Assembly (NCBI GenBank): GCA_963848635.1
Contig: CAWKEA010000009.1
Location: 1-44,857, forward strand
Direction of reading: 5' to 3'
Length of the DNA: 44,857 bases
Source: an uncultured bacterium
GTDB lineage: Bacteria > Patescibacteriota > Minisyncoccia > Phycocordibacterales > PALSA-1337
Shown here: positions 1 to 44,857 of the stretch, piece after piece
Numbering within the stretch: position 1 is the stretch's first letter
Layout of the letters: every line of letters begins with the position of its first letter
Made by a program: the position numbers and the translations under genes
The notes under the pieces: model-generated
The model's input: only the letters and a program-made list of their open reading frames with translations
Told to the model about the DNA's origin: nothing
Database searches by the model: none

Positions 1-192
1 CGCAAAAAAGTGAAATCGCATTCCGTGGGCGAAATCGCACCATCGCAAACCACAAGTGGAGGGCGGGGCGGAATTCCTCCCCAGACCCCTCCTTCCGCCC
101 CGCCCGCTTCATTGCTGGATTTTTTTGGGATTTTCGGAATCAGGGCAAAGGGCGCACGAGGCGAAAAAACGAGGACGCGGTCGCGGACGAGT
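1..192 (-). repeat. inverted repeat IR-A, left copy (reverse complement of 1893-2084); encodes the recombinase C-terminal tail
   Basis: By-eye alignment: base x pairs with base 2085-x, with about 3-4 mismatches over ~190 nt. Similarity decays beyond ~192. Confidence 0.9.
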
Positions 193-1553
193 GGGTTCGA
201 ACCGACCTTTTGGAAAAAAGATCGTATTTTCGCAGTATCGGTACTCTCCGCCAAAATAGCGGCCTGTTTACAGTCGTTAAAAAAATTTATCACTGGTTCG
301 AACCGAATCGTCGAGACACGCGACAAACTGCTTAATTTGTCCGTAAGCGTGTGCTTTTCAGTCACAAGTTTGTTTTTAGCATTTTGATATTCTGGAAGCG
401 TCAGCACGTTCTCTAGGTATGCTGTCATAAGTTTGTCTAGCTTGACTTCAATCTCCGAAATTTCAGCATCAACTTTATCCGTCTGATTTTTCAAAAGTTT
501 GTCATTTTCAGTCCGATCTTTTTCAGTCTCGGCAATGAGCCAATCAGCAACGGCATCCGACAAGGAATGTTCCTTCAAAGCCGTCTGAATCTGCGAAGTT
601 ATAATTTCCTCACGGACATATTTCTGTGAGCAGACGCCTTTCCGTTTTGTGCATCGTAAATAGTTATGACCTTTTTGCGTTTCGGTAGTAATGAAGCATC
701 CGCACTCGGCACAGTGAAATAGTCCGCGATACGCATACGACTTCAATTCTTTTGTTTTCGGTTTGGATTTTCGCAACATAACCTCCTGAACATCATCAAA
801 GAGCTTTTTTGAGATGATAGGCTCGTGCTTACCTTCGTAAAATTCTCCACCATAGCGGATCAATCCATGGTAAAAAGGATTTTTCAAAAGATACTGATAG
901 TTAGAAATGGACAGCACCCCATCACCAGAGCCCTTGAGGCCTAGGTCGTTAATTTTTCGGCGTACCTGAGCGAATGTGAAGTTACCCGTGGCATATGCCT
1001 CGAATGTCTTTTTTACTAACACCGATTTCACCGGATCGACAACGATAGTTTTTATCTTTTTATCATTCAAATATCCAAGCGGAGCTTTCTGTGGCCAAAT
1101 TCCGTTTTTGAGTTTTTGCCTGTGCCCGCGTTTGATGTTTTCTGACAGATTGTCGACATAGTATTTACTCTGGCCAAAGGAAATTGAAAGCATGAATTTA
1201 CCCTGCGGAGTGGCGTCAAACCAGAATGTAGGAAATTTCAAGTCGGTGATTTTGCCGGTATCTACAAGATATATAATCCGTCCTCCATCAACTGAATTGC
1301 GAGCGAGTCTGTCTGGATGCCAAGCCAGTATTCCAGAAGCTTCTCCAGCTTCTATACGATCCAGCATATCTGCGAATATCGGCCTACCAGGCACTTTAGC
1401 AGTCTGTTTCTCTATGAAAGTGTCAACGACATCAATTTTCTCCTTTCTAGCAAGCTCGCGTAGCTCCGCTAGCTGATCAGGCAAGCTTCTTATCTGGTGA
1501 TCTTTGTCATCAGTGGATTTTCGAGCATAAATAAAATATTTTTTATCACTCAT
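1..1553 (-). CDS. large serine recombinase; the gene's 3' end runs off the left edge of the window
   Basis: Absent from the ORF track because there is no stop inside the window. Manual minus-strand translation from the ATG (1553-1551) gives MSDKKYFIYARKSTDDKDHQIRSLPDQ...GILAWHPDRLARNSVDGG...FHCAECGCFITTETQKGHNYLRCTKRKGVC...coiled-coil...FQKVGSNPLVRDRVLVF, open down to base 1. It shows the catalytic Ser motif (YARKST), DRLARN and a Cys-rich zinc ribbon typical of large serine recombinases. Confidence 0.85.
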   Translation of the reverse strand, partial: MSDKKYFIYARKSTDDKDHQIRSLPDQLAELRELARKEKIDVVDTFIEKQTAKVPGRPIFADMLDRIEAGEASGILAWHPDRLARNSVDGGRIIYLVDTGKITDLKFPTFWFDATPQGKFMLSISFGQSKYYVDNLSENIKRGHRQKLKNGIWPQKAPLGYLNDKKIKTIVVDPVKSVLVKKTFEAYATGNFTFAQVRRKINDLGLKGSGDGVLSISNYQYLLKNPFYHGLIRYGGEFYEGKHEPIISKKLFDDVQEVMLRKSKPKTKELKSYAYRGLFHCAECGCFITTETQKGHNYLRCTKRKGVCSQKYVREEIITSQIQTALKEHSLSDAVADWLIAETEKDRTENDKLLKNQTDKVDAEISEIEVKLDKLMTAYLENVLTLPEYQNAKNKLVTEKHTLTDKLSSLSRVSTIRFEPVINFFNDCKQAAILAESTDTAKIRSFFQKVGSNPLVRDRVLVFSPRAPFALIPKIPKKSSNEAGGAEGGVWGGIPPRPPLVVCDGAISPTECDFTFL

Positions 1554-1559
1554 GAATAT

Positions 1560-1585
1560 ATTTTACCATTTTTTCGTTAAGTCAA
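1560..1585 (-). promoter_or_regulatory. candidate promoter of the recombinase gene (TTGACT, then TGgTAAAAT extended -10); probably a leaderless or very short-leader mRNA
   Basis: The minus strand reads cTTGACTtaacgaaaaaaTGgTAAAATatattcATG. The -10 ends 6 nt before the ATG. Confidence 0.3.
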
Positions 1586-1658
1586 GAAGTATTTTTCCAA
1601 AAAAATCTGTGCGTAAGCGGTGCACAACGTGCTCCGCTACGCTTTCACAACGTGCTCT

Positions 1659-1834
1659 GTCGAGAAGCGGTCGACTTCCGCTTCTCTCATCAACCGTTCT
1701 TCGCGCCTCGCACACATCGGTATGTCGAGAGCGCACCCCTGTTGCGACTAGCAACTGGGGGAATGCGCGGAGACATACGGGTGTGTGCGTAGGCGCGCCA
1801 CTAAACCATCGTGGAAGCGGAAGTGGGCCGCTTC
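1659..1834 (+). repeat. structured element E1: conserved 5' hairpin block, ~100 nt rod-like variable hairpin, conserved 3' hairpin
   Basis: 5' hairpin gagaagcgg/ccgcttctc (1662-1686). Central stem 1703-1726 pairs with 1772-1796 and has nested inner stems. 3' hairpin gaagcgg-aagtggg-ccgcttc (1814-1834). Both end blocks recur at 8583-8725. Confidence 0.75.
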
Positions 1835-1892
1835 GAACAACTGCGATGATTGCGATTTGTGTTTGCGATGAAAAAACAGCCGGTGAGAAACC

Positions 1893-2084
1893 TCTGGTCC
1901 GCGACCGCGCCCTCATTTTTTCGCCTCGTGCGCCCTTTGCCCTGATTCCGAAAATCCCAAAAAAATCCAGCAATGAAGCGGGCGGGGCGGAAGGAGGGGT
2001 CTGGGGAGGAATTCCGCCCCGCCCTCCACTTGTGGTTTGCGATGGTGCGATTTCGCCCACGGAATGCGATTTCACTTTTTTGCG
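1893..2084 (+). repeat. inverted repeat IR-A, right copy; a duplicated, inverted copy of the recombinase gene's 3' end
   Basis: The + strand translates to PLVRDRALIFSPRAPFALIPKIPKKSSNEAGGAEGGVWGGIPPRPPLVVCDGAISPTECDFTFL, nearly identical to the recombinase tail encoded at 1-192 on the minus strand. Confidence 0.9.
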
Positions 2085-2330
2085 GCAGTTTTTACTTGAA
2101 GTTCGAACATTTTTCGCTGAAAATCCGCAGGCGTGATTGTTTCGTGAATGAAATGCGGAGTCGCTTCGCTCCACTGTTTTTTGCCTCCGCCGGCTCGATC
2201 TTTTGATCGCATCGCAATCACAAAAAGGTGGAGAGGGCGGACGGAGGACTGGGGTGTGGGGGAAGGACTCCGTCCGCCCTCACTATTTGTTTTGGTCGCG
2301 CGCCGGATTGGTGATTGGGGGGGGTGGGTT
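2079..2330 (+). repeat. inverted repeat IR-B, left copy (reverse complement of 8783-9032); contiguous with IR-A right copy
   Basis: By-eye alignment shows ~10 mismatches in ~250 nt plus a homopolymer length difference (G8 here, C6 in the partner). Contains a perfect 14-bp hairpin, 2233-2246 with 2268-2281. Confidence 0.9.
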
Positions 2331-2373
2331 AGGTTACTTTTTGAGGTGTGGATTTGGCGGTATTCCTTTAATT

Positions 2374-2390
2374 GGGGGGGGTGATATACT
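2374..2390 (+). promoter_or_regulatory. G8 tract abutting an extended -10 (TGaTATACT) upstream of the giant surface-protein gene
   Basis: attGGGGGGGGTGATATACT lies 64 nt upstream of the ATG at 2454. No convincing -35 was found. Confidence 0.4.
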
Positions 2391-2453
2391 AGTAAGTAAG
2401 CAATTACAAAGTGCGAAATCACGCAATCACAAATATTACAAACTTTTAATAAC

Positions 2454-5400
2454 ATGACCCATAAACGCCATGCGATTCACGAGAGAGAGAGAGAGAGAGT
2501 AGAAGCTCCCTCTAAAATAGCTAAAAAGATTTTTCTGTGGAGCACGTTCCTCTTAGGAATTTTTTGTGTATTGGTTTTTCCTACTAAGAGTTTCGCGAGT
2601 AATGTTTGGATTCAGAGAACAGTTCCCGGAACTCCGATAATAAATAGTATTACCAATTCTTCGGACGGTAATACTATTTACTTGGCAACTGCTTCTTCAA
2701 GCACCTCTACCGGATACATTTATATCTCGACAAATAACGGAGTCAGTTTCGCTTCAAGTACCAATAATGCTGGTATTCATAGGTGGGCATCCATTACATC
2801 TTCGGGAGACGGGACTAAGGTATATGCGGCAACAGTGTGTTCAGTCTCTGCGAATTGCGGTGGCACGGCTGATTATGTATACACCTCTACGAATAGCGGT
2901 ATAACATGGAACAACCTTACATCTCTAGGAACAGCTTTAGATTGGGTCAGCGTCTCAACTTCAAATGACGGCACGAAAGTGATTGCGCAAGATAACAGCA
3001 CCCATACGTACGTCTCGGCCAACAGCGGTGCTTCATGGGCCACGACTACAGGTATCGGTAATGGCAATGTGAGCGTGTCTCCTGACGGCACAATGTTCGT
3101 GGCCACCGATAGCTCCGGTAATGTGTACGTTTCGACAAATAATGGCGCATCATGGGCGACCACGACAGCTGCAACTGTGGGAGGAGCAGTTAGATTTGTT
3201 GTTGCTACGAACGGGAATATCATATACAAGAGCGGGTATCCATACGTATATAAGTCAACGAACGGAGGCGCTTCGTGGTCAGCATTGACTGCTGTCGGAT
3301 CTACTACCTGGGCAAACATATCGGCATCTTCCGATGGCAGTCATGTCGTTGTCGCCGGGGCAAACGGCATAGATAACTTTGCATACTTGTCAGCCGACGG
3401 AGGTGCCACATGGACTTTCTATAACAATGGGCTAGGCTGGGTCTTTGCATATGCCCAAGACGGAACAAAAATCGCGGCGGCGGCAGGCAGTGCAGTGTAC
3501 GTCAATAGTCCTGTGCCGACGGTTACTACTGCGGCGGCATCGAGTATAACGGCAACAGGGGTTACTTTGAATGCCACACTCGTCTATGACGGCGGTGCCG
3601 CAGTCTCATCAACAACTGTTGAAGGTTTCAATTATGGTCTTACCACAACGTACGGTTCGGCTACTTCTACTACTGGTACGACAACGCCTGGTGCATGGTC
3701 GCAGACAGTAACAGGATTGACTTGTAATACCGTCTACTATTTCCAGTCATATGCCACCAATATTAACGGAACTGGTAATGGAACCGGGTCATATTTCAAG
3801 ACATTGCCGTGTTCCAGCAATTTTTCAATCGATCGTAGCTCGATACCAACTTCTGCGACGACCGTGATCAATCTGACTGGAAATGCTACCGGCTGGACAG
3901 CCGGAACTCCGGGCACTCCAACATTTTCAGTTTCCGGAGTTACCGGCGCATCGATATCATCTCAAACAGTATCTGATGCGACGCACGCATCGCTATCGAT
4001 AGTTACCGGTACTGCCACGGGTACATTGACAATCACTGATCCGAGTCACAGCACCACACAAACCACTCTCGTGAGCCAAGCCACGAATGTTATTGCGCCA
4101 GATGCAACGGGTATATTTCTCACTCCTGGTAGCTACGATTCAGGGACCTATGTCCAATGGGAACATACTGCCGCAGGGGCAAAGTTTAATTTCACGGGAG
4201 GCATTCTGAAAGCTGATTTGGATGAGAGCCTCTTGGTCAATGTCGGACGAGCCAAAGCCAGTTTCCCGTATATCAACTGGCGCGTTGACGGAGGATCATG
4301 GCAACGTACGCAAGCGTATCCAGATTCAACAACAACGCAAGTAATGACGTTGGCAACGGGGCTATCGACCACAACGACCCATTCGGCTGAAGTCCGTTTC
4401 GAGCAAGGGTCTGAAACTGATACTTGGACTCCACAGGATGCAGTCAACCTTACAGGCTGGGAAGTACAGAGCGGAAGCGCGATATCCGCGCCTTCGCCTG
4501 AAGCCAGCACTACTGTTTCAGCCGCGGGCGTTTCGTTGGGACTTCGACCGAAACGCATGATGATTTTTGGAGATTCGATAACGCGCGGATACAATGCAGA
4601 GTCCAGTTCGACCGCACCAGGACAAGATCTTACAGGGGCAGGACATACATTCGCGCTTGATAGCTGGGGACCATTATTTGCTCAAGCCCTAGACGCTGAA
4701 GTAGGCATCGTAGCATATAGCGGTCAAGGTTGGCGTCACTTTATGACCAATGGCGGACCGGCATTCCCCGTCTCATATCCGATGTATGATTCTACGCACT
4801 CAAGGACGATGCCCTCAAATCTTGACTATGTGGTTGTAGCGCTGTCGGTAAATGATAGTACCGCATATAACATGGCCAATACTGTCTCTACGTGGCTTAC
4901 AAATGTCCGTGCCGCAGTAGGAGCAAGCACGTATATATTTGTAGCGCCAAACTTAGGCGATGTAAGTTCGACAATCGTCAACAATGTCGACTCGGGAGTA
5001 AATGCATATAAAGCGGCAAATCCCACAGATACGAAGGTATTCATAATTGATCCGGGAGGTAATTTCATGGGCACGCCACCAGGGACATATTGGTATCAGG
5101 GCACCGTGCATCCTAACAATCTCGGTCATGCCCTGCTCGCTTCTGACTTAGCAACTTTGGCCGTTGCCGATGTGCCGACGGTCATATCTAGCATCGCCTC
5201 AAGCACTACGAGCACGAGTGTTACGATCACCTGGACGACAGACAGGGCGGCTACGAGTCTTGTAAATTATGGCACGACCGCATCATATACAGCCTCGTCA
5301 ACATTCAGCGGAAGTCTGACACTCTCTCACAGCGTGACCATATCTAGTCTCTCGCCTTTGACGACGTATCACTTCCAGATATCTTCGATCGATACCGCTT

Positions 5401-7436
5401 CATCAACAGCAACCTCCAGCGATCTTACATTCACGACACCCTCTAGTGTCACTGCTCCGACGCTTCTAGTGCCCACATTCTCCGGCGTGACCCAAACCGG
5501 AGCTACCGCTTCAAGCACGATCAGCGCGACAGGAGGAGCAAACGCGACTGTTGAAGGTTTTGCTTGGGGCACAAATACCTCGTATGCTCTCGGCACCACT
5601 TCATCGAGCGGTTCATTCGGAATATCGGATTTCTCGAATGCCACAACCACTCTTACTTGCGGCACTACTTACCATGTCCGCGCTTACGCCACCAACTCCG
5701 GAGGTACAGGATATAGCTCTGACGCAAGCACGACAACAAGCCCATGCAATGCCACGACATATACTTTCACTGGACCATCGAATGGTAACGCCGGGAGCGC
5801 ATCTACCATCTTCACCGTGACGCCAAATGGGCCATATAACAGCACGATCACCCTGACACCGACGGGAGGTTTCGGCCTTTCTCCAACTATATTGACATTC
5901 TCAAACTCAAGCGCTCCGCAAACTTTCACCATCACCCCGACAGTCGCAGGCTCGATCACTCTCACACCTACCGACAATGGAGGACTGACTGATGCTTCAC
6001 CGCTCACCTATACGGCTAACGCTGTTGTTCCCGGACAACCGACTTCTGTCACCGCCGCAACCTCAACTCCGAATCAGGCCACGGTCACCTTCTCCGCTCC
6101 AGGATTTAATGGCGGTTCTACCATCCTCTACTACCTCGCCTCCTCAACCCCAGGCAATTTCACGGGAACTTCAAGCGGTGCCCCCATCGTCGTCTCGAGC
6201 CTCACGAACGGCACTTCATATACCTTCGCCGTCTACGCCGTGAATGCGGCCGGCACGAGCACTCCTTCTTCGGCTTCCAATGCAGTGACACCTATCGGCG
6301 TGCCCGGCGCTCCGACGGGAGCGGTCGCCACAGCCGGCAATACCCAGGCGGTAGTTAACTTTAGCGCACCAGGGTCGACCGGCGGCAGTCAGATCACCGG
6401 CTATACAGTGACATCAAGTCCTGTCGGAGGCACTGATACTAATGCAGGTACGACTGCTCTCACCCATACCGTGACGGGCCTCGCTAATGGAACGCCGTAT
6501 ACTTTCACTGTGACTGCCACCAATGTCGTCGGTACAGGAAGTGCTTCCAGCGCATCATCTCCGGTTACTCCTTCTACTGTTGCGGCCGTGTCAACTAACG
6601 TGGTTACAAACATCGCTTCAACCAGCGCGACATTGAGCGGTTCGATCACTTCGACCGGAGGTGCCGATGCTAATCAACATGGTTTTGCTTACAGCACCGA
6701 TCAGAATCTGATAAGTTCCGTTTCCACGACGACGTTAGGTTCGTTCACAGGTACGGGTACCTTCACGAGTTCCGTGACCGGACTTACGTCTAATACCACC
6801 TATTATGTGCGCACATATTCCGTCAATGCTTCAGGCACGACCACTGGCTCAATCATCTCCTTCCTGACCTTGCCTGCGGTTCCAACCATGACCACTCAAA
6901 CTCCAACAGCTGGATCAGGCATCTTCTTCACGGCTAATGGAAACATCACCGCGACTGCTGTGAATGCCACTGCCCGTGGCTTCGTCTATGGCACTACTCT
7001 GGCATACGGAGCGACCACAACCTCAAGCGGCTCATTCGGCACGGGCGCCTACACCGCTACGATCACCGGCCTTACTTGTAACACGCTCTATCATATCGCT
7101 TCATACGCCGTGAATACCGGAGGCACAGGCTATGGTTCTGATCAAACTATCACGACCGGTGTATGTACGAAGCCGACATTGACCGTGCAAGTGGCTTCTG
7201 GCATTACGACGACTGCGGCTACTCTAAACGGCTCCATGACCGCTGACGGCAACGCCTCCTCTACAGTTGAAGGATTTAATTGGGGTACGGACACCAGCTA
7301 CGGTCAGGTAGCCTCCGCCAGCGGAACCTTCGGCATTGGATCTTTCTCGCAATCGTTGTCTAGTCTGACTTGCGGCACGACATATCACTTCCAAGTCTAT
7401 CGCTACCAACATCGCAGGACAGGGGACCTCGACTGA
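2454..7436 (+). CDS. giant cell-surface protein: N-terminal signal anchor, BNR/Asp-box (sortilin-like) beta-propeller repeats, SGNH/GDSL hydrolase domain and many FN3-like repeats. It is truncated by a frameshift and continues in ORF 7549-7938.
   Basis: Repeated S-x-(D/N)-x-G-x-(S/T)-W motifs (YVSTNNGASW, YTSTNSGITW, YKSTNGGASW, LSADGGATW). GDSL block MMIFGDSITRGYN and block V GTVHPNNLGH. At least 10 repeats of the type VEGFxWG...Y....S..G.F.....GLTCxTxYHxxAYATNxxGTGY, plus classic FN3 (PGxPTxVTA...FTV.A.N..G). Confidence 0.85.
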   Translation: MTHKRHAIHERERERVEAPSKIAKKIFLWSTFLLGIFCVLVFPTKSFASNVWIQRTVPGTPIINSITNSSDGNTIYLATASSSTSTGYIYISTNNGVSFASSTNNAGIHRWASITSSGDGTKVYAATVCSVSANCGGTADYVYTSTNSGITWNNLTSLGTALDWVSVSTSNDGTKVIAQDNSTHTYVSANSGASWATTTGIGNGNVSVSPDGTMFVATDSSGNVYVSTNNGASWATTTAATVGGAVRFVVATNGNIIYKSGYPYVYKSTNGGASWSALTAVGSTTWANISASSDGSHVVVAGANGIDNFAYLSADGGATWTFYNNGLGWVFAYAQDGTKIAAAAGSAVYVNSPVPTVTTAAASSITATGVTLNATLVYDGGAAVSSTTVEGFNYGLTTTYGSATSTTGTTTPGAWSQTVTGLTCNTVYYFQSYATNINGTGNGTGSYFKTLPCSSNFSIDRSSIPTSATTVINLTGNATGWTAGTPGTPTFSVSGVTGASISSQTVSDATHASLSIVTGTATGTLTITDPSHSTTQTTLVSQATNVIAPDATGIFLTPGSYDSGTYVQWEHTAAGAKFNFTGGILKADLDESLLVNVGRAKASFPYINWRVDGGSWQRTQAYPDSTTTQVMTLATGLSTTTTHSAEVRFEQGSETDTWTPQDAVNLTGWEVQSGSAISAPSPEASTTVSAAGVSLGLRPKRMMIFGDSITRGYNAESSSTAPGQDLTGAGHTFALDSWGPLFAQALDAEVGIVAYSGQGWRHFMTNGGPAFPVSYPMYDSTHSRTMPSNLDYVVVALSVNDSTAYNMANTVSTWLTNVRAAVGASTYIFVAPNLGDVSSTIVNNVDSGVNAYKAANPTDTKVFIIDPGGNFMGTPPGTYWYQGTVHPNNLGHALLASDLATLAVADVPTVISSIASSTTSTSVTITWTTDRAATSLVNYGTTASYTASSTFSGSLTLSHSVTISSLSPLTTYHFQISSIDTASSTATSSDLTFTTPSSVTAPTLLVPTFSGVTQTGATASSTISATGGANATVEGFAWGTNTSYALGTTSSSGSFGISDFSNATTTLTCGTTYHVRAYATNSGGTGYSSDASTTTSPCNATTYTFTGPSNGNAGSASTIFTVTPNGPYNSTITLTPTGGFGLSPTILTFSNSSAPQTFTITPTVAGSITLTPTDNGGLTDASPLTYTANAVVPGQPTSVTAATSTPNQATVTFSAPGFNGGSTILYYLASSTPGNFTGTSSGAPIVVSSLTNGTSYTFAVYAVNAAGTSTPSSASNAVTPIGVPGAPTGAVATAGNTQAVVNFSAPGSTGGSQITGYTVTSSPVGGTDTNAGTTALTHTVTGLANGTPYTFTVTATNVVGTGSASSASSPVTPSTVAAVSTNVVTNIASTSATLSGSITSTGGADANQHGFAYSTDQNLISSVSTTTLGSFTGTGTFTSSVTGLTSNTTYYVRTYSVNASGTTTGSIISFLTLPAVPTMTTQTPTAGSGIFFTANGNITATAVNATARGFVYGTTLAYGATTTSSGSFGTGAYTATITGLTCNTLYHIASYAVNTGGTGYGSDQTITTGVCTKPTLTVQVASGITTTAATLNGSMTADGNASSTVEGFNWGTDTSYGQVASASGTFGIGSFSQSLSSLTCGTTYHFQVYRYQHRRTGDLD
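2480..2498 (+). repeat. (GA)9 dinucleotide microsatellite inside the 5' coding region of the giant gene
   Basis: cacGAGAGAGAGAGAGAGAGAGta encodes HERERERV. It sits between the start codon and the signal-anchor helix. Confidence 0.95.
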
Positions 7437-7548
7437 CCAATCGGTCATAACTTCGGCGTGCCCTGTAACTGCCACGCCTACAGTTACCACAAGCGTCAGC
7501 TCCGGAGGAGGCGGCAGTGCCTCAAGCCAAGTTTCTAATCTTCTCTCC

Positions 7549-7938
7549 ATGGGCTTCACCTCTCTGGCCCAACAAGTTGCCAAGCAATACGGCTTGACGA
7601 TCCCGAACACACCAGAGACGGTCCCATCGACGCCATCCACTCCGATAGCTCCTGCATCAGGAGGCCAGTCGTTCACTCGAACGTTGAGAGTCGGCGTGAC
7701 AAACACTGACGTCAAAAGACTGCAGATCTTCCTGAATCAGCAAGGCTTCACGGTCGCCAAGAAGGGCGCTGGCTCTCCTGGACACGAGACGACCTACTTT
7801 GGCCCGGCTACCAAAGTGGCTCTTATGAAATTCCAGCTTGCTTATAAATCACAGACTCTCGACCCGCAAGAACTGAAAGCACCAACAGGGTTTTTCGGAG
7901 TGGATACGATGAAGGCGGTGAACAAGTTGGTGAAGTGA
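7549..7938 (+). CDS. peptidoglycan-binding (PG_binding_1-like) domain protein; almost certainly the displaced C-terminus of the giant protein
   Basis: LRVGVTNTDVKRLQIFLNQQGFTVAKKGAGSPGHETTYFGPATKVALMKFQ matches the PGB1 pattern. This frame is open back to 7402, where it continues the FN3-like repeat consensus (YATNIAGQGTSTDQ). Confidence 0.8.
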   Translation: MGFTSLAQQVAKQYGLTIPNTPETVPSTPSTPIAPASGGQSFTRTLRVGVTNTDVKRLQIFLNQQGFTVAKKGAGSPGHETTYFGPATKVALMKFQLAYKSQTLDPQELKAPTGFFGVDTMKAVNKLVK

Positions 7939-7947
7939 CAAATATAT

Positions 7948-8520
7948 ATGGATGACGATCAAACTCCAGATGTAGCAGTCACACCTACGGCAGAAGCCCA
8001 AACTCCTGAAACACCCATTTCTAGCCAGCCCACAGCATCCACGCCAGTCGATATGCCACCAGAGGCCCCAGAATCGCCTACAAACGCTTCTACAAACGTT
8101 CCTGTAGAAAGTCAAAATGAAGGGTTAAATCAGCCAGAAAGCGAGGTGCCGGAATCATCGAATGAGGCTCCAAATTTGCAGCCAGTTCCCGTTGAGTCAG
8201 CGCCAGCTCCTGCGTCCGCGCCGGCGTCACTGACTCCGTTAGCACCACAGCCGCAGTCGCCGGCGCAACAAGATCAAACCGGCTTCATTCGCGCGTTGCT
8301 CGCCAAAGCTCAAGCTAAAATCCAGTCCAACAAACAGAAGAAGTTCGACAAAATCATCCAATACGCACAGAAAATGAAAATTATTGCCAACGAAGATATG
8401 CAGAAGCTTTTGCACATCTCCAGCGCTACTGCGACCCGATATCTGGTCAAACTAGTCCAGCAAGGTCGTCTGGCTCGCGTGGGGAACCCCCGCGATGCCA
8501 AATATCAATTCATGCGCTAG
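7948..8520 (+). CDS. hypothetical protein with a P/S/T/E/Q-rich disordered N-terminal half and a C-terminal winged-helix HTH
   Basis: The C-terminus reads IANEDMQKLLHISSATATRYLVKLVQQGRLARVGNPRDAKYQF, an HTH/wHTH pattern as seen in Fic-associated or DeoR-like DNA-binding domains. Confidence 0.6.
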   Translation: MDDDQTPDVAVTPTAEAQTPETPISSQPTASTPVDMPPEAPESPTNASTNVPVESQNEGLNQPESEVPESSNEAPNLQPVPVESAPAPASAPASLTPLAPQPQSPAQQDQTGFIRALLAKAQAKIQSNKQKKFDKIIQYAQKMKIIANEDMQKLLHISSATATRYLVKLVQQGRLARVGNPRDAKYQFMR

Positions 8521-8524
8521 AAAA

Positions 8525-8554
8525 CTTGTGGCTCATGTCCACCAAATGAGCCAC
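8525..8554 (+). repeat. hairpin repeat hp1 (cttgtggctcat-gtccaccaa-atgagccac), direct repeat of 8750-8779
   Basis: 9-bp perfect stem immediately after the stop of ORF 7948-8520, so it may double as a terminator stem. Confidence 0.8.
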
Positions 8555-8582
8555 GTGCGTTTCTGATTTACCACCGAACTCG

Positions 8583-8725
8583 GTCGAGAAGCGGCCGACC
8601 TCCGCTTCTTCCATCAACCGTTCTTCGCGTCCGGCGGAATGTCGGTGCGGCGAAATGCAATGAAGCCGCACGGACTGACGCTGGACGCGTCACATTCCTC
8701 CGTTGAAGCGGAAGTGGGCCGCTTC
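8583..8725 (+). repeat. structured element E2, same family and same orientation as E1
   Basis: The 5' 47 nt has 43/47 identity to E1 1659-1705. The last 22 nt is identical to the E1 3' end. The ~68 nt core is unrelated to E1 but self-complementary (cgcgtcc/ggacgcg; gtcggtgcggc/gccgcacggac). Confidence 0.75.
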
Positions 8726-8749
8726 AAGCTTCAAAACCTGTGCTAAAAT

Positions 8750-8779
8750 GCTTGTGGCTCAATTCCACCAATTGAGCCA
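8750..8779 (+). repeat. hairpin repeat hp2 (cttgtggctcaat-tccacc-aattgagccac)
   Basis: Direct repeat of hp1, on the other side of E2. Confidence 0.8.
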
Positions 8780-8782
8780 CAC

Positions 8783-9032
8783 CCTTCCCCCCAATCACCA
8801 ATCCGGCGCACAGCCAAAACAAATAGTGAGGGCGGACGGAGTCCTTCCCCCACACCCCCAGGCCTCCGTCCGCCCTCTCCACCTTTTTGTGATTGCGATG
8901 CGATCAGAAGATTGAGCCGGCGGAGGCAAAAAACAGTGGAGCGAAGCGACTCCGCATTTCATTCACGAAACAATCACGCCTGCGGATTTTCAGCGAAAAA
9001 AGTTCGAACTTCAAGTAAAAACTGCCGCAAAA
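8783..9032 (-). repeat. inverted repeat IR-B, right copy
   Basis: Reverse complement of 2079-2330. Carries the same 14-bp hairpin (8828-8841 with 8864-8877), followed by a T5 run on the + strand. Confidence 0.9.
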
Positions 9033-9392
9033 TAATGAACCCGAGCTATGCGAGGGTGAATTTATTTTGCGTGAGAGAGCGATGCGACTGCTCGCATCGC
9101 GTGATGGGATTCGAAAAGGTTCTCCCAAATTTTCGAAAAGTGAGCGTAGCGAGCTTTGAGAAAATGGGAAACCTGTACTGAAGCCGTAGGCTTCGAATCC
9201 CATCCTCTCCGCACTTGGATTTTGGTATCGGATGACCCTGAGGGCTATGTAAAACAAGGGTCGTTTGGAATCGTTCGAATCCCGCAAAGGTACACCCCTC
9301 TGCGGGATTCGAACTTTTAGCTGAAGTATCCTCTTTTAGAGCAGACATCATCCTTTAAATATAGTCAAAAATATGCTAGGTTAAGTCCAATT

Positions 9393-9953
9393 ATGCTTCT
9401 AAAAAGAATCAGAGAAATATCGAATATCGGAAGATTCTGCAGCTGCAAAGGCATCGCTGGTATTGAATTTTCTCCAGTGACGATAATCTTTGCCAATAAT
9501 GGAAATGGCAAAAGTACCTTTACGAGCATCCTCAGATCATTTCAAACGGGAAACAACAATATCCTCATCGGCAAAAAGACCTTGGGTAGCAGCGGTTCTA
9601 AAAAAGTCGAGATTGACTTTGAGGACGCAGGAAAAACACTGACGGCAAAGTTTGAGAACAAGAAATGGAATAGCACCCCAGATGAGAAGATTCATATTTT
9701 CGATACCAAGTTCATAGCTGAGAATGTCTACGATGGAGAGAATATGGATGATGACCACAAGGCAAACATGCATCGTGTCGTTGTCGGCGCCGAAGGTAAA
9801 AAATATGCCGAAGCAGTAAATGATTTCATGGGGCAGGTGAAAAAATGCGAGCAAACCAAAAAAGATTCTTCTTTACAATACTCCGCATCTCCATTCTCCA
9901 GAATATATACGATTGAAAAATTCATCGCGTTGTCAAAGAATACACATGTTTGA
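9393..9953 (+). CDS. AAA_13-type (RloC/PrrC-like) ATPase, N-terminal fragment with Walker A
   Basis: VTIIFANNGNGKSTF is a Walker A motif. The N-terminal layout matches AAA_13 ATPases. It ends at a stop overlapping the next ORF in another frame. Confidence 0.7.
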   Translation: MLLKRIREISNIGRFCSCKGIAGIEFSPVTIIFANNGNGKSTFTSILRSFQTGNNNILIGKKTLGSSGSKKVEIDFEDAGKTLTAKFENKKWNSTPDEKIHIFDTKFIAENVYDGENMDDDHKANMHRVVVGAEGKKYAEAVNDFMGQVKKCEQTKKDSSLQYSASPFSRIYTIEKFIALSKNTHV

Positions 9954-11671
9954 AAGATATTGAGGGAAAAAGAAAGGAGCTACAGTTCGCCAATCAATTC
10001 AATAAACCCGCTGACCTGAGACTCAAGTCTCCTGACCTTTCAGCGATCACGACAACACTAGAGAAGAAGATTGATTCCTTGCATGACGACGTAGAAAAAA
10101 AGATAAAGAAACATGTGGAAAAGCATACATCTGTACCCGATGTCGGCCTACCTGTACTCAATACCATCAACAATATCAGAAAGGGTGATGCATGCCCTTT
10201 CTGCGGGCAAGACACGTCAGCGGTCTCCGATCTCATGGATGCCTACCGAGTGTACTTCGATAAATCGTACCAAGACCTCCAAAAGGAAATCGCTGAGACT
10301 CTAGCTGAATTCAAGAGTTGGGATATTGACGGCGAATTAAAGATTCTTCTCCAAGAGATCGAGGAATGGCATAAAATATTAAATAGCCAAGACTTATATG
10401 ACAAGCTCGTAGCACGTATCAAGGCAAGTGCTCTCAAGAAAAATAAGGCTAATTTATTGCTACAGATAGAAAAGAAAAGTAAGGATTTCAATTATAAGGT
10501 GCCTCAAGGTTCGATTGATCTTGTCTCTGAAAGTATATCTCAAGTCCAAACCGAGATTGCTGCATACAATGCCACTATCGGCGCTTTCAAGGGAAAGATT
10601 AGCAGTAAAAAGCCTGATGAGCTCGAAAAAGAATTACAGATACTCGAAATCGCAAGGGATCGCCATTCTACGAAGTGGGACACTTTCTGTGGAAATTATA
10701 TTAAAAATGAAGAGGCTACCAAGAAAATAAAAGCCGGCCGTAAAAAAGCTATGGACGATTTGTCGGCATATTCTCAAAAGACTTTTGCAGCATATCAATC
10801 TTCTATCAATACTGTACTGGAAAATATCGGGGCTGACTTCAAGATAAAGGATTTGTCGGAGCAGAAAGACCTCAGAAAAGCAGAGGCCATATTCTGCGGT
10901 TTTGCTCTGGAATTTTTTGGTCAACACAAGGTCGACATCTCTAATTCCGATGATAAGCCGCATTTCAAAAATACCCTCAGTGAGGGCGATAAAAGCTCCT
11001 TGGCTTTCGCGCTCTTTATTTCAATCCTTTCACACAATGACAAACTCAAAGGCTGCATGGTTGTCTTCGATGATCCTATCTCTAGCTTTGATGCTGACAG
11101 GAAAAAAGCTACGGCAAAGTTGCTATTTTCACTTACGAATAGCAAAGGAGATAAACCAGCTCAGATCATTGTGCTTACTCATGAATCTGGCTTCTTGGTC
11201 AGACTGAATAAAGAATTCGGCGGTGACGCTCTTTACCTGAAAATAGCACCCAATGGTCTGAGTGGAGTAATCAAGCAGAGCAATATCGAGCGACTCGATG
11301 TGTATGAGGCCTTCCTAAAGCCGGGAGCTTTTGAGGCGCTAGATAAAATCAAGAAATGCCTCGATGGTACCACCGTCATCGATAAGAAATCTCATAGCGA
11401 ATGCCGTACGATCCTAGAGAATGCCCTAGAGGCGAAATATTATCTTGAACTTAAGGACAATATCTCGAAACATGCCGGATTGGGTGGCTATATCGATACT
11501 CTTACTACGGCAGGTCTAATGAGTCAGGCGCTTAGTACTGAATTCAAAAAACTGCTCCCCGATTTACACGAGCCACACCACAGTACTTCAGATGCTAGCA
11601 CTCAAGCTAATTCGGATGGAGATATCAAAAATATTCTAAAAACCTCACTCAGTCTATTAAAGAAGTTGTAG
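9950..11671 (+). CDS. AAA_13-type (RloC/PrrC-like) ATPase, C-terminal 573 codons: zinc-hook-like CPFC in a coiled coil, ABC signature, Walker B, and a possible anticodon-nuclease-like tail
   Basis: GDACPFCGQD; long coiled-coil region; LSEGDKSSLAFALF (signature-like); CMVVFDDPISSFD (Walker B); VLTHES (H-loop). The C-terminal CRTILENALE...LPDLHEPHHS resembles the R-x3-E...H pattern of PrrC/RloC nuclease domains. The only available start is TTG. Confidence 0.7.
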   Translation: MKDIEGKRKELQFANQFNKPADLRLKSPDLSAITTTLEKKIDSLHDDVEKKIKKHVEKHTSVPDVGLPVLNTINNIRKGDACPFCGQDTSAVSDLMDAYRVYFDKSYQDLQKEIAETLAEFKSWDIDGELKILLQEIEEWHKILNSQDLYDKLVARIKASALKKNKANLLLQIEKKSKDFNYKVPQGSIDLVSESISQVQTEIAAYNATIGAFKGKISSKKPDELEKELQILEIARDRHSTKWDTFCGNYIKNEEATKKIKAGRKKAMDDLSAYSQKTFAAYQSSINTVLENIGADFKIKDLSEQKDLRKAEAIFCGFALEFFGQHKVDISNSDDKPHFKNTLSEGDKSSLAFALFISILSHNDKLKGCMVVFDDPISSFDADRKKATAKLLFSLTNSKGDKPAQIIVLTHESGFLVRLNKEFGGDALYLKIAPNGLSGVIKQSNIERLDVYEAFLKPGAFEALDKIKKCLDGTTVIDKKSHSECRTILENALEAKYYLELKDNISKHAGLGGYIDTLTTAGLMSQALSTEFKKLLPDLHEPHHSTSDASTQANSDGDIKNILKTSLSLLKKL

Positions 11672-11684
11672 CCACATGTTGTAC

Positions 11685-12152
11685 TTATCTGATGAATTCT
11701 TTGAGCAGGGTCAGATATTTTTCTTGTAGCTCTTTACTCACCATTTTTTCAGATAGTCGCATTGGAGTAACGTTGTCTTTCATCAAGTCAGTACAAAAAT
11801 CAAAATAAAATCCTGAGGGTGTTGCGATAAATATGTGGGCAAGTTTCCAACGCTCATAAATTTCTGTCGCATTCTTTTTGATGTCATCCATATCGACATG
11901 TGATCTATACTTCACCTCAACCAAAGAGACGGATTTCGGGTTATGCGATACGAGTGCAAAATCGGGGGCGTTCCTTACGTTTTCCAGAAGCTTCTTGTAT
12001 TCAGGTGTCCCTGTGTACTGCATTAGTTCGGGGACGATTGTCTCATAGCCAAATGGGATAACAGTGTAGTTGCCTGTGTCACGGAACATTTGGTCAAAAA
12101 TAAGTTCAGCTATTTTTCCCTTAATGAGTTGTTTGGAGAAGTCTTTTTGCAT
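11685..12152 (-). CDS. small PD-(D/E)xK-fold nuclease-like protein
   Basis: GKIAELIFDQMF ... PDFALV ... VSLVEVKYRS fits the E...PD...(D/E)xK restriction-endonuclease-like motif order. Confidence 0.55.
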   Translation of the reverse strand: MQKDFSKQLIKGKIAELIFDQMFRDTGNYTVIPFGYETIVPELMQYTGTPEYKKLLENVRNAPDFALVSHNPKSVSLVEVKYRSHVDMDDIKKNATEIYERWKLAHIFIATPSGFYFDFCTDLMKDNVTPMRLSEKMVSKELQEKYLTLLKEFIR

Positions 12153-12254
12153 GATGTTTATTATACCTCATCATATAATAAAAGTATGAGGGAGCATCCT
12201 TGCCCGCCCTCTTTTTTATTGACCTTACCCTCGCCTCGGCATAGAATAGATTTC

Positions 12255-13850
12255 ATGTCTAATCCTGATACAAATAATGATACAGAAAATCCCCCTGTTA
12301 TTTTGGTAGACGGCAGCCTTTCAAAAGAGCGCTGTGAATTTTTGCTCTCATACCTAGGAAGCGAGAGCGATAAGCTTGAACGAAAGGAGTTCGGAGTTCC
12401 AGCTTCGTCATCAGAAAAGAGCCAGCTGGCCAAGGCCATAATTGCCATGGCTAATTCTGATGGCGGATATATTCTCCTTGGCATTAATGATGCCAAGGTT
12501 GTAAAAGGTATCAGGAACGTCGATCTGGATCCAGCTAAGATTAATGATCTCGCATCTTCTTTTGCCAAACCAGAAATAAAGAATCTGACCACAGTCGTCT
12601 ATGAAAAGGACGCCCTCAAGGTAGGTATCATCTTTGTGCCTCCGAGCGACAATGTTCCACATATTACGATCAAGGAGAGTGATAAATTGAATAAGAATGT
12701 TATCTATGTAAGGCACTCTGGACAGTCTGAGCCTGCGAACCATGAGGACATGGAAAAGCTGATACTGAAGGCGGTTATAAAAAGACAGAAAGAATTGATG
12801 CGTCATCTTGAGGAGACAGAGTTGCAAAAGGATGTCCGCATGATCAAGGAGCATCTACTTGGGAAAAAGGAGGCCGAGAAGCCTGATTTTTTGGTGGTCG
12901 ATGAAGAAGCTTTTGTGGCTAAGATTGATGCGCTGTTCACTGATGAAAATATCTCATCGATTAAAAAGGTCATAAAGCAGCTTTCCAAGGAGATAGTTTC
13001 GGTGTGGAAGTCCACCAAGGGCATGGATAAATCTATCGTGCTCGAGACGAAAGTCCTACGCTTCATTCCGTTGCTCAACAAGCTCACCTACGTGATGATA
13101 TTGGCGGTTGAAAATAAGATGCACGAGAAAATATTTCCTGACTGGGCGGAGGCCGTTCGTATCATATATGAATTATCAAATAAGAAGGATCTCGGCATTT
13201 CACAGATCGATGAATGGGTAACACAAGGAAACCAATTCATCAAAGCGAAAGATCACCTGACGTATACGGTTCCCGAAAAAGAAGTCATTAGCAGACTGCA
13301 TATTTTGTCGGCCTACGCTTTTAAACGCAAGGAGTATTCTTTGATTAAAAAGATAGCTGATATAGAGGTTGAGACGGTTCATGGGAACAAGTCCTATAAT
13401 GAGGCTGTCATGATGCACCCCAATTATTCACATGGTAGTGGTGAAGGAAACCTCGTCACGCTTTTTGATGAGGCAAGGGAGTTGATGACACAGAATGTAA
13501 TCTTTTTTAATTTTTTCGATAATGAGATTGAGGAGAGTTTGGACAGTCTACTTAGGGCAGATCTGCTTATTGGGTTTTCCTATTCCTTAGTTAGTCAAGT
13601 TAGACATAGCGGACATCGTCATTTTATTAATTTTGCTCGTTTTTATCCGTCGCGAGTCTGGTCGCTCATTGAAAGCATGCGTGACAATCAAAAGTATCTG
13701 ACTGATGGATTCCCAACCTATACCTTGGAGCAATTAAAAAAATACATCAATGAAGTCATTGATTTCGCGAATAAAGCGTACCCAATGATAAGCGACTGGG
13801 GTGGCTATACTTACAAGGATCTTTTTCCAGATAAAGCTGCCACTCAGTAG
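12255..13850 (+). CDS. Schlafen/AlbA_2-like (divergent AAA, putative nucleic-acid-binding) domain protein with an unknown ~350 aa C-terminal region
   Basis: SESDKLERKEFGV...SQLAKAIIAMANSDGGYILLGINDAKVVKGI matches the AlbA_2 core (E.K....l.k.i.AfaN..GG.l.iGv.d.g.v.G). The ORF is open from 12090, but that part overlaps the divergent gene, so ATG 12255 (MSNPDT) is preferred. Confidence 0.6.
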   Translation: MSNPDTNNDTENPPVILVDGSLSKERCEFLLSYLGSESDKLERKEFGVPASSSEKSQLAKAIIAMANSDGGYILLGINDAKVVKGIRNVDLDPAKINDLASSFAKPEIKNLTTVVYEKDALKVGIIFVPPSDNVPHITIKESDKLNKNVIYVRHSGQSEPANHEDMEKLILKAVIKRQKELMRHLEETELQKDVRMIKEHLLGKKEAEKPDFLVVDEEAFVAKIDALFTDENISSIKKVIKQLSKEIVSVWKSTKGMDKSIVLETKVLRFIPLLNKLTYVMILAVENKMHEKIFPDWAEAVRIIYELSNKKDLGISQIDEWVTQGNQFIKAKDHLTYTVPEKEVISRLHILSAYAFKRKEYSLIKKIADIEVETVHGNKSYNEAVMMHPNYSHGSGEGNLVTLFDEARELMTQNVIFFNFFDNEIEESLDSLLRADLLIGFSYSLVSQVRHSGHRHFINFARFYPSRVWSLIESMRDNQKYLTDGFPTYTLEQLKKYINEVIDFANKAYPMISDWGGYTYKDLFPDKAATQ

Positions 13851-13866
13851 GAAATAGGCCGTATTA

Positions 13867-14343
13867 TCAACCGATGGTGATGATCTTGTTCGTCACCTTG
13901 ATCTTCGACTTAAAGCACCCCATAAGCTCGCGTTTCTCCTCGTTGGTGCCATCGTGCAGGATATATTTGGCATAGGTCTTGAGGTCGATTTCTCTATGTT
14001 TTGAGGTCGGGTCATTGATACCTAGCACTCCTCGGTTGAATCTGTTGTGTCGTTTCAGCTCCTCATTGAATTTTATCTCCACACCCGTCTGATTGAGGTC
14101 GATTTGATCCATAAGCTTCACGAGCTGTTCCGTCAATTCTTCTTCTCGCAGATACTGGGCCTTGCATGTACGATCCTTCGATCTGCCACATCCGTAGTAG
14201 ATGTATTTGGCGACAGTACCATCTTTCAGTTGCTTGTATTTCTCCTCGGCAGTGATACCTGAGTCACAGTGTCCGCATACCATGAGCTTGGTGAAGGCGA
14301 ACTCATGACTTTGATTGTTCCGAAAGTAAAAATTTCTTTACTT
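13867..14343 (-). pseudogene. 5'-truncated large serine recombinase remnant (zinc ribbon + coiled coil + C-terminal tail only)
   Basis: FAFTKLMVCGHCDSGITAEEK...YIYYGCGRSKDRTCKAQYLREEEL... is collinear with residues ~285-end of the intact recombinase at 1-1553. The reading frame opens only at 14343 and there is no catalytic N-terminal domain. Confidence 0.75.
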
Positions 14344-14417
14344 TACTCTGTTTTTGGAGTAGCGTACCCGTCAGTAATCGGACATTGAAATAAACCAACA
14401 AAAGAAAGGATTTTCCT

Positions 14418-15308
14418 ATGATTACCTTATCGAATGGCCATAAATTCGAATATATGGTCGCAAGCGGCGCCTTGGCCTTTGATGGCAAAGGTTGGCCCTG
14501 GGAAAGACCGTTAGTGAAGCTCGGGCTGGTAAAGCCCGAACTCTTTACGGTTGTTATCAAGACTCTGACGCGCAATCCGCGTCCGGGAAATCTCCGGTGG
14601 TGGAAGCCGTGGGTGTGCGTCCGTCTCATCCCCGGCGGTTCGGTCAACAAAGTCGGTCTGACCAATCCGGGCATCGACTGGTGGTGCAGTGATGTTGGAC
14701 CCAAGCTCGACTTCGAAAGATTTCCGCTTGTCGGATCAATCTACGGAGAAGGCAGGGACCTTGAAGAATCGGCTGTCATGTTGAATCGTTTCAACCTCGT
14801 CGGTCTTGAAGTCAACAGTTCTTGCCCGAACACTGGCCATGCGATGCAACAGGCGGAAGCGATCATCGAGGATGTGAAGCTCGTCAAACGAGTCTCTGAC
14901 CACCCTGTAATCGCCAAGGTCTCGGTCGACCAAGACTTTCTCTCCATAGCCCGCGGCCTTGAGGGTATTGCGGAAGCGATTTCTCTCAACAGCGTGCCGT
15001 GGAGGACGGCGTTCCCACGTGGCGAACGGACGCCGTTGTGGAAGCTTGAACAACAAGCCGGCGGCGGCGGAGGTGTCTCCGGCAGGCCTGCCCAAAAATA
15101 CAACTGGGCGGCAGTTGAAGCCCTTGCCAAACAGGGTTCGCTCCCTGTTATCGGTCCAAGCATCATGGAGTTCGAGGATCTGGATCGAGTAAGAAAGCTC
15201 GGCGCCAGCGCCGTTAGTTTCGGCGCAATCCATCTGCGGACTCCGTGGAAACCAACATCAATCGTCAGAAAAGAAATGAAAATGAAAGGAAAAGTATGGC
15301 AAAAATAA
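14418..15308 (+). CDS. pyrD: dihydroorotate dehydrogenase, class 1-like
   Basis: NKVGLTNPGI, LEVNSSCPN (Cys catalytic base), GGGVSGRP, and a C-terminal SFGAI motif. Confidence 0.75.
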   Translation: MITLSNGHKFEYMVASGALAFDGKGWPWERPLVKLGLVKPELFTVVIKTLTRNPRPGNLRWWKPWVCVRLIPGGSVNKVGLTNPGIDWWCSDVGPKLDFERFPLVGSIYGEGRDLEESAVMLNRFNLVGLEVNSSCPNTGHAMQQAEAIIEDVKLVKRVSDHPVIAKVSVDQDFLSIARGLEGIAEAISLNSVPWRTAFPRGERTPLWKLEQQAGGGGGVSGRPAQKYNWAAVEALAKQGSLPVIGPSIMEFEDLDRVRKLGASAVSFGAIHLRTPWKPTSIVRKEMKMKGKVWQK

Positions 15309-16351
15309 CTATTGAAGTCGACGCACTCGCGGACGTGCACACTCACTTGCGCGAGGGCGAAGTAGTCGCGCCTCTTATATTCCAAGCGATGGCTGGGGGC
15401 GCGGACGTGCTCGGGGCAATGCCCAACACGACCAAGGGCCTGGTTACAGCCAGTCATGTGGTTGAATATATCCAGCACGCAAAATTGCTCGTCCTTCGGC
15501 ACGAAACCCCCGTTTCGTTCATTCCGTTCGTCATGATTACCGAAAAGACGACGGAGAAAGACATTGATGAGTGCGTAGCGGCGGGGATCAAGGATGGAAA
15601 AATCTATCCTTTCATGCGCACGACAAAGTCGGAAAATGGAGTCGTTCATTACGGACGGATTCTTCCGGTCATCAAACACTGTGGCAAAGTCGGCATGAAG
15701 TGTCACTTCCATCCCGAACATCCCTCGATGTTGTTCAGCAATCGTGATGCAGAGTTCGCCTTTCTGCCTCTTGCGAGGATGTTTCTCGAGGAAAGCGATG
15801 CTTACATCATCTGGGAGCACGGGACGGATGCGAGGTGCATACCTCATTGGAAAGACATGGCCGATTCAACCGGACGTTTCGCTCTGACTCTGACGGCTCA
15901 CCACTTGGCGACGAATGAAGATCTGGCATTTGGTGACATTCGCGCCATCTGCAAACCACCGATCAAGCTGGAAAGCGACCGTTCCGCTCTGGTTGACTTG
16001 GTCGCAAAGGACTATTACTGGGTTATGGCCGGAGGAGATGTCGCCTTTCACGACAAGTGGGCCAAGCATGTCAAGAAAGAACGGTGCGCATGCGGTGCCT
16101 ATACAGGTCCGTTTCTGTTGCCGCTCTATGCGCATGCTCTGACAAAGCTCCTCGAGGGTGGATCGGGGATAGAGACTTTTGTGAACTTCACGAGCCGCAA
16201 TGCTCGGAAGTTTCATCAGTTGCCTCCCTCGTCCCGCAGGATCAAGCTTGTTTCGGAGTCTTGGCAGATTCCTTTGTCTTATGTCATTGGTTCGCAGACC
16301 GCTCTGCCATTTTGGGCAGGTCAAACGCTCAACTGGAAGATCGTTGAGTAG
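15296..16351 (+). CDS. pyrC: dihydroorotase (E. coli PyrC-like type)
   Basis: DVHTHLREGE, KIYPFMRTTKSENGV, CHFHPEH, AICKPPIK and AGGDVAFHDK are collinear with PyrC metal-ligand blocks. The ATG at 15296 overlaps the pyrD stop by 13 nt. Confidence 0.75.
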   Translation: MAKITIEVDALADVHTHLREGEVVAPLIFQAMAGGADVLGAMPNTTKGLVTASHVVEYIQHAKLLVLRHETPVSFIPFVMITEKTTEKDIDECVAAGIKDGKIYPFMRTTKSENGVVHYGRILPVIKHCGKVGMKCHFHPEHPSMLFSNRDAEFAFLPLARMFLEESDAYIIWEHGTDARCIPHWKDMADSTGRFALTLTAHHLATNEDLAFGDIRAICKPPIKLESDRSALVDLVAKDYYWVMAGGDVAFHDKWAKHVKKERCACGAYTGPFLLPLYAHALTKLLEGGSGIETFVNFTSRNARKFHQLPPSSRRIKLVSESWQIPLSYVIGSQTALPFWAGQTLNWKIVE

Positions 16352-16371
16352 GTTCAAGTCGAATTATCACC

Positions 16372-16409
16372 CAGCTCTGGCATTTCATCGCGCCAGGGCT
16401 GATTTTTTT
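16372..16409 (+). terminator. rho-independent terminator after pyrC
   Basis: cagctctggc-N10-gccagggctg (10 bp, one G-U pair), followed by atttttttat. Confidence 0.7.
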
Positions 16410-16476
16410 ATTTCTCTTCCATACGTCAGCCTCAAAAAATAGAGAAACCGTTCTTTTGTCAGTTCTAGAAAAGCGA

Positions 16477-16510
16477 TAAAAAATCCCCTCACGTAGTGAT
16501 ACGCGAGGGG
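16477..16510 (-). terminator. rho-independent terminator after purC-purE
   Basis: The minus strand reads cccctcgcg-N8-cgtgagggg, followed by attttttat. Confidence 0.6.
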
Positions 16511-16539
16511 AGGTGATCCTGAAAAGTTCAGGGTGTTTT

Positions 16540-18021
16540 TTATTGGATGCCGATCTGTGCCGGTTTGGCTTGGATCGTCTTCGGGAGGAATTCATCTCGG
16601 ACAGCGGCATTGCATGCCGCGAGGAATCCTTCCGGACCGAAGTAAGCTTCGCCGTTCTGATCGAGCTCGACAGGCTGGCCCGGCAAACATTTGATCGAGA
16701 GCTCCGCCGCCAGATTGTGCTCCTCAATGGCGCCCTCAAAGGCAACGCCAATGACGGGGATTTCGGGATGACCGAGCATGCAGAGCTCGCTTTTGACGAT
16801 ACCCGGCAATGCCGCAGCCATTCCCGCGCCCGCAATGATTACGTCGGCCTCCCTGAGACTGTCTTTTGCGAGATTGCGGAGCTCGACCGGGTTCCGATGA
16901 CAGCTTATGATGCTCTTATGGACATTGGCCAGGAGGGAGAGCTCGACAAGCCCGGTTTCGGTTTGTGGCAAATCGCTCTCGCTTCCCACCAGTACCTCGA
17001 TCCGTAGCTTCTTGTTTTCGACATTGATGCCCATCACGGTGCGCTGATAGGTCTCAATCTTCATTCCCGTCAGCCGCCAAAAAATGTAGCGGTAGATGCG
17101 GGTCGTCATGTCGGTAACGGAGCTGGGAACTTTCAGATCGTCAACGAACGCGATGTCGGCAGGATTTTCAGGATCGCGCTTTCTGCCGTTTGCGTCTTTT
17201 TCCACGAGTGATTCCTTGCCCCACTCGCGAACAAACTGTTTGTCGAATGAGGGAGGAATCTTGCCTTTACCTTGAGCTTTCTTCCACGCGGTGGCATCCC
17301 AGAACCGGCTCGAATCAGGAGTCCCTTTCTCGTCGGCCAATACGAGTTTGCCATCATACAGGCCGAATTCAAACTTCGAGTCGGCGAGGATAATGCCGCG
17401 TTTTTCAGCGTGTGCCGAGATAGCTCCGGCCACCTGCAATGACATGCGTTCGCGTCCGACTCCGTAACGATTCGCTACGCTATCGGCAGTGATATGTTCG
17501 TCATGCCCTTCGGCGGCCTTGGTCGTCGGCGTATATAAGGGGTAGGGGAGCTTGTTGCCATCCACGAGGCCTGTCAGCAATTGATGCCCGCAGACTGCAC
17601 CGGTTCCTTGGTAACTGGTCCAGCCGCTTCCGGTCAGATGAAGGCGGACGATGTCTTCGACATCAGGCGCCGCGACGATCCGCACGACAGTTGCCCGTTT
17701 CTGGAGTTCGGGATTGTTTTGCAACTCTCCCGGCAGGTAGCAATCAATATTGGCGCCAGCCGCGATGAAGTCAGTCTTGCAGATGCTTTGGAGGACAGAA
17801 GTCGTCCAGAAGTGGTTCAACGCCGTCAAGATAGCGCCCTTTTCGCCAATGATTGTCGGCAGGACGAAGTCAAAGATACTGCATCGATCAGAGGCGACGA
17901 CGAGCATTTTGTCGGGATGTCCGGGTAGGTTATACGAATCGCGGACCTTGCCGCGATGACGGAGTTCAAGTCCTTGCAAGACAGGCTGTCTGTCAAGGAC
18001 GGTTTGTGGAATATGTGCCAT
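16540..18021 (-). CDS. purC: bifunctional SAICAR synthetase (PurC, long form) fused to a C-terminal PurE-like (AIR carboxylase / N5-CAIR mutase) domain
   Basis: N-terminal GKVRDSY, VASDRCSIFDF, ILADSKFEFG. C-terminal IEVLVGSESDLPQ, IISCHRNP, VIIAGAGMAAALPGIV, PVIGVA, LPGQPV. Confidence 0.8.
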   Translation of the reverse strand: MAHIPQTVLDRQPVLQGLELRHRGKVRDSYNLPGHPDKMLVVASDRCSIFDFVLPTIIGEKGAILTALNHFWTTSVLQSICKTDFIAAGANIDCYLPGELQNNPELQKRATVVRIVAAPDVEDIVRLHLTGSGWTSYQGTGAVCGHQLLTGLVDGNKLPYPLYTPTTKAAEGHDEHITADSVANRYGVGRERMSLQVAGAISAHAEKRGIILADSKFEFGLYDGKLVLADEKGTPDSSRFWDATAWKKAQGKGKIPPSFDKQFVREWGKESLVEKDANGRKRDPENPADIAFVDDLKVPSSVTDMTTRIYRYIFWRLTGMKIETYQRTVMGINVENKKLRIEVLVGSESDLPQTETGLVELSLLANVHKSIISCHRNPVELRNLAKDSLREADVIIAGAGMAAALPGIVKSELCMLGHPEIPVIGVAFEGAIEEHNLAAELSIKCLPGQPVELDQNGEAYFGPEGFLAACNAAVRDEFLPKTIQAKPAQIGIQ

Positions 18022-18170
18022 AAGGCTTCTCCTTTGGTTATTATTGTTGATGTGCTTTGCACGCCCTACTCGAGGCGTGCGCTGGGATTAATACTACATA
18101 TAAAAGGGGATATGGCAAGAAAAATCCCCGGCCGCATTGTACGGCCGAGGAGGTGTTTGTTTTCTTCAGT

Positions 18171-19670
18171 TCAGACCTCAAAGGTCTTTTCGAATAGATG
18201 CGCCTCGTTGGCGAGGATGTGCGACGGAAGGAAGATGGTCCGCCATTCCGTCCGATTTTTGGCGGTATTCGGATTAAAGATCTGTCGGAGGATGGCGTTC
18301 CACTTTTCGACAGTGCCTTCGTCCGCATCTAATTCGGCACTCACGTGAAGCTCGGCGTTCGAGATGATGTCTCTGACATTTGGTATGTCCCGGAAGAGAC
18401 GGCCTCCATTTTGCGACAATTCGTCGAGCCAATGGTCTGCCTGGTCGAGCGAATCAGGAGGCGAGCCGCGAAGCTCGCGCATGTTGTCGTCAGGCTCGAA
18501 TGCGTTGAAGCAGGCAAGTTGGACGATCCGGTAGGCTTGTTCTCGTTCGAGACCGAACGGCGCGCCGAGCTCGAGGAGCGTCTCTTTTGCATCGTTCGAG
18601 GCGTAACAGCCGCGCGATTCGATGATCTCGACGAGCATGTTGTCAGGATAGACGACAAGGCCGCTTATGACCCTGGTCGTATTCTTGATTGCGCGGAGGG
18701 TCACATGGAACAAGTCGGGCCAAAATACGCGTTCGACGCTGGATTGTTCGATCGTGCGTTCTTCCCAGGTCTTTATGTTCTCCTTGATGCCGGCGCTGTA
18801 GTGGCGAGCCATCCGTGCCATCCCTTCGTTCTGTTCATCCACGATGGTGTTCTTCTTGTGCGGCATGGCCGACGAGCCCTTTTGCTTCTTGCCGAAAGGC
18901 TCTTGGTAAATCGGTCTGCCGCTCCGAGCGCCGAGACGGATGTCGCCGGCGATCTTGTCGATCACAGTGACCAGATCGGCCAATGCTCCTGCGATAGGGG
19001 AATAGAGGATGCGGGGCATGATCTGCGTCGCCCCGACAAACGGCTTGAAGCCGAGGATCTTGAGAGCCGCTTCTTCCAATTCCGGTTCGATGCCGCTATT
19101 CGTGCCAATGGCGCCGGACAGCTTGGAAAAGGACAGATTGCTTTGCAAGGCCAAAAGAGCGTCGCGAGCCGTTCGCAGCTCGACATACCAGGTCAAGCAC
19201 CGCTTGCCGAACGATTGCATCTCCGCTTCCTGGCCGTGGGTCCGGGCATTCATCGGCGTATAACGGTATTTGATCGCTTGGTTCTCGATTTCTCCCAATA
19301 ACGCCCCCGTCTCATCGAGGACGACATCACACGATTGCCGGAGACACATCGCGAACGGTGCTTCCTCGGTATCGTACGACGTCATCCTTTTGTGGAATTC
19401 TGCTTGAAGCGCAGGCGACAGGAACCGGCATCGTTCCTCGAGGAACGAGTTGAGATCGTGCAGCAGGACTTTTTCGCGATCGTCGATGTATGCGACGTCA
19501 ACAGGGCTCCGCTCGAGGATGTTTTGAATCTCGAGGAGTGTGCCGAGGGGGATCTGTCCCAAAGACTCTCGCGCCTGTATGACCGCGAGCTCGACCTTCT
19601 GCCAATTGGTGAATTTTCGCTCGAGGCTCCATGTTTCAGTTATCCACGAGTCTGAGTACCTTTTTATCAT
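18171..19670 (-). CDS. purB: adenylosuccinate lyase
   Basis: Fumarate-lyase signature KGSSAMPHKKNT, plus the overall PurB N-terminal pattern (YS...I.E.WS...K...W..VE.A...A). Confidence 0.85.
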   Translation of the reverse strand: MIKRYSDSWITETWSLERKFTNWQKVELAVIQARESLGQIPLGTLLEIQNILERSPVDVAYIDDREKVLLHDLNSFLEERCRFLSPALQAEFHKRMTSYDTEEAPFAMCLRQSCDVVLDETGALLGEIENQAIKYRYTPMNARTHGQEAEMQSFGKRCLTWYVELRTARDALLALQSNLSFSKLSGAIGTNSGIEPELEEAALKILGFKPFVGATQIMPRILYSPIAGALADLVTVIDKIAGDIRLGARSGRPIYQEPFGKKQKGSSAMPHKKNTIVDEQNEGMARMARHYSAGIKENIKTWEERTIEQSSVERVFWPDLFHVTLRAIKNTTRVISGLVVYPDNMLVEIIESRGCYASNDAKETLLELGAPFGLEREQAYRIVQLACFNAFEPDDNMRELRGSPPDSLDQADHWLDELSQNGGRLFRDIPNVRDIISNAELHVSAELDADEGTVEKWNAILRQIFNPNTAKNRTEWRTIFLPSHILANEAHLFEKTFEV

Positions 19671-19799
19671 AGTCCTTCTTTCGTTTTGTAGCCGCGCATA
19701 GCACGGCAGGTTTGTCTGAAGCCTATATTAGCCGCCAAGGTTGTTTTGTCAAATATAAAAAATTGTCCTATCTATTTCAAGTACAAATCAGGCAAAAAT

Positions 19800-20357
19800 T
19801 TAGTTGCCAGCGGTAGGACAAGTCGAGGAAGAGTGTGCGATGGCTGATGGATTCGTATTTCCTGTCGAATCGATGCAGAAATATTTGGTGCTGCTCACCA
19901 GCTGGCCATATATAGCAAATGAAATTACGTTCGGACTCGCTACGCCTCCTGTGGTGCTGTTCGTACCGACGAATATTTGTATCGCTCCGCCCTGCGAGAC
20001 GGCATCGTTCCATTGTGTTGCCAGATTTGCGCTAGCGGCTGTTGTTGTGGCGGCGGCAGGGCTACCAGCGGTGTACCCGGAGTTGCTTATTGTAAAGCTT
20101 CCACCAGCGGGACTGCCAGCGGTGGCTCCATAAAGATCAGTATAAACCGAGCTATTCTGCCCAGTCGAAAGAATATTACGGATCTGTTGAACGTCAGCGA
20201 CGACACGGGTATCCGATCCTCTTTTTCGGGCTGATTGCAAGCTTGCCAAAATGATCGCTGACAGCAAACCTATGATGGCGATGACGACAAGCAGTTCTAT
20301 CAAGGTAAAAGCGCTGTCTTTCTGCGCAGGACCTTTTTTCTTTTGAGAGGGAGACAT
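19800..20357 (-). CDS. type IV pilin-like protein (prepilin N-terminal cleavage/methylation domain)
   Basis: FTLIELLVVIAIIGLLSAIILASLQSARKRG. The C-terminus is paralogous to ORF 28347-28844. The ORF is open to 20399, but a TATAAT at 20402-20407 (minus strand) argues for ATG 20357. Confidence 0.8.
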   Translation of the reverse strand: MSPSQKKKGPAQKDSAFTLIELLVVIAIIGLLSAIILASLQSARKRGSDTRVVADVQQIRNILSTGQNSSVYTDLYGATAGSPAGGSFTISNSGYTAGSPAAATTTAASANLATQWNDAVSQGGAIQIFVGTNSTTGGVASPNVISFAIYGQLVSSTKYFCIDSTGNTNPSAIAHSSSTCPTAGN

Positions 20358-20490
20358 TTTTATTAATGCTGATTTATTAATGTTTAAAACGACGTGCATA
20401 GATTATACAACACTTGCGCCTCAAATAATATATCTGGGGTATTGATATTCAGCCGGGTGGAGGAGTTTCACTTTTGCCATGTACAGTAAT

Positions 20491-20505
20491 TGCGAATGTT
20501 TCGCA
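20491..20505. promoter_or_regulatory. third copy of the TGCGAA-N3-TTCGCA palindrome (putative Zur/Fur-family operator)
   Basis: tgcgaatgtttcgca. The same half-sites and spacing occur in the two boxes at 37104-37118 and 37157-37171 in front of the Fur-family gene. Confidence 0.5.
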
Positions 20506-20654
20506 GTCAGCGTACATCGAGAAAATGGGCTATCACGAGGGGTCAATCGTTGATTTTTTAATGAAAATCTAAATGCGACCGAGTCTCATCTAGCTCACGG
20601 AAGTTGGCCGTATAATCGACGTCAAATGCGACAAAGTCTCAATTAAAAAACACG

Positions 20655-20702
20655 CATAAAAAGAAAACCGCTCGACGAGCCAAGCGGCTTTCGTGAGCGG
20701 TT
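20655..20702 (-). terminator. rho-independent terminator after the zinc-ribbon membrane protein gene
   Basis: The minus strand reads aaccgctc-N21-gagcggtt, followed by ttctttttat. Confidence 0.6.
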
Positions 20703-20717
20703 GAAACTGTCATTGAA

Positions 20718-20972
20718 TCATCTTACCCATGGATGACGGTCGTCCTCCTTGGGCTTCAACTGATTTGTGTGATTCCATGTGTGATCGCATTTCTCGCAAT
20801 GCGAGAAACCTGCGACCCATTCGCTTCCTGGGTGATGGTCATCCAGGCTTTTTTTGTTTTCGCGCATCGTGTTCCAGCTCTTGCATTTGGGACAAGGACC
20901 GGCACATAGCCAAATCCTGCATAGACCCATGAATAATGCAATAAGTCCCAGGAAGATCAAAATAAGGCCCAT
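20718..20972 (-). CDS. small membrane-anchored zinc-ribbon protein (hypothetical)
   Basis: MGLILIFLGLIALFMGL (TM helix), then CPKC...CEKC. The ORF is open to 21065 and the start is uncertain. Confidence 0.5.
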   Translation of the reverse strand: MGLILIFLGLIALFMGLCRIWLCAGPCPKCKSWNTMRENKKSLDDHHPGSEWVAGFSHCEKCDHTWNHTNQLKPKEDDRHPWVR

Positions 20973-21108
20973 AAAATAAGGCCCATATTTGACTTCCAAA
21001 ACCCTATTTGCTAGACTGCAACAACGCTCCAATATACGGCGTACGTGACCGAAAACAGCCCGCAAGGGAGTTCACCGGTCCACTTTTTAACTCGTTCAAA
21101 ATAAGCAG

Positions 21109-21294
21109 ATGGCAAAAACATCAGTCATAGCAAGGTCGAAAAAAACGCCGAAATTCAAGTCGCGCGTCGTTCGCCGTTGCTTCCGTTGCGGAAGAAAGAA
21201 CGGCTATATGCGCGACTTCGATCTCTGCCGCATCTGCTTCCGAGAATTCGCCAATGAAGGCGTCATTCCCGGCATCCGAAAATCATCATGGTAA
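21109..21294 (+). CDS. rpsN: 30S ribosomal protein S14, type Z (zinc-binding, 61 aa)
   Basis: MAKTSVIARSKKTPKFKSRVVRRCFRCGR...LCRICFRE...GIRKSSW. Confidence 0.95.
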   Translation: MAKTSVIARSKKTPKFKSRVVRRCFRCGRKNGYMRDFDLCRICFREFANEGVIPGIRKSSW

Positions 21295-21680
21295 CAGACC
21301 CAGTCGCAGATCTCATAACACGCGCTTTTAATGCGTCGAAAGCCGGCAAAACGTCGGTGTCACTGCCGCATTCATCTCTCAAGGAGTCTATCGCTCATAT
21401 CTTGAAAAAGGCCGGATATTTCTCAAGCGTCGAGAAAAAGGGAAGCGGAGTCTTGCAAATGCTCGAGATAGGCCTTGTGCATACGGATGGTGAACCTCGC
21501 ATCCACGGCGTCTTGCGCGTATCGAAGCCTTCCCGTCGCCTCTATCAGAAATCCCGCGATATCAAGCCGTTCCGTCAGGGCTATGGCAACATCGTCTATT
21601 CGACGCCCCGCGGCATTCTGATGGACTTTGAGGCAAAAAAATTAAAGGTCGGCGGGGAAATCTTGTTTAAGATTTGGTAA
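21288..21680 (+). CDS. rpsH: 30S ribosomal protein S8
   Basis: MVTDPVADLITRAFNA..., correct position in the operon, 130 aa. Confidence 0.93.
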   Translation: MVTDPVADLITRAFNASKAGKTSVSLPHSSLKESIAHILKKAGYFSSVEKKGSGVLQMLEIGLVHTDGEPRIHGVLRVSKPSRRLYQKSRDIKPFRQGYGNIVYSTPRGILMDFEAKKLKVGGEILFKIW

Positions 21681-21690
21681 ATTACATAAC

Positions 21691-22224
21691 ATGTCGCGCA
21701 TCGCAAAAAAAGCCATCGTCATACCAGCAAAGACAACCGTGTCGTATTCGGACGGGCTTTTTTCCGTGAAAGGACCGCTCGGCGAGATCAAGAAGACATT
21801 TAATACCGATATCGCTGTGACTATAGCCAATAACGAGATAACCATCGCTCCTGCGCGCGAAGATATCCCGAATCTGGCTCTCTGGGGATCATACGCTTCG
21901 CACATCAAAAATATGCTCGCTGGCGTCAACAAGGCCTACGAAAAAAAGCTCATCATAGAAGGCATCGGCTTCAAAGCAGATGTCAAAGGCAAGGACATCG
22001 TCCTCGCCGTCGGCTTCTCTCATACAGTCACCTTGCCGATCCCAGAGGGCATCAAGGTCGTCTCAGACAAGAGCGGCATAAGCGTCTCGGGCATCGATGC
22101 AGAAAAAGTAGGCCAGTTCACCGCCCAGATCCGCGCAGTCAAAAAGCCAGAGCCGTATAAAGGCAAAGGCATCCGCTATTCCGACGAAGTGATCCGCAGG
22201 AAACAAGGCAAAAAAGCCGTTTAA
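21691..22224 (+). CDS. rplF: 50S ribosomal protein L6
   Basis: MSRIAKKAIVIP..., GIGFKA, EPYKGKGIRY. Confidence 0.93.
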   Translation: MSRIAKKAIVIPAKTTVSYSDGLFSVKGPLGEIKKTFNTDIAVTIANNEITIAPAREDIPNLALWGSYASHIKNMLAGVNKAYEKKLIIEGIGFKADVKGKDIVLAVGFSHTVTLPIPEGIKVVSDKSGISVSGIDAEKVGQFTAQIRAVKKPEPYKGKGIRYSDEVIRRKQGKKAV

Positions 22225-22228
22225 AGAC

Positions 22229-22579
22229 ATGAATATCTCACAGATAAAACAAAATAAGATCGCCCGAAGGCACAAGAGGATCCGCGCGAAAGTCTCCGGG
22301 ACTTCAGCCCGTCCGCGCTTGTCAGTCTTCAAGTCGCACAAATTCATCTTTTTGCAATTGATCGATGATGTCAAAGGCGCGACGCTCGTTTCGGCCTGGT
22401 CGAAAGATTGCAAAGGCAAGACGCCGGCCGAGCGCGCAAAAGAAGTCGGCATCGAGCTTGCAAAAAAAGCCAAGGCGGCTAAGATTGAGAGCGTTGTCTT
22501 TGACCGCGGAGGCTATCTCTATACCGGCCATATTAAGGCTGTCGCCGATGGCGCACGAGAGGGAGGCTTGAAATTCTAA
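22229..22579 (+). CDS. rplR: 50S ribosomal protein L18
   Basis: RRHKRIRAKVSGTSARPRLSVFKSHKFIFLQLIDD...FDRGGYLYTGHIKAVADGAREGGLKF. Confidence 0.93.
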   Translation: MNISQIKQNKIARRHKRIRAKVSGTSARPRLSVFKSHKFIFLQLIDDVKGATLVSAWSKDCKGKTPAERAKEVGIELAKKAKAAKIESVVFDRGGYLYTGHIKAVADGAREGGLKF

Positions 22580-22588
22580 ATTTTAATC

Positions 22589-23338
22589 ATGAACGAAGAA
22601 AACAAACAAAATAATACAGATAAAGTAGCGACGGCGGCGCCTGTTGTGAATGTTCCGCCTGCATCAATCGCATCAGTTGGTTCGTCGTCTGCGAACATTC
22701 CGCCTGCGTCCAGTCCGCGCGCAGACTCAAACCCTATCACGAAGGTTGCACCGGGCGCATTCGATGCTCGTCCCCCTCGCATGAAAAACAGCCGAGATTC
22801 GCGTCCTCGCCGTGGCGGAAGCAGAGACGGCAAGGATCGCATCAAGCCTGAGTTCGACACAAAGATGATAGATATCCGCCGCGTGACTCGCGTCGCCGCT
22901 GGAGGCCGCAGGTTCACGTTCTCTGTTGCCGTAGTTTCCGGCGACCGTAAAGGCCGCGTCGGCGTCGGCCTCGGCAAGGCTATCGACACGACATTGGCCA
23001 TCGATAAAGCCACTCGAGACGCAAAGAAGCACATGTTCAAGATCGCTCTTACGCCTTCTATGTCGATACCTCACTCTGTCTATGCGAAATATTCTTCGGC
23101 CCGCGTCGAGATGATGCCGGTCAAGGGCCGCGGCCTCGTCGCCGGTTCGGCCGTACGCAATGTGCTCGTGCTCGCCGGCGTCAAAGATGTCGTCGCAAAA
23201 CTGCGATCGCCGTCAAAGAACAAGCTCAACATCGCTCGAGCGGCAGTCCTTGCCCTCCAGCAATTGTCGAAAAACAGCCGTCCAGGCGCCAAGGCTGTTG
23301 CGATCGATAAAACTGCGCCGCTTTCGGCTTCAAAATAA
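22589..23338 (+). CDS. rpsE: 30S ribosomal protein S5 with a ~85 aa low-complexity N-terminal extension
   Basis: IRRVTRVAAGGRRFTFSVAVVSGDRKGRVGVGLGKA...VKGRGLVAG. Confidence 0.9.
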   Translation: MNEENKQNNTDKVATAAPVVNVPPASIASVGSSSANIPPASSPRADSNPITKVAPGAFDARPPRMKNSRDSRPRRGGSRDGKDRIKPEFDTKMIDIRRVTRVAAGGRRFTFSVAVVSGDRKGRVGVGLGKAIDTTLAIDKATRDAKKHMFKIALTPSMSIPHSVYAKYSSARVEMMPVKGRGLVAGSAVRNVLVLAGVKDVVAKLRSPSKNKLNIARAAVLALQQLSKNSRPGAKAVAIDKTAPLSASK

Positions 23339-23351
23339 TTTTTTTACTACT

Positions 23352-23792
23352 ATGCAAATGCACAGCTTCAAACCAGTCCACCAGAACAAGAGATCCCAGC
23401 AAGTGGGTCGCGGCGGCAAGCGCGGCAAGACGAGCGGCAAGGGAACAAAAGGCCAGAATGCGCGCGCCGGGAGGAAGAAGCGTCCAGAGCTTCGCGATCT
23501 GATAAAGAAGATCCCAAAATTGCGCGGACGTGGAGTCAATATAAACACGCCGATGACCGAGACGCCGTTCGTCATCAATCTCGAGGTCATTGAAGTTGCT
23601 TTCGCGACAGGGGATACGGTTTCGCCTGAGACCTTGCTCCAAAAGGGCATGGTCGAGATGAAGAACGGCAAGCTTCCCGCGATCAAGATCCTTGGCGACG
23701 GCGAATTGACCAAAAAAATCAATTTCTCCAAGGTCACCGTTTCAGGGAGCGCCAAAGCCAAGATCGAGAAAGCCAGCGGAAAAATTGTATGA
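23352..23792 (+). CDS. rplO: 50S ribosomal protein L15
   Basis: VGRGGKRGKTSGKGTKGQNARAG...LGDGEL. The ORF is open from 23160, but that part overlaps rpsE; ATG 23352 (MQMHSF) is chosen. Confidence 0.88.
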   Translation: MQMHSFKPVHQNKRSQQVGRGGKRGKTSGKGTKGQNARAGRKKRPELRDLIKKIPKLRGRGVNINTPMTETPFVINLEVIEVAFATGDTVSPETLLQKGMVEMKNGKLPAIKILGDGELTKKINFSKVTVSGSAKAKIEKASGKIV

Positions 23793-23877
23793 AGAAAATA
23801 GAATTAGAAAATAGAATAAATTCAATAATGCTCGCATCCATTCTATTTTCTGATTCTATTATCTATTTCCAATTCAC

Positions 23878-25149
23878 ATGGACACATTCTGGACAAAAAT
23901 AGCCACAGTATTCAAAGATCCAGTCCTGAAAAGACGCATATTTTTTACGTTGGGCGCTCTCGTCATATTCAGATTATTGGCCGCCATCCCAGTTCCAGGC
24001 ATCGATACGTCTACTCTCGACAAGCTCATAAACTCAAGCCAATTCTTCGGCATGCTTGACCTCTTTTCCGGCGGCGGCATATCGCGCTTGTCCATTGTCA
24101 TGCTCGGGGTGGGGCCGTACATCACTGCTTCCATCATCATGCAGCTTTTGACTATGATGGTGCCTTCCTTGAAAAACATGCTCCACGAGGACGGCGAAGC
24201 CGGCCGCATGAAGCTATCGCAATACTCGCGCGTGCTGTCTGTGCCTCTCGCCATGATCCAATCGGTGGGCTTTCTGATACTCCTCGAAAATCAGGGCGTC
24301 ATACCGCATCTTGCTCCTTTTACACTGCTCGTCAATGTCCTCGTCGTCACCGGCGGCTCGGTCCTCCTCATGTGGATCGGCGAGATCATCAGCGAATTCG
24401 GCATCGGCAACGGCGTCTCGCTCATCATATTCGCCGGCATCATCGCTCGCTTGCCAGGCGTCGTGGGGCAGTTTGTGGCCAGCTTTGAACCAGCCTCGAT
24501 CCCTCTCTATATCGTCGGCGTAGCGGTTGCGGTCGTCGTTATCGGCGCAGTCGTCTACATCACCGAAGCAGAGCGATCGGTGCCGGTCACGTATGCAAAG
24601 CAGGTCCGCGGCAACAAGGTCTATGGCGGCGTTTCGACATATTTGCCGCTCCGTCTCAATCAGGCCGGCGTCATTCCGATAATATTCGCCCTTTCGATAC
24701 TCCTTTTTCCTAACATCATCGCCACATTCTTTTCGCATTCTTCGAATGTCATCGTCGCCTCATATGCCACGCAGGTCATGGCCTGGGTCAGCAACCAGTG
24801 GATCTATGGTATCGGCTATTTTATCCTCGTCTTCCTCTTTACCTATTTCTATACCGCGGTAACGTTTGATCCACAGCAGATCTCTGAGAACCTGCAAAAG
24901 AGCGGCGCATTCATCCCTGGCGTCCGTCCTGGCGATTCGACCATGCAGTACCTCGCTCGCGTCGTCACCCGCATCACCCTCGTCGGCGCGTTGTTCCTCG
25001 GCATCATCGCAGTCTTGCCGCTCATCATGCAAGGCTTCACTGGAGGCACGACATTCGCCATCGGCGGCACAGCACTCCTCATCGTCGTCTCGGTCGTTCT
25101 CGACTTGGTCAAAAAAGTAGACGCGCAGATCGCCATGAGGGAATACTAG
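23878..25149 (+). CDS. secY: preprotein translocase subunit SecY
   Basis: 423 aa, 10-TM pattern, LGVGPYITASIIMQLL, GEIISEFGIGNGVSLIIFAGI. Confidence 0.93.
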   Translation: MDTFWTKIATVFKDPVLKRRIFFTLGALVIFRLLAAIPVPGIDTSTLDKLINSSQFFGMLDLFSGGGISRLSIVMLGVGPYITASIIMQLLTMMVPSLKNMLHEDGEAGRMKLSQYSRVLSVPLAMIQSVGFLILLENQGVIPHLAPFTLLVNVLVVTGGSVLLMWIGEIISEFGIGNGVSLIIFAGIIARLPGVVGQFVASFEPASIPLYIVGVAVAVVVIGAVVYITEAERSVPVTYAKQVRGNKVYGGVSTYLPLRLNQAGVIPIIFALSILLFPNIIATFFSHSSNVIVASYATQVMAWVSNQWIYGIGYFILVFLFTYFYTAVTFDPQQISENLQKSGAFIPGVRPGDSTMQYLARVVTRITLVGALFLGIIAVLPLIMQGFTGGTTFAIGGTALLIVVSVVLDLVKKVDAQIAMREY

Positions 25150-25211
25150 AGAAATTTGACAAAGAAATTAGATTTGTTAAACTTATAGCATCTTACAGTT
25201 ACGTCCATCGA

Positions 25212-25244
25212 GATTCCCTCCTTAATCGGAGGGAATCGTTTTTA
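25212..25244 (+). terminator. rho-independent terminator after secY; it overlaps the 3' end of the convergent toxin gene
   Basis: gattccctcc-ttaatc-ggagggaatc, followed by gttttta. Confidence 0.7.
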
Positions 25245-25650
25245 TGGAAGAAAGTATCCCTTCGACTTTATTTCTTAGTACAATGAATTCTTCCTGTTTT
25301 AGCCTAAAGATGAGGCGCAACAGCCTCTTGTTGCTTATGATTTTAATTTGAGATGTCAGTACGGTCTGTAATTTACCCCGATACCTCATCGTGTAGAATT
25401 CATTTTCTGTTCTTATTGTGCTTGTTATCGGCAATGCCCACAAGAGATCATCGTTCACTTTCTTTAAAACAATGATCGGCCTTTCGAAAAGCTCATTTTT
25501 ACCATCTATTTCATGACCAATATTAACTCCAAGGGCAGCCCACCAGACTTCTCCCTCCAGAAAGAAAAAGTCCTCAGGAGGGATGCGTTCCTCTATGAGT
25601 TTTTTGTGCCTATTCCATTCGTTATATTTTTTGACATGCTTTTTACCCAT
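25222..25650 (-). CDS. PemK/MazF-family toxin-like protein (orphan)
   Basis: FFLEGEVWWAALGVNIGHEIDGKNELFERPIIVLKK...LWALPITST matches the MazF/PemK core pattern (GeiWw..lG.N.G.E..GK....RPvlVl.....l...PlTs). Confidence 0.65.
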   Translation of the reverse strand: MGKKHVKKYNEWNRHKKLIEERIPPEDFFFLEGEVWWAALGVNIGHEIDGKNELFERPIIVLKKVNDDLLWALPITSTIRTENEFYTMRYRGKLQTVLTSQIKIISNKRLLRLIFRLKQEEFIVLRNKVEGILSSIKTIPSD

Positions 25651-25943
25651 ATTTTATGAATTATACTCGTCAAGGATTAAGAAAAGTTAAAATAATGATA
25701 AAAATTCCTTAATCACGTTGTTATGCCTAGATATTTTCAATAAAAAAGCCCGACGTGTCGGGGCTTGACACGGGGCTTGAAACTTTCAAAACGGCTGTAT
25801 TCCATGCTAGTATTCATTTATACAAACTTTTCACGGTCAAAGGAAGTAAATTCCTTGATGCGACTGCGCTCGGACGTCGTGTGAATGACGACATTCACAC
25901 ACGCTCCTCGCTTGTTGCAATAAAAAGAAAAGAAAAACAAAAA

Positions 25944-26555
25944 ATGACGCAACACATATGCATCTTCATCGGCAGATACGGTTCGGGCAAGGGAACACAG
26001 GCGAAATTATTGATTGAGGCTCTGAAAAAAGCTGACACGAGCAGGAACGTCCTCTATATCGAGACAGGCGCGGAATTCAGGAAATTTACGGCAAAAGAAG
26101 GCAACCACACGGCGGAAATGACGAAAAAAGTCATCGATGCGGGAGGTCTCTTGCCTGAATTCATGCCGATACACCTCTGGAGCAACTTGCTTGTCGATAA
26201 TTTTACCGGAAATGAGAGTCTCGTCCTCGACGGAACGCCGAGAAAGATGCTCGAAGCGCAGATACTGGATCCTGTTTTTTCGTTTTACGGCACCGCGAAG
26301 CCAAAGGTTCTGTTTTTGAGCGTCAGCCATGAGGTCTCACTGCATCGCCTTGCCCTCCGCAGTGCCAAATCGGGCAGGGCAGATGACAGCAAGGAAGCGA
26401 TAGAAAAACGCAAGAAAGCCTTTGAAGCCGACATCGACCCTGTCATCGAATGGTATCGCACGAATCCGAATGTCGATTTTTTTGAGATCAACGGCGATCA
26501 ATCTGTCCAAGACATATATGCGGACGTTGTTAAAAAGATAGGATTGAAGGGGTAG
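25944..26555 (+). CDS. adk: adenylate kinase (short form, no zinc lid)
   Basis: ICIFIGRYGSGKGTQAKLL is a P-loop, and the gene sits after secY. The ORF is open from 25755 but that upstream part is non-homologous; ATG 25944. Confidence 0.8.
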   Translation: MTQHICIFIGRYGSGKGTQAKLLIEALKKADTSRNVLYIETGAEFRKFTAKEGNHTAEMTKKVIDAGGLLPEFMPIHLWSNLLVDNFTGNESLVLDGTPRKMLEAQILDPVFSFYGTAKPKVLFLSVSHEVSLHRLALRSAKSGRADDSKEAIEKRKKAFEADIDPVIEWYRTNPNVDFFEINGDQSVQDIYADVVKKIGLKG

Positions 26556-26593
26556 AATCGAGAAAGTTCTAGTATCTACTTCTATTCAAAATA

Positions 26594-27382
26594 ATGATCA
26601 CAATTAAGACAAAGGAAGATATAAAGATATTGCGCGAAGGCGGCCGACGCCATGCATTGGTCATGAAAAAATTGGCAGAAGCAGTGAGGCCCGGGCTCGA
26701 AACACGCGAGCTTGATGCAATGGCAGTCAGGCTCATCAAGGAACATGACACGGACAATTCGGGCGACGAGTCGGCGCTTCTCGGCTTCCAACCGAAGGGA
26801 GCAAAAAGGCCTTACCCTGCGAGCATCTGCGTCTCTGTCAATGAAGAGGTCGTGCACGGCATTCCGACGGAAAATAGCCGCGTTTTGCGGGAAGGCGATA
26901 TCGTCAGCATCGATTTTGGCCTCAAGCACGGGAATCTTTTTACCGATATGGCCGTGACGGTGCCTGTCGGCAACATCGATCTGAAGATTTCTGTCCTCGT
27001 CGAAATGACAAGAAAAGCCCTCATGGCGGGGATAAAAGCGGCAAAAGGCGGTAAAAAGATCCTTGATATCGCAGTGGCTGTGGAGCGCACGGGCCAAGGC
27101 GGCGGCTATGGCATCGTCGAGGATCTGGTCGGCCACGGAGTCGGCTATGGCGTTCATGAAGAGCCGTATGTTCCGAACTATGTCTCCGGCGTGCGGGACG
27201 AAAAGATCGTCCTTCAGCCTGGAATGGTTCTGGCCATTGAGCCGATGTTCAATCTCGGCGGCAAAGAAGTCTATCAAGCAGACGATGATTACACCGTCAT
27301 CACTTCCGACGGCTTGCCCGCGGCGCATTTCGAGCATACGGTCCTCATTACAAAGGGGAGCGCGGAGATATTGACGGTTTGA
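26594..27382 (+). CDS. map: methionine aminopeptidase type I
   Basis: MITIKTKEDIKILREGG, EVVHGIP, GDIVSIDFG, GHGVGYGVHEEP, LAIEPM, AHFEHTV. Confidence 0.92.
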   Translation: MITIKTKEDIKILREGGRRHALVMKKLAEAVRPGLETRELDAMAVRLIKEHDTDNSGDESALLGFQPKGAKRPYPASICVSVNEEVVHGIPTENSRVLREGDIVSIDFGLKHGNLFTDMAVTVPVGNIDLKISVLVEMTRKALMAGIKAAKGGKKILDIAVAVERTGQGGGYGIVEDLVGHGVGYGVHEEPYVPNYVSGVRDEKIVLQPGMVLAIEPMFNLGGKEVYQADDDYTVITSDGLPAAHFEHTVLITKGSAEILTV

Positions 27383-27512
27383 GATAGGCTTAAGACTTAG
27401 GATTTAAGATTCAAGATAGATACGGAAGCTCGGTTTCTTGAATCCTGAATCCTGAATCTTAAATCTTGAATCAAGTATGCTAGTATAGAAAACATAATCA
27501 AATAATATATAC

Positions 27513-28109
27513 ATGAATAATCACCCAAAGCACGAACGCACCCTTGTCATCATCAAGCCTGACGGCATCCAGCGCGGCCTCGCTGGCGAAGTCGTGAGCC
27601 GTTTCGAGCGCGTCGGACTCAAGATCATAGCCATGAAAATGATGATGGCTACGCCAGAGCTCGTTGAAAAACACTATACGCTCGATCCAGAATGGCGCCG
27701 CGTCACCGGTGAAAAGACGATAAAAAACTACGTGAGCAAAGGCTTGACGCCCCCGTCGAATGATCCTCTTGAAATAACGGCCAAGATCCTCAAGAACCTC
27801 ATCACCTATATGACCGCAGGCCCGATCGTCGCTTTTGTCCTCGAAGGCGCGCATGCGGTCCAGATCGTCCGCAAGATCGTCGGCTCGACAGAGCCCTTGA
27901 CTTCGAGCGTCGGCACTATTCGCGGCGATTATGTCCTTGATTCGTATCAAATGTCAGATAGCGACAGCCGTGCCGTGCGCAATGTGGTGCATGCTTCTGG
28001 TTCTGTCAAAGAAGCTTCTGACGAGATCAATCACTGGTTCAAGCCGGAGGAATTGATGAAATACAAGACTGTGCACGAGGATATGCTTTACGCCGCGGAT
28101 ATTCGCTAG
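27513..28109 (+). CDS. ndk: nucleoside diphosphate kinase with an internal insertion (198 aa)
   Basis: ERTLVIIKPDGIQRGL, GPIVAFVLEG, TIRGDY, RNVVHASGS (active-site His). Confidence 0.85.
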   Translation: MNNHPKHERTLVIIKPDGIQRGLAGEVVSRFERVGLKIIAMKMMMATPELVEKHYTLDPEWRRVTGEKTIKNYVSKGLTPPSNDPLEITAKILKNLITYMTAGPIVAFVLEGAHAVQIVRKIVGSTEPLTSSVGTIRGDYVLDSYQMSDSDSRAVRNVVHASGSVKEASDEINHWFKPEELMKYKTVHEDMLYAADIR

Positions 28110-28184
28110 ATTCTTGAAAGCTCGTTCGGATGGTCTCAATAAAGGCTTTTCATCGGCTTACCATTGAGGGTTATCCACATACGC

Positions 28185-28215
28185 CTTGACTTTACCCGGT
28201 GTGTGGCTGGTATAA
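28185..28215 (+). promoter_or_regulatory. candidate promoter of the pilin gene (TTGACT-N19-TGgTATAAT) with a ~130 nt leader
   Basis: ccTTGACTttacccggtgtgtggcTGgTATAATagc. The spacer is 19 nt, which is long. Confidence 0.4.
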
Positions 28216-28346
28216 TAGCTGTCAAAGCTAAATCAAGCTTATTATGGTGAGCTCAGCGCTGGCGAGGATGATAGTTCTCACAGCATCTGTACCGCCATAA
28301 AAAGGTATAAACCTTTAATTATCAAGTAATTCATTAATTAATTTAA

Positions 28347-28844
28347 ATGAAAAGAAAAAATGTAAAAGGCGGTTTCACCCTCATCGAATTGCTCGTCGTC
28401 ATCGCCATCATCGGTATATTGTCCTCGATCGTCTTGGTCAGCTTGCAGTCAGCTAGAAAGAAGGGTACTGATACGCGTGTTATCGCAGACGTTCAGCAGA
28501 CTCGCGACGCTCTTGAGACTGGCTATACTGGTACTTATTATCCTGATTTGGGCAACAATAACTCGAATGCTGTGGTTGCAAGTAATTCGTCGTGTACTAT
28601 CGCCAATTGGAACAATGACACTGCCTCTCAAGGTTCAGCATTGAATACGCAACTCGGAGATGCTTGCGCACAGGGCGGCACAAATGATATTAGTATATTT
28701 GTAGCACCTGTTACTGCCTATAATACCGTAAATGCCTACGCTATCTATGGTAAGCTTGTCAGTAGCAGTAACTATTTCTGCATCGATTCAACAGGCAAGA
28801 CTAATCCTGCTACGAGCACCAACGCAGGTATCACCTGTCAGTAG
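28347..28844 (+). CDS. type IV pilin-like protein
   Basis: MKRKNVKGGFTLIELLVVIAIIGILSSIVLVSLQSARKKG: G/F cleavage site and Glu at +5. Confidence 0.88.
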   Translation: MKRKNVKGGFTLIELLVVIAIIGILSSIVLVSLQSARKKGTDTRVIADVQQTRDALETGYTGTYYPDLGNNNSNAVVASNSSCTIANWNNDTASQGSALNTQLGDACAQGGTNDISIFVAPVTAYNTVNAYAIYGKLVSSSNYFCIDSTGKTNPATSTNAGITCQ

Positions 28845-28934
28845 TCTTTCTCGAAAATTTAGTTTAAACAAAACCCCTTACGAGGGGTTTTGTTTTTATA
28901 TCTTGCAAAGTCATGCTATATTGGTTTGACTTAT

Positions 28935-30713
28935 ATGATGCAGAAAATCACTGATTGGCTGAACGGCGCTGGACAATATGTCGCCAAAATATCAAAATCT
29001 GTTTATGTTTTCTTTATTCTTCCGACGGCTCGGTATGTGAACAAGAGGGAATACCTGAAAATTTTTTTGGTGTTCTCGCTCTTCTTTACGGTTTTTTGTG
29101 CTATGTATTTCTCTTTAAACACTCTTATATCAAGTGACGATCATTTCTTTCACTTCCGCTTTGCTTACGAGATGCGTACGAACGGGCTTCTCAGTTCATT
29201 CTACAACTTCAAATCGATCTACTTTACAAAAATTGCCCAAGGAAGCCAGTATTTTATTTACTACAACTTTCTTTTTTACCTCGTCATAATTCCGTTCACA
29301 TATATTCAACCCCTTGTTCTTGGCATAAAGCTTTATGCAGTTATCGCCGCCGCTCTGTCATTCACTGTCTTTTATTGGTGTCTCGGACGATTTAAAGTGA
29401 AGTATCCATTTTTATGGGTTCTCGCCATTTTGGCGATAACAGGATTGGCTCCTATAGTCCGATTGTTCTTGTCTCGGCCGTACGCTCTGACGCCGGCTCT
29501 ACTTCTTGTGTTTTTGTATTTCTTGAACAAGAAGAACCATTGGGGCGTTCTTATCATTAGCTTCGGCTACCTATTTTGGCATGGGGCGACTTTTTTTCTG
29601 CCTCTTGGTGTGGCATTGGCATATTATGTCTTTGAAAGATTCTATCAGGGCAAGGGAGATTGGAAAAATCTGGCTTACTGTGCCGGCGGCACAGTTGGAG
29701 CAGTCGGCTTGGTATATATGATGACTCCAGGATTTTTTCTCTACATCCAAGATAACATTTGGGGTGTTTTTTGGGACGTTATCATAGGCAAGAAAGTCAA
29801 TATCGCCGAGGGGAGCGAATTATACCCGACCGATTTCTTTGACTTTATCAGGACAAACACATATATATTCGCTTCGTTGCTTGTTGTTGCGAGCGTCGAG
29901 ACGGCAAGATACATAAGGTACAAAAGGGAAGGCCTCAATGAGCAAACCGGCTCTTATTCATATGAGTCGTATGTTGTGCGCACGACGCTCTGTTTTCTGT
30001 GTGTCGGCATATTGCTGAGCGTCTTTGTCGTCAGTGCGCGCTTTAATGATTATTTTGCCGCGTTTGTCGGCCTTTATATAGCTATTTCTTTCGATGACAT
30101 AAAGAATTTTGTGTTGATCTCGGATAGATATGTATCAAGAGGGCTTGTTATCGGAGGGCTTATCGCCGTCTTTTACCTATGTTTCTCGAACGGCCTCAGC
30201 CTGTATCAATCGCTCGGCAATGGTGTTTTACCTGATGAATGGCGAAAGGTTGGAGCTTGGCTTGACGATAATACGAAGCCTGGGGATATTATTTTCAATA
30301 CGAATTGGGGCTGGTTCACCGAGCTATATTATTATGCTCCGCATGACGATTACATTATAGGATTGGAACCGCGGCTGACCTATGTATATAGCCCCAAACT
30401 CTATTGGCTCTGGTGGCACATTGGTACGGATGGCTATGTCTGCGATACGGAAATATGTGACGCACAGCAAACAGCCAAGGTGAAAGCTCTAAAAGGTTCT
30501 CAAACCGAGAAAAAACAGTGGTACGTCGACCAAGGAAACGCCATAGCAGATGTGCTTCTCAGTGACTTCCATTCGCGATATCTTATTTCGACCAGCGATT
30601 ATTCATCCCTTGAATATGCCTTGGACAATAGCCGTCGATTCGAGCGCGTGCTCACTGATAATGCGAAATATATATATGAAGTCGAGGCGACATCGACGCT
30701 TGCCGTAAAATAG
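28935..30713 (+). CDS. polytopic membrane protein, GT-C-fold (ArnT/PMT-like) glycosyltransferase candidate
   Basis: About 12 or more predicted TM helices. An acidic DD motif in the first external loop (ISSDDHFFHFRF) and a large C-terminal soluble domain. The ORF is open from 28890. Confidence 0.5.
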   Translation: MMQKITDWLNGAGQYVAKISKSVYVFFILPTARYVNKREYLKIFLVFSLFFTVFCAMYFSLNTLISSDDHFFHFRFAYEMRTNGLLSSFYNFKSIYFTKIAQGSQYFIYYNFLFYLVIIPFTYIQPLVLGIKLYAVIAAALSFTVFYWCLGRFKVKYPFLWVLAILAITGLAPIVRLFLSRPYALTPALLLVFLYFLNKKNHWGVLIISFGYLFWHGATFFLPLGVALAYYVFERFYQGKGDWKNLAYCAGGTVGAVGLVYMMTPGFFLYIQDNIWGVFWDVIIGKKVNIAEGSELYPTDFFDFIRTNTYIFASLLVVASVETARYIRYKREGLNEQTGSYSYESYVVRTTLCFLCVGILLSVFVVSARFNDYFAAFVGLYIAISFDDIKNFVLISDRYVSRGLVIGGLIAVFYLCFSNGLSLYQSLGNGVLPDEWRKVGAWLDDNTKPGDIIFNTNWGWFTELYYYAPHDDYIIGLEPRLTYVYSPKLYWLWWHIGTDGYVCDTEICDAQQTAKVKALKGSQTEKKQWYVDQGNAIADVLLSDFHSRYLISTSDYSSLEYALDNSRRFERVLTDNAKYIYEVEATSTLAVK

Positions 30714-30720
30714 GACATCT

Positions 30721-31800
30721 ATGAAACTTTCCATTGTCATTCCAGTTTTCAATGAAAAAGGAACCCTGCCTTTGATCTTGAAGAGGATCGCCGATGCAGA
30801 TCTCATCGATGGATTTGAAAAAGAGATAATCATCGTCGACGATTTTTCCACAGAAAGGGTGATTTTACCGCCGGATACTAAAGGCCATTCATCCATTACT
30901 TACAAAATCATTCGGCATGAGATGAATCGCGGCAAGGGAGCGGCAGTGCGGACAGGGTTTTTAGAAGTCACTGGAGGTTTTGTCGTTATACAAGATGCCG
31001 ACCTTGAATATGATCCAGCTGACTATAATAGGCTTTTGCCGCCGCTCGTTCAAGGAGAAGCTGATGTCGTCTATGGTTCGAGATTTTCGAATGGTGCGAG
31101 GCCGACAGGCATGTCTAAAAAGAATTATCTGGCGAATCGCTTTCTGACGGTTTTTTCAAATATTTTGAGCGGGATGAAGATAACGGATATGGAGACATGT
31201 TACAAGATGATGACGCGAAAAGCAGTCGATTGCATCTCACGTAGGCTCACTTCGGATAGATTTGGCATCGAACCTGAGATCACCGCTCTTGTTAGAAAGA
31301 TGCGGATTGTCGAGGTGCCAGTAAGCTATGTCGGGCGCACTGCCGAAGAGGGCAAGAAGATAGGCTGGTTCGATGGGATTGAGGCGATCGTAAAAATCAT
31401 TAAATTCAATTTTCCGTTCTCTGACTCCCGCATCATCCGTTTCGTCATCTCCGGCACTATTGGCGCCGTCACGGATCTATTCCTGCTATGGTTCCTCACA
31501 GCCGCTTTCGGGATTTGGTATCTCGCATCGGCCATCATTGCTTTTATCCTGTCATTTGTCGTCAGCTTCTTCTTGCAGAAATTATGGACGTTTAAAAATA
31601 GGGAAGCGGATAGGACGCATGTTCAGGCAGGCATATATCTTGCTGTCACGCTCTGCAATCTCGGCGTCAATACGCTCCTTGTGTATGTCTTCGTGCGGTA
31701 TTTTTCCCTCCATTACCTGTTGGCACAGATCATCGCGTCAGTCCTCATCGCTTTTGAGAGCTTTTTCGCTTACCGTGAGATCGTATTCAAGAAGAAATGA
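30721..31800 (+). CDS. GT2 polyprenyl-phosphate glycosyltransferase (DPM1/ArnC-like) fused to a C-terminal GtrA-like membrane domain
   Basis: LSIVIPVFNE, IIIVDDFSTE, VIQDADLEYDP; C-terminal RFVISGTIGAVTDLFLLWFL... with four TM helices. Confidence 0.8.
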   Translation: MKLSIVIPVFNEKGTLPLILKRIADADLIDGFEKEIIIVDDFSTERVILPPDTKGHSSITYKIIRHEMNRGKGAAVRTGFLEVTGGFVVIQDADLEYDPADYNRLLPPLVQGEADVVYGSRFSNGARPTGMSKKNYLANRFLTVFSNILSGMKITDMETCYKMMTRKAVDCISRRLTSDRFGIEPEITALVRKMRIVEVPVSYVGRTAEEGKKIGWFDGIEAIVKIIKFNFPFSDSRIIRFVISGTIGAVTDLFLLWFLTAAFGIWYLASAIIAFILSFVVSFFLQKLWTFKNREADRTHVQAGIYLAVTLCNLGVNTLLVYVFVRYFSLHYLLAQIIASVLIAFESFFAYREIVFKKK

Positions 31801-31829
31801 AGGGTTTTCTTATGACGACGATTTGATGG

Positions 31830-31997
31830 TTATTTTTTGTTTTTCGCGTTTCTGCGCCACTCCATAATACAAGCTCCTAGCAACAATCCAATTTCAATAA
31901 TGCAAAGAAAAGCGGTAACTTCCCATAGGCTTTTTCCCCAGAAATATGAGAGCGCAAGGCAGACGTAGACGGCAATGCCGCTCATTGTTGTGCCCAT
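31830..31997 (-). CDS. possible 55-aa small membrane protein (below the ORF-track cutoff)
   Basis: Manual translation: MGTTMSGIAVYVCLALSYFWGKSLWEVTAFLCIIEIGLLLGACIMEWRRNAKNKK, giving two hydrophobic helices and a basic tail. Confidence 0.3.
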   Translation of the reverse strand: MGTTMSGIAVYVCLALSYFWGKSLWEVTAFLCIIEIGLLLGACIMEWRRNAKNKK

Positions 31998-32098
31998 AAA
32001 GAATCCAAAAAGGTGTCCTTTTCAGGTTTTGTGAGTTTAGATTCTCTTTATAATTATTTTAACCTTTCTTAATCTCGCATCGGTATAATGCTTGGATT

Positions 32099-32530
32099 AT
32101 GCGTACAGATCGAGCTTCGTTTGAAGAATTTTATAAAAGCATCGGCAAAACATATAGTCCTTATTTCAAGGACTATATTTATTTCACAGATGTCGGCTTT
32201 AAACATATCCGATTCAAGAATGAGCAACTGATGCGGCCGTCAAAGGATATCGAAATGCGCATCAGATTATTGCCGATAGTCATAAAGATCATTGGCGCAT
32301 CGCATACAGTGCAAAACAAGACTATCAGAAAAAGGCTTGAGCATAGATATGTGAACAGCCGCAAGGAACTTGCAATGATCGATGTTACTTACTACGAATT
32401 TATCGCAATTATTGATGATTGGAGAGTCAGGGTAGTCATAAAACAGGTGAACAATGCTGAAATGATATTCTTGAGCGTTATTCCAGCCTTTAAACAAAAA
32501 ATGCCACTCGAAGAGAGTGACATCCTTTGA
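32099..32530 (+). CDS. hypothetical protein
   Basis: Clean ORF in an AT-rich segment. No motif was recognised with confidence. Confidence 0.5.
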   Translation: MRTDRASFEEFYKSIGKTYSPYFKDYIYFTDVGFKHIRFKNEQLMRPSKDIEMRIRLLPIVIKIIGASHTVQNKTIRKRLEHRYVNSRKELAMIDVTYYEFIAIIDDWRVRVVIKQVNNAEMIFLSVIPAFKQKMPLEESDIL

Positions 32531-32852
32531 TTGCATTTGGTTACAGCGAATAGCCGTCACGGGTAACCCCCCCAAATGCTGAGTTAATTATAGCAAGAAG
32601 AAACCATCAGTCAATACAGGTGAGCCTTTTTCATTCTGTGGCGCCGCTTCGATAATCCCTAGGACGAGCCCGTGGCGATTGTGCTCAATCGTCTGGTGAA
32701 TCGCCTATGCGGCATCTCGAAGATCCTCTGTGAGAACTACAGGAATATATCATGTAGCAAAATGACCTACTGGGGTCGCTCACTTTGTTCGCTCCTTATT
32801 CCTGTGGACATCCCTTGACGCAAAGAACATTTATTCTTGCTATACTTGCACC

Positions 32853-33380
32853 ATGAAAATATCACATCGTTCGGGCAATAAAGGCTTCACTCTCGTGGAA
32901 ATGATGGTCGTCATAGCTATCATCGCCATCCTTACCGGTATCATAATAACAGGTCTTGTCGGTTCAAAGGCGAAGTCGCGCGATGCCAAGCGGGCGTCGG
33001 ATCTTTCTCAGATACAATTGGCTGTTGAGCAATTCTTCGATAGGTGCGATCAATATCCGACTTCGCTGATTCCCACTGCAGGCGGTGCTGGCATTTGCCC
33101 TAATAATACAAGCGGTATTCCTATTACGTTCGGGAATTTTATTTCAGTGATTCCAAAGGATCCAACGACGAATAGCTCTTATGATTATGTAGTGAACAAT
33201 GGGACCACTCCTACTGATTACGTTTTGCATACTAAATTCGAGGCTGTAAATTCAGTTTCACCGCAGAGCGCTCCTGTCCCTAATTGGTGGACGGTATCCC
33301 AATCTTTTGCAAGCAATCCCTCGGTGACAGGCTCATCATCATGCGATACGTTATTGAATTACTGCGTCCGGCCGAATTAA
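32853..33380 (+). CDS. type IV pilin / pseudopilin (GspG/PilA-like)
   Basis: GNKGFTLVEMMVVIAIIAILTGIIITGLVGSKAKSRDAKRASDLSQIQLAVEQF. Confidence 0.88.
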   Translation: MKISHRSGNKGFTLVEMMVVIAIIAILTGIIITGLVGSKAKSRDAKRASDLSQIQLAVEQFFDRCDQYPTSLIPTAGGAGICPNNTSGIPITFGNFISVIPKDPTTNSSYDYVVNNGTTPTDYVLHTKFEAVNSVSPQSAPVPNWWTVSQSFASNPSVTGSSSCDTLLNYCVRPN

Positions 33381-33405
33381 TAATTTTATTTTTTTAATTT
33401 AAACC

Positions 33406-34185
33406 ATGCCTCTCTATCTCATACTCGTCGTCTCATTCATCCTCGGCACGCTCATCGGCAGTTTCTTGAATGTTCTGGCTTTGCGATACAACACCGGCGT
33501 CGGCGTGCGCGGCCGCTCAAAATGCATGTCGTGCGCCAAGACCCTGACGTGGGTCGAGCTCATACCTATCCTCTCGTTCGCTTTTCAGCGGGGTGCCTGC
33601 AAGGGTTGCCGAGCAAAGATTTCATGGCAATATCCGCTCGTCGAGTTCTTTTCCGGCGCGCTTTTCGTCATCATATTCCTTCTCTATCCGCCGATCGGAT
33701 TTGTCCCGAGCATCGTCACTGCGTTCCAGCTTTTCATCCTTTGTATTTTGATGGTCATAACTGTCTATGACATCAAGCACAAGATAATACCCGACCCTCT
33801 GGTCTATATTTTTATCGCGGCTACATTCATCCTCATGTTCATCGGCAATGATGTGCACCCATTCATCCTGCCGAGCGTCATGCGTCTCCTCGCTGGCCCT
33901 ATCCTCGCCCTGCCGTTTGCCCTGCTCTGGTATGTTTCTCATGGAGAATGGATGGGTCTCGGAGATTCGAAGCTTATCGTCGGCATCGGCTGGATGCTTG
34001 GCCTCTCCTATGGGCTGACTGCTTTGACGCTGGCTTTTTGGATAGGGGCTCTGGCATCGATCGTCTATATGGCGACCGTGTACCGATCCTTCAAACATGG
34101 CCTGCAGATCCCATTCGGGCCGTACCTCATCCTCGGGCTGTACCTGGTCATGGTGACGGGACTTCAGCTCTTCGGCAGTTTCTAA
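33406..34185 (+). CDS. pilD: prepilin peptidase (A24 family)
   Basis: N-terminal Cys pairs (CMSC...CKGC), ITVYDIKHKIIPD and GLGDSKL catalytic Asp motifs, polytopic. Confidence 0.88.
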   Translation: MPLYLILVVSFILGTLIGSFLNVLALRYNTGVGVRGRSKCMSCAKTLTWVELIPILSFAFQRGACKGCRAKISWQYPLVEFFSGALFVIIFLLYPPIGFVPSIVTAFQLFILCILMVITVYDIKHKIIPDPLVYIFIAATFILMFIGNDVHPFILPSVMRLLAGPILALPFALLWYVSHGEWMGLGDSKLIVGIGWMLGLSYGLTALTLAFWIGALASIVYMATVYRSFKHGLQIPFGPYLILGLYLVMVTGLQLFGSF

Positions 34186-34191
34186 TTCTTT

Positions 34192-34938
34192 ATGTTTTTT
34201 AAAAAAAGCCGCGATGTCAATACAGCGCATAAAGCCCATAAAGGAAAACAAGGGACAGGCTTTCGGTTGTACGGCCTTTCGACGTTGCGTACTGATCATG
34301 GATTCACTTTAGTCGAGCTCATGGTGGTTGTCGCTATCTTCGTCTTCATGACGGCCTTGGTCGTGGCTAATTATGGCAGTTTCAATGATGGGACTCTCTT
34401 GACCAGCATGTCATACGACATATCGTTGGCTCTGGCAGATGCTCAATCATACGGGATCAACACTGAAGGCGTTTCGACGTCGACGACAGCGCAAGGGTTC
34501 AATTATCCGTATGGCATGGATTTCAATATAGGAACACCGAGTCGAATGATACTGTTTGCCGATTCATATCCGACCAGTCCAGACGGCGTTTGTGATAACG
34601 GAAGCGCCGGGACATGCACATCGAACCAAACCACAGGCGACAATATAATCACTACATACACGCTTGCCCGCGGGGGATTGATCAAATGCCTGTTTGTTGC
34701 AAATACTCCTCCTCCGACGACTTCGAATCCTTGCCCAACAGGTTCGAATACCAATATCATCGATGTAACATTCAAGCGTCCTGACCCAAATGCTATTATT
34801 ATGGCGGTGTCGCCGATCGTCGCCGGTACGTTGCAAAAATGGGCTTACGCAGTCATCCAGGTTGAAGACGCGAGCAAAACAGCGACTCGGTCGATCGTGG
34901 TCAATGAAACCGGGGAGATAGCGGTGCAGAATCAATAA
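34192..34938 (+). CDS. minor pilin-like protein (prepilin-type N-terminal domain)
   Basis: DHGFTLVELMVVVAIFVFMTALVV. Confidence 0.75.
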   Translation: MFFKKSRDVNTAHKAHKGKQGTGFRLYGLSTLRTDHGFTLVELMVVVAIFVFMTALVVANYGSFNDGTLLTSMSYDISLALADAQSYGINTEGVSTSTTAQGFNYPYGMDFNIGTPSRMILFADSYPTSPDGVCDNGSAGTCTSNQTTGDNIITTYTLARGGLIKCLFVANTPPPTTSNPCPTGSNTNIIDVTFKRPDPNAIIMAVSPIVAGTLQKWAYAVIQVEDASKTATRSIVVNETGEIAVQNQ

Positions 34939-34940
34939 AT

Positions 34941-35657
34941 ATGGAAAAACTTGAAAATAAAAATCAAAAAATCGAAAACGAATGCGGTCGGAGCCAACTT
35001 CCGACTCGAAACTTTCGACTCGGCGCTCATTCAGGCTTCACTCTTATCGAGATGCTCGTTTCGATAGCCATATTCATGGTCGTTGCCGTCATTGCCGTTG
35101 CGGCGCTCTTCAAGATCGTGGATTCTGATAGAAAATCGCAGACGCTTCAGACTGCGGTCAATAACATCAATTTTGCCCTGGATTCGATAACGAGGGAGCT
35201 CCGAGTGGGCGGCGACTACAATGGCCTGTCAGGATCATATTCCGGTTCAGGAGTGACTTCGCAAGGTTCGGCGTCATTCTCCGACACCAACGATTCGAGC
35301 GGGACTTCCATCACGTTCCTTTCTACAAAATCAGTATCTGATGGCGCTGGAGGAATGTGTAATCTCACGTATTCTTATTTTATCGCTCCGGTCGTCGGGT
35401 CATCGTCAACGACATGGACGATCGAGAAAGCGCAACAAAGCACCAGCGGCGTTTGCCAAGATTCTATCGGTGGCTCGACTGCTCTATATGTCCCGATCAT
35501 CGACCCTTCGATCGTCATCACCAATTATACAGTGAAGGTCAATCTGGCTACGGGCGACCAGCCGAGCATCTTCTTGTATGTTTCCGGTTATACCGGCGCG
35601 ACCGCGAATACGCAGACGTATTTTGACGTCCAGACGACGATCTCCGAGAGGACATAA
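34941..35657 (+). CDS. minor pilin-like protein (PilW/GspJ-like)
   Basis: HSGFTLIEMLVSIAIFMVVAVIAVAALF...NINFALDSITRELR. Confidence 0.75.
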   Translation: MEKLENKNQKIENECGRSQLPTRNFRLGAHSGFTLIEMLVSIAIFMVVAVIAVAALFKIVDSDRKSQTLQTAVNNINFALDSITRELRVGGDYNGLSGSYSGSGVTSQGSASFSDTNDSSGTSITFLSTKSVSDGAGGMCNLTYSYFIAPVVGSSSTTWTIEKAQQSTSGVCQDSIGGSTALYVPIIDPSIVITNYTVKVNLATGDQPSIFLYVSGYTGATANTQTYFDVQTTISERT

Positions 35658-35664
35658 TACCATC

Positions 35665-36273
35665 ATGAGAAAAAATCAAACACAAAGAACTATGAAAAAT
35701 GCGGGATTCACCATCGTCGAGACGCTTGTTGCCATCACGATTCTCATGATAGCCATCGCGGGTCCATTGACGGTGGCTGAAAAAGGCCTTTCCGCGTCCA
35801 TCTATGCCCGCGATCAGCTCATCGGCTCGTATCTTGCCCAGGACGGCATGGAATATATAAAAAACGTCCTCGATACCGATCAATTGAATCCAAACGTCAA
35901 TAATCCGAACATAAGCACTTCGAGCGATTGGTGGCTCGTGTATCAGCAGGACACCGATTTGGCCTCGCGATGCTCCCCGAACACGCCATGCACCGTCGAT
36001 ACGATCGGCGGCGGCATATCGCCTTGCGGTTCGTCGTGCCCTTTGTATCTGACGACATGCGGCTATGTGCAGAGCTCGAATGTGAGCGGTTGCGCGGCGA
36101 ACTCGAGCGGCGACACAAAGGATTTCACCCGGACATTTTATATACAACCGTTCAGCATCAACGGGGGGTCGAATAACGCGGCAAATGTGATCGTCAATGT
36201 CACGTGGCCTGGCGACGTGATAGGCGGAGGGGGAGTGTCGCTCGAAGATACGACGTTCAATTCTCCATTGTAG
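35665..36273 (+). CDS. minor pilin-like protein
   Basis: NAGFTIVETLVAITILMIAIAGPL. The ORF is open from 35578; ATG 35665 is chosen. Confidence 0.75.
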   Translation: MRKNQTQRTMKNAGFTIVETLVAITILMIAIAGPLTVAEKGLSASIYARDQLIGSYLAQDGMEYIKNVLDTDQLNPNVNNPNISTSSDWWLVYQQDTDLASRCSPNTPCTVDTIGGGISPCGSSCPLYLTTCGYVQSSNVSGCAANSSGDTKDFTRTFYIQPFSINGGSNNAANVIVNVTWPGDVIGGGGVSLEDTTFNSPL

Positions 36274-36285
36274 TGATCAAACATC

Positions 36286-36912
36286 ATGAGAGATATATTC
36301 AAAAAAATTCCTAGTTCTGGCGGCTACACCCTCCTTTTTGCCATGATAGTGGCTTCTATCGTCCTTGCTCTCGGCGTATCTCTTTTGACTATCAGCCGGA
36401 AAGAATTCATCTTGTCATCATCGGCTACCCAATCGACGAATGCTTTTTACGCGGCTGACAGCGGTCTTGGCTGTGCGGAATATTGGAATGTTAGCGGCGC
36501 TTTTTCGACCTCGTCGTCTGCGAGCCCTGTGGTATGCGCATATGTAAAGCAGGGCAGTGGTAATGATTATGTCAGCGTCACACCGACGAAATCAGGTCCG
36601 TTGGCTTCTGCTTCGGTCTCTCTGCCGGTGACCGGCATAGTGGCGAATAGCATCTACGAATATGCTATCAATATACCGTTCTCGACGGATGGGACGAGCA
36701 ATCTTAGTTGCGCGAATATAATCGTGGACAAGTATGTCGCGCCAAGCTCGTACCTTGGCGGGGCTCTCCATGCCTATACTACGATAACTTCTGCAGGATA
36801 CAATATCGGATGGAATGGGACGGTACAAGATGCGGGTATGGGACAGAGCAGTGGCGCGTGTTCGAGCCCGAGCCCCAAAAAAGTCAATCGCACCGTTCAG
36901 TTGACGTTCTGA
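36286..36912 (+). CDS. PilX-like minor pilin / pilus assembly protein
   Basis: GGYTLLFAMIVASIVLALGVSLLTISRKEF...AFYAADSGLGCAEYW. Confidence 0.65.
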   Translation: MRDIFKKIPSSGGYTLLFAMIVASIVLALGVSLLTISRKEFILSSSATQSTNAFYAADSGLGCAEYWNVSGAFSTSSSASPVVCAYVKQGSGNDYVSVTPTKSGPLASASVSLPVTGIVANSIYEYAINIPFSTDGTSNLSCANIIVDKYVAPSSYLGGALHAYTTITSAGYNIGWNGTVQDAGMGQSSGACSSPSPKKVNRTVQLTF

Positions 36913-37020
36913 TCTTTTCTGCGGCGGCATGTTTTTCTCTGTCACCACGAGAGGCTTTCGAAACCTATATTTCGATACTCCGCGGTTTGCCGCGTCTGGA
37001 AGGGGAGTTTCAATTCAATA

Positions 37021-37088
37021 CCTCGTCAGTTCTGTTGCGAGGTAGTTTATTAGAATACCTCACCGCTTGCGGTGGGGCAGTTTATTTC
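37021..37088 (+). terminator. two tandem, related hairpins, each followed by agtttatt (candidate tandem terminators after the pilin operon)
   Basis: acctcg-N12-cgaggt-agtttatt and cctcacc-gcttgc-ggtgggg-cagtttattt. Confidence 0.4.
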
Positions 37089-37097
37089 CTTAAAAAA

Positions 37098-37171
37098 TAT
37101 AATTGCGAACGATTCGCATTTAATACATAGTATATGGCTCATATGTGTAATGTAGTTGCGAATGATTCGCA
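37098..37171 (+). promoter_or_regulatory. autoregulated promoter region: TATAAT (37098-37103) abutting operator box 1 (37104-37118), with box 2 at 37157-37171. Both boxes are TGCGAA-N3-TTCGCA.
   Basis: aaTATAATTGCGAAcgaTTCGCAtt ... gtTGCGAAtgaTTCGCAat. Confidence 0.65.
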
Positions 37172-37190
37172 ATTAGGATATCATGCAGAT

Positions 37191-37655
37191 ATGACATATC
37201 CCATCTCCAAGGAGGATCTTTCTGTAAAAAGCGAGGCGCACAGCTTGCTTTGGAGGTGTGAGCTGAAAGCGACCAAACCGCGTCTTGAACTGGTCGAATC
37301 TCTTTTCAAAGAGAAGAAGCCTCTGTCTTCAGCCGATATCCATAAAAAGATAAAAGGCAAAAGTGATCGTGCCACCACCTATCGGACGCTTGAACAGCTT
37401 TATAAAGCCGGCGGCGTTACGAAAATGCTGGATGCGCGTGATGGCCGTACTCTGTACGAAATCAGATATGGCCGACCGCACCATCATCATGCCGTCTGTG
37501 TTTCTTGCGGACTTATTGAGGACGTGCTGAATTGCGACGCAAAAGATTTCGATGTATCCGCCTGTGAACATCTGAAAAATTTCAAGTCGATACAGAGCCA
37601 TTCTCTCGAATTCTTCGGTCTTTGCGGAAAATGCGACAGCGCATCTGCGAAATAA
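37191..37655 (+). CDS. Fur-family metalloregulator, probably Zur
   Basis: ATKPRLELVESLF...PLSSADIH...DRATTYRTLEQL...HHHHAVCVSCG...CGKC. It lies next to a ZIP zinc transporter. The ORF is open from 37134 but box 2 lies there, so ATG 37191 (154 aa) is chosen. Confidence 0.75.
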   Translation: MTYPISKEDLSVKSEAHSLLWRCELKATKPRLELVESLFKEKKPLSSADIHKKIKGKSDRATTYRTLEQLYKAGGVTKMLDARDGRTLYEIRYGRPHHHHAVCVSCGLIEDVLNCDAKDFDVSACEHLKNFKSIQSHSLEFFGLCGKCDSASAK

Positions 37656-37659
37656 AACA

Positions 37660-38469
37660 ATGCATACGATCGTCATACTCATCGCTCTCGCCACATTCTG
37701 CTCGACTCTCATCGGGGGTCTCGTCGCTTTGAAGCTCAAGGATAAACTGCATCTCATACTCGGCTTTTCGGCCGGTGCGGTCATAGCAGTAGCGTTTTTC
37801 GATCTTATGCCTGAAGCAATCGGCATAGGGAGCAGATATTATTCTGTCGCGACGATGCTCTCTATCGTAGCGCTCGGATTCCTCGCCTACCTTGTTCTTG
37901 ACCGACTGATATTTCTTCATTCTCACGTAGACGATCACGACAATATTCATGGGCAAGGATATGATCACAAGTATGATCACAAGTATGATCACAAGGAGGA
38001 TGGATCGGTTATGGTGCCCGAATCCAAGCAGATACGCCGCGGCATACTGGGTGCCGGCAGTTTGAGCGTCCATAGCTTTCTCGATGGCGTAGCCATAGGC
38101 CTCGCATTCCAGGTTTCGGCGGCTATCGGCGCGATAGTCGCTGTTGCCGTGCTCGTGCATGATTTTTCTGACGGCATAAATACGGTCAACCTTATCTTGA
38201 AAAACAAAGGAGCCGGCCCGCGCGCGTTCCATTGGCTCATCGTGGATGCGGCGGCGCCTGTCGTCGGCGTCGTCTCGACTCTCTTTTTTACCTTGCCTGA
38301 AAGCGTCTTGGCTAATATCCTAGCTGTATTTTCTGGATTTTTCCTGTATATCGGAGCTTCCGACCTTATCCCCGAGAGTCACCACAGCCATCCAAAATTC
38401 ATGACCACGGCGATGACTGTCCTCGGCGCAGGGGTTCTTTATTTAGCTATTCATGCGGCGAATATATGA
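37660..38469 (+). CDS. zupT: ZIP-family divalent metal (zinc) transporter
   Basis: 8-TM pattern, His-rich cytoplasmic loop (HSHVDDHDNIHGQGYDHKYDHKYDHKEDG), HSFLDGVAIG and HDFSDG motifs. Confidence 0.8.
   Translation: MHTIVILIALATFCSTLIGGLVALKLKDKLHLILGFSAGAVIAVAFFDLMPEAIGIGSRYYSVATMLSIVALGFLAYLVLDRLIFLHSHVDDHDNIHGQGYDHKYDHKYDHKEDGSVMVPESKQIRRGILGAGSLSVHSFLDGVAIGLAFQVSAAIGAIVAVAVLVHDFSDGINTVNLILKNKGAGPRAFHWLIVDAAAPVVGVVSTLFFTLPESVLANILAVFSGFFLYIGASDLIPESHHSHPKFMTTAMTVLGAGVLYLAIHAANI
37960..37995 (+). repeat. perfect 3 x 12 bp tandem repeat (tatgatcacaag) encoding (YDHK)3 in the ZIP His-rich loop
   Basis: Read directly from the sequence. Confidence 0.95.
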
Positions 38470-38635
38470 ATATATGCGGAACGCATGAGAATGTTGACGA
38501 GCCCAACGCACCGATATCTATAGAAATAGAGTAAGATAAAGGTAAGAAATGGGATAAGCGCGTATACGCATGTGCATTCATATGCACTGCGATGGCACAG
38601 TCTCGTTCCTGCCGCCACAACCAATTTTTAATAAC

Positions 38636-39919
38636 ATGGACAAAAAACCACATATCGTCATCGTAGGCGGCGGATTCGGCGGCGTCTATGCGGCCAAGCG
38701 CCTCGTCCGAGAGCTTGGCGAGACTGCCGACATAACGCTCATCAGCCGCGACAATTATTTTTTATTCACGCCTCTTTTGCATGAAGTCGCAACGGGCAGT
38801 CTATCGCATCAATCTGTCGTCGAGCCGATAGCTGAAATATTCCGCGGCACGCACGTGCATTTTTGCCAGGGCGAGGTCCATCAGATAGACTTCGGGGCAA
38901 AGACAGTTGCCTCCGATAATTGCTCTTTTGTCTATGACTATATCGTCATTGCATCCGGCGCGAAAACAAACACATATGGCATACCAGGCGTAGCAGAGAA
39001 CGCCCTCATGCTGAAAAGCCTGTCGGACGCAGTTGCTCTGCGCAGGCGGGTCATAGAATCAATCAAAAAAGCCTCACACACTGATGATCAATCAGAGCGA
39101 AGGCGCCTGCTTTCCTTTATTGTCGTCGGCGGAGGCCCAACCGGCGTCGAGCTTGCCGCTGAGCTCGCAGAATTCGTATTTCAAGTCGCCAAATCGTACT
39201 ATGCTTCCGCTCTTTCAACGCACGAGATATCCATAACGCTCATCGCTTCCGGTCCTGGCCTCGTTCCGCAGTTCTCGACCAAAGTCAGTTCGAAAGCCTT
39301 GTCAGTTTTGAATGGAAAAGGGATCGAAGTCCTTCTCGGAACGACTGTTCTGAAAGTCTCGCCAGACGGCGTCGACATAAAAGACGCCATAAAGGCCGCT
39401 ACTGCTCCGACGCGATGTATCCCTGCAGGCACTATTATTTGGGTCGCCGGCGTCACAGCGAGCTTTCCGGAGATAAAAGGGCAGGCGCACATGCATAAAA
39501 GCGGTCGGCTCATGGTCAATCAGTTTCTTCAAGTGGAAGGCTATCCTGAAGCTTTTGCGCTCGGTGACGGCGCTATCATGCCGATAAAAGAAGGCGAGCC
39601 TCCCGTGCCTCAACTTGCACAGACAGCCGTGCAAGAAGCAGGGATCGTAGCGGAGAATATATCTGCCTTGATAGGATCCGAAAAAAGCCAAACGTCGCCC
39701 CTTGTTCCTTTTATATATCATTCCAAAGGGATGCTCATCTCTCTCGGCTCATGGCAAGCGGCAGGAGATATCTTTGGCATCCATCCATCAGGCCCTTTCA
39801 TGTGGTTTCTTTGGCGCACGATTTATCTCTTCAAGTTCAATTCATGGAGAAAACGCTTGTCCATCGTCGTCGAATGGACAATAGGCCTATTTTCGCCGAG
39901 AGACATAAGCGAAATCTGA
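38636..39919 (+). CDS. ndh: type II NADH dehydrogenase (NDH-2) / pyridine nucleotide-disulfide oxidoreductase
   Basis: HIVIVGGGFGGVYAAK and FIVVGGGPTGVELAAE are two Rossmann dinucleotide folds. The ORF is open from 38570; ATG 38636. Confidence 0.8.
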   Translation: MDKKPHIVIVGGGFGGVYAAKRLVRELGETADITLISRDNYFLFTPLLHEVATGSLSHQSVVEPIAEIFRGTHVHFCQGEVHQIDFGAKTVASDNCSFVYDYIVIASGAKTNTYGIPGVAENALMLKSLSDAVALRRRVIESIKKASHTDDQSERRRLLSFIVVGGGPTGVELAAELAEFVFQVAKSYYASALSTHEISITLIASGPGLVPQFSTKVSSKALSVLNGKGIEVLLGTTVLKVSPDGVDIKDAIKAATAPTRCIPAGTIIWVAGVTASFPEIKGQAHMHKSGRLMVNQFLQVEGYPEAFALGDGAIMPIKEGEPPVPQLAQTAVQEAGIVAENISALIGSEKSQTSPLVPFIYHSKGMLISLGSWQAAGDIFGIHPSGPFMWFLWRTIYLFKFNSWRKRLSIVVEWTIGLFSPRDISEI

Positions 39920-39938
39920 TTTCTGCTATACTGAAACC

Positions 39939-40616
39939 ATGATCGTGTCGCATATAAAGCGGGTTGCCGGGCACTACAAAGCATGCTTTTCCGATGGACG
40001 ATTCGTGCTCTCTCTTGCCGAAGGGATCATCATGCTCATAGCTGGATTGGTCATCAGTTCTTACGCGGTAGGATTCGCCACCGCAAGCGCAAGCAATCCT
40101 GTGACCGACCTTATCCTGGATAATGTCCCTGTGTACGATGTCGACGGTTTTTTTGTGAATGGTGCCATTCTCATGACCTTGTTCATGATCGCTGTCTGTT
40201 TGTGGTGGCCGCGCCGGCTGCCTTTTGTCGCAAAGACGATCGCTCTTTTTATTGTCATAAGGTCGCTCTTCATCATCCTCACCCACATAGGATCGTTTCC
40301 AACTCAGGCGGTCATCGACCCTTCGACTAAGAATTTCATCGAAGATGTTATCGGCTCAAAGCTTTACTCGTCGTTTTTCCTCGGCAAAGACTCTTTCTTT
40401 TCCGGGCATACAGGCTTGCCCTTTCTCATGGCGTATCTGTATTGGGACAAGAAATGGCTGAGATACATATTCATCGCTCTCTCGATAATGTTCGGCGTCG
40501 TCGTCCTACTCGGCCATTTGCACTATACTATCGACGTGCTTTCGGCGTTCTTTATATCTTACGGCATATATCGGATGGCTCGGATCCTTTTTTGGGGCGA
40601 TCTTGATCGCTTTTGA
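39939..40616 (+). CDS. PAP2-related (sphingomyelin-synthase-like PAP2_C) membrane protein
   Basis: FFSGHTGLPFL ... LGHLHYTIDVLSAFF (SGHT and HYT.D motifs), 5-6 TM helices. Confidence 0.6.
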   Translation: MIVSHIKRVAGHYKACFSDGRFVLSLAEGIIMLIAGLVISSYAVGFATASASNPVTDLILDNVPVYDVDGFFVNGAILMTLFMIAVCLWWPRRLPFVAKTIALFIVIRSLFIILTHIGSFPTQAVIDPSTKNFIEDVIGSKLYSSFFLGKDSFFSGHTGLPFLMAYLYWDKKWLRYIFIALSIMFGVVVLLGHLHYTIDVLSAFFISYGIYRMARILFWGDLDRF

Positions 40617-40727
40617 GGCGTTTTTACGTACGGTGACTTTTTCAGGAGAATTGATATAATTGGTCTCTAAAAGGAAAAAAGGGAAGGGCTTTATTACATT
40701 AAAAATTAAAATAAAATTCACAAGAAT

Positions 40728-41030
40728 ATGTCAAAAACTGGAAAAACAATCGTAACAGTGATAGTTATTGTCTTGGTCATCGGCTTCATTTGGTGGATCA
40801 CAACAATGTCTTCGTCCGTTCCTGCAAATTCTCCTGCGGTATCGAATTCCTCGAATACGTCGAATACATCTGTCGCCACAGGCGCTCCTACCGACTCGGG
40901 TTCTGCCGCCGCCGTCACAGCCTCGTCATCCGTCGATTCTGACTTGAATTCTATAGACAGTCAGATGAACGGGCTCAATCAGGATGACGCGAACGTCGAC
41001 ACGAGCGTTTCTCCTTCGACGAATCAGTAA
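40728..41030 (+). CDS. small S/T-rich membrane-anchored or secreted protein
   Basis: N-terminal TM helix (TIVTVIVIVLVIGFIWWI), then a low-complexity Ser-rich tail. An extended -10 (TGaTATAAT) sits at ~40653-40661. Confidence 0.5.
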   Translation: MSKTGKTIVTVIVIVLVIGFIWWITTMSSSVPANSPAVSNSSNTSNTSVATGAPTDSGSAAAVTASSSVDSDLNSIDSQMNGLNQDDANVDTSVSPSTNQ

Positions 41031-41061
41031 GCCTTTATCATATAAAACCAACTACATCATC

Positions 41062-41979
41062 ATGAAGAAAATCAGCATCATTCCAGCAAGTTTCATAGGA
41101 GCGGTCTCTCTCGTTGCGACTTTGTCAGTTTCCGCTGTCGCTTGTGCCCAGGTTAGCGCGCGTGCTCTCGACAGAGCCGATCTTAGCGCCACCGCTTCGA
41201 CTACGATCCGCGCGCGCATCGAAGCCCGTTATGGAAGCACGACGCCGGGCATGCGTGTGGCTAGCACGACTCGTGAGACGTCAGAACAGAGGGTCACTGC
41301 CATTCAAGGGCGTTCGGATACGGAAATCACCCAGAGGATAGCGAGCCTGGATCAGATTCTGTCTCGCATCGATTCGATGAAAAATATCTCATCGAGCGAT
41401 CAAGCTAGCTTGGTTTCTTCTATACAAGCTGAAATCACAGATTTGACCTCGCTCAAGGCCGCTATCGATGCCGATACATCGACTTCGACGCTCAAGGCCG
41501 ATTATCAGTCGATAACAAAATCATATCGCGTTTACGCCCTCGTTCTGCCGCAAGCTTCTATCATCGCCGCCGCGGATCGGATCCTCGATCTAGTGACGAG
41601 CTTCAATGTCTTGACGAGCAAGCTTCGGTCTTCTATTACGACTGCTCAATCGAACGGTATGAATGCCTCGTCTTCGGTATCCGCGATCGCTGATATCGCT
41701 GTAAAGGCGGCCGATGCGGGAGTGCAGGCCAACGCGGCGATCTCTCTCGTCTCCGGGTTACAGCCTGATCAAGGGGTGACGACGGCACTGCAGGCGAACA
41801 CCGCCGCCCTCAAAAGCGCCCGGACGGATATAAAGACCGCCACAGCGGATCTCGCCGCCGCTCGCAAGGATGTGAATGTCATCGTCAATGCCGTCAAGAG
41901 TTCGATAAAAGCGACGACTGGCGCTTCAACTCCAACTTCTGCTTCCGCATCGACTACGGCCACTACGACCACTCCATAA
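41062..41979 (+). CDS. secreted alpha-helical protein (hypothetical)
   Basis: Signal peptide MKKISIIPASFIGAVSLVATLSVSAVACAQ. The ORF is open from 40984. Confidence 0.6.
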   Translation: MKKISIIPASFIGAVSLVATLSVSAVACAQVSARALDRADLSATASTTIRARIEARYGSTTPGMRVASTTRETSEQRVTAIQGRSDTEITQRIASLDQILSRIDSMKNISSSDQASLVSSIQAEITDLTSLKAAIDADTSTSTLKADYQSITKSYRVYALVLPQASIIAAADRILDLVTSFNVLTSKLRSSITTAQSNGMNASSSVSAIADIAVKAADAGVQANAAISLVSGLQPDQGVTTALQANTAALKSARTDIKTATADLAAARKDVNVIVNAVKSSIKATTGASTPTSASASTTATTTTP

Positions 41980-41998
41980 AGTAAGGAAGAGGTTTTTG

Positions 41999-42021
41999 TT
42001 GTCAAGATGTCATCTTGACAA
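41999..42021. terminator. 10-bp perfect palindromic hairpin between convergent genes (no clear U-tract on either strand)
   Basis: ttgtcaagat-gtc-atcttgacaa. Confidence 0.35.
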
Positions 42022-42024
42022 GCA

Positions 42025-43536
42025 CTATGCCTCCGCCATCGCCATTTCTTCGCGCGATAGAGAGACCTGTTTTCCCGGCTTTTTCATGAGGAATACAGTG
42101 AAGGCTCCGATCAATACCACAACAGAAGCGATGACGTATATCTGTGAATAGGCGAGCACCTGGGCTTTGAGCTCGATCAATGCGACGATGGTCTGGAATT
42201 GGGCAGGCGTCGTGGCATTTTCGATGCTGTTCTTTGAAAGGGCGAGAACGTTGCTTTTTGTGAGGTTGTTGAGCAGTGTGCCGAATATTGCGATGCCGAA
42301 TGCGCCGCCGATGTTGCGGACGAGGGCGAGGATGGACGAGGCAACGCCGATCTCAGAGCGCGGCACTGACGAGGCGATGATGCTCGTCCTCTGGGCCATG
42401 GCCGATCCCATGAAAAGCGCCATGACGACGAGCGGTAGTATGATGTCGAGCGACGTCGAGCGAGGATCTATATAGGACAAGTAGAAAAAGGATGCCGCAC
42501 AGCCGACCGTGCTCACGAATATAGCAGTGCGCACCGACCATTTGGCAGTGAGACGGCCGAGGAGCGCAGCGGCGATGACGATGGAAAGGCCCATCGGTAT
42601 GAAGAGCATGCCGGACTGCGTCGCATTCATGCCGAGGAAGGTCTGGGCAAAGATGGGGATAGCGAAGACACTGCCCATCATGCCGAGGAAGATGATGAAA
42701 TTATTGAGAAGGGCGCCGTTGAACGTCCAATTCTTGAAGAACGAGAAGTCGACGACAGGCTCGGGATGGTTATGCTCGATCCAGTAAAAGAGGGCAGACG
42801 ATACGATTATGACCGCGTATGATCCGAGCGCAGCGGCCGATGTCCATCCCCACGTTGTGCCCTGGTCGAGGATCATGACGAGGAAGGCCAAGGCGACGCC
42901 GAGGGAAGTCGCACCCCACCAATCGAATTTGACGGTACCGCGATCGGACACCGATTCATGGATGTAGGCGAGGGCCATGAATATGCCGAGGAGGCCGATG
43001 GGCAAGTTGATGAAGAAGACCGATCGCCATCCAAAGCTGTCGATGAGCGGGCCGCCGATGAGCGGACCAAATACCGAGGCTGCGGCAAAAGCCGATGACC
43101 ATATGCCGAGGGCCTGGGCGCGTTCCTTGCCTTCCTTGAAGGTGACCGTCAAGATAGCCATGGCTGTCGGATAGTCGGCAGAGACGGCTATTGCTTGGAT
43201 CACGCGGAAAACGATCATCGAGCTCAAGTTCCATGCGAGGCTGGCCAACACAGATCCCACGATAAAGATGCTAAAGCCGATGAGGTAGACTTTTTTCCTA
43301 CCGATGGTGTCGCCGAGCTTGCCCCAGATCGGCACGAACACCGCGTTTGCGATGATATACGCCGTCGCGATCCAACTGGCCGCGTTGACGGTGATGCCGT
43401 AATCGCTGATTATCTTTGGAATTGCCAGATTGACGATCGTTTGGTCGAGCCTTCCGAGGAACGTGCCGACGATGACGGTCAAAAGGACCATCCACTTGAG
43501 GCTGCTCTTTTCTGTTGTTGAAGTTGAAGTTGCCAT
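42025..43536 (-). CDS. MFS efflux transporter, DHA2 (EmrB/QacA-like, 14-TM) family
   Basis: LDQTIVNLAIPKI, GKLGDTIGRKKVY, 503 aa with ~14 TM segments. Confidence 0.85.
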   Translation of the reverse strand: MATSTSTTEKSSLKWMVLLTVIVGTFLGRLDQTIVNLAIPKIISDYGITVNAASWIATAYIIANAVFVPIWGKLGDTIGRKKVYLIGFSIFIVGSVLASLAWNLSSMIVFRVIQAIAVSADYPTAMAILTVTFKEGKERAQALGIWSSAFAAASVFGPLIGGPLIDSFGWRSVFFINLPIGLLGIFMALAYIHESVSDRGTVKFDWWGATSLGVALAFLVMILDQGTTWGWTSAAALGSYAVIIVSSALFYWIEHNHPEPVVDFSFFKNWTFNGALLNNFIIFLGMMGSVFAIPIFAQTFLGMNATQSGMLFIPMGLSIVIAAALLGRLTAKWSVRTAIFVSTVGCAASFFYLSYIDPRSTSLDIILPLVVMALFMGSAMAQRTSIIASSVPRSEIGVASSILALVRNIGGAFGIAIFGTLLNNLTKSNVLALSKNSIENATTPAQFQTIVALIELKAQVLAYSQIYVIASVVVLIGAFTVFLMKKPGKQVSLSREEMAMAEA

Positions 43537-43717
43537 GCTTTATTTGAACAGTCAGATCCAGTGCTCCAGCAGATACGTTCTTTTTCGGAGCACGGATATT
43601 TTCTTGCTAGAAAATTCCTCGTGCTCGCGCCAGCCGCGCTCGCAAGGCTCCTCAAAAGAAGTATCTGCCTGCGCACTTAATTTTGGCTTCTCTTATTTTA
43701 CCCAGTAGGTGAAATCG

Positions 43718-44419
43718 CTATTTCGTGTACACCCACGTCTTTGCGGACATGCCGTTCTTGAGCTCGGGGTACTGCGCCGTATCAAAACGGACTTTGACGT
43801 CGAACACTTGTTCTTCGCGCGCATCCGATATCTGGAATACGACGTCTGACGATTGCGCCTCCGGGCTGACTTCGTCCACGACGCCGGTGAATTTTTTCGA
43901 GCCGAAAGCGTCTACGGTGAATGCGGCGTATTGCCCGACAGATATGCGGTCGAGGCCTTTGTTCTCATCGATCTGTCCGACGACGCGCAAGGCCGTAGGG
44001 TCTATCATGGCGACGACCGTCTGCCCAGGTGCGCGCTCTGCGCCGATAGTCGCGTCTGCTTTTGTCACTATGCCGGCTATCTTTGCCTGTATGAGCTCGT
44101 CGCCGACGCGTGCCACCACCTCGTTCGCCGTGACGGAATCTCCGGCGTTGACATACATATTTTCGAGGATCCCCGCTGTCTTTGGAGCGAGGTCTATCTC
44201 AGGAGCCTCGATGGTGGAATTTTCGATATAGACGCTTTTACCGGTGACCAAAAGATATGCTCCGATTGCGCCGCCGATGACGATAGCGACGAGGCCGAGG
44301 GCGACGGCTCCGCGCATGGACAGACGGCGGGATATCTTTTGTATCTTGACCTCGTCTTTTTTCAAGTCCGTCTCTACTTTTTTCAATTCCTGCTCTATTT
44401 TTTGTTCTTCTTTATTCAT
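43718..44419 (-). CDS. HlyD/EmrA-family membrane fusion (adaptor) protein, short form
   Basis: N-terminal coiled coil + TM helix, biotinyl-lipoyl-like GILENMYVNAGDSVTANEVVARV, beta-barrel C-terminus. Confidence 0.75.
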   Translation of the reverse strand: MNKEEQKIEQELKKVETDLKKDEVKIQKISRRLSMRGAVALGLVAIVIGGAIGAYLLVTGKSVYIENSTIEAPEIDLAPKTAGILENMYVNAGDSVTANEVVARVGDELIQAKIAGIVTKADATIGAERAPGQTVVAMIDPTALRVVGQIDENKGLDRISVGQYAAFTVDAFGSKKFTGVVDEVSPEAQSSDVVFQISDAREEQVFDVKVRFDTAQYPELKNGMSAKTWVYTK

Positions 44420-44448
44420 GTATTTATGATTGAGAGATCTAACTTTTA

Positions 44449-44857
44449 TTATTGCCCGAACGTCGCTACTAATGTTCCGGGCGTCAAACCGGATTTTATC
44501 TCCGTGTATGCGCCGTCCGATATGCCCGTTTCGACAGCCTGCTTCTCGAACAGGTTTTTTTGATTTCTGACCAGGACAAACGTCCCGTCATTCTCAGTGA
44601 TGACCGCTGAAGAGGGAACAGCCACTACATTTTTAGTGGTCTCTCCCTGGATGGTTGCGTTTGCAGTCATGCCGATGCGCATATCCGGGTTCGAGCCGTT
44701 GAGATGGAGCGTTGTCTTATAGGCGCTGACCCCGTTTGTGACGGTCGGAGCCAGGTCGATGGAAGCGACTGTCGCCGTGGCCGAGAGGTCGGCGCTTGAA
44801 GTAAAAGTGAGCGTGGCGGGATCGCCGATGTGTATGTTCGCCACTTGGTTTTCCGGT
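44449..44857 (-). CDS. efflux periplasmic adaptor subunit, C-terminal part (the gene continues beyond the right edge)
   Basis: VANIHIGDPATLTF...GMTANATIQGE...VVAVPSSAV...FVLV...FEKQAVETGISDGAYTEIKSGLTPG is a typical HlyD_3/MacA C-terminal pattern. The frame is open to the window end. Confidence 0.7.
   Translation of the reverse strand, partial: PENQVANIHIGDPATLTFTSSADLSATATVASIDLAPTVTNGVSAYKTTLHLNGSNPDMRIGMTANATIQGETTKNVVAVPSSAVITENDGTFVLVRNQKNLFEKQAVETGISDGAYTEIKSGLTPGTLVATFGQ

Follow-up and report, generated by a model that had tools for sequence, protein, structure and literature searches.

Insertion of large DNA into genomes relies mainly on large serine integrases, and the control of their directionality is an active question. 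The yeast 2-micron plasmid has two long, identical inverted repeats that contain a recombinase target and separate two unique regions; its Flp tyrosine recombinase yields equimolar isomers. The gene of the invertase Hin lies inside the invertible segment. Hin, Gin and Pin are small serine recombinases that use sites of ~26 bp (hix for Hin, gix for Gin) and a Fis-dependent enhancer (PMC3798978). In the attachment sites of large serine integrases, the zinc-domain motif is shifted by 5 bp between attB and attP half-sites, and is closer to the centre in attB (PMC3783163). SSV1-type “suicidal” integrases have their attachment site within the integrase gene, such that integration changes the gene, and are exclusive to archaea (PMC8371274).

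We analyzed a stretch of 44,857 nucleotides (“the window”) from an uncultured bacterium of the Patescibacteriota (contig CAWKEA010000009.1), which begins with a large serine recombinase gene bracketed by an inverted repeat, IR-A. We conclude that an integrative element with a duplicated attachment site, of which IR-A would be one half, explains the repeat better than a dedicated invertase switch does, and we read the element as a new variant of large-serine-integrase element. No description of this architecture was found in the literature searched. The relevant features of the window are as follows, where A and A′ are the arms of IR-A, B is an arm of a second inverted repeat (IR-B), x is the host-side flank and a slash marks a junction.

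1-1553, minus strand: large serine recombinase gene (start codon 1553-1551; 517 codons, no stop; the ORF leaves the window at its left end)
1-211, minus strand: gene-side arm A of IR-A, the last ~70 codons of the recombinase ORF
61-105, minus strand: G+C-rich hairpin in arm A, 13 bp, GGGCGGGGCGGAA-19 nt-TTCCGCCCCGCCC, read from the sequence
1655-1834, no strand assigned: E1, a long, imperfect palindrome located between the start of the recombinase gene and arm A′
1874-2084, plus strand: upstream arm A′ of IR-A, an inverted copy of the recombinase 3′ end (residues 448-517, 90% by tblastn)
2082-2085, plus strand: GCGG core of the putative internal attP-type site A′/B and presumed crossover region; position 1 of the window is the pairing partner of 2084
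2086-2322, plus strand: proximal arm B of IR-B (repeat search; B-profile nhmmer E=6e-16)
2454-8520, plus strand: cargo segment encoding a 1660-aa surface-type protein, a 129-aa peptidoglycan-binding protein and a 190-aa winged-helix protein (Pfam)
8579-8725, no strand assigned: E2, a direct copy of the E1 ends, situated inward of the distal B arm
8787-9028, minus strand: distal arm of IR-B with core (9025-9028, CCGC on the plus strand), the far junction with the host flank (x/B)
9029-9392, no strand assigned: host-side flank x; its initial 11 nt are similar to the end of arm A and the remainder is unique

Recombinase gene and repeats in the window

The recombinase has a catalytic domain with the Ser and Arg residues, a recombinase domain and a zinc ribbon with an inserted coiled coil, as expected of a large serine recombinase. 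It matches the Pfam domains Resolvase (PF00239, 1e-20, residues 7-152), Recombinase (PF07508, 1.6e-13) and Zn_ribbon_recom (PF13408, 3.3e-7), as well as the PHROG integrase family phrog_95 (5e-78, residues 3-449). The catalytic residues S13, R11 and D81-R82..R85 are invariant among 56 homologues. Solved integrases are only very remotely similar (E about 1e-5). An AlphaFold2 model of a homologue (P0006) has long helices at residues 333-380 and 386-416, a low-confidence linker (478-509) and then a helix (511-530) that crosses the junction with a pLDDT of about 70-80.

According to a repeat search, positions 1-211 are the reverse complement of 1874-2084 (211 nt, 95% complementary, spacing 1662 nt), which is a length far above chance expectation. 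Direct comparison shows that the arms match exactly over positions 1-169, with the first mismatches at 170, 175, 189, 192, 195 and onward, so that identity falls off solely toward the inner ends. Each arm has a copy of the G+C-rich hairpin, the twin in arm A′ being at 1980-2024. When folded with RNAalifold, 12 relatives share the 13 pairs of this hairpin, of which 4 have compensatory double changes. These compensatory changes, together with the open reading frame through the arms (see below), point to selection on the arms. The left end of the window falls 1 nt short of including the whole core, which is precisely where an assembly graph branches.

A preliminary description of this DNA had recognized the repeat as 1-192 and 1893-2084 with 3-4 mismatches, which is correct but slightly short of the true arms. 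It had also assigned the left copy to the C-terminal tail of a large serine recombinase, and indeed the 3′ end of the minus-strand ORF coincides with the left arm. The right copy does carry the same frame on the plus strand, as was claimed, and this frame stops at 2134-2136 (ORF 1552..2136). The second repeat that it reported, IR-B, was recovered as 2071-2322 versus 8787-9039 with 96-97% identity.

The proximal arm B encodes, in frame with arm A′, a 16-codon peptide, QFLLEVRTFFAENPQA, at 2086-2133, and also contains a second hairpin (2235-2279). Between the two B arms lies the cargo, whose 1660-aa protein carries fn3 and GDSL lipase domains. An exact-protein look-up of this giant surface protein found no record, and the same look-up of the 190-aa protein had a sole match, on a Logan contig of 2 kb (L084, 99.8%) whose end lies within the distal B arm. 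Sequencing run ERR10755936 contains a fragment of 99.8% identity. In scans of the window, no tRNA was called and no Rfam family reached gathering score; at E<=1 there was noise alone. Flank x holds T-arm-like GGATTCGAA motifs. The T-arm-like motifs at 193-207 and 9180-9330 were considered as tRNA genes, and this was rejected since the scans could not call a tRNA. Flank x has no match among 83 related loci.

Related loci in Patescibacteria

Of 167 related loci from diverse Patescibacteria, ~148 likewise have the 3′ end of the recombinase gene repeated in inverted orientation upstream of that gene. These ~148 loci come from many projects and include the chromosome-level records OY969557.1 and OY969413.1. 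The family has a common layout: host flank/B, cargo, inverted B/inverted A′, recombinase, A/tRNA 3′ end. We call a locus canonical if it combines A′/B with either A/tRNA (73 loci) or A next to a degenerate flank (23 loci). The inverted arms of canonical loci are 93-212 nt long (median 120 nt). Of the 148 repeat-bearing loci, 107 have A′ joined to B, which is nearly all of those whose contig includes the outer flank of A′, and the core and register are the same. A second inverted copy of B occurs 1.5-8 kb further out in about 25 loci and is 90-100% identical to the first, with most pairs at >=95%.

The tRNA at the A junction is mostly tRNA-Ser, sometimes tRNA-Gln and in single cases tRNA-Lys or tRNA-Arg, and it overlaps with the arm over a few nt at its 3′ end. 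All five of the window's closest relatives (L001, L002, L089-L091), which are 77-85% identical in nucleotides over the segment, have tRNA-Ser at this position. Arm identity has a median of 100% within a locus versus 58.6% between loci.

Cargo differs from locus to locus, and includes defence genes, lipase or surface proteins and methylases. In the window's subfamily, a distal module (the winged-helix gene at its distal position, E2 and B) is conserved and travels with the recombinase module. A similar winged-helix module is found in L003, L086, L095, L015 and L005, and E-like copies occur in relatives at both of the equivalent positions. Within clusters of proteins at 90% identity, the same enzyme is joined to a tRNA, B or B-like partners at an identical point. 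Because the partners differ for the same enzyme, the element has apparently moved recently.

Each of two collections gave more than 550 matches to the recombinase family, which is a lower bound, and one 876-kb genome holds three copies. A scan of viral contigs gave a single match, and so the family is not mainly a phage family. The genes are also associated with fragmented assemblies, in that 103 of the 167 contigs break at an arm. Overall, this is a widespread and apparently undescribed mobile element that resides at tRNA genes of ultra-small (Patescibacteria/CPR) bacteria.

Core, half-sites and reading frame

The three junctions of each element have only a short core in common, (G)CGG, which is usually GCGG. 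In 53 of 73 canonical loci, GCGG constitutes the last 4 nt common to both arms. We compared x/B junctions in 18 relatives and, in 16 of them, x is unrelated and A+T-rich and shares only the core; the two exceptions (L039 and L048) had a misplaced boundary. In the window, the short core is present at A′/B (2082-2085) and x/B (9025-9028), while the third junction is off-window.

A TTCGAA-like motif lies at +12 on the tRNA side (55/66) and at +17 on the B side (48/70), and a register scan peaks at +5 (0.40 versus a background of ~0.23). This 5-bp shift matches the attP/attB signature, which argues that IR-A contributes the element-side arm to two attachment sites. Dyad symmetry of attP half-sites was addressed by a register scan of the end of A against the start of B, which gave weak peaks (0.31-0.34 versus ~0.25); the symmetry that the model would predict here is thus weak, and what had looked like a clear dyad was not confirmed. 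Arm A is the element-side arm of a junction with an off-window target. A′/B (about 2040-2130) is a predicted attP-type site that is held intact and inverted inside the element.

The core lies within the recombinase reading frame. In 55 of 56 distinct related loci, this frame passes through the arm uninterrupted; over the 56 distinct arms there is 1 stop in the recombinase frame versus 37 and 46 stops in the two alternative frames. The recombinase stop is beyond the core in every locus except one. On the B side, the frame encodes a conserved peptide, [CY]xL[DN][EK][VI]R[TMN][FY]FxxNP with an acidic tail, whose end lies 15-19 codons past the core in 67 of the 77 distinct B arms. The conservation of this peptide partly overlaps the DNA half-site, so that constraints at the protein and DNA levels are entangled.

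We considered whether the frame from A′ into B could be a stand-alone small gene, and rejected this idea: relatives have an in-frame stop 40-112 codons (median ~72) upstream of the core and ATG is rare. The stop is usually a few to ~40 codons beyond the arm, and arm A′ lacks a consistent start codon of its own. That A′ is the relic of a second, decayed recombinase gene was likewise rejected, as tblastn finds only residues 448-517, the family shares a single boundary and the copy, instead of decaying, is kept identical.

Proposed model of an integrative element

We think it probable, at roughly 75%, that IR-A is half of the duplicated attachment-site region of an integrative element of ~9 kb (window ~1-9028) that is mobilized by its own recombinase. 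The model builds on the layout, the short core, the attP/attB-type spacing, the ORF across the core and the B-encoded peptide with its stop. In the orientation of the recombinase, the element would run from host flank x to B, cargo, inverted B, inverted A′, recombinase and A at the target. Its junctions with the chromosome would then be A/target and x/B, while A′/B would be a complete attP-type site held inverted inside the element.

A circular form in which A is joined to B would integrate at the 3′ end of a tRNA gene by a serine-integrase crossover in the core. Three contigs (L086-L088) fit the circle junction, with A joined to the distal B beside the winged-helix gene; they begin inside arm A′. 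Integration would swap the last ~16 codons, which form half of the predicted C-terminal helix, for tRNA-antisense sequence, and the C-terminus of the enzyme would thus depend on the integration state. A full-length gene would be present only when A is joined to B, that is, after excision or after a 1.7-kb flip against the internal A′/B. The arms are kept identical, perhaps by recurrent copy correction, and the integrated orientation is essentially fixed.

For the window, the left flank is probably a tRNA-Ser gene and not IR-B. Since the window does not include the A-side junction, its tRNA target is proposed by analogy with relatives. The sequence outward of position 1 would be expected to be the 3′ end of tRNA-Ser (AGA..GGATTCGAACC). 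The preliminary description had expected the left copy to continue as IR-B, such that B, CAGTTTTTACTTGAAG, would be found there; the family contradicts this expectation, because the gene-3′-end arm abuts a tRNA 3′ end (tRNA-Ser in the five closest relatives).

The model leaves one observation unexplained. A circle with two identical attP sites should integrate in two orientations, and we saw 96 loci in one orientation versus 1 in the other. No directionality factor is evident in the element. A tentative extension of the model, which is possible but doubtful, is that the core is purposely placed in the recombinase gene. The episomal enzyme, encoded across A/B, would have the conserved C-terminal helix and integration would give it a tRNA-antisense tail, so that the integration state would set activity or directionality without a separate factor. 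The inverted A′/B would be a silent spare 3′ end and a spare attP from which the gene could be rebuilt by the 1.7-kb flip. The element would then be the first case of a bacterial serine recombinase that corresponds to the “suicidal” integrases of archaea.

Comparison with known systems

The element is most similar to those of large serine integrases such as A118/LI, phiC31, Bxb1 and SPbeta SprA, whose resolvase, recombinase, zinc-ribbon and coiled-coil set it shares. It also resembles them in its short-core integration, the 5-bp motif shift of its outer half-sites and its variable cargo. Unlike in those systems, the crossover core is inside the integrase reading frame, the element contains a second, inverted and complete attP-type site, and the flanks of the core are repeated in near-identical form over 120-210 nt (A) and 200-300 nt (B).

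The SSV1-type integrases of archaeal viruses and plasmids also have the core inside the integrase ORF, and integration alters the gene. However, they are tyrosine recombinases whose gene is split into two substantial parts, whereas here a bacterial serine integrase exchanges only its last 15-19 codons, and the element retains an intact, spare 3′ end.

As in the Hin, Gin and Pin invertases, the recombinase gene is bracketed by inverted recombination sites. By contrast, those enzymes are small serine recombinases with a C-terminal helix-turn-helix, and the one studied here is a large serine recombinase of more than 517 residues. The invertase segments occur in both orientations, while our loci have arms of 120-211 nt, unlike outer half-sites and an orientation bias of 96 to 1. 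The putative circle would be comparable to the 2-micron plasmid, in that identical inverted A+B repeats (320-500 nt) would separate the recombinase and cargo segments. However, the 2-micron plasmid has a eukaryotic host and equimolar isomers, whereas the circle is putative here, and isomers were not seen among integrated copies.

Alternative explanations

The preliminary description interpreted the locus as a self-inverting recombinase segment. As a phase switch, the recombinase or homologous recombination would frequently and reversibly flip the 1.7-kb A/A′ segment, which would aim the gene and its promoter at either the tRNA or the cargo and toggle the C-terminus. The geometry permits such a flip, and it is true that the repeat duplicates the 3′ coding end. 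As was also stated, inversion would leave an intact ORF aimed at the giant surface protein, in this case with the addition of the 16-codon peptide; the flip would thereby attach the conserved B-encoded peptide to the gene. Contigs in which the recombinase is joined to B exist (L003, L086-L088, the fully resolved L151 and 15 of the 60 best homologues), and in L003 the cargo genes follow directly after the recombinase and are co-directional with it. The maintained identity of arms within a locus suggests that the copies interact, and the frequent contig breaks at arms would also fit a switch. However, such breaks are expected for any repeat longer than k. Moreover, most A/B contigs start inside arm A′ and may represent excised circles or ambiguous walks through a collapsed repeat. 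The comparison with related genomes that had been suggested confirmed the repeat itself in most loci, but one orientation predominates. Among loci resolved on both sides, 96 have the window's orientation, 3 have a tRNA on both sides and 1 is flipped, with arms that have decayed to 79%; arm identity in non-canonical loci is 79-96%. Arms of 120 nt are presumably shorter than common assembler k-mers, so the orientation of those contigs is probably unambiguous. There is thus no comparative sign of frequent, reversible flipping. In addition, attP is not a recombination partner of attL or attR for canonical large serine integrases (PMC3783163), and a promoter and terminator scan of positions 1-2600 gave counts no higher than those of shuffles, with nothing upstream of the recombinase or cargo. 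We therefore consider a phase switch by reversible self-inversion unlikely.

The integrative-element reading must also be weighed against an autonomous, IS-like transposon that consists of the recombinase module alone (A′, gene and A; about 2.1 kb, or ~1.6-2.1 kb in relatives), in which case the B-flanked cargo would be a separate neighbour. Near-perfect inverted repeats bound this module in nearly all loci, several copies can occur per genome (three in OY969557.1), and in L057, L074 and L078 the module lies alone between two convergent tRNA-Ser genes, without B. Yet A′ is joined to B at the same core and register in the 107 of 148 loci noted above, and the frame runs from A into conserved B-encoded codons, which ties B to the gene. 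The conserved distal module of the window's subfamily travels with the recombinase. Also, the enzyme is a large serine recombinase, and the outer flanks on the two sides (tRNA and B) differ, so that no target-site duplication is present. An IS-like module is therefore a poor candidate, and less probable than the switch. Finally, the repeat could in principle be an assembly artefact, i.e., a fold-back chimera or a contig-end duplication made by the assembler, given that the window begins inside the repeat and that the repeat is longer than typical k-mers. However, the arm copies diverge at their inner ends and the same arrangement recurs in ~148 independent assemblies, including chromosome-level records, which rules out a fold-back chimera. 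The compensatory changes and the open frame, which show selection on the arms, also argue against an artefact, and this explanation is extremely improbable.

Implications

The element extends beyond the textbook system in that the crossover occurs in the enzyme's own frame, a conserved, predicted C-terminal helix spans the crossover and a complete, inverted spare site is maintained as an identical copy of the active one. If the change of C-terminus alters activity, this would constitute a new, self-contained form of directionality control. There is also a practical consequence: as the repeat breaks 103 of 167 contigs, CPR assemblies are fragmented beside tRNA genes. The recombinase family is very common in Patescibacteria. 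Few mobile elements have been described for this group, in which these elements, with their defence genes and surface proteins, thus provide a path for gene flow.

Repeats at the recombinase gene

The recombinase gene lies on the minus strand, starts at 1553 and runs past the window edge. By domain content (Resolvase, Recombinase and zinc ribbon) its product is a large serine recombinase, and residues 3-449 match the phage integrase family phrog_95. By repeat search, the 3′ end of the gene (1-211, arm A) is the reverse complement of 1874-2084 (arm A′), with 211 nt, 95% complementarity and a spacing of 1662 nt. Identity is complete over 1-169; the first mismatch is at 170, with more toward the inner ends. 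A′ repeats the recombinase reading frame on the plus strand, with a stop at 2134-2136. The preliminary description of these repeats is borne out, with arms slightly longer (211 nt) than the ~190 bp it gave: the 3′ frame of the recombinase is present on both strands, with the stop at 2136. A second inverted repeat (2071-2322 and 8787-9039, 96-97%), whose arms we call B, adjoins A′ and encloses the giant surface-protein gene.

Within the A arms, a 13-bp G+C-rich hairpin (61-105 and 1980-2024) has compensatory changes in 4 of 13 pairs, which indicates constraint on nucleic-acid structure in addition to the open frame. This hairpin and one in B (2235-2279) have similar G-run-rich loops of 19-21 nt (GGAGGGGTCTGGGGAGG and GACTGGGGTGTGGGGGAAGG), whose composition is G-quadruplex-like.

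Features of the element, which extends from about 1 to 9028
1-211, arm A
to 1553, minus strand, recombinase gene
1655-1834, E1, imperfect palindrome
1874-2084, arm A′
2082-2085, core (short putative crossover sequence)
2086-2322, B, proximal arm
2454-8520, cargo; the last gene encodes a winged-helix protein, in a position conserved across the subfamily
8579-8725, E2
8787-9024, B, distal arm
9025-9028, core at distal B
9029 onward, host flank

Base 1 pairs with 2084, so 1 nt of the full core is missing. The E element is an imperfect palindrome of ~180 nt with stems GAAGCGG..CCGCTTC. Its two copies form a direct repeat, each adjoining the inner side of an arm, one beside A′ and the other beside distal B; the same pairing occurs in L001, L003, L010 and L015. 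The cargo ORF at 2454-7436 (1660 aa, with fn3 repeats and a GDSL lipase domain) stops ~110 nt short of the next ORF, and we found no exact counterpart of it on record. Related cargo in L086 comprises a GDSL lipase/Peptidase_S74 protein and a Schlafen/AlbA_2 gene.

Related loci

Relatives of the recombinase number in the thousands; without exception, the closest ones (60-92% identity) come from Patescibacteria/CPR. Among 167 related loci that we compared, about 148, chromosome-level records included, carry the 3′ end of the gene a second time, inverted and upstream of the recombinase, in most of them 36-320 nt before the start codon. In canonical loci this copy is 93-212 nt long (median 120). 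The two arms of a locus have a median identity of 100% and are perfect in 53% of canonical loci, while median identity between loci over the same 110 nt of arm is 58.6%. At 120 nt from the outer end, the mismatch rate climbs abruptly, from 2-5% to about 59%. This recurrence, together with near-identity within loci and divergence between them, rules out a fold-back artefact and shows that the two copies evolve in concert. Contigs of the family commonly break at one of the arms (103 of 167), which accounts for the window starting inside one.

Flanks and probable attachment sites

In related loci, arm A runs up to a convergent tRNA gene and overlaps its 3′ end by a few nt. The tRNA is mostly Ser, with any anticodon, and Gln in several loci; Lys and Arg occur in single loci each, in the window's subfamily. 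Arm A′ adjoins a conserved B, which starts like the window from 2086 onward (CAGTTTTTACTTGAAGTTCGAAC...AAAATCC). To sort the loci by their flanks, we detected B with a profile and tRNAs with ARAGORN.

Flanks of arms A and A′ in related loci
A tRNA, A′ B: 73 loci
A degenerate or other, A′ B: 23 loci
A tRNA, A′ tRNA: 3 loci
A B, A′ tRNA, fully resolved: 1 locus (L151)
A B, contig start inside A′: 4 loci

A second, inverted B copy lies 1.5-8 kb further out in ~25 loci with enough sequence; the B copies are 90-100% identical (most at least 95%), with variable cargo between them. The junctions A/tRNA, A′/B and x/B of each element, where x is host sequence, unrelated and A+T-rich, have only the short core in common (GCGG in 53 of 73 loci). 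Such a pattern is characteristic of integrative elements that insert site-specifically. A/tRNA and x/B would be the two ends of the element, and A′/B would duplicate its attachment site in full, internally and in inverted orientation. All five of the window's closest relatives have tRNA-Ser at the A junction, so the predicted left neighbor of position 1 is the 3′ end of a tRNA-Ser gene, not the further B copy expected in the preliminary description.

In L057, L074 and L078 (also L028), the recombinase module is flanked on both sides by tRNA-Ser genes, which converge and differ in anticodon. The repeat reaches ~20 nt into both tRNAs, and B and cargo are absent there. These loci suggest that a second tRNA gene can serve as a recombination partner for the internal site.

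Both the tRNA-side and the B-side half-sites contain a TTCGAA-like motif. Counted from the divergence point, its position is +12 in 55 of 66 tRNA-side half-sites and +17 in 48 of 70 B-side half-sites. In a register scan comparing B with tRNA, the maximum is at +5 (0.40 versus about 0.23 background). Large serine integrases discriminate their sites through a zinc-domain motif that is 5 bp further inward in attB (target side) than in attP (element side) (PMC3783163). Since the observed shift agrees with the published one, B appears to behave as an attP-type half-site mimicking the tRNA T-arm, and the tRNA end as an attB-type half-site. The dyad symmetry expected between the A-end and the B-start was weak in the register scan.

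The reading frame across the core

Across 56 distinct arms, a total of 1 stop interrupts the recombinase frame, compared with 37 and 46 in the two alternative frames, and the recombinase stop lies beyond the core in all loci except one. Where A meets a tRNA, the protein ends in tRNA-antisense sequence (...RRRWDSNP...), and the length of this tail varies. Where A meets B, the tail consists of a conserved peptide, [CY]xL[DN][EK][VI]R[TMN][FY]FxxNP, and acidic residues after it. In 67 of 77 distinct B arms this tail ends 15-19 codons past the core; in the window it reads QFLLEVRTFFAENPQA. For the homologue P0006, AlphaFold2 predicts a low-confidence linker (478-509), then a helix (511-530, pLDDT about 70-80) across the junction. 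A separate gene running from A′ into B was unsupported.

A third class of post-core partner is seen in the tails of P0012, P0030, P0044, P0124, P0143 and P0144, and in L014 and L029. These tails translate as ..WDDVRT.., ..VEAVRTWY.. or ..DDVRN.., with the spacing of B but a different sequence, and may represent diverged B arms of other elements or secondary sites.

Orientation of the segment

The preliminary description had also proposed that the recombinase segment could invert itself. Its geometry stands: inversion of 212-1873 would join the gene to B, complete the conserved C-terminus and point the gene at the cargo. Gene-to-B junctions do exist. B-type tails occur in 15 of the 60 best homologues, and in clusters at 90% identity, one and the same enzyme has tRNA, B or B-like sequence as its junction partner. 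In L003 the cargo follows the recombinase co-directionally, and in L086-L088 A is joined to distal B, as in an excised circle. However, the gene-to-B contigs all start inside arm A′, so, given assembler behavior, they can reflect either a circle junction or an ambiguous assembly path across a collapsed repeat. Where both sides of a locus are resolved, 96 loci are canonical versus 1 flipped, and in flipped and tRNA/tRNA loci the arms have decayed (79-96% identity). The orientation when integrated therefore appears essentially fixed, and frequent reversible inversion is unproven. Recurrent copy correction between the arms is real.

Surroundings of the element

Ordinary chromosome makes up the window beyond the element, including genes for purine synthesis, pilin and transporters. 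Just outside the element is a stretch resembling a defense island.

Features of the stretch at 9393-14283
9393-9953 and 9950-11671, AAA_13 ATPase split into two overlapping ORFs
11685-12152, TnsA-like ORF
12090-13850, Schlafen/AlbA_2 protein
13867-14283, minus strand, zinc-ribbon fragment of a different, apparently broken large serine recombinase

The host flank at 9180-9330 has T-arm-like motifs (GGATTCGAA; hairpin TTCGAATCCCGCAG..GCGGGATTCGAA), which could be relics of earlier target sites; neither ARAGORN nor Rfam called a tRNA there. Two pilin-like genes with the N_methyl motif, in inverted orientation (19800-20399, minus strand; 28347-28844, plus strand), produce 72-78% inverted repeats (19849-20314 and 28369-28807) enclosing ~8 kb, which are unrelated to the recombinase repeats.

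Comparison with known integrases

We found no published description of this CPR recombinase family in the literature. The nearest analogue for an attachment site inside the gene is the suicidal SSV-type tyrosine integrase of archaea, a type that a recent review describes as archaea-only (PMC8371274). The enzyme and integration logic of the element are those of the large serine integrases. Unlike the usual members, the element has its core inside the recombinase ORF, is predicted to encode a conserved C-terminal helix across that core, and keeps an internal, inverted attP-type copy, with long repeats held identical.

Follow-up and report, generated by a model that had tools for sequence, protein, structure and literature searches.

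A structured element with near-invariant ends beside the large serine recombinase of Patescibacteria integrative islands

Why does a gene for a large serine recombinase (LSR) lie beside a structured element of which a second copy stands beyond the neighboring surface-protein gene? An earlier note, made from the sequence alone, had described the two copies, E1 and E2, and had likened them both to integron attachment sites and to recombinase-associated structured RNAs. We considered both comparisons in the window, by which we mean the whole 44,857-nt stretch of DNA analyzed, and in related loci (designated L003 to L073). E is a previously undescribed element of 142–190 nt beside the LSR of integrative islands of Patescibacteria.

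Limits, copies and distribution of E

The two copies and the parts of the longer one are as follows.

1660 to 1834, plus strand: E1, long form, 175 nt, 163.7 bits with the covariance model
1664 to 1684, paired with 1814 to 1834: closing helix of E1
Inside the closing helix: internal loop of about 15 x 15 nt (CATCAACCGTTCTT / CCACTAAACCATCGTG), then a long core stem and an apical stem-loop
8584 to 8725, plus strand: E2, short form, 142 nt, 144.1 bits with the covariance model

The exact starts, 1660 and 8584, replace the 1659 and 8583 given in the earlier note. Its common 5' block of 47 nt was recovered at 43/47 identity, both by reading the sequences and with a repeat finder, and the motif CATCAACCGTTCTTCGCG occurs twice in the window against 0.10 expected. 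The pattern GAAGCGG-N7-CCGCTTC is found four times in the 44.9 kb (0.27 expected). The 3' hairpin GAAGCGGAAGTGGGCCGCTTC is indeed identical in E1 and E2, but it measures 21 nt, not 22; the terminal inverted repeats, put at about 21 nt, are 21 nt long and 90% complementary. The ends of E can be written as GAGAAGCGG-N7-CCGCTTCTC and GAAGCGG-N7-CCGCTTC.

The cores had been said to share no sequence. They prove to be homologous once intermediates such as the copy at L043, which bridge both forms, are aligned. E2 shares its ends and basal core with E1, and what it lacks is an apical stem-loop of 32 nt; within the basal core, E1 and E2 agree at about 17 of the 30 positions aligned on the 5' side, and the divergence consists mostly of paired substitutions. 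Of the idea that structure is conserved while sequence is replaced, the first half stands, as structure is kept while sequence drifts, but the cores are diverged homologues and not unrelated. E1 and E2 do lie in direct orientation around the gene at 2454–7436, and E1 does lie upstream of the divergent LSR gene, 106 nt away. A 50-nt direct repeat that had been missed (8505–8554 and 8731–8780, 80% identical) flanks E2. A coding role for E was rejected: the open reading frame at 1552–2136 (plus strand) crosses E1, yet E lengths differ by non-multiples of three. This 194-aa frame has no Pfam match, passes through E1 into an inverted copy of the recombinase 3' end, and is almost certainly not a gene.

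Besides E1 and E2, 21 copies were found in metagenomes and MAGs. A strict 5' pattern, run over representative genomes of 185,579 species, returned one true copy (L003, from an uncultured bacterium bin), the other 32 of 33 matches being chance occurrences in which the hairpin is absent. Metagenome contigs gave ten true copies, with 14 of 24 matches due to chance, and further copies were reached through contigs carrying homologues of the recombinase and of a winged-helix protein. The same 5' pattern had no match in viral contigs, and neither had E itself, by blastn, in phage and plasmid collections. Rfam returned nothing for the whole window at gathering thresholds; permissive searches (E-value up to 10 or up to 1) gave only generic hairpin noise on GC hairpins and nothing that overlaps E. 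Full-text literature searches found no description of E, so that the statement that no described family matches is borne out in Rfam, in the phage and plasmid collections and in the literature.

A covariance model, as the earlier note had proposed, was built, and across the window and 26 loci (330 kb) it found the seed copies only. Applied to 44 kb of newly fetched loci, it added only five copies, all at island positions. A scatter of copies like that of REP/REPIN, MITE, Correia or ERIC repeats was not seen: no extra copy occurs in the 44.9-kb window and the 26 loci. Strict-pattern matches came one per genome or contig. At the borders of E1 and E2 we saw no short target duplication, and apart from the LSR there is no transposase. 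The organisms belong to the Patescibacteria; annotation places the LSR homologues that are closest in Candidatus Taylorbacteria, Giovannonibacteria and Pacebacteria, and a winged-helix homologue in Candidatus Paceibacterota. A diverged E-like copy (L066, 14214–14385; 126.6 bits) has other end sequences with the closing helix kept by covariation. It adjoins a small element with genes for a Rep of the rolling-circle type (PF23343) and for another serine recombinase, which shares 34% identity with the LSR of the window.

A rod kept by compensatory mutations

E1 and E2 fold into the long rods that had been read from them, at -109.6 kcal/mol (z = -10.4 against shuffles) and -81.4 kcal/mol (z = -7.0), respectively. 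RNAalifold placed 16 distinct copies in one rod of 34 consensus pairs, in which 98.5% of cells are standard pairs. Changes on both sides were seen at 19 of the 34 pairs, compared with 3.3 +/- 1.3 in column shuffles and 1–3 in slid controls, statistics that overstate independence because the 16 aligned copies are phylogenetically related and share ancestry. E is a real structured element, kept by compensatory mutations.

The closing helix, of 21–25 bp, is nearly invariant; the loop of about 15 x 15 nt comes next, followed by a long stem with compensatory changes. From the alignment, the "terminal hairpins" of the earlier note are best seen as the two strands of this one helix, each of them also locally palindromic. 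The long-range helix is 98.1% paired, with 10 covarying pairs, and the two local hairpins are 94.2% paired. The long-range pairing thus fits better, and at the variant positions of L064 and L065b the local hairpins are broken and the helix is preserved. The copies fall into two size classes, long (172–190 nt) with the dispensable apical stem and short (142 nt) without it, and both persist in several lineages with the structure kept.

In every one of the 16 copies the fold of the given strand is more favorable than that of its complement, under RNA and under DNA parameters alike, and the consensus-pair cells hold 19 G-U against 4 A-C. Counts of G-U in individual minimum-energy folds carry no strand signal (39 vs. 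52). There is modest evidence for a strand-specific single-stranded form, which only the fold energies and the consensus-pair counts favor.

The place of E in the recombinase islands

The features around E1 and E2 are listed here in the order of the window.

1 to 1553, minus strand: LSR gene, starting at 1553 and running off the window start
1 to 8, 2078 to 2085 and 9026 to 9033: putative crossover core, ...CTGCCGC/AA... (slash at the point of divergence)
1554 to 1659: LSR–E intergenic region, from alignment and direct reading
1568 to 1560, minus strand: conserved extended -10-like TGGTAAAAT, 7 nt from the LSR ATG
1579 to 1588: invariant AAGTCAAGAA
1611 to 1642: hairpin present only in some relatives
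1835 to 1873, plus strand: 3' flank of E1, with three TGCGAT motifs
1874 to 2322, plus strand: unsplit, attP-like inverted copy of the LSR 3' region (arm A, putative crossover, arm B)
1874 to 2084: arm A; putative crossover at about 2078 to 2085
2085 to 2322: arm B, with the last 17 codons, the stop at 2136, a terminator-like hairpin (2157 to 2172) and a GC hairpin (2232 to 2280)
2454 to 8520, plus strand: cargo
2454 to 7436, plus strand: fn3/GDSL-hydrolase surface protein, 1660 aa
7549 to 7938, plus strand: peptidoglycan-binding protein
7948 to 8520, plus strand: winged-helix protein with low-complexity N-terminus
8528 to 8554, plus strand: hp1, a hairpin GTGGCTCA-N11-TGAGCCAC followed by a T-rich run
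8741 to 8749, plus strand: extended -10-like TGcTAAAAT
8754 to 8780, plus strand: hp2, second copy of the hp1 hairpin
8787 to 9039, minus strand: right arm of inverted repeat B, with a GC hairpin (8826 to 8881) and a relic of the last ~17 LSR codons

The LSR of the window combines Resolvase, Recombinase and Zn_ribbon_recom domains (PF00239 + PF07508 + PF13408) and is CcrB/XisF-like by NCBIfam. E occurs 38–106 nt upstream of the LSR gene, and divergent from it, at 9/9 loci with an LSR that shares 72% identity or more with that of the window (the window itself, L043, L062, L064, L065, L066/L067, L071, L072 and L073), and upstream of none of three LSR genes at 59–66% identity (L068–L070). Since these more distant relatives do without it, E is not essential to the recombinase family. 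The second place is about 65 nt downstream of the winged-helix gene, at twelve distinct loci; the encoded protein joins a low-complexity N-terminus to a DeoR/MarR-like winged helix. Here E always stands between two copies of the hp1-type hairpin and is always followed by a conserved TGnTAnnAT motif (9/9 related loci). Loci L061–L063 have the winged-helix gene with a single hairpin and no E, an "empty" state from which a 226-nt insert (E2, TGcTAAAAT and hp2) is absent. An obligate pairing of E with the winged-helix gene was rejected, as the gene occurs without E in L058–L063 and E without the gene in L066; L058–L060 have the gene and lack both E and LSR. One island, L062, carries a single E. 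The co-localization with serine recombinases and variable cargo that the earlier note had suspected is found, E holding fixed places in LSR islands, as is the conservation of its termini, which are near-invariant across islands with LSRs 72–92% identical.

From its position, TGGTAAAAT seems to drive a near-leaderless LSR mRNA. We rejected E as the LSR 5' UTR because this conserved motif, 7 nt from the ATG, lies between E and the start codon and E is upstream of that promoter. No consensus sigma-70 promoter was called in the LSR–E region, and neither such a promoter nor an intrinsic terminator was found beside E1 or E2. The TGCGAT motif recurs beside the putative crossover (2036–2075) and at 2200–2222. 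On the right, hp1 is the probable terminator of the winged-helix gene, and two terminator-like hairpins, opposed to each other, enclose E2 and leave it just 29 nt upstream. At 8741–8890 the order TGcTAAAAT, hp2 and a GC hairpin with a T run makes a candidate sRNA of about 130 nt, which in a circular form would be antisense to the recombinase 3' UTR.

The window also holds two large inverted repeats, both missed in the earlier note: repeat A (1–211 with 1874–2084, 95%) and repeat B (2071–2322 with 8787–9039, 96–97%). These repeats, of 211 and 252 nt, are copies of the LSR 3' end and the region downstream; the left arm of repeat A consists of the final 211 nt of the LSR within the window. The unsplit copy at 1874–2322 begins at about codon 455 of the LSR, and the same arrangement exists in L065, L066, L064, L062, L071 and L072. 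The three LSR 3' copies diverge at ...CTGCCGC/AA..., some 17 codons short of the LSR stop, and this is also the point at which L061 and L062 part. The right arm (8787–9039) ends at the putative crossover, about 9026–9033, with unrelated flanking DNA beyond, and the LSR gene's own 3' end meets the window edge exactly where repeat A ends, which suggests that the contig ends there because of the three-copy repeat. L065 has the same geometry, with arms 99% identical. Both the window and L065 hold one unsplit copy and two that are joined to different flanks; L062 has the unsplit arrangement.

As in LSR integrative elements, the LSR lies at one end, the ends share a short core and the flanks are unrelated. 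Most simply, the repeats can be read as a circle of about 9 kb that was opened at the core inside the LSR 3' end. From left to right, the proposed order would start with x / LSR (minus) - E1 - inverted unsplit att copy and, past the cargo and the winged-helix gene, end with hp1 - E2 - hp2 - distal att half / y. The island would open about 17 codons before the LSR stop, and E is not the crossover site. The distance from E to the nearest att copy is 250–300 nt and no junction falls at E; the attC-like reading of E is unsupported because the LSR 3' end is where the junctions and the ends of the repeats fall.

The internal inverted copy of the opening site would make both the cargo segment and the LSR–E1 module invertible, by way of the inverted LSR 3' copies. 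In L071, whose LSR is 92% identical to the window's, the segment with cargo, winged-helix gene and E is flipped, and the two E copies (in the regions 838–1180 and 1656–1829; both long form, 88% alike and inverted) face each other about 580 nt apart across the unsplit att copy. Comparison of the window with L071 shows that both inversion states exist in nature. Repeat geometry that allows inversion is also present in L065, L071 and L072, and the inverted att copy upstream of the LSR is kept in relatives without E, with LSR identities as low as 59%. The islands differ in the cargo that their conserved ends enclose, which ranges from the surface protein to restriction-modification systems, an ABC transporter, an ImmA-like protein, an aminotransferase and a phosphotransferase.

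Several other features of the region deserve mention. On either side of the putative crossover stand hairpins that are GC-rich, near-perfect and about 48 nt long (62–110, 1978–2025, 2232–2280 and 8826–8881); one of them, oddly for a coding sequence, is part of the reading frame for the recombinase C-terminus (SSNEAGGAEGGVWGGIPPRPP). The stretch 9100–9320 holds several remnants that resemble tRNA T-arms and acceptors (GGTTCGAATCC-type), including an inverted pair (9273–9290 and 9297–9314), and look like decayed attachment-site copies beside the island end; a tRNA/tmRNA search with ARAGORN called none. Farther out, a gene for an AAA_13 (abortive-infection-type) ATPase is split into overlapping reading frames (9393–9953 and 9950–11671) beside a TnsA-like fragment and a Schlafen/AlbA_2 protein (12090–13850), and this flank looks like a defense-gene neighborhood. 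A 12-nt unit, TATGATCACAAG, is repeated three times in tandem at 37960–38001.

Candidate roles and known systems

What held of the earlier proposal is that E is a structured element associated with a recombinase, its ends conserved and its middle conserved in structure but variable in length. Our leading, still tentative, reading (probability about 0.45) is that E is a structured non-coding RNA encoded by the island and read away from the LSR. Such an RNA, of about 145–190 nt, would lie on the given strand, in the direction of the winged-helix gene and opposite to that of the LSR. The covariation of the rod, the near-invariant closing helix and loop and the persistence of both size classes point to a functional, protein-bound single-stranded fold. 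The closing helix and loop might form a protein-binding platform, through which the island could control or assist its recombinase module; E might bind the LSR or the winged-helix protein, or act as a 6S-like or promoter-mimicking rod. Transcription, protein binding and regulation are here predictions from fold and position. The RNA reading is weakened by the confinement of E2 between opposed terminator-like hairpins with 29 nt upstream, which is awkward for an independent RNA gene, and by the lack of a recognizable promoter or terminator beside E. It also gives no explanation for the palindromy of each closing-helix strand (GAAGCGG-N7-CCGCTTC), which would be expected of a duplex site for a dimeric DNA-binding protein or of an attC-like "simple site." The nearest RNA parallels are the IS110 bridge RNA and the IS1111 seekRNA, likewise structured non-coding sequences of about 150–190 nt immediately upstream of a mobile-element recombinase gene; those enzymes, however, are of the DEDD type and ours is a serine recombinase, and E is divergent from the recombinase gene and not in its 5' UTR. 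A guide-RNA role gained no support: the longest matches between E loop sequences and the att region were no better than those of shuffles at seven loci.

That local palindromy leads to the possibility, unlikely in our view though it must be taken seriously, that E acts as DNA: a hairpin or cruciform, single-stranded or extruded, serving the LSR as an attC-like or accessory site, or as an element for synapsis or directionality. In common with integron attC sites, E carries at each end a conserved site built of inverted short boxes, here of 7 nt; the element is an imperfect palindrome with a single-stranded fold, and its middle varies in length and keeps structure over sequence (57–141 nt in attC, 142–190 nt in E). 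In both, the fold is strand-specific, and both sit beside a recombinase gene and variable gene content. E always lies within 250–300 nt of a copy of the crossover region, an island can hold two copies with variable content in the arc between them, the strand asymmetry holds with DNA energy parameters too, and clear promoter or terminator signals are absent, all of which would suit a DNA site. The attC/attI-like bracketing of a cassette that the earlier note envisaged nevertheless fails: the junctions and repeat boundaries observed all lie inside the recombinase 3' end, 250–300 nt from E, with none at E; a single-E island exists (L062); the copies do not keep one relative orientation, which is flipped in L071; no chimeric copies pointing to exchange at the ends were seen; and the "unrelated cores" behind the analogy are diverged homologues. 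Serine recombinases, moreover, cut both strands of duplex sites, and we know of no single-strand substrate for them. The integron likeness has further limits in that RYYYAAC/GTTRRRY boxes are absent from the ends of E (no GTTRRRY at the 3' end), the neighbor is a large serine recombinase and not an IntI tyrosine recombinase, the islands have neither attI nor Pc and only one or two copies, never arrays, and their cargo consists of multi-gene segments with their own promoters and with junctions away from E.

A selfish or relic palindromic repeat is a less likely explanation than a DNA-level role, given the low copy number and the purifying selection on E, and we regard it as improbable. E would then be a hitch-hiking MITE, foldback or Correia/ERIC-like sequence, E2 the remnant of a decayed second LSR module, and any effect at most passive, such as transcript stabilization or insulation. 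Correia/NEMIS, ERIC and REPIN sequences are also imperfect palindromes of 100–180 nt with terminal inverted repeats, and as with Correia elements there are long and short forms, which differ by an internal deletion; their hairpins, like E, may be co-transcribed. The absence of E from more distant LSR islands implies acquisition, and the left flank of E2 (ATTTACCAC) resembles the LSR -10 region (ATTTTACCA), a likeness that suggests origin by duplication of an LSR–E module. Those repeats, by contrast, are dispersed in tens to hundreds, and E occurs once or twice, strictly at fixed places in one island family and with no short target-site duplication seen. The compensatory evolution and near-invariant ends, across islands with LSR proteins 72–92% identical, indicate that in long and short forms alike purifying selection acts on both structure and sequence. 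To a single-strand origin or primer-recruiting element (sso-like, or a 6S-like promoter mimic), serving a single-stranded island or a co-resident rolling-circle replicon, we give very little weight indeed. Its size and shape fit, rolling-circle single-strand origins being strand-specific imperfect palindromes of 140–190 nt, and 6S RNA and the ssoA of rolling-circle plasmids share with E a rod with closing helix, large internal bubble and apical stem. The diverged L066 copy lies at the edge of an element with a Rep, and the apical loop of the long forms has a TAGC that we take to be reminiscent of the CS-6 motif TAGCGT. On the other hand, no Rep or relaxase gene is present in the island of the window or in L065, L071 or L072, the short form lacks the apical loop, and such a role needs no two copies per island; E differs from 6S RNA and ssoA in being island-borne and duplicated in a window without a Rep gene, and no Rfam 6S model matches it even at E-values up to 10.

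Both the RNA and the DNA readings could include a functional partnership with the LSR, in which E would be a folded attC-like DNA substrate or accessory site, or an RNA cofactor steering the choice of att sites in integration, excision or inversion. We hold this to be very unlikely. LSRs are thought to need only short duplex att sites, with a protein directionality factor for excision, and we know of no LSR system with an E-like rod. Like other LSR elements (phiC31/Bxb1-type prophages, SCCmec Ccr, XisF, TnpX), the E island carries at one end an LSR made up of Resolvase, Recombinase and Zn-ribbon domains and is inserted beside tRNA-like remnants. It differs from them in having the crossover core within the 3' coding end of the recombinase gene itself, and in the second, inverted, unsplit copy upstream of the LSR gene, from which invertible modules result.

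These results mean that a widespread Patescibacteria LSR subfamily carries, next to its gene, a structure-conserved rod with invariant ends. The island itself is unusual in the two respects just named, the core in the recombinase 3' end and the second inverted att copy, and such islands shuttle surface proteins, restriction-modification systems and transporters between small genomes. LSRs are popular tools for genome integration, and if E binds or guides the enzyme, this would change both our understanding and the engineering of LSRs; a functional partnership, if true, would be the first serine recombinase system that depends on a structured nucleic acid. If E is instead an island sRNA or an insulator, it would still be a new and well-supported structured motif for a phylum in which, to our knowledge, almost no non-coding RNAs are known.

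Follow-up and report, generated by a model that had tools for sequence, protein, structure and literature searches.

The window analysed here comprises the first 44,857 nucleotides of contig CAWKEA010000009.1, from an uncultured member of the Patescibacteriota. Its left end is occupied by a minus-strand gene for a large serine recombinase (positions 1 to 1553, start codon at 1553), whose frame runs off the contig start without closing. The product, of at least 517 aa, contains the Pfam domains PF00239 Resolvase (1e-20), PF07508 Recombinase (1.6e-13), and PF13408 Zn_ribbon_recom (3.3e-07), and it matches the integrase family PHROG 95 with E = 1.7e-77; a weaker match to PHROG 125, annotated as DNA invertase, covers the catalytic part only. 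Homologues of about 525 aa occur in Taylorbacteria and other Patescibacteria, whereas the PDB matches (A118 Int and SPbeta SprA) are distant, and no integrase from the phage and plasmid collections searched reaches 30% identity. The nearest relative in the phage collection, MT837677 (29% identity), also lies beside a tRNA gene but without long inverted repeats, and was set aside; the viral contigs searched gave one match only. ARAGORN detected no tRNA in the window, and no directionality factor (RDF-like gene) was recognised.

Further right, on the plus strand, a giant surface-protein gene (2454 to 7938) encodes Fn3, SGNH/GDSL, and C-terminal PG_binding_1 domains (Pfam). This gene is split by a frameshift into ORFs at 2454-7436 (1660 aa, with Fn3 and SGNH/GDSL) and 7549-7938 (PG_binding_1); tblastn of the homologue from locus L091, which is a single ORF of 2009 aa, against the window placed the change of frame at 7402-7424. 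It is followed by a plus-strand gene for a 190-aa HTH protein with a weak MarR-like winged helix (7948 to 8520), and by the structured element E2 (8585 to 8724, plus strand), located between two 42-nt hairpin direct repeats (8513-8554 and 8739-8780). The first copy of this element, E1 (1662 to 1834, plus strand), combines a 20-bp conserved basal stem with a variable distal hairpin and folds with a z-score of -9.5, and an alignment of 34 copies of E revealed compensatory changes in 15 of 36 pairs. Rfam searches of the window and both junction regions, at gathering and permissive thresholds, returned only chance hairpin-like microRNA matches, and no family matched E1.

Two inverted-repeat pairs organise these features. 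The sequence-only reading had placed a pair of about 250 bp and about 96% identity (IR-B) at 2079-2330 and 8783-9032. Self-blastn of the window recovered it by aligning 8787-9039 with 2322-2071 over 253 columns (96.0% identity, E = 3.6e-115, 9 mismatches and 1 gap), and a separate repeat search also found it, as two pieces. The proximal arm, B (2085 to 2322), bears a P-type half-site with TTCGAA at +17 to +22 from the core, together with two hairpins: a small terminator-like one (2157-2172) followed by a T run, and a GC hairpin (2233-2281) whose perfect 14-bp stem pairs GAGGGCGGACGGAG at 2233-2246 with CTCCGTCCGCCCTC at 2268-2281 across a loop of 21 nt, followed by the T-rich tail ACTATTTGTTTTGG. 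The same GC hairpin structure is found in the distal arm, B' (8787 to 9039, by self-comparison), so that both copies contain the perfect 14-bp hairpin and T-rich run described earlier. ORFs crossing the B arms towards the core were rejected as genes, as they resemble translated GC-rich non-coding DNA.

Between the arms, at 2323-8786, lie the surface-protein ORFs, the HTH gene, and E2, preceded by a leader of unique sequence (2323 to 2453, plus strand) that is the putative promoter region of the cargo operon. The enclosed content and the internal promoter region attributed to the cassette are thus in place, although the promoter itself remains putative because a simple sigma-70 scan of this region gave no strong consensus match. 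The integrase gene, in turn, sits between the arms of a second pair, IR-A, consisting of A' (1 to 211) and A (1874 to 2084, by self-comparison). A' spans the integrase frame's 3' end, and its outer 169 nt are 100% identical to 1916-2084; the reading frame continues through the A arm to the crossover, and 40-70 residues of the protein are arm-encoded. IR-A meets IR-B at 2071-2084, which agrees with the junction proposed at about 2080 beside the serine recombinase.

We surveyed about 110 related loci (1.17 Mb in all), across which the order tRNA-Ser, A', integrase, A, B, cargo, B', chromosome is conserved. The double-inverted-repeat layout recurs in dozens of related islands from independent samples and assemblers, including sequences of 223 kb and 876 kb. 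An inverted-repeat pair flanks the integrase in 73 of 86 integrase loci, and both pairs are present in 16 loci under strict criteria, with the B' and A' arms overlapping by 2-42 nt, mostly 4-15. On the 223-kb scaffold (L004), for example, the order is tRNA-Ser, A, integrase, E1, A', B', restriction-modification (R-M) cargo, HTH, E2, B, chromosome, and the arms are 99% identical. The integrase reads into a tRNA in 60 loci, and this tRNA is tRNA-Ser in 56 of them, with five anticodons; the left flank of L093 and the target of L089 are not tRNAs and gave no Rfam family match. A coordinate coincidence between L016 and L021 proved to be merely a shared tRNA.

The cargo varies among relatives: R-M or other defence genes in most, giant surface proteins in others, and related backbones (integrase, arms, and an HTH_3 or HTH-E2 unit) hold unrelated cargo. 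A search for IR-B arms around other cargo, as suggested from the sequence alone, accordingly retrieved R-M systems and other giant surface proteins. The 190-aa HTH protein, E2, and B' form a conserved unit, and we regard E as a candidate new structured RNA or DNA element tied to the islands. Several genomes contain two such elements each. Within elements the arms are 93-100% identical, against about 85-90% from one related element to another, and they are 84-92% identical to those of the window; being more alike within than between elements, they indicate ongoing exchange between arms. The IR-B arms of the window differ at 10 positions, more than those of most relatives, so this copy may no longer be exchanging. 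Neither a circular contig nor an empty site was found among the roughly 110 loci.

The junctions were compared in order to locate the recombination sites. The internal junction A.core.B (2055 to 2112) is a complete attP-like site with the core TTGCGG at 2079-2084, inverted relative to the attP expected from excision. At the other end of the cargo, the attR-like junction B'.core.U (9010 to 9060), which reads aactgCCGCAAAATAATGAAcccg, was compared with the tRNA/A' and B'/A' junctions. Across the triplets tRNA/A, B/A, and U/B of the window and its relatives, only a core of 5-7 nt (TGCGG or TGGCGG), corresponding to the tRNA 3' end, is held in common; of the three junctions, the window contains just two, attR and the internal site. 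In L083, the tRNA-side junction reads ...TTTTGGCGG/AGAGGGAGGGATTCGAACC (tRNA), the internal junction has the same A end followed by /TGTTTGCTGGACAAAGTTCGAATG (B), and the chromosome-side junction reads ...AAAGATGGCGG/TGTTTGCTGG (U/B). A TTCGAA-type motif lies at +17 in the B arm versus +12 in the tRNA, where it is the T-loop motif; this displacement of 5 bp away from the core in B occurs in 26 of the 28 non-redundant elements. Large serine integrases recognise an outer (zinc-ribbon) motif that is 5 bp nearer the centre in attB than in attP (PMC3783163).

Judged by sequence, the motif spacing between B arms and tRNA shows this attP-versus-attB geometry, which points to the B'/U junction at about 9033 as attR and the A/B junction at about 2080 as a complete second attP in inverted orientation. 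The outer 25 nt of the arms would likewise behave as half-sites of the recombinase, in line with the tie that had been proposed between IR-B and the neighbouring enzyme. Because the contig begins exactly at the outer end of A', presumably the P' half-site of attL, tRNA-Ser and attL are absent from the window; attL is expected immediately beyond the contig start, a left boundary taken from relatives, in which the outer end of A' adjoins a tRNA-Ser gene. The tRNA-Ser gene predicted directly ahead of position 1 would end in CTCTCCG. On the right, the Taylorbacteria MAG locus L091 has a B'/U junction with the same U flank as that of the window. A right end formed by a tRNA 3' fragment beyond B' (as at window 9186-9212, L091, and L031) was considered and rejected; such a fragment occurs within 1.5 kb of the distal arm in 0 of 13 elements with a usable probe.

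Taken together, these data make it probable that IR-B is the duplicated cargo-side attachment-site arm of a small island that integrates by means of a large serine integrase. The island would extend from a tRNA-Ser off the contig start through A', integrase, E1, and A, then B, the cargo (promoter, surface-protein gene, HTH, E2), and B', to the chromosome. The integrase would recombine attP (A.core.B) with an attB made of the last tRNA-Ser bases and the downstream flank, giving attL (tRNA.core.A') and attR (B'.core.U, about 9033). A second full-length copy of attP, inverted and with flanks of 200-250 bp (A.core.B, about 2080), would divide the element in two, one segment with the integrase between the IR-A arms and the other with the cargo between the IR-B arms, a layout that is conserved in the family, with variable cargo. 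We infer that recombination takes place between the arms, the simplest route being RecA-type homologous recombination or gene conversion, with the integrase itself as a possible agent; as a result, they would stay alike and a segment would occasionally invert. Since both arms carry the same terminator-like hairpins and the promoter region lies inside, the cargo would be shielded from external transcription whichever way it faces. Inversion is therefore unlikely to switch the adhesin on or off and probably has almost no effect on its expression.

A further-reaching version of the island model is a 'twin-attP' design in a large and widespread family of Patescibacteria tRNA-Ser islands: the second inverted attP, retained by every element, is fully functional, integrase gene and cargo each sit between the integrase's own sites, and the integrase, beyond RecA, acts on attP x attL or attR, inverting segments or exchanging cassettes between elements, with E1, E2, and the HTH protein as regulators. 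We consider this possible, though rather unlikely. Serine integrases, by an established rule, do not use attL or attR as partners of attP (PMC3783163), so that integrase-driven inversion would be non-canonical. If it occurs, it would be a natural counterpart of recombinase-mediated cassette exchange.

A rival explanation is a programmed inverton, in which the serine recombinase would flip the 6.5-kb cassette often within a population and so produce phase variation of the surface protein. Expression would then respond to the changed context proposed in the sequence-only reading (read-through, antisense transcription, or where E2 lies with respect to E1). Inverted repeats do surround the segment with a recombinase gene nearby, their outer ends are the recombinase's sites, the arms are kept nearly identical, and the cargo in the window is a surface protein. 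The operon, however, lies wholly inside symmetric arms whose inner boundaries are crossed by no ORF, so neither a promoter (dis)connection nor a swap of coding ends is apparent; both arms have the same inward- and outward-facing hairpins, and with the promoter region inside the cassette nothing would be disconnected. Moreover, the arms of most relatives enclose R-M or defence genes, not surface proteins, and the enzyme is an integrase-type large serine recombinase for which the known rules forbid attP x attR.

Orientation among relatives also bears on this model. One relative has the cassette end reversed: in L088, retrieved when the opposite orientation was searched for, the end with PG-binding protein, HTH, E2, and B' is joined to A', integrase, and tRNA. 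The integrase segment is flipped in L070, L022, and L002; in L002 it is also flipped relative to its own cargo. L070 reads tRNA, A', integrase, A.core.B, and its assembly is unambiguous because the arms are only 81% alike, whereas L088, L022, and L002, with near-identical arms, could be mis-joins across the repeat. Overall, orientation is nearly fixed across assemblies. The integrase segment is flipped relative to the tRNA in 2 of 62 loci. Of the 9 close relatives with readable orientation, the window counted, 8 have the cargo facing as it does in the window and one has it flipped; among distant relatives, orientation is fixed in 16 of 16 and flipped in none. Such a bias indicates that inversion seldom occurs or is selected against.

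When all loci were compared with one another, no near-identical pairs differing in orientation were found, and a 2.2-kb terminal inverted duplication in L071 was taken for a fold-back path across identical B arms, not for biology. Exact-protein look-ups for the cassette returned one 2-kb Logan contig for the HTH protein, ending in the IR-B hairpin, and no record for the PG-binding and AAA proteins; they thus gave no second orientation from the window's population. The segments are thus invertible-looking to the extent that relatives exist with either one reversed, but the layout is family-wide and its orientation strongly biased. With a tRNA-Ser island integrase as the recombinase, a right arm belonging to attR, a left arm that is half of an inverted attP, and no anatomical route to switching the adhesin on or off, we judge a programmed inverton improbable and the proposed effect of inversion on expression unsupported.

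Another explanation is that the arrangement serves as a landing pad: inverted att sites would block excision of the cargo alone, and swapping or inversion would proceed through two crossovers with a related incoming element, by integrase or arm homology, which would explain rapid cargo turnover. Closely related backbones with unrelated cargo, an internal attP left intact in the integrated state, and genomes with two elements all fit such a role. Genomic islands of any kind usually turn over their cargo, however; no exchange was observed directly, and L031, whose tandem array is located at a tRNA fragment, does not demonstrate use of hybrid sites. We regard dedicated cassette exchange as very unlikely.

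Hardly credible, finally, is the view that the arms are merely bidirectional terminators, generic (REP- or MITE-like) repeats, or an assembly artefact: each arm does carry the 14-bp GC hairpin with its T-rich tail and the smaller hairpin with a T run, and the contigs of many relatives break inside the arms, yet only two copies of IR-B occur in the 44.9-kb window, B-specific words across the 1.17 Mb of related loci are found solely in B arms beside integrase or HTH-E2 modules, the layout recurs across independent samples and assemblers, the outer 25 nt act like recombinase half-sites, and arms differing at 10 positions are not a duplicated read path. Of the terminator role entertained in the sequence-only reading, the terminator-like hairpins stand; the idea that the arms are terminators only, or generic intergenic repeats unrelated to recombinases, does not agree with the confinement of B words to the islands. 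IR-B is neither a generic repeat, an assembly artefact, nor a simple promoter switch.

In summary, the islands are large-serine-integrase elements beside tRNA-Ser genes in ultra-small bacteria (Patescibacteria), and a literature search found no description of their double-inverted-repeat layout. They are a main vehicle for R-M and defence genes and for giant surface proteins in these reduced genomes, and their structure explains why Patescibacteria assemblies break at these repeats beside tRNA-Ser genes. Large serine integrases are prized for genome engineering, being strictly directional and requiring only short sites. Here, a large natural family appears to retain an intact inverted attP in the integrated element, with long arms held identical, raising the questions of what benefit a second attP brings and whether the integrase breaks the attP x attB-only rule. 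The inferred att sites can be directly synthesised and tested.

The yeast 2-micron plasmid (FLP/FRT) and plastid genomes are circles with two unique segments split by long inverted repeats. Similarly, the excised circle of the island would consist of two unique segments and inverted repeats of 320-650 bp, with the recombinase encoded in one segment, a recombinase site inside each repeat, and flip-flop isomers to be expected. FLP belongs to the tyrosine recombinases and the 2-micron circle is self-replicating, whereas the island enzyme is a serine integrase and neither a replication gene nor a circular form was seen; a role in amplification, as in 2-micron, would be pure analogy.

The Mu G/Gin and Salmonella H/Hin systems are segments inverted by small serine invertases, with crossover sites at the ends of inverted repeats. 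These invertases have about 190 aa and depend on Fis and an enhancer, and what their inversions exchange is either the 3' ends of coding sequences or a promoter. The P1 C segment with Cin is a further invertible-segment layout of this kind (10.1101/2022.07.24.501295). The island resembles them in having a few-kb segment within inverted repeats, crossover sites at the repeat ends, a serine recombinase gene beside or inside the segment (hin is inside), and a surface protein as cargo, surface or host-range proteins being typical there. It differs in that its sites are island att sites and inversion alters no visible reading frame or promoter connection. The enzyme is an integrase of about 525 aa (at least 517 aa in the window) with recombinase and zinc-ribbon domains, instead of a protein of the Hin/Gin/Cin/Pin type, which has about 190 aa and a C-terminal HTH and acts at 26-34-bp sites together with an enhancer.

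In engineered cassette exchange, an attP/attP target meets an attB/attB donor, and a cassette between two inverted serine-integrase sites can be inverted or exchanged but not excised. One flank of the island cargo is an attR-type hybrid site and exchange was not observed; the cargo is nonetheless a cassette flanked by inverted integrase sites.

The closest known systems are the islands and prophages of large serine integrases, such as A118/LI, phiC31, Bxb1, and SPbeta SprA (PMC3783163, PMC11722253). Shared with these are an enzyme with catalytic domain, recombinase domain, zinc ribbon, and coiled coil, short att sites with few common bases, an outer motif 5 bp nearer the centre in attB, an integrase gene at one end of the element, and a specific conserved target, here a tRNA 3' end. 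Unlike them, the island has an integrase frame that runs through the A arm and no recognised directionality factor, and it contains a second complete attP, inverted and with flanks of 120-390 bp, as a result of which integrase and cargo are both bracketed by long inverted repeats.

Self-comparison of the window confirmed the inverted repeat (IR-B) that the sequence-only reading had placed around the adhesin-like cassette: positions 8787-9039 align with 2322-2071 over 253 columns at 96.0% identity (9 mismatches, one gap, E = 3.6e-115). Both arms, the proximal B and the distal B', carry a perfect 14-bp stem (GAGGGCGGACGGAG / CTCCGTCCGCCCTC), which in the left arm occupies 2233-2246 and 2268-2281, closes a 21-nt loop, and is followed by a T-rich tail, and each has a second, smaller hairpin followed by a T run (2157-2172). 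The 6,464 nt between the arms hold a leader (2323-2453), a 1660-aa ORF with Fn3 and SGNH/GDSL domains (2454-7436), a PG_binding_1 ORF (7549-7938), a gene for a 190-aa HTH protein (7948-8520), and E2 (8585-8724), one of two copies of a structured element, E. Direct repeats of 42 nt, each a hairpin (GTGGCTCA...TGAGCCAC), stand on both sides of E2 (8513-8554 and 8739-8780), and this hairpin is found again beside E2 in relatives. Adjoining IR-B is a second inverted pair, IR-A (1-211 and 1874-2084, termed A' and A), the two pairs overlapping at 2071-2084. The minus strand between these two arms encodes a large serine recombinase (Resolvase, Recombinase, and Zn_ribbon_recom domains), whose frame has no stop yet at position 1; the window is probably the whole contig, in which case the assembly breaks off precisely where the A' arm has its outer end. 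Elsewhere, an inverted pair at 19849-20314 and 28369-28807 (72-78% identical, 8 kb apart) consists of paralogous type IV pilin-like genes in opposite orientation with N_methyl motifs.

Homologues of the recombinase, of about 525 aa, number in the thousands in Taylorbacteria and other Patescibacteria. We gathered about 110 related loci by exact-protein look-ups, a metagenome scan with the recombinase as query, and a genome scan with the HTH protein as query. The clearest relative, L004 on a 223-kb scaffold, reads in the window's orientation tRNA-Ser, A', recombinase, E1, A, B, R-M genes, HTH, E2, B', chromosome, and both of its repeat pairs are 99% identical. An inverted pair lies tightly around the recombinase in 73 of 86 recombinase loci, among which contig breaks within the upstream arm are common; both pairs were present by strict criteria in 16 loci of sufficient length, where A and the proximal B arm have 2-42 nt in common, mostly 4-15. 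The recombinase frame runs directly into an opposite-strand tRNA gene in 60 loci (Ser-gga 16, Ser-gct 16, Ser-tga 13, Ser-cga 9, Ser-act 2, Gln 3, Arg 1). Some loci are more elaborate, with two elements in tandem (L031), two per genome at two tRNA-Ser genes (L059, L084), three B copies (L063), or HTH-E2-B' units in degenerate arrays (L102), and the L071 contig has a 2.2-kb terminal inverted duplication that is probably a fold-back assembly path. The A arm of L089 (4577-4620) and L093 (4380-4445) adjoins a common non-tRNA sequence (...gcttggag...cccgagt...), which matches no Rfam family and is an alternative candidate target.

In every complete element the three junctions have only a short core in common, matching the final bases of the tRNA in reverse complement. 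In the related locus L083, the A-tRNA junction reads ...CAATTTTGGCGG/AGAGGGAGGGATTCGAACC, the A-B junction has the same A end followed by /TGTTTGCTGGACAAAGTTCGAATG, and the chromosome-B junction reads ...AAATAAAGATGGCGG/TGTTTGCTGG. The corresponding junctions of the window and its relatives are as follows: tRNA-A' is cctctCCGCAAAAAAGTGAAatcg in the close relative L003, B'-A' is aactgCCGCAAAAAAGTGAAatcg (window 2071-2094, reversed), and B'-U, where U is the chromosomal flank beyond B', is aactgCCGCAAAATAATGAAcccg (window 9026-9046). Such a pattern is that expected if attB (U'.core.tRNA) and attP (A.core.B) had recombined to give attL and attR. Moreover, a TTCGAA-type motif lies at +17..22 from the core in the B arm, versus +12..17 for the T-loop TTCGAA in the tRNA; in 26 of 28 non-redundant elements the two positions differ by exactly 5 bp. 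Because the zinc-ribbon motif of serine-integrase sites stands 5 bp nearer the centre in attB than in attP (Rutherford et al., PMC3783163), the B arm is a P-type half-site mimicking the tRNA, and the enzyme an integrase of classical architecture.

On this reading of the junctions, B'-U at about 9033 is attR, A-B at about 2080 is a complete attP in inverted orientation, and attL is expected immediately to the left of position 1. The proposed link between IR-B and the recombinase thus holds in the sense that the arm junctions serve as integrase att sites, and IR-B is likely to represent the duplicated att arm on the cargo side of an integrase island. L091, a Taylorbacteria MAG contig, has the B'-U junction of the window and a homologous U flank, so that chromosomal site is occupied in a relative too. 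The flank at 9040-9392 (especially 9103-9118 and 9186-9212) contains a 22-27-nt tRNA-Ser 3' fragment, ttcgaatcccatcctctccgca, identical to the tRNA 3' end of the related locus L022, and with its inverted partial copy it forms a long hairpin beyond attR. This hairpin is kept in L091, has a similar arrangement in L031, and is absent from the other elements; the fragment is probably a relic of older insertions at that site.

The att sites of an ordinary island are limited to attL and attR. In these elements a second, inverted attP copy is always present, with an A flank of 120-210 nt and a B flank of 200-390 nt, and excision would therefore yield a circle in which inverted repeats of 320-650 bp part two unique segments, one holding the integrase with or without E1 and the other the cargo. 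Within a single element the arms share 93-100% identity (mostly 97-100%), against only about 84-92% between elements whose integrases are 85-92% identical. This points to concerted evolution of the arms, which would require that they go on exchanging sequence. The IR-A arms of the window agree throughout their outer 169 nt and differ only in the inner 35-40 nt, which overlap the integrase's conserved end; the ten differences of IR-B are scattered along the arm. That the arms still recombine in the window's own copy we hold with less confidence than the assignment of IR-B.

The survey proposed in the sequence-only reading had anticipated other cargo and other orientations in related loci, and both were found. 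The relatives carry between their arms Type III R-M systems, an EcoRI-like methylase with GmrSD/HNH, or D12 methylases, SF1 helicases, and AbiEii-like ATPases; the cargo of the window's subfamily is giant surface proteins that contain Fn3, laminin-G, beta-helix, and PG-binding domains. Near-identical backbones have different cargo, e.g. L038, L041, L053, and L083, with identical HTH_3 proteins. The window's surface-protein gene has a frameshift near 7402-7424, by a G run, which separates the PG-binding C-terminal domain (ORF from 7549); the L091 homologue is one 2009-aa ORF, and the frameshift could reflect a pseudogene, a sequencing error, or slippage. Next to the element, 9393-13850 is of low GC (42% versus 50-55%) and encodes an AAA_13 ATPase split into two ORFs (9393-9953 and 9950-11671), a weakly matching TnsA-like fragment (11685-12152), and a Schlafen/AlbA_2 protein (12090-13850); the stretch resembles a further island, made up of defence-like genes and lacking an integrase.

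Comparison between genomes revealed all isomers. The window's placement of HTH-E2 at the distal arm recurs in L004, L014, L092, L093, L105, L106, and L091 (the last judged from its U flank). L088 is the exception: in this locus, whose integrase is 92% identical to the window's, the PG-binding gene end, HTH, E2, and B' are joined to A'-E1-integrase-A-tRNA-Ser, so that the cargo segment appears flipped. The integrase segment is flipped in L070, L022 (integrase 95% identical to the window's over the part within its contig), and L002. L070 reads tRNA-Ser, A' ... integrase A.core.B with arms only 81% alike, which excludes a mis-join; the near-identical arms of L088, L022, and L002 leave room for one. 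Integrase orientation relative to the tRNA is 60 loci versus 2, and in all 16 of the more distant elements a small Xre/HTH_3 gene beside the proximal arm is the first of the cargo operon and points away from the integrase. Variants between genomes, together with a dominant orientation, indicate that inversion occurs but is rare, or that one isomer is favoured.

RecA-type recombination between arms would be the simplest agent of both their homogenisation and their inversion, because serine integrases by established rule do not recombine attP with attL or attR (PMC3783163). Inversion driven by the integrase may also occur but would break that rule. The anatomy does not support a regulatory inverton switching the adhesin-like gene on and off, since the cargo leader and putative promoter region are between the IR-B arms, both arms bear the same hairpins, which face both ways, and no ORF spans the inner arm boundaries in the window; the arms look like symmetric insulators, and cargo expression should be alike in either orientation.

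Element E occurs in the window as E1 (1662-1834), between the integrase start and the A arm, and as E2, after the HTH gene; 34 copies were found in related loci (alignment A2). It spans 130-190 nt, with a conserved 20-bp basal stem formed by two GAAGCGG-N7-CCGCTTC boxes and a variable distal hairpin. Its fold z-scores are -9.5 and -6.1, compensatory changes affect 15 of 36 pairs, G-U pairs are strand-specific, and Rfam has no family for it. E is a candidate for a new structured RNA or for an operator pair of the HTH protein.

The A arm has no stop in the integrase frame in 62/62 loci (window 1-211 and relatives), the stop lying at or past the crossover, within the tRNA or B, and the tail includes a Gly/Pro-rich stretch encoded by the GC hairpin. 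Integration or inversion would thus change the integrase tail and stop codon. The frame is stop-free in 55/56 distinct A tails versus 26-47/56 for the other five frames; since A is generally poor in stops, this reading is suggestive only. In relatives of 57-63% identity (e.g. L041 5095-5175), about 35 nt separate the A' arm from the integrase start codon, and beyond the arm a conserved TTTGCCAATACAAT box stands a few bases ahead of the ATG, which suggests a promoter overlapping the arm's inner end and a near-leaderless mRNA.

The integrase is less than 30% identical to every phage or plasmid integrase searched, the nearest of which is also beside a tRNA gene but without the repeats, and literature searches found no description of the double-inverted-repeat att layout. 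With the 2-micron plasmid the inferred circle has only its layout in common. Like the Cin, Gin, and Hin segments, the window element pairs a serine recombinase with an adjoining or enclosing segment whose flanking inverted repeats have the crossover sites at their ends, but it lacks their defining small invertase, enhancer, and coding or promoter switch. In its testable features it agrees with a large-serine-integrase island at a tRNA gene, from which it differs by its second, inverted attP.

Follow-up and report, generated by a model that had tools for sequence, protein, structure and literature searches.

The ultrasmall CPR bacteria (Patescibacteria) have very few regulators, and their presumed way of life is one of attachment to host cells. 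We know of no account of the ways in which they change their surface when finding hosts or escaping phages. In Neisseria, the opa genes carry a (CTCTT)n repeat inside the signal-peptide coding region and form a multigene family with conserved 5' ends, whose copies switch independently. The opa repeat is a pentanucleotide in the hydrophobic core, whereas the CPR repeat analyzed here is a dinucleotide in the charged n-region, with a gene family deduced from short contigs. The vlp and vsa genes of Mycoplasma, whose cells are wall-less or have reduced genomes, are families with near-identical promoter and leader regions; vlp is switched by a promoter poly-A tract, and vsa by a site-specific inversion that acts on a conserved 5' box beside a recombinase gene. 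Unlike these, the CPR locus has no inverted second leader nearby, and its promoter tract is not the whole spacer.

Helicobacter pylori sabA combines a promoter poly-T tract with 5' CT repeats, and both in-frame and out-of-frame lengths occur among strains and isolates (PMC2715451). The promoter tract of sabA acts as a rheostat (PMC4081817). The CPR locus would follow the same logic as sabA and other H. pylori OMP genes with 5' CT repeats, with a 5' coding repeat and a candidate promoter tract. However, the poly-T tract of sabA is 13-19 nt long and has measured effects, whereas the candidate CPR tract is a G7 or G8 run abutting an extended -10. Within-strain heterogeneity of sabA was detected by cloning and AFLP, whereas the differences at the CPR locus are between samples, and sabA belongs to a Campylobacterota pathogen, whereas the CPR bacterium is environmental.

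Upstream of the CAAT repeats of Haemophilus influenzae licA (lic1), two frames out of three have a start codon, so that the gene is on in two length classes and off in the third (PMC2212159). The CPR locus is like licA in having starts in two of three frames 5' of the repeat. It differs in that licA has a tetranucleotide repeat, encodes a cytoplasmic choline kinase, and has both starts tied to phenotype, whereas the two CPR starts are candidates. Literature searches for repeat-based surface-protein variability in CPR bacteria returned only the hypervariable PTD-repeat surface gene of Gracilibacteria (BD1-5), in which 9-nt repeats are arrayed in frame and vary synonymously (PMC6851277); unlike the switch proposed for the CPR GA tract, that array is not an on/off frame switch. 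These searches agree with an earlier note on this DNA, which was aware of no such description for CPR bacteria. If read as a switch, the GA tract would give this group its first sign of classic phase variation. Because the mechanism itself is classical, what counts is the lineage, the shared cassette, and testability.

We consider it probable that, in a Paceibacteria-type CPR bacterium, the (GA)n tract acts by strand slippage as a translational phase switch of one giant protein, which is secreted and probably bound to the wall. The assignment of the organism to the CPR is supported.

The GA tract and its reading frames

The window, which is the whole 44.8 kb stretch of DNA that was analyzed, contains all three simple-sequence tracts claimed by the earlier note, as confirmed by direct reading and a regular-expression search. 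The features of the giant gene and its 5' end are as follows.

2454-7938 (+): giant secreted protein gene with a BNR/sortilin-type propeller, fn3 repeats, a GDSL/SGNH hydrolase, and a C-terminal PG_binding_1 domain
2454-2597 (+): putative signal peptide, recognized by inspection, with a long charged n-region including the ER repeat, the hydrophobic core IFLWSTFLLGIFCVLVF, and an SFA that precedes the likely cleavage site
2454-2456 (+): frame-0 ATG, in frame with the gene when the GA units are 0 mod 3 (6, 9, 12)
2470-2472 (+): second ATG, +1 frame, which reads into the gene if the GA units are 2 mod 3 (5, 8, 11)
2481-2499 (+): (GA)9 (2481-2498) plus G (2499), codons 10-16 (ERERER-V) of the giant gene; candidate slipped-strand frame switch

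The open reading frame in the window extends from 2454 to 7436 and starts with MTHKRHAIHERERERVEAPSKIAKKIFLWSTFLLGIFCVLVFPTKSFA. The window copy has an extra A at 7399 that leads to the stop at 7436, and two other assemblies without this A read to 7938. The product looks surface-exposed or secreted, as suggested by the predicted signal peptide, the fn3, GDSL, and BNR/sortilin-like domains, and the PG_binding_1 tail of the intact allele. The exact product of the giant gene is not on record. A protein search with the first 357 aa returned BNR/sortilin-type propellers only, at no more than 37% identity; the first 80 aa gave no candidate, and an exhaustive representative search with the first 52 aa returned only the window's own protein. 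For the neighbouring 190-aa gene, one 2-kb contig (L001) matched, at the 3' end only.

The GA tract is a perfect tandem repeat whose unit is not a multiple of 3, and it lies in the 5' coding region between the start codon at 2454 and the signal-peptide helix. Its existence inside the open reading frame was claimed correctly before, but the coordinates then given, 2480-2498, are off by one because 2480 is C. Between the tract and the hydrophobic helix no canonical restart exists in frame 0; the absence of ATG, already pointed out in the earlier note, extends to GTG and TTG, and the earliest is TTG 2571, within the helix. A translation start 3' of the tract was considered and rejected, since the next canonical start sits within the signal-peptide helix.

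Apart from the GA tract, no dinucleotide repeat in the 44.8 kb window exceeds 5 units, and the two G8 tracts are its only G/C runs of at least 8; the remaining 42 kb contains no further tract of such kind. Among 300 dinucleotide-preserving shuffles of the window, at least two G8/C8 runs occurred in 8%, and any dinucleotide repeat of at least 6 units in 5%. In 523 kb from 80 related Paceibacteria loci, one G/C run of at least 8 and zero dinucleotide repeats of more than 5 units were found. The tracts of the window go far past what chance would yield. Furthermore, ERERER is spelled wholly by GAG and AGA, which has a chance of about 2e-4 at the window's codon usage; therefore, the tract is a DNA-level feature and not a by-product of the peptide.

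The context of ATG 2454, TTTTAATAACATG, is common to the likely NDH-2 start at 38636, and this ATG is kept in each of six different upstream variants. The second ATG at 2470 was absent from the earlier note. It is kept as xATG(NNN)CGATTCAC in 6/6 upstream variants seen, and the frame-0 residues across it vary between variants (H-A, H-V, H-G, Y-D). Start codons in two frames, 2454 in frame 0 and 2470 in frame +1, are thus located 5' of the tract, as in licA.

Transcription would probably start a few bases past the extended -10 TGATATACT, giving an mRNA with ATGs 2454 and 2470 in different frames, followed by the tract. The frame logic was computed for n = 5-13, and stops follow immediately in both non-gene frames. 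At n = 0 mod 3 (n = 9 in the window), ATG 2454 would lead through (ER)n into the signal peptide. At n = 2 mod 3, ATG 2470 would read into the signal peptide instead, as MRFT(RE)nRVEAPSK.... At n = 1 mod 3, both readings would stop no more than 17 nt past the tract (TAG 2500, TAA 2513), and therefore no signal-peptide-bearing protein would be made; the computed products at n = 7, 10, and 13 are peptides of 13-18 aa only. Replication slippage by one unit would move the gene between these states.

A three-state switch is therefore a supported reading: on at 0 mod 3, on via the second ATG at 2 mod 3, and off at 1 mod 3, with both ATGs presumably used. The earlier note had stated that gain or loss of one GA unit shifts the frame, which is correct, but loss does not simply turn the gene off. 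Loss of one unit puts the conserved ATG 2470 in frame, so that the gene can be on in two length classes out of three.

The leader and its tract lengths in other metagenomes

The tract is embedded in a leader that recurs outside the window.

2470-2517 (+), core 2481-2517: conserved leader ATGCGATTCAC-(GA)n-GTAGAAGCTCCCTCTAAAA, common to several different gene bodies elsewhere
Tract and 3' flank of the leader: (GA)n followed by GTAGAAGCTCCCTCT

Both wrong frames are closed within the leader by TAG (2500-2502) and TAA (2513-2515). In peat, lake, and groundwater metagenomes, the leader was found with 0-3 mismatches over 37-48 nt, with both flanks unlike, ahead of several different gene bodies. Beyond 2517, all variants are open in frame 0 and encode a K/N-rich stretch, which is expected for signal-peptide n-regions. 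The tract would thus be part of a 37-48 nt leader cassette heading a family of secreted-protein genes in related populations, and several surface proteins could therefore switch independently. In X7, a lake metagenome, the leader is the starting point of four contigs (2.4-6.9 kb, about 14x) that continue into different gene bodies; the summed leader depth of about 93, at about 14x per contig, corresponds to roughly six leader copies.

The other metagenome contigs carried tracts of 7, 8, 9, 10, and 12 units, a length spectrum biased by the search itself because the runs were found via 31-mers of the (GA)9 allele. A comparison of tract lengths, as proposed in the earlier note, gave n = 9 in the window and n = 10 at the same locus in contigs X1 (2370-2689) and X3 (2408-2556), which come from two other peat metagenomes, are 98-99% alike, and are both in the off class. 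In contig X2, which has (GA)9, the gene body is the same but the 5' end differs. (GA)10 was present again in X8, X10, and X11 at 6-16x depth, the depth reached by some of the leader variants from other loci. Whole-unit alleles, off alleles included, thus occur in near-identical DNA in a comparison between samples, and switching within a population may follow the same steps. The position of the tract, the lack of a restart codon, the immediate stops, and these natural whole-unit alleles together support the phase switch that the earlier note had proposed for the GA tract.

The same alleles can be read as gene decay or artefact, in which chance or the ER peptide gave rise to the tract, and the length differences are either fixed mutations of dispensable genes or assembly and sequencing errors at a difficult repeat, with no selected switch behind them. 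The window copy already has the non-repeat frameshift at 7399, so the (GA)10 alleles could be ordinary pseudogenes, and the adjacent AAA_13 gene also looks split, which points to other frame breaks in the assembly or genome. Loci or strains that differ in n could do so through fixed differences. All runs with the locus are represented by assembler contigs, and many of the supporting ones have only 2-5x depth. However, X1 and X3 gave (GA)10 at the same locus independently of each other, X8, X10, and X11 gave it again at higher depth, and the tract of 19-21 nt is shorter than the assembler word length, so every word spans it. Decay also fits poorly with a tract and flanks kept at the nucleotide level across loci and habitats while the surroundings differ, with the improbable codon choice, and with two start codons kept in two frames. 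We regard decay or artefact as unlikely.

A protein or RNA signal was also considered, in which (ER)nVEAPSK serves protein sorting or maturation, or a hairpin of the GA tract and GCUCCCUCU controls translation, and length matters in threes only. The frame-0 peptide AIH(ER)nVEAPSK is indeed kept ahead of different bodies, one variant is an in-frame 3-nt loss, and a small hairpin is predicted (z = -2.1). However, many alleles (7, 8, 10) are not multiples of three, and a peptide constraint would permit synonymous changes, whereas the leader DNA is near-invariant over its whole length. The Rfam search gave nothing at the gathering score and noise only at E<1, with no family match for the hairpin, and the tRNA scan found none. 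Such a signal is a very improbable explanation of the tract.

A leader 20-mer had no match in 185,579 species-representative genomes, and the two 20-mer matches in JGI metagenome contigs were dismissed as chance (an lpxH-like gene and a GC-rich stretch). The leader core was not found among viral contigs, the leader and the promoter module were absent from 80 fetched Paceibacteria loci, and protein collections contained no leader-bearing protein but the window's own. No RNA-seq run with the locus was found. A comparison via the secY region, meant to tie leader-bearing contigs to a close relative, gave short pieces only, 80-88% alike, and housekeeping genes in the recovered contigs matched the window at about 80-88%. 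The cassette is near base-for-base identical across peat, lakes, and groundwater against this housekeeping divergence, which would suggest spread by recombination or strong DNA-level selection.

The promoter-side tract, the inverted repeat, and the recombinase gene

The region upstream of the giant gene contains the two G tracts, and the following features were identified.

2374-2381 (+): G8 directly 5' of the extended -10 TGATATACT
2357-2394 (+): putative promoter module of 38 nt, GCGGTATTCCTTTAATT-G(7/8)-TGATATACT-AGTA, with the extended -10 TGATATACT at 2382-2390
2317-2324 (+): G8 at the inner end of the 252-nt inverted repeat
2314-2326 and 2371-2383: 13-nt direct repeat ATTGGGGGGGGTG, which includes the first G8
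2071-2322 / 8787-9039: inverted repeat of 252 nt, enclosing the putative promoter and the giant gene
<1-1553 (-): large serine recombinase gene with Resolvase, Recombinase, and Zn_ribbon_recom domains

The promoter module is kept in X8, X10, and X12, with unlike sequence 5' and 74 unlike letters 3'. At this second locus, the tract is G7 in the three peat metagenomes, compared with G8 in the window. No second copy of the window locus spans the tract cleanly, as the X1 contig begins at 2370. Many window genes are preceded by TGnTAnAnT, the organism's usual -10, in some cases with TTGACx 17 nt before it, and TGATATACT fits this motif. No -35 was found at 16-18 nt from the -10, the nearest being TTGGCG 25 nt away, and the second locus has TTGAGC at a spacing of 24-25 nt. 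A canonical sigma-70 scan of 1500-2700 found no site and no -35/-10 pair. Thus, the promoter-side G8 of the earlier note does abut an extended -10 in a conserved module, but this -10 lacks a -35 at 16-18 nt. It is plausible, in a weak sense, that the G7/G8 run beside the -10 modulates transcription as promoter homopolymers do.

An origin of the poly-G tracts as sequencing artefacts was rejected, since the tracts are internal, have unique flanks, and, in the case of the second tract, recur in independent runs.

The inverted partner of the first G8 is a C6 at 8787-8792, and the earlier note had taken this difference for a change in tract length. This claim was not supported, nor was a switch at this tract, because the repeat homology merely stops there (left G8-TGGGT vs right G6-AAGGGTG) and no contig crosses it; metagenome contigs over 2304-2356 were obtained from none of the runs. 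This G8 is most likely the mere edge of a repeated intergenic element. The 6.46-kb inverted-repeat segment was rejected as a promoter-inversion switch, as the promoter and gene are on the same side of both arms.

The recombinase gene is located about 900 nt upstream of the giant gene, in divergent orientation, and is framed by a 211-nt inverted repeat. This neighbourhood raises the alternative that the leader, perhaps with the G-rich ATTGGGGGGGGTG, is chiefly a crossover site at which 5' ends and bodies are swapped via the serine recombinase or gene conversion, similar to the shuffling of vsa cassettes in Mycoplasma pulmonis, so that the length change is secondary. Homology blocks end sharply at 2470/2471/2481 and 2501/2514/2517/2519, X2 joins the same gene body to another 5' end, and contigs break at the leader, all as expected of such a site; however, the assembler alone breaks contigs at any repeat of at least 31 nt. 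The 44.8 kb window has no second leader copy in either orientation, no strand-switch joints were seen at the borders of the 252-nt inverted repeat, and no inverted crossover sites were found that part the promoter or 5' end from alternative bodies. Because the 252-nt repeat encloses both the promoter and the gene, inversion would not uncouple them. A recombination handle is accordingly a doubtful primary role for the leader, and we give it little chance.

Possible surface variation in CPR bacteria

Beyond the single gene, it is conceivable, at a tentative level, that some Patescibacteria (Paceibacteria) carry a 'phasome', in which secreted or surface genes each have the same mobile or gene-converted 5' cassette. 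With equal reserve, this cassette may consist of a poly-G promoter, two ATGs in two frames, (GA)n, and wrong-frame stops. If true, each cell would display a random subset of its surface proteins.

If the phase-switch reading is true, it would explain the 'broken' look of such genes and the fragmented assemblies in metagenome-assembled genomes, and the tract length in reads would be a simple, countable marker of surface variation in uncultured populations. CPR bacteria would then share the bet-hedging device of the small-genome pathogens Helicobacter, Haemophilus, Neisseria, and Mycoplasma.

Repeat tracts and reading frames at the start of the giant gene

Three simple-sequence tracts were confirmed ahead of and within the 5' end of the secreted-protein gene starting at 2454:

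2317-2324: first G8 tract (direct reading and pattern search)
2374-2381: second G8 tract, with TGATATACT immediately 3'
2481-2499: (GA)9 plus G, near the start codon (direct reading and pattern search)

All three had been proposed in the earlier note, with the GA tract misplaced to 2480, where the base is C. No other G/C run of at least 8 and no other dinucleotide repeat of more than five units was present in the 44.8 kb window. In shuffles keeping dinucleotides, two G8/C8 runs arose in 8% of trials and a dinucleotide repeat of at least six units in 5%. Across 523 kb from 80 related genomes, just one G/C run of at least 8 and no dinucleotide repeat above five units were detected. Therefore, the clustering of three tracts inside 183 bases is not due to chance. 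The GA repeat is also a property of the DNA and not a by-product of the peptide, because the probability of ERERER being spelled by GAG and AGA alone is ~2e-4 from the window codon usage.

The ORF at 2454-7436 encodes 1660 aa. Its N-terminus is long and charged, a hydrophobic helix and an SFA cleavage-like site are present, and the recognized domains are fn3, GDSL/SGNH hydrolase, and a propeller of the BNR/sortilin type. A single A at 7399, outside any repeat, truncates the window protein at 7436 and is absent from L001 (a contig from another run, 99.8% identical) and from a contig of run X1. Since alleles without this A stay open to 7938 and gain a PG_binding_1 domain (window ORF 7549-7938), the intact protein spans about 1827 aa and is probably attached to the wall. 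As it stands in the window, the gene carries either a true frameshift at this non-repeat site or an assembly error there. The assumed CPR origin was borne out by SecY, which was 92% identical to one Patescibacteria MAG and 53-76% identical to many Paceibacteria/Parcubacteria MAGs (labeled Kaiser-, Adler-, Taylor-, Nomurabacteria, and similar).

The 5' end of the gene was rebuilt in silico for n = 5 to 13 GA units. At n = 6, 9, and 12, the ATG2454 frame crosses (ER)n and continues into the signal peptide. At n = 5, 8, and 11, a second ATG at 2470 (+1 frame) enters it as MRFT(RE)nRVEAPSK..., and at n = 7, 10, and 13 both frames stop at TAG 2500 or TAA 2513 (13-18 codons). The idea that gaining or losing a single unit always silences the gene needs correction, because n = 8 can stay on via ATG2470. 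The reported lack of an in-frame ATG between tract and helix was upheld and extends to GTG and TTG; a start 3' of the tract, named in the note as refuting the switch, is not supported for canonical codons, the first of which is TTG 2571, within the helix. In a small predicted hairpin at 2492-2513, the 3' part of the tract could pair with GCUCCCUCU just downstream (fold of 2396-2530, -18.2 kcal/mol, z = -2.1), and this may explain conservation of the bases 3' of the tract or favor slippage.

Length variation and a shared leader cassette

The same locus was present in just four public runs, all peat metagenomes, and lengths were read from assembler contigs. X1 carried (GA)10 on a 322-nt contig (window 2370-2689, six mismatches) and X3 carried (GA)10 on a 151-nt contig (2408-2556, one mismatch); both alleles are predicted to be off. 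X2 carried (GA)9 on an 865-nt contig with a 94% match to 2471-3233, whose sequence 5' of 2471 was unrelated to the window (...CCTATATTAACCATATGAAATATCATGT, in-frame MKYHVAIHERER).

At relaxed search stringency, wider matches surfaced to the leader, a 37-48 nt segment (window 2470-2517) of the form ATGCGATTCAC-(GA)n-GTAGAAGCTCCCTCTAAAA with 0-3 mismatches between occurrences. It occurred in metagenome runs from peat (X3, X8, X10, X11, X12), lake water (X7, X14), and groundwater (X9), and both flanks were unlike the window and unlike each other among contigs.

Tract lengths (GA units) among leader occurrences
7: once
8: twice
9: mode
10: six times overall, including X8 (15.8x), X10 (6x), and X11 (7.8x)
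12: once
3-nt in-frame loss: once

Gene decay or artefact is unlikely as the source of this variation, given the independent recurrence at decent depth and the conservation of the cassette at the nucleotide level. That the leader acts as a peptide or RNA signal is very improbable, as many lengths are not multiples of three.

Beyond 2517, frame 0 was open in every continuation and K/N-rich, as in signal-peptide n-regions. Four X7 contigs (2.4-6.9 kb, each at ~14x) start at the leader and enter different gene bodies. The summed leader depth of ~93 in this run fits about six leader-bearing genes per genome, if all copies come from one ~14x genome. A frame-0 ATG lay 5-8 codons ahead of GCG ATT CAC in all six unrelated upstream variants, and the +1-frame ATG was likewise kept in 6/6 as xATG(NNN)CGATTCAC, while the frame-0 residues across it differed. 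This retention suggests that selection acts on each of the two start codons.

Inverted repeats, G tracts, and the promoter region

The elements surrounding the giant gene were as follows:

<1-1553, minus strand: large serine recombinase gene running past the window start (Resolvase, Recombinase, and Zn_ribbon_recom domains), with promoter TTGACT-17-TGGTAAAAT just before its ATG at 1553
1-211 / 1874-2084: 211-nt inverted repeat, 95% complementary, flanking the recombinase gene
2071-2322 / 8787-9039: 252-nt inverted repeat, 96-97% complementary, enclosing the giant gene and a small HTH gene (6.46 kb), with the first G8 at its end
9393-9953 and 9950-11671: apparently split AAA_13 ATPase
12090-13850: Schlafen/AlbA_2 protein

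The stretch 9393-13850 looks like a small defence-type island adjoining the variable surface gene. Further away, type IV pilin-like genes at 19849-20314 and 28369-28807, in opposite orientation with stretches 72-78% similar, are diverged paralogues; the first of them (gene 19800-20399) carries an N_methyl motif.

It is quite unlikely that the leader serves the neighboring large serine recombinase as a recombination handle, because no second leader copy exists in the 44.8 kb window and the inverted-repeat geometry is unfavorable.

The reported length difference between the arms was seen (left arm GGTGATT-G8-TGGGT vs right-arm reverse complement GGTGATT-G6-AAGGGTG), with slippage being one possible cause and substitution at the homology edge another. 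The repeat and its surroundings (1500-2300, 8570-9070) form a mosaic of GC-rich hairpin elements with many variants. Most of the repeat is high-copy intergenic mosaic, at 20-40x the depth of the giant gene in peat runs; peat copies diverge past about 2293, and one has 8 nt in place of 2128-2227. No contig in the metagenome runs spanned 2304-2356. An identical 13-nt direct repeat, ATTGGGGGGGGTG, at 2314-2326 and 2371-2383 (57 nt apart) holds both G8 tracts, and the right arm ends in the related ATTGGGGGG. A switch role for the first G8 was not supported. Overall, the note's interpretation is partly borne out, with a strong case at the GA tract and a plausible one at the second G8.

Many window genes are preceded by TTGACx-17 nt-TGnTAnAnT, in several cases with the -10 just 6-7 nt from the ATG, and most lack a Shine-Dalgarno. 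In several, a TGnTAnAAT -10 lies only 6-10 nt ahead of ATG (e.g., 19800-20399(-), 25222-25650(-), 32099, 32853, 39939), and this proximity suggests that leaderless mRNAs are common in the source organism. TGATATACT at 2382 matches the window-wide -10. It belongs to a 38-nt module (2357-2394; GCGGTATTCCTTTAATT, G tract, TGATATACT, AGTA) conserved in X8, X10, and X12 with G7 vs the window G8; there, 74 letters of dissimilar sequence separate it from the leader. Thus, the second G tract forms part of a conserved promoter-like module, its length varying between loci. At the window locus itself, the contigs yielded no second length. The promoter scan found no -35 at 16-18 nt from the 2382 -10; the nearest TTGGCG lies 25 nt away, a spacing of 17 nt without the G tract. 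A transcriptional role of this tract is plausible.

Two other contexts were recorded. A C7 run at 32567-32573 (G7 on the minus strand) lies ~14 nt 3' of a minus-strand TTGACT-17-TGCTATAAT promoter, intergenic and with no obvious gene downstream. The context ACCAATTTTTAATAACATG at 38620-38653 resembles that of ATG2454 (76% over 34 nt), which makes 38636, not 38570, the likelier start of the NDH-2 gene.

A candidate translational switch and known systems

The best reading, which we consider fairly likely, is translational switching by slipped-strand mispairing, with two start codons, in a shared 5' cassette of a secreted-protein family. Slippage in the GA tract would shift the frame, and ATG2454 or ATG2470 would drive translation depending on n. 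The cassette would head a family of secreted-protein genes, and the promoter homopolymer possibly adds a second layer of control.

By sequence-level criteria, the GA tract qualifies as a candidate contingency locus. The shared leader is reminiscent of the Neisseria opa and Mycoplasma vlp/vsa families. With its putative promoter G tract and 5' GA repeat, the window gene matches the architecture of H. pylori sabA, which combines a promoter homopolymer with a 5' dinucleotide repeat (PMC2715451, PMC4081817). Its ATGs in two of three frames resemble H. influenzae licA, where start codons occur in 2/3 frames (PMC2212159).

Full-text literature searches returned no repeat-driven phase variation in CPR, in agreement with the earlier note; their one related find was a Gracilibacteria surface gene with a hypervariable repeat that stays in frame (PMC6851277). 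The finding would place a known type of switch in a lineage with none described, and the shared cassette was unexpected.

Follow-up and report, generated by a model that had tools for sequence, protein, structure and literature searches.

RloC, the wobble-nucleotide-excising anticodon nuclease of Geobacillus kaustophilus, shares with PrrC an ABC head marked by Walker A, an LSxGxK signature, Walker B/D-loop and a linchpin His. In RloC a long helical insert bearing a CxxC zinc hook divides this head, and the protein, about 760 aa in length, carries a conserved C-terminal R-x3-E followed by a downstream His. RloC genes are typically unlinked to a type I R-M locus (PMC2610378). PDC-S06 is a PADLOC candidate predicted from defence-island context, and our literature search returned no report of a tested system of this type. 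Prokaryotic Schlafen tRNases (PMC13462974), cited for the Schlafen family assignment made below, place an N-terminal Schlafen/AlbA_2 effector domain with an E-x4-E motif ahead of a presumed sensor; in Cash (CRISPR-associated Schlafen), that sensor is a fused Csx15/Rossmann-like domain for cA4 and the gene is linked to type III CRISPR. Archaeal Hjc (PDB 2eo0, 2wcw) is a nuclease of about 150 aa with a PD-(D/E)xK core and an E...D...ExK pattern. Finally, a terminal recombinase, variable cargo and site-specific insertion are common to SCCmec with its CcrB, the XisF-type fdxN element, serine-integrase prophages and tRNA-adjacent islands. Classical targeting of tRNA genes is carried out by tyrosine integrases.

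Here we describe a locus that resembles each of these in part. Positions 9192-14417 of the window (the whole 44,857-nt stretch of DNA analysed) probably represent the immobilised remnant of a small integrative element of Paceibacterota, moved by a large serine recombinase and adjacent to tRNA genes, mostly tRNA-Ser. This agrees with the first-pass annotation, which had called the region an immobilised integrative element. The region differs from classical tRNA islands in that a serine recombinase clade is associated with the 3' ends of tRNA-Ser, tRNA-Gln and tRNA-Glu, and these elements, at 3.6-7 kb, are very small relative to known serine-recombinase elements.

Composition, extent and host of the island

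GC content is 41.8% across 9192-14417 versus 49.9% in the remaining window, and this region is the minimum among 397 sliding 5.2-kb windows; the lowest such window without overlap (43.3%) lies at 28 kb. The profile stays at 0.41-0.43 over about 9300-14400, with flanks of 0.52-0.56. GC3 of the island genes is 0.44-0.47 compared to 0.60-0.73 in pyrD, purCE, secY and others, and tetranucleotide divergence in 2.5-kb windows peaks at 9-11.5 kb. The first-pass annotation had placed an AT-rich island at ~9390-14340 and proposed a windowed GC and k-mer profile as a check; the compositional break is present in GC, GC3 and tetranucleotides alike. Its suggestion of a CPR-like host is likewise supported by SecY, which shares 90% identity or more with a SecY labelled 'Candidatus Paceibacterota bacterium'. 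Because a pyrD metagenome scan recovered no empty site (relatives were at most 74% identical, with other upstream genes and no tRNA-Ser), the boundaries of the island are drawn from its composition and from its homology with related elements. We found no convincing direct or inverted att repeats flanking the window island or the related elements on contigs L094 and L002.

The left junction (9192..9231, + strand) consists of a tRNA-Ser-like 3' remnant followed by GTATCGG. The remnant is 22 nt long (9192-9213) and retains the T-loop, the 3' T-stem strand, the 3' acceptor strand and the discriminator; the 5' T-stem strand is unpaired. ARAGORN and Rfam searches over 8400-9500 identified no tRNA and no other RNA family, only miRNA-like hairpin matches at chance level. 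The junction aligns collinearly with the tRNA 3' end and spacer that precede the ATPase gene on contigs L093 and L094, which carry its two closest relatives with readable flanks. The conserved GTATCGG motif, here at 9225-9231, lies 11-12 nt past a sequence ending in CCGCA in five contexts (the window, L093, the second tRNA-Ser of L094, L004 and L002) and is absent after the tRNA-Ser(GCT) of L094, a tRNA that is not adjacent to the element; we regard it as a candidate recombination site. Left of the island, 8520-9190 is structured and rich in TTCGAA. Within the island, an element-borne spacer (9232..9392, + strand) leads up to the ATPase start. It contains two hairpins, at 9232-9260 and at 9273-9314, the latter followed by a T run, as evidenced by an inverted repeat (I4) with 94% complementarity, and it is collinear with two hairpins in positions 1-211 of L093.

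At the other end lies a large serine recombinase remnant (13867..14313, - strand) comprising a zinc ribbon and a C-terminal coiled coil. Its only Pfam match is Zn_ribbon_recom, and its best NCBIfam matches are CcrB and XisF. Homology over 13873-14313 corresponds to residues 293-440 of 442-aa relatives, such that the last third is kept and the N-terminal 292 residues, with the Resolvase and Recombinase domains, are missing, as the first-pass annotation had recognised in describing a fragment that lacks its catalytic domain. Identity of the remnant is 78% both with the L093 recombinase (residues 294-440) and with that from L004 (residues 293-439). A tblastn search of the window with five full-length relatives revealed no further pieces of this gene; it also located a separate serine recombinase paralog at 555-1541. 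The right junction (14314..14417, strandless) is a deletion scar that runs from the truncated recombinase to the start of pyrD at 14418. GC climbs across it, and pyrD is intact, its alignment with relatives beginning at residue 1.

Related elements

On both L093 and L094, a full serine recombinase gene sits directly adjacent to the ATPase gene, and the RloC-like ATPase is the sole cargo of a 3.6-kb, two-gene element; these are the closest relatives of the island. L093 shares 71% DNA identity with the window over 9392-11630 and 75% over 13889-14313, with 3 bp between its ATPase and recombinase stop codons. Between the same two stop codons, the window copy holds an extra 2.2-kb insert with the nuclease and Schlafen genes. 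The ATPase-recombinase pair of L094 follows two tRNA-Ser genes at a distance of 120 bp, and a tRNA 3' end lies just upstream of the L093 ATPase gene, at the contig edge. Downstream of such recombinases, a convergent tRNA bounds the cargo in L002, L094, L086 and L044, and L004 has a partial tRNA end at its contig edge. The shared layout runs from a tRNA 3' end through a spacer and the cargo to a recombinase gene whose transcription points back at the tRNA. In the window, the recombinase has lost its catalytic two-thirds along with the att side, the tRNA is reduced to 22 nt and the ATPase gene is split; the nuclease and Schlafen reading frames are intact.

Cargo genes

By its sequence, the ATPase is an RloC-like protein that corresponds to PDC-S06, and its gene, as is typical of RloC, is unlinked to a type I R-M locus. 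The 759-codon ORF that had been reported for it does not exist; unlike RloC, the gene is frameshifted and occupies no single uninterrupted frame. ORF 1 (9393..9953, + strand, 186 aa) encodes the N-terminal ABC head with Walker A (GNGKST, K40 at 9510-9512) and terminates at a TGA that the frameshift brings about. In a different frame, ORF 2 (9950..11671, + strand, 573 aa) supplies the coiled coil, whose zinc hook is CPFC (10193-10204). It also carries the linchpin H597, Walker B (VVFDDP) and LSEGDK as the ABC signature, and its C-terminal domain contains R672-x3-E676 (11405-11419) together with H730 (11579-11581). The deletion of one base, at codon 186, separates Walker A from the remainder of the gene: gTTTg at 9948..9952 (+ strand) has one base fewer than the homologs, seen as a single-base gap at catgt-ttgaaa in the DNA alignment with L093, L094, L095 and L097. 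Intact homologs measure 758-762 aa, and the fused translation of both ORFs aligns to them gap-free. We rejected a programmed frameshift, as there is no slippery heptamer, intact homologs are unshifted, and the equal length (573 aa) of the homolog P0134 is set by a contig end.

ORF 1 matches positions 1-180 of the PDC-S06 model PDLC04895 (E 6e-31) as well as Pfam AAA_13/AAA_23, and ORF 2 matches positions 228-759 (E 3.5e-45) and AAA_13 (E 7e-23). Intact homologs match the same model end to end (2-763 of 784, E 4e-65 to 8e-68), and two sources label ATPase homologs 'wobble nucleotide-excising tRNase'. In alignment A2, GNGKST, LSEGDK, VVFDDPxSSFD and THE are invariant or nearly so. The two features highlighted in the first-pass annotation, a CPFC zinc-hook-like motif and an R-x3-E...H tail, are similarly conserved. 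C268-P-F-C271 is invariant in 10/10 sequences of A2, with a weak sequence match of query residues 258-328 to the Rad50 hook region (6zff). R672, E676 and H730 are invariant in A2, the tail as a whole, with H726 and H729, being invariant or nearly so. This pattern is likened to the R692/E696/H737 triad of RloC, though the spacing from E to H is 54 residues here compared to 41 in GkaRloC and 32 in PrrC. Since the match to Pfam AAA_13 extends no further than position 581 of the 713-position model and the PADLOC PrrC model matches the ATPase part only, the putative C-terminal homology to the RloC nuclease domain rests on this motif pattern.

The most interesting part of the island is an intact 531-aa Schlafen/AlbA_2 protein (12255..13850, + strand) with a C-terminal domain of no known family. 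Directly upstream of its gene is a sigma-70-like promoter, TTGACC-17-TAGAAT (12219..12247, + strand; 10/12 positions match), and because DNA similarity to L089, the closest Schlafen relative (75% DNA identity), begins at 12213, the promoter stretch is common to the L089 gene copy. The protein had been annotated as Schlafen/AlbA_2 from sequence inspection, and PF04326 confirms this over the full model (1-118) with 63.7 bits against a cutoff of 25.3 (E 3e-17). The N-terminal nuclease domain spans about residues 37-165 and contains E37-x4-E42 (12363-12380), which is kept in 4/4 homologs that have the N-terminus; by pattern, these residues correspond to E17/D22, which are required in CbCash (PMC13462974). 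Sequence matches in the PDB are to SLFN8/5/14/12 and CbCash, the CbCash alignment comprising the Schlafen domain alone. The protein differs from Cash in lacking a fused Csx15/Rossmann-like cA4 or other nucleotide sensor domain, and also in its lack of linkage to type III CRISPR: a PADLOC run on the island genes detected no Cas protein. The C-terminal helical domain (about 330 aa) has no match in Pfam, NCBIfam, PADLOC or PDB sequences, and PHROGs likewise matches the Schlafen part and not this domain. An AF2 model of the protein has a mean pLDDT of 59, with C-terminal helices at 70-94, and the C-terminal domain returned no fold match at E<0.1. The family is rare: a search of 1.84 billion yielded 13 representatives at E<=1e-30, with roughly 30 distant representatives of full length, and a 5.8-billion-protein search gave four homologs.

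Between these genes, on the opposite strand, lies a 155-aa nuclease (11685..12152, - strand) with an Hjc-like fold. The first-pass annotation had named it a PD-(D/E)xK nuclease and, on its invariant residues and modelled fold, it is assigned to that superfamily, which is defined by a D...(D/E)xK motif on a restriction-endonuclease-like fold. The predicted catalytic residues E16, D64 (11961-11963), E79 (11916-11918) and K81 (11910-11912) are invariant in alignment A1, and the AF2 model (pLDDT 85.8) has an alpha-beta core. Archaeal Hjc resolvases rank first among the PDB folds (E 2e-4, TM 0.38-0.45), with RecU and PA endonuclease also matched. It departs from Hjc in its identity of 12-16%, in an extra helical segment at residues 35-60, in the absence of any PDB-sequence or Pfam match above threshold, and in its distribution, mostly in Patescibacteria and often near serine recombinases. 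Pfam gave only a sub-threshold TnsA-like match, and PDB sequences, NCBIfam, PADLOC and PHROGs gave none. We collected 207 homologs, the loci that carry them being mostly from Patescibacteria MAGs. Beside the recombinases of the closest relatives (>=74% identity), cargo is variable and includes a C5 methylase, Lactamase_B, APH, a transposase and ParB; in L002, a Shedu SduA_C gene lies past the nuclease, towards the tRNA. In the wider family there is no conserved partner, and a tRNA within 300 bp is weakly enriched (6/82 loci versus about 2 expected).

A patchwork of separate modules

The first-pass annotation suggested that the ATPase, nuclease and Schlafen genes form a linked three-gene set with anti-phage functions. 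Their arrangement is compact, all lying within 4.5 kb with 13 bp between the convergent stops and a 102-bp divergent promoter region, and all three are nuclease-type proteins. A single cooperative, unnamed anti-phage system is nonetheless very improbable. Homologs of the ATPase, at 56-77% identity, are found unaccompanied by the other two genes. The Schlafen gene is found at 0/82 genome loci of nuclease homologs, and an ATPase near the nuclease at 1/82 (L044), where it takes the form of AAA_13-like ORFs that are weak, split and some 8 kb distant. The contigs that carry Schlafen homologs (L001, L089, L090 and L091, 1.8-3 kb) contain neither nuclease nor ATPase; in L089 a different upstream gene replaces the nuclease, and the homologs of L090 and L091 abut an N6 methyltransferase and a tyrosine integrase, respectively. 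PADLOC, run on the island genes, matched the ATPase to PDC-S06, which it lists as a single-gene candidate, and the ATPase gene is frameshifted while the other two are intact. The first-pass annotation had itself named the failure of homologs to co-localise elsewhere as the observation that would count against the set, and its proposed neighbourhood analysis yielded just that, with no recurrent co-localisation of the three. What stands of the anti-phage claim is that two of the three families, RloC-like/PDC-S06 and Schlafen, are tied to anti-phage tRNA cleavage; the shared system does not. The island is an ordinary patchwork of three unrelated nuclease-type genes that travel as separate modules. 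A tentative alternative for one of them is that the nuclease is not defence cargo but a backbone gene of the element that works together with the recombinase, for example to control excision, in resolution or in maintenance. The nuclease genes of all relatives at >=74% identity share their strand with a serine recombinase gene that lies upstream (27-32 bp away in L006/L007, with two recombinase clades involved); in the family as a whole, no neighbour within 4 kb is more common than a serine recombinase (13/83 loci), and the fold nearest to that of the nuclease is that of Holliday junction resolvases. However, about 70% of loci have no recombinase within 10 kb, the nuclease is missing from the elements on L093 and L094, serine recombinases work without forming Holliday junctions, and the fold match is weak (TM about 0.4).

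That the island is a prophage remnant is similarly hard to credit. ATPase homologs at 56% identity (L095-L097) do have prophage-like surroundings, among them an amidase, methyltransferases, a tyrosine integrase and an S49 peptidase that resembles prohead proteases, but the island has no structural or replication genes, PHROGs matches neither nuclease nor ATPase, IMG/VR viral contigs contain no relatives of any of the three proteins, and the closest relatives are the two-gene elements described above. More open to debate, though still doubtful, is whether the apparent loss of one base in a short T run arose in sequencing or assembly, in which case the RloC-like gene would be intact and active in vivo. 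A lone one-base gap in the homopolymer gTTTg, flanked by two ATPase halves that are otherwise stop-free and highly conserved (77% identity to P0126), is consistent with such an error. Against it, three or four T residues are an untypical error site in short-read assemblies, and real decay is present elsewhere: the recombinase is short by about 880 bp of coding sequence, the tRNA is a remnant, and recombinase decay is seen in related elements too (L003 versus L004).

Proposed function and significance

In the model that we favour, each cargo gene is an independent module with its own distribution, and its activity is extrapolated from what is known of its family. DNA damage or phage interference would be detected by the Rad50-like head and zinc hook of the RloC-like protein, whose C-terminal domain would then cut tRNA anticodon loops and so halt translation. 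For the Schlafen protein, tRNA cleavage would set in once its C-terminal domain is triggered, and the small nuclease may cut DNA, possibly branched. We further put forward, as a speculative pair of linked ideas, that a clade of large serine recombinases in Patescibacteria might target tRNA 3' ends (tRNA-Ser with a GTATCGG-containing site) and shuttle very small, interchangeable single-gene defence cassettes between CPR genomes, and that the intact Schlafen protein might be a self-contained tRNA-cleaving abortive-infection protein whose conserved helical C-terminal domain is a new kind of infection sensor.

Overall, the analysis tells the tempting "new three-gene system" apart from the reading that the data support. 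It also leaves two testable leads, an uncharacterised Schlafen architecture and a mostly Patescibacteria nuclease family without a curated protein-family model. For ultra-small CPR genomes, the island shows immunity gene gain and loss, with these genes arriving as single-gene cassettes on tiny tRNA-side serine-recombinase elements that quickly decay.

Composition and layout of the element

The AT-rich island at 9192-14417 is an immobilised, tRNA-associated serine-recombinase element carrying independent modules. The compositional break proposed in the first-pass annotation is clear in GC, GC3, and tetranucleotide profiles. GC is 0.41-0.43 at ~9300-14400 and 0.52-0.56 on either side; the island averages 41.8% relative to 49.9% in the remaining window and is the minimum among 397 sliding 5.2-kb windows. 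GC3 of its genes is 0.44-0.47 versus 0.60-0.73 for pyrD, purC/E, secY, and others, and tetranucleotide content diverges most in the 2.5-kb windows at 9-11.5 kb. Low GC by itself is not unique to the island because further patches occur at 28-33 kb and at mazF (25.2 kb). The latter is a MazF/PemK-type toxin gene (25222-25650, minus strand; GC 0.39) located between secY and adk. The former (28347-33380, ~43% GC) codes for pilin-like proteins that carry N-terminal methylation motifs, together with a GT2/GtrA glycosyltransferase; in this genome, low GC is therefore not confined to mobile DNA. The SecY of the window is at least 90% identical to one named 'Candidatus Paceibacterota bacterium', and this sequence identity places the host as a Paceibacterota (CPR) bacterium.

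In L093 and L094, contigs with ATPase homologs, 3-5 bp separate the ATPase gene from a convergent large serine recombinase of full length (442-443 aa) downstream. L093 DNA is 71% identical to the window over 9392-11630 and 75% over 13889-14313, and a 2.2-kb insert (11672-13866) separates the ATPase and recombinase stop codons in the window. Because L093 matches both parts, the window represents an L093-type element plus this insert. The recombinase remnant (13867-14313, minus strand) retains only residues 293-440 of 442; it has lost the catalytic and recombinase domains, which bears out the earlier proposal of an immobilised element with an integrase lacking its catalytic domain. Recombinase decay recurs among related elements: the L004 gene is split in L003, and an additional 203-215-aa fragment is present in L006/L007. 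Such elements (L002, L004, and L006) or their immediate surroundings encode further defence or addiction genes, namely Shedu SduA_C, APH, transposase, C5 methylase, Lactamase_B, ParB, PemK, and ParE, and parts of a diversity-generating retroelement (RVT_1, bAvd) lie close to two of them.

A second large serine recombinase (3-1562, minus strand; 35% identity to the island type) features Resolvase, Recombinase, and Zn ribbon domains. It points towards the window start, which makes it likely that its element is located outside the window; (G)TTCGAAC is found at 195, 296, 1832, and 2101. Encoded at 2454-7436 (plus strand) is a Ser/Thr-rich repeat protein of 1660 aa whose start resembles a signal anchor; it is probably a surface protein.

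Association with tRNA genes

Two tRNA-Ser genes lie 120 bp upstream of the ATPase in L094, and a tRNA 3' end opens contig L093; starting at 9192 and moving right, the window aligns collinearly with these tRNA ends and the spacers behind them. The motif GTATCGG, 11-12 nt past the tRNA end, is common to the window, L093, L094, L004, and L002, and is missing after the non-adjacent L094 tRNA. The window tRNA is reduced to 22 nt with the 5' T-stem strand unpaired, and tRNA detection in the 9192 region found none. Across loci with the same recombinase type, cargo is bounded by a convergent tRNA in L002, L094, L086, and L044; the contig edge of L093 and L004 holds a partial tRNA.

Near this junction, TTCGAA occurs six times within 306 bp (9003-9308; P about 1.5e-9), and 9103-9204 has a three-way fold (-48.3 kcal/mol, z -5.5) whose outer stem consists of inverted copies of TTCGAATCCCATC. 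The stretch matched no RNA family and may be a leftover from past recombination at a tRNA T-loop. Further upstream, two 50-nt direct repeats (8505-8554 and 8731-8780; 80% identical) each contain the hairpin GTGGCTCA-N11-TGAGCCAC; the first copy overlaps an HTH gene (7948-8520) at its stop codon. The repeats may act as operators or terminators.

A split ATPase

The gene positions in the first-pass annotation stand; its single 759-codon ATPase is instead two ORFs in different frames, ORF 1 (9393-9953, 186 aa) and ORF 2 (9950-11671, 573 aa). Both match Pfam AAA_13, and they cover positions 1-180 and 228-759, respectively, of the 784-position PADLOC model PDLC04895 (candidate PDC-S06), which intact homologs (758-762 aa; 77, 74, 69, and 64% identity) match end to end. 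The fused translation aligns to these homologs without gaps, and DNA alignment reveals one base missing in gTTTg (9948-9952). Owing to this frameshift, Walker A falls in ORF 1 and the zinc hook, signature motif, Walker B, linchpin His, and C-terminal domain in ORF 2. The missing base may be an assembly error; programmed frameshifting is unlikely, as a slippery site is absent and intact homologs lack the shift. As it stands, the ATPase in this island is probably inactive.

The CPFC hook (C268/C271), R672-x3-E676, and H726/H729/H730 are conserved in the alignment, and the architecture is the same as that described for RloC (PMC2610378). Two sources label homologs 'wobble nucleotide-excising tRNase'. 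Pfam and PrrC profile matches end before the C-terminal domain, and homology to the RloC nuclease domain is putative. From family knowledge, we predict a tRNA-cutting, abortive-infection-type nuclease. Homologs at 56% identity occupy a prophage-like region adjoining two methyltransferases.

Genes of the insert

The intact Schlafen gene (12255-13850, plus strand) is likewise predicted, by family, to encode a tRNA-cutting, abortive-infection-type nuclease. The protein matches PF04326 above threshold; PDB sequence searches recovered SLFN8, 5, 14, and 12, and also CbCash, a cA4-activated tRNA endonuclease (PMC13462974). Its homologs keep the E-x4-E motif. The ~330-aa C-terminal domain matched neither a family nor a fold. 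It is conserved among family members (SGEG, FDEAREL, and LRADFLIGF in close homologs; SGEG still present in a wider 20-sequence alignment) and is a candidate new sensor domain. Homologs are rare: a 5.8-billion-protein search recovered four, and an exhaustive search gave 13 representatives at E<=1e-30.

The nuclease (11685-12152, minus strand; 155 aa) has 207 homologs at 50-79% identity, and its 80 genome loci are mostly Patescibacteria MAGs. E16, D64, E79, and K81 are invariant. The best PDB folds for its confident AF2 model (pLDDT 85.8) are archaeal Hjc resolvases, a weak match (TM about 0.4), and no curated family covering the protein was found in Pfam, PADLOC, NCBIfam, PDB sequences, or PHROGs. 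Family knowledge suggests a DNA nuclease.

Independent modules

The annotation had further suggested that the ATPase, nuclease, and Schlafen genes form a defence system. Gene neighbourhoods do not support such a system and point to independent modules. The four Schlafen homolog contigs lack the nuclease, ATPase, and serine recombinase; one has an adjoining N6 methyltransferase and another a tyrosine integrase. L089, the closest Schlafen relative, shares the gene and 42 bp upstream with the window, and the next upstream gene differs. No Schlafen gene occurs at the nuclease genome loci, and ATPase-like ORFs are near the nuclease in L044 only. This weak, distant AAA_13 homolog (L044:750-2400), ~8 kb away, appears as two overlapping ORFs and so may be a second split copy. 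Nuclease relatives of at least 74% identity all lie downstream of a same-strand serine recombinase with varying intervening cargo. Across the whole family neighbourhoods are variable, and the serine recombinase is the top neighbour within 4 kb (13/83 loci).

Overall, the nuclease often travels with these recombinases, and they may represent a CPR serine recombinase clade that targets tRNA.
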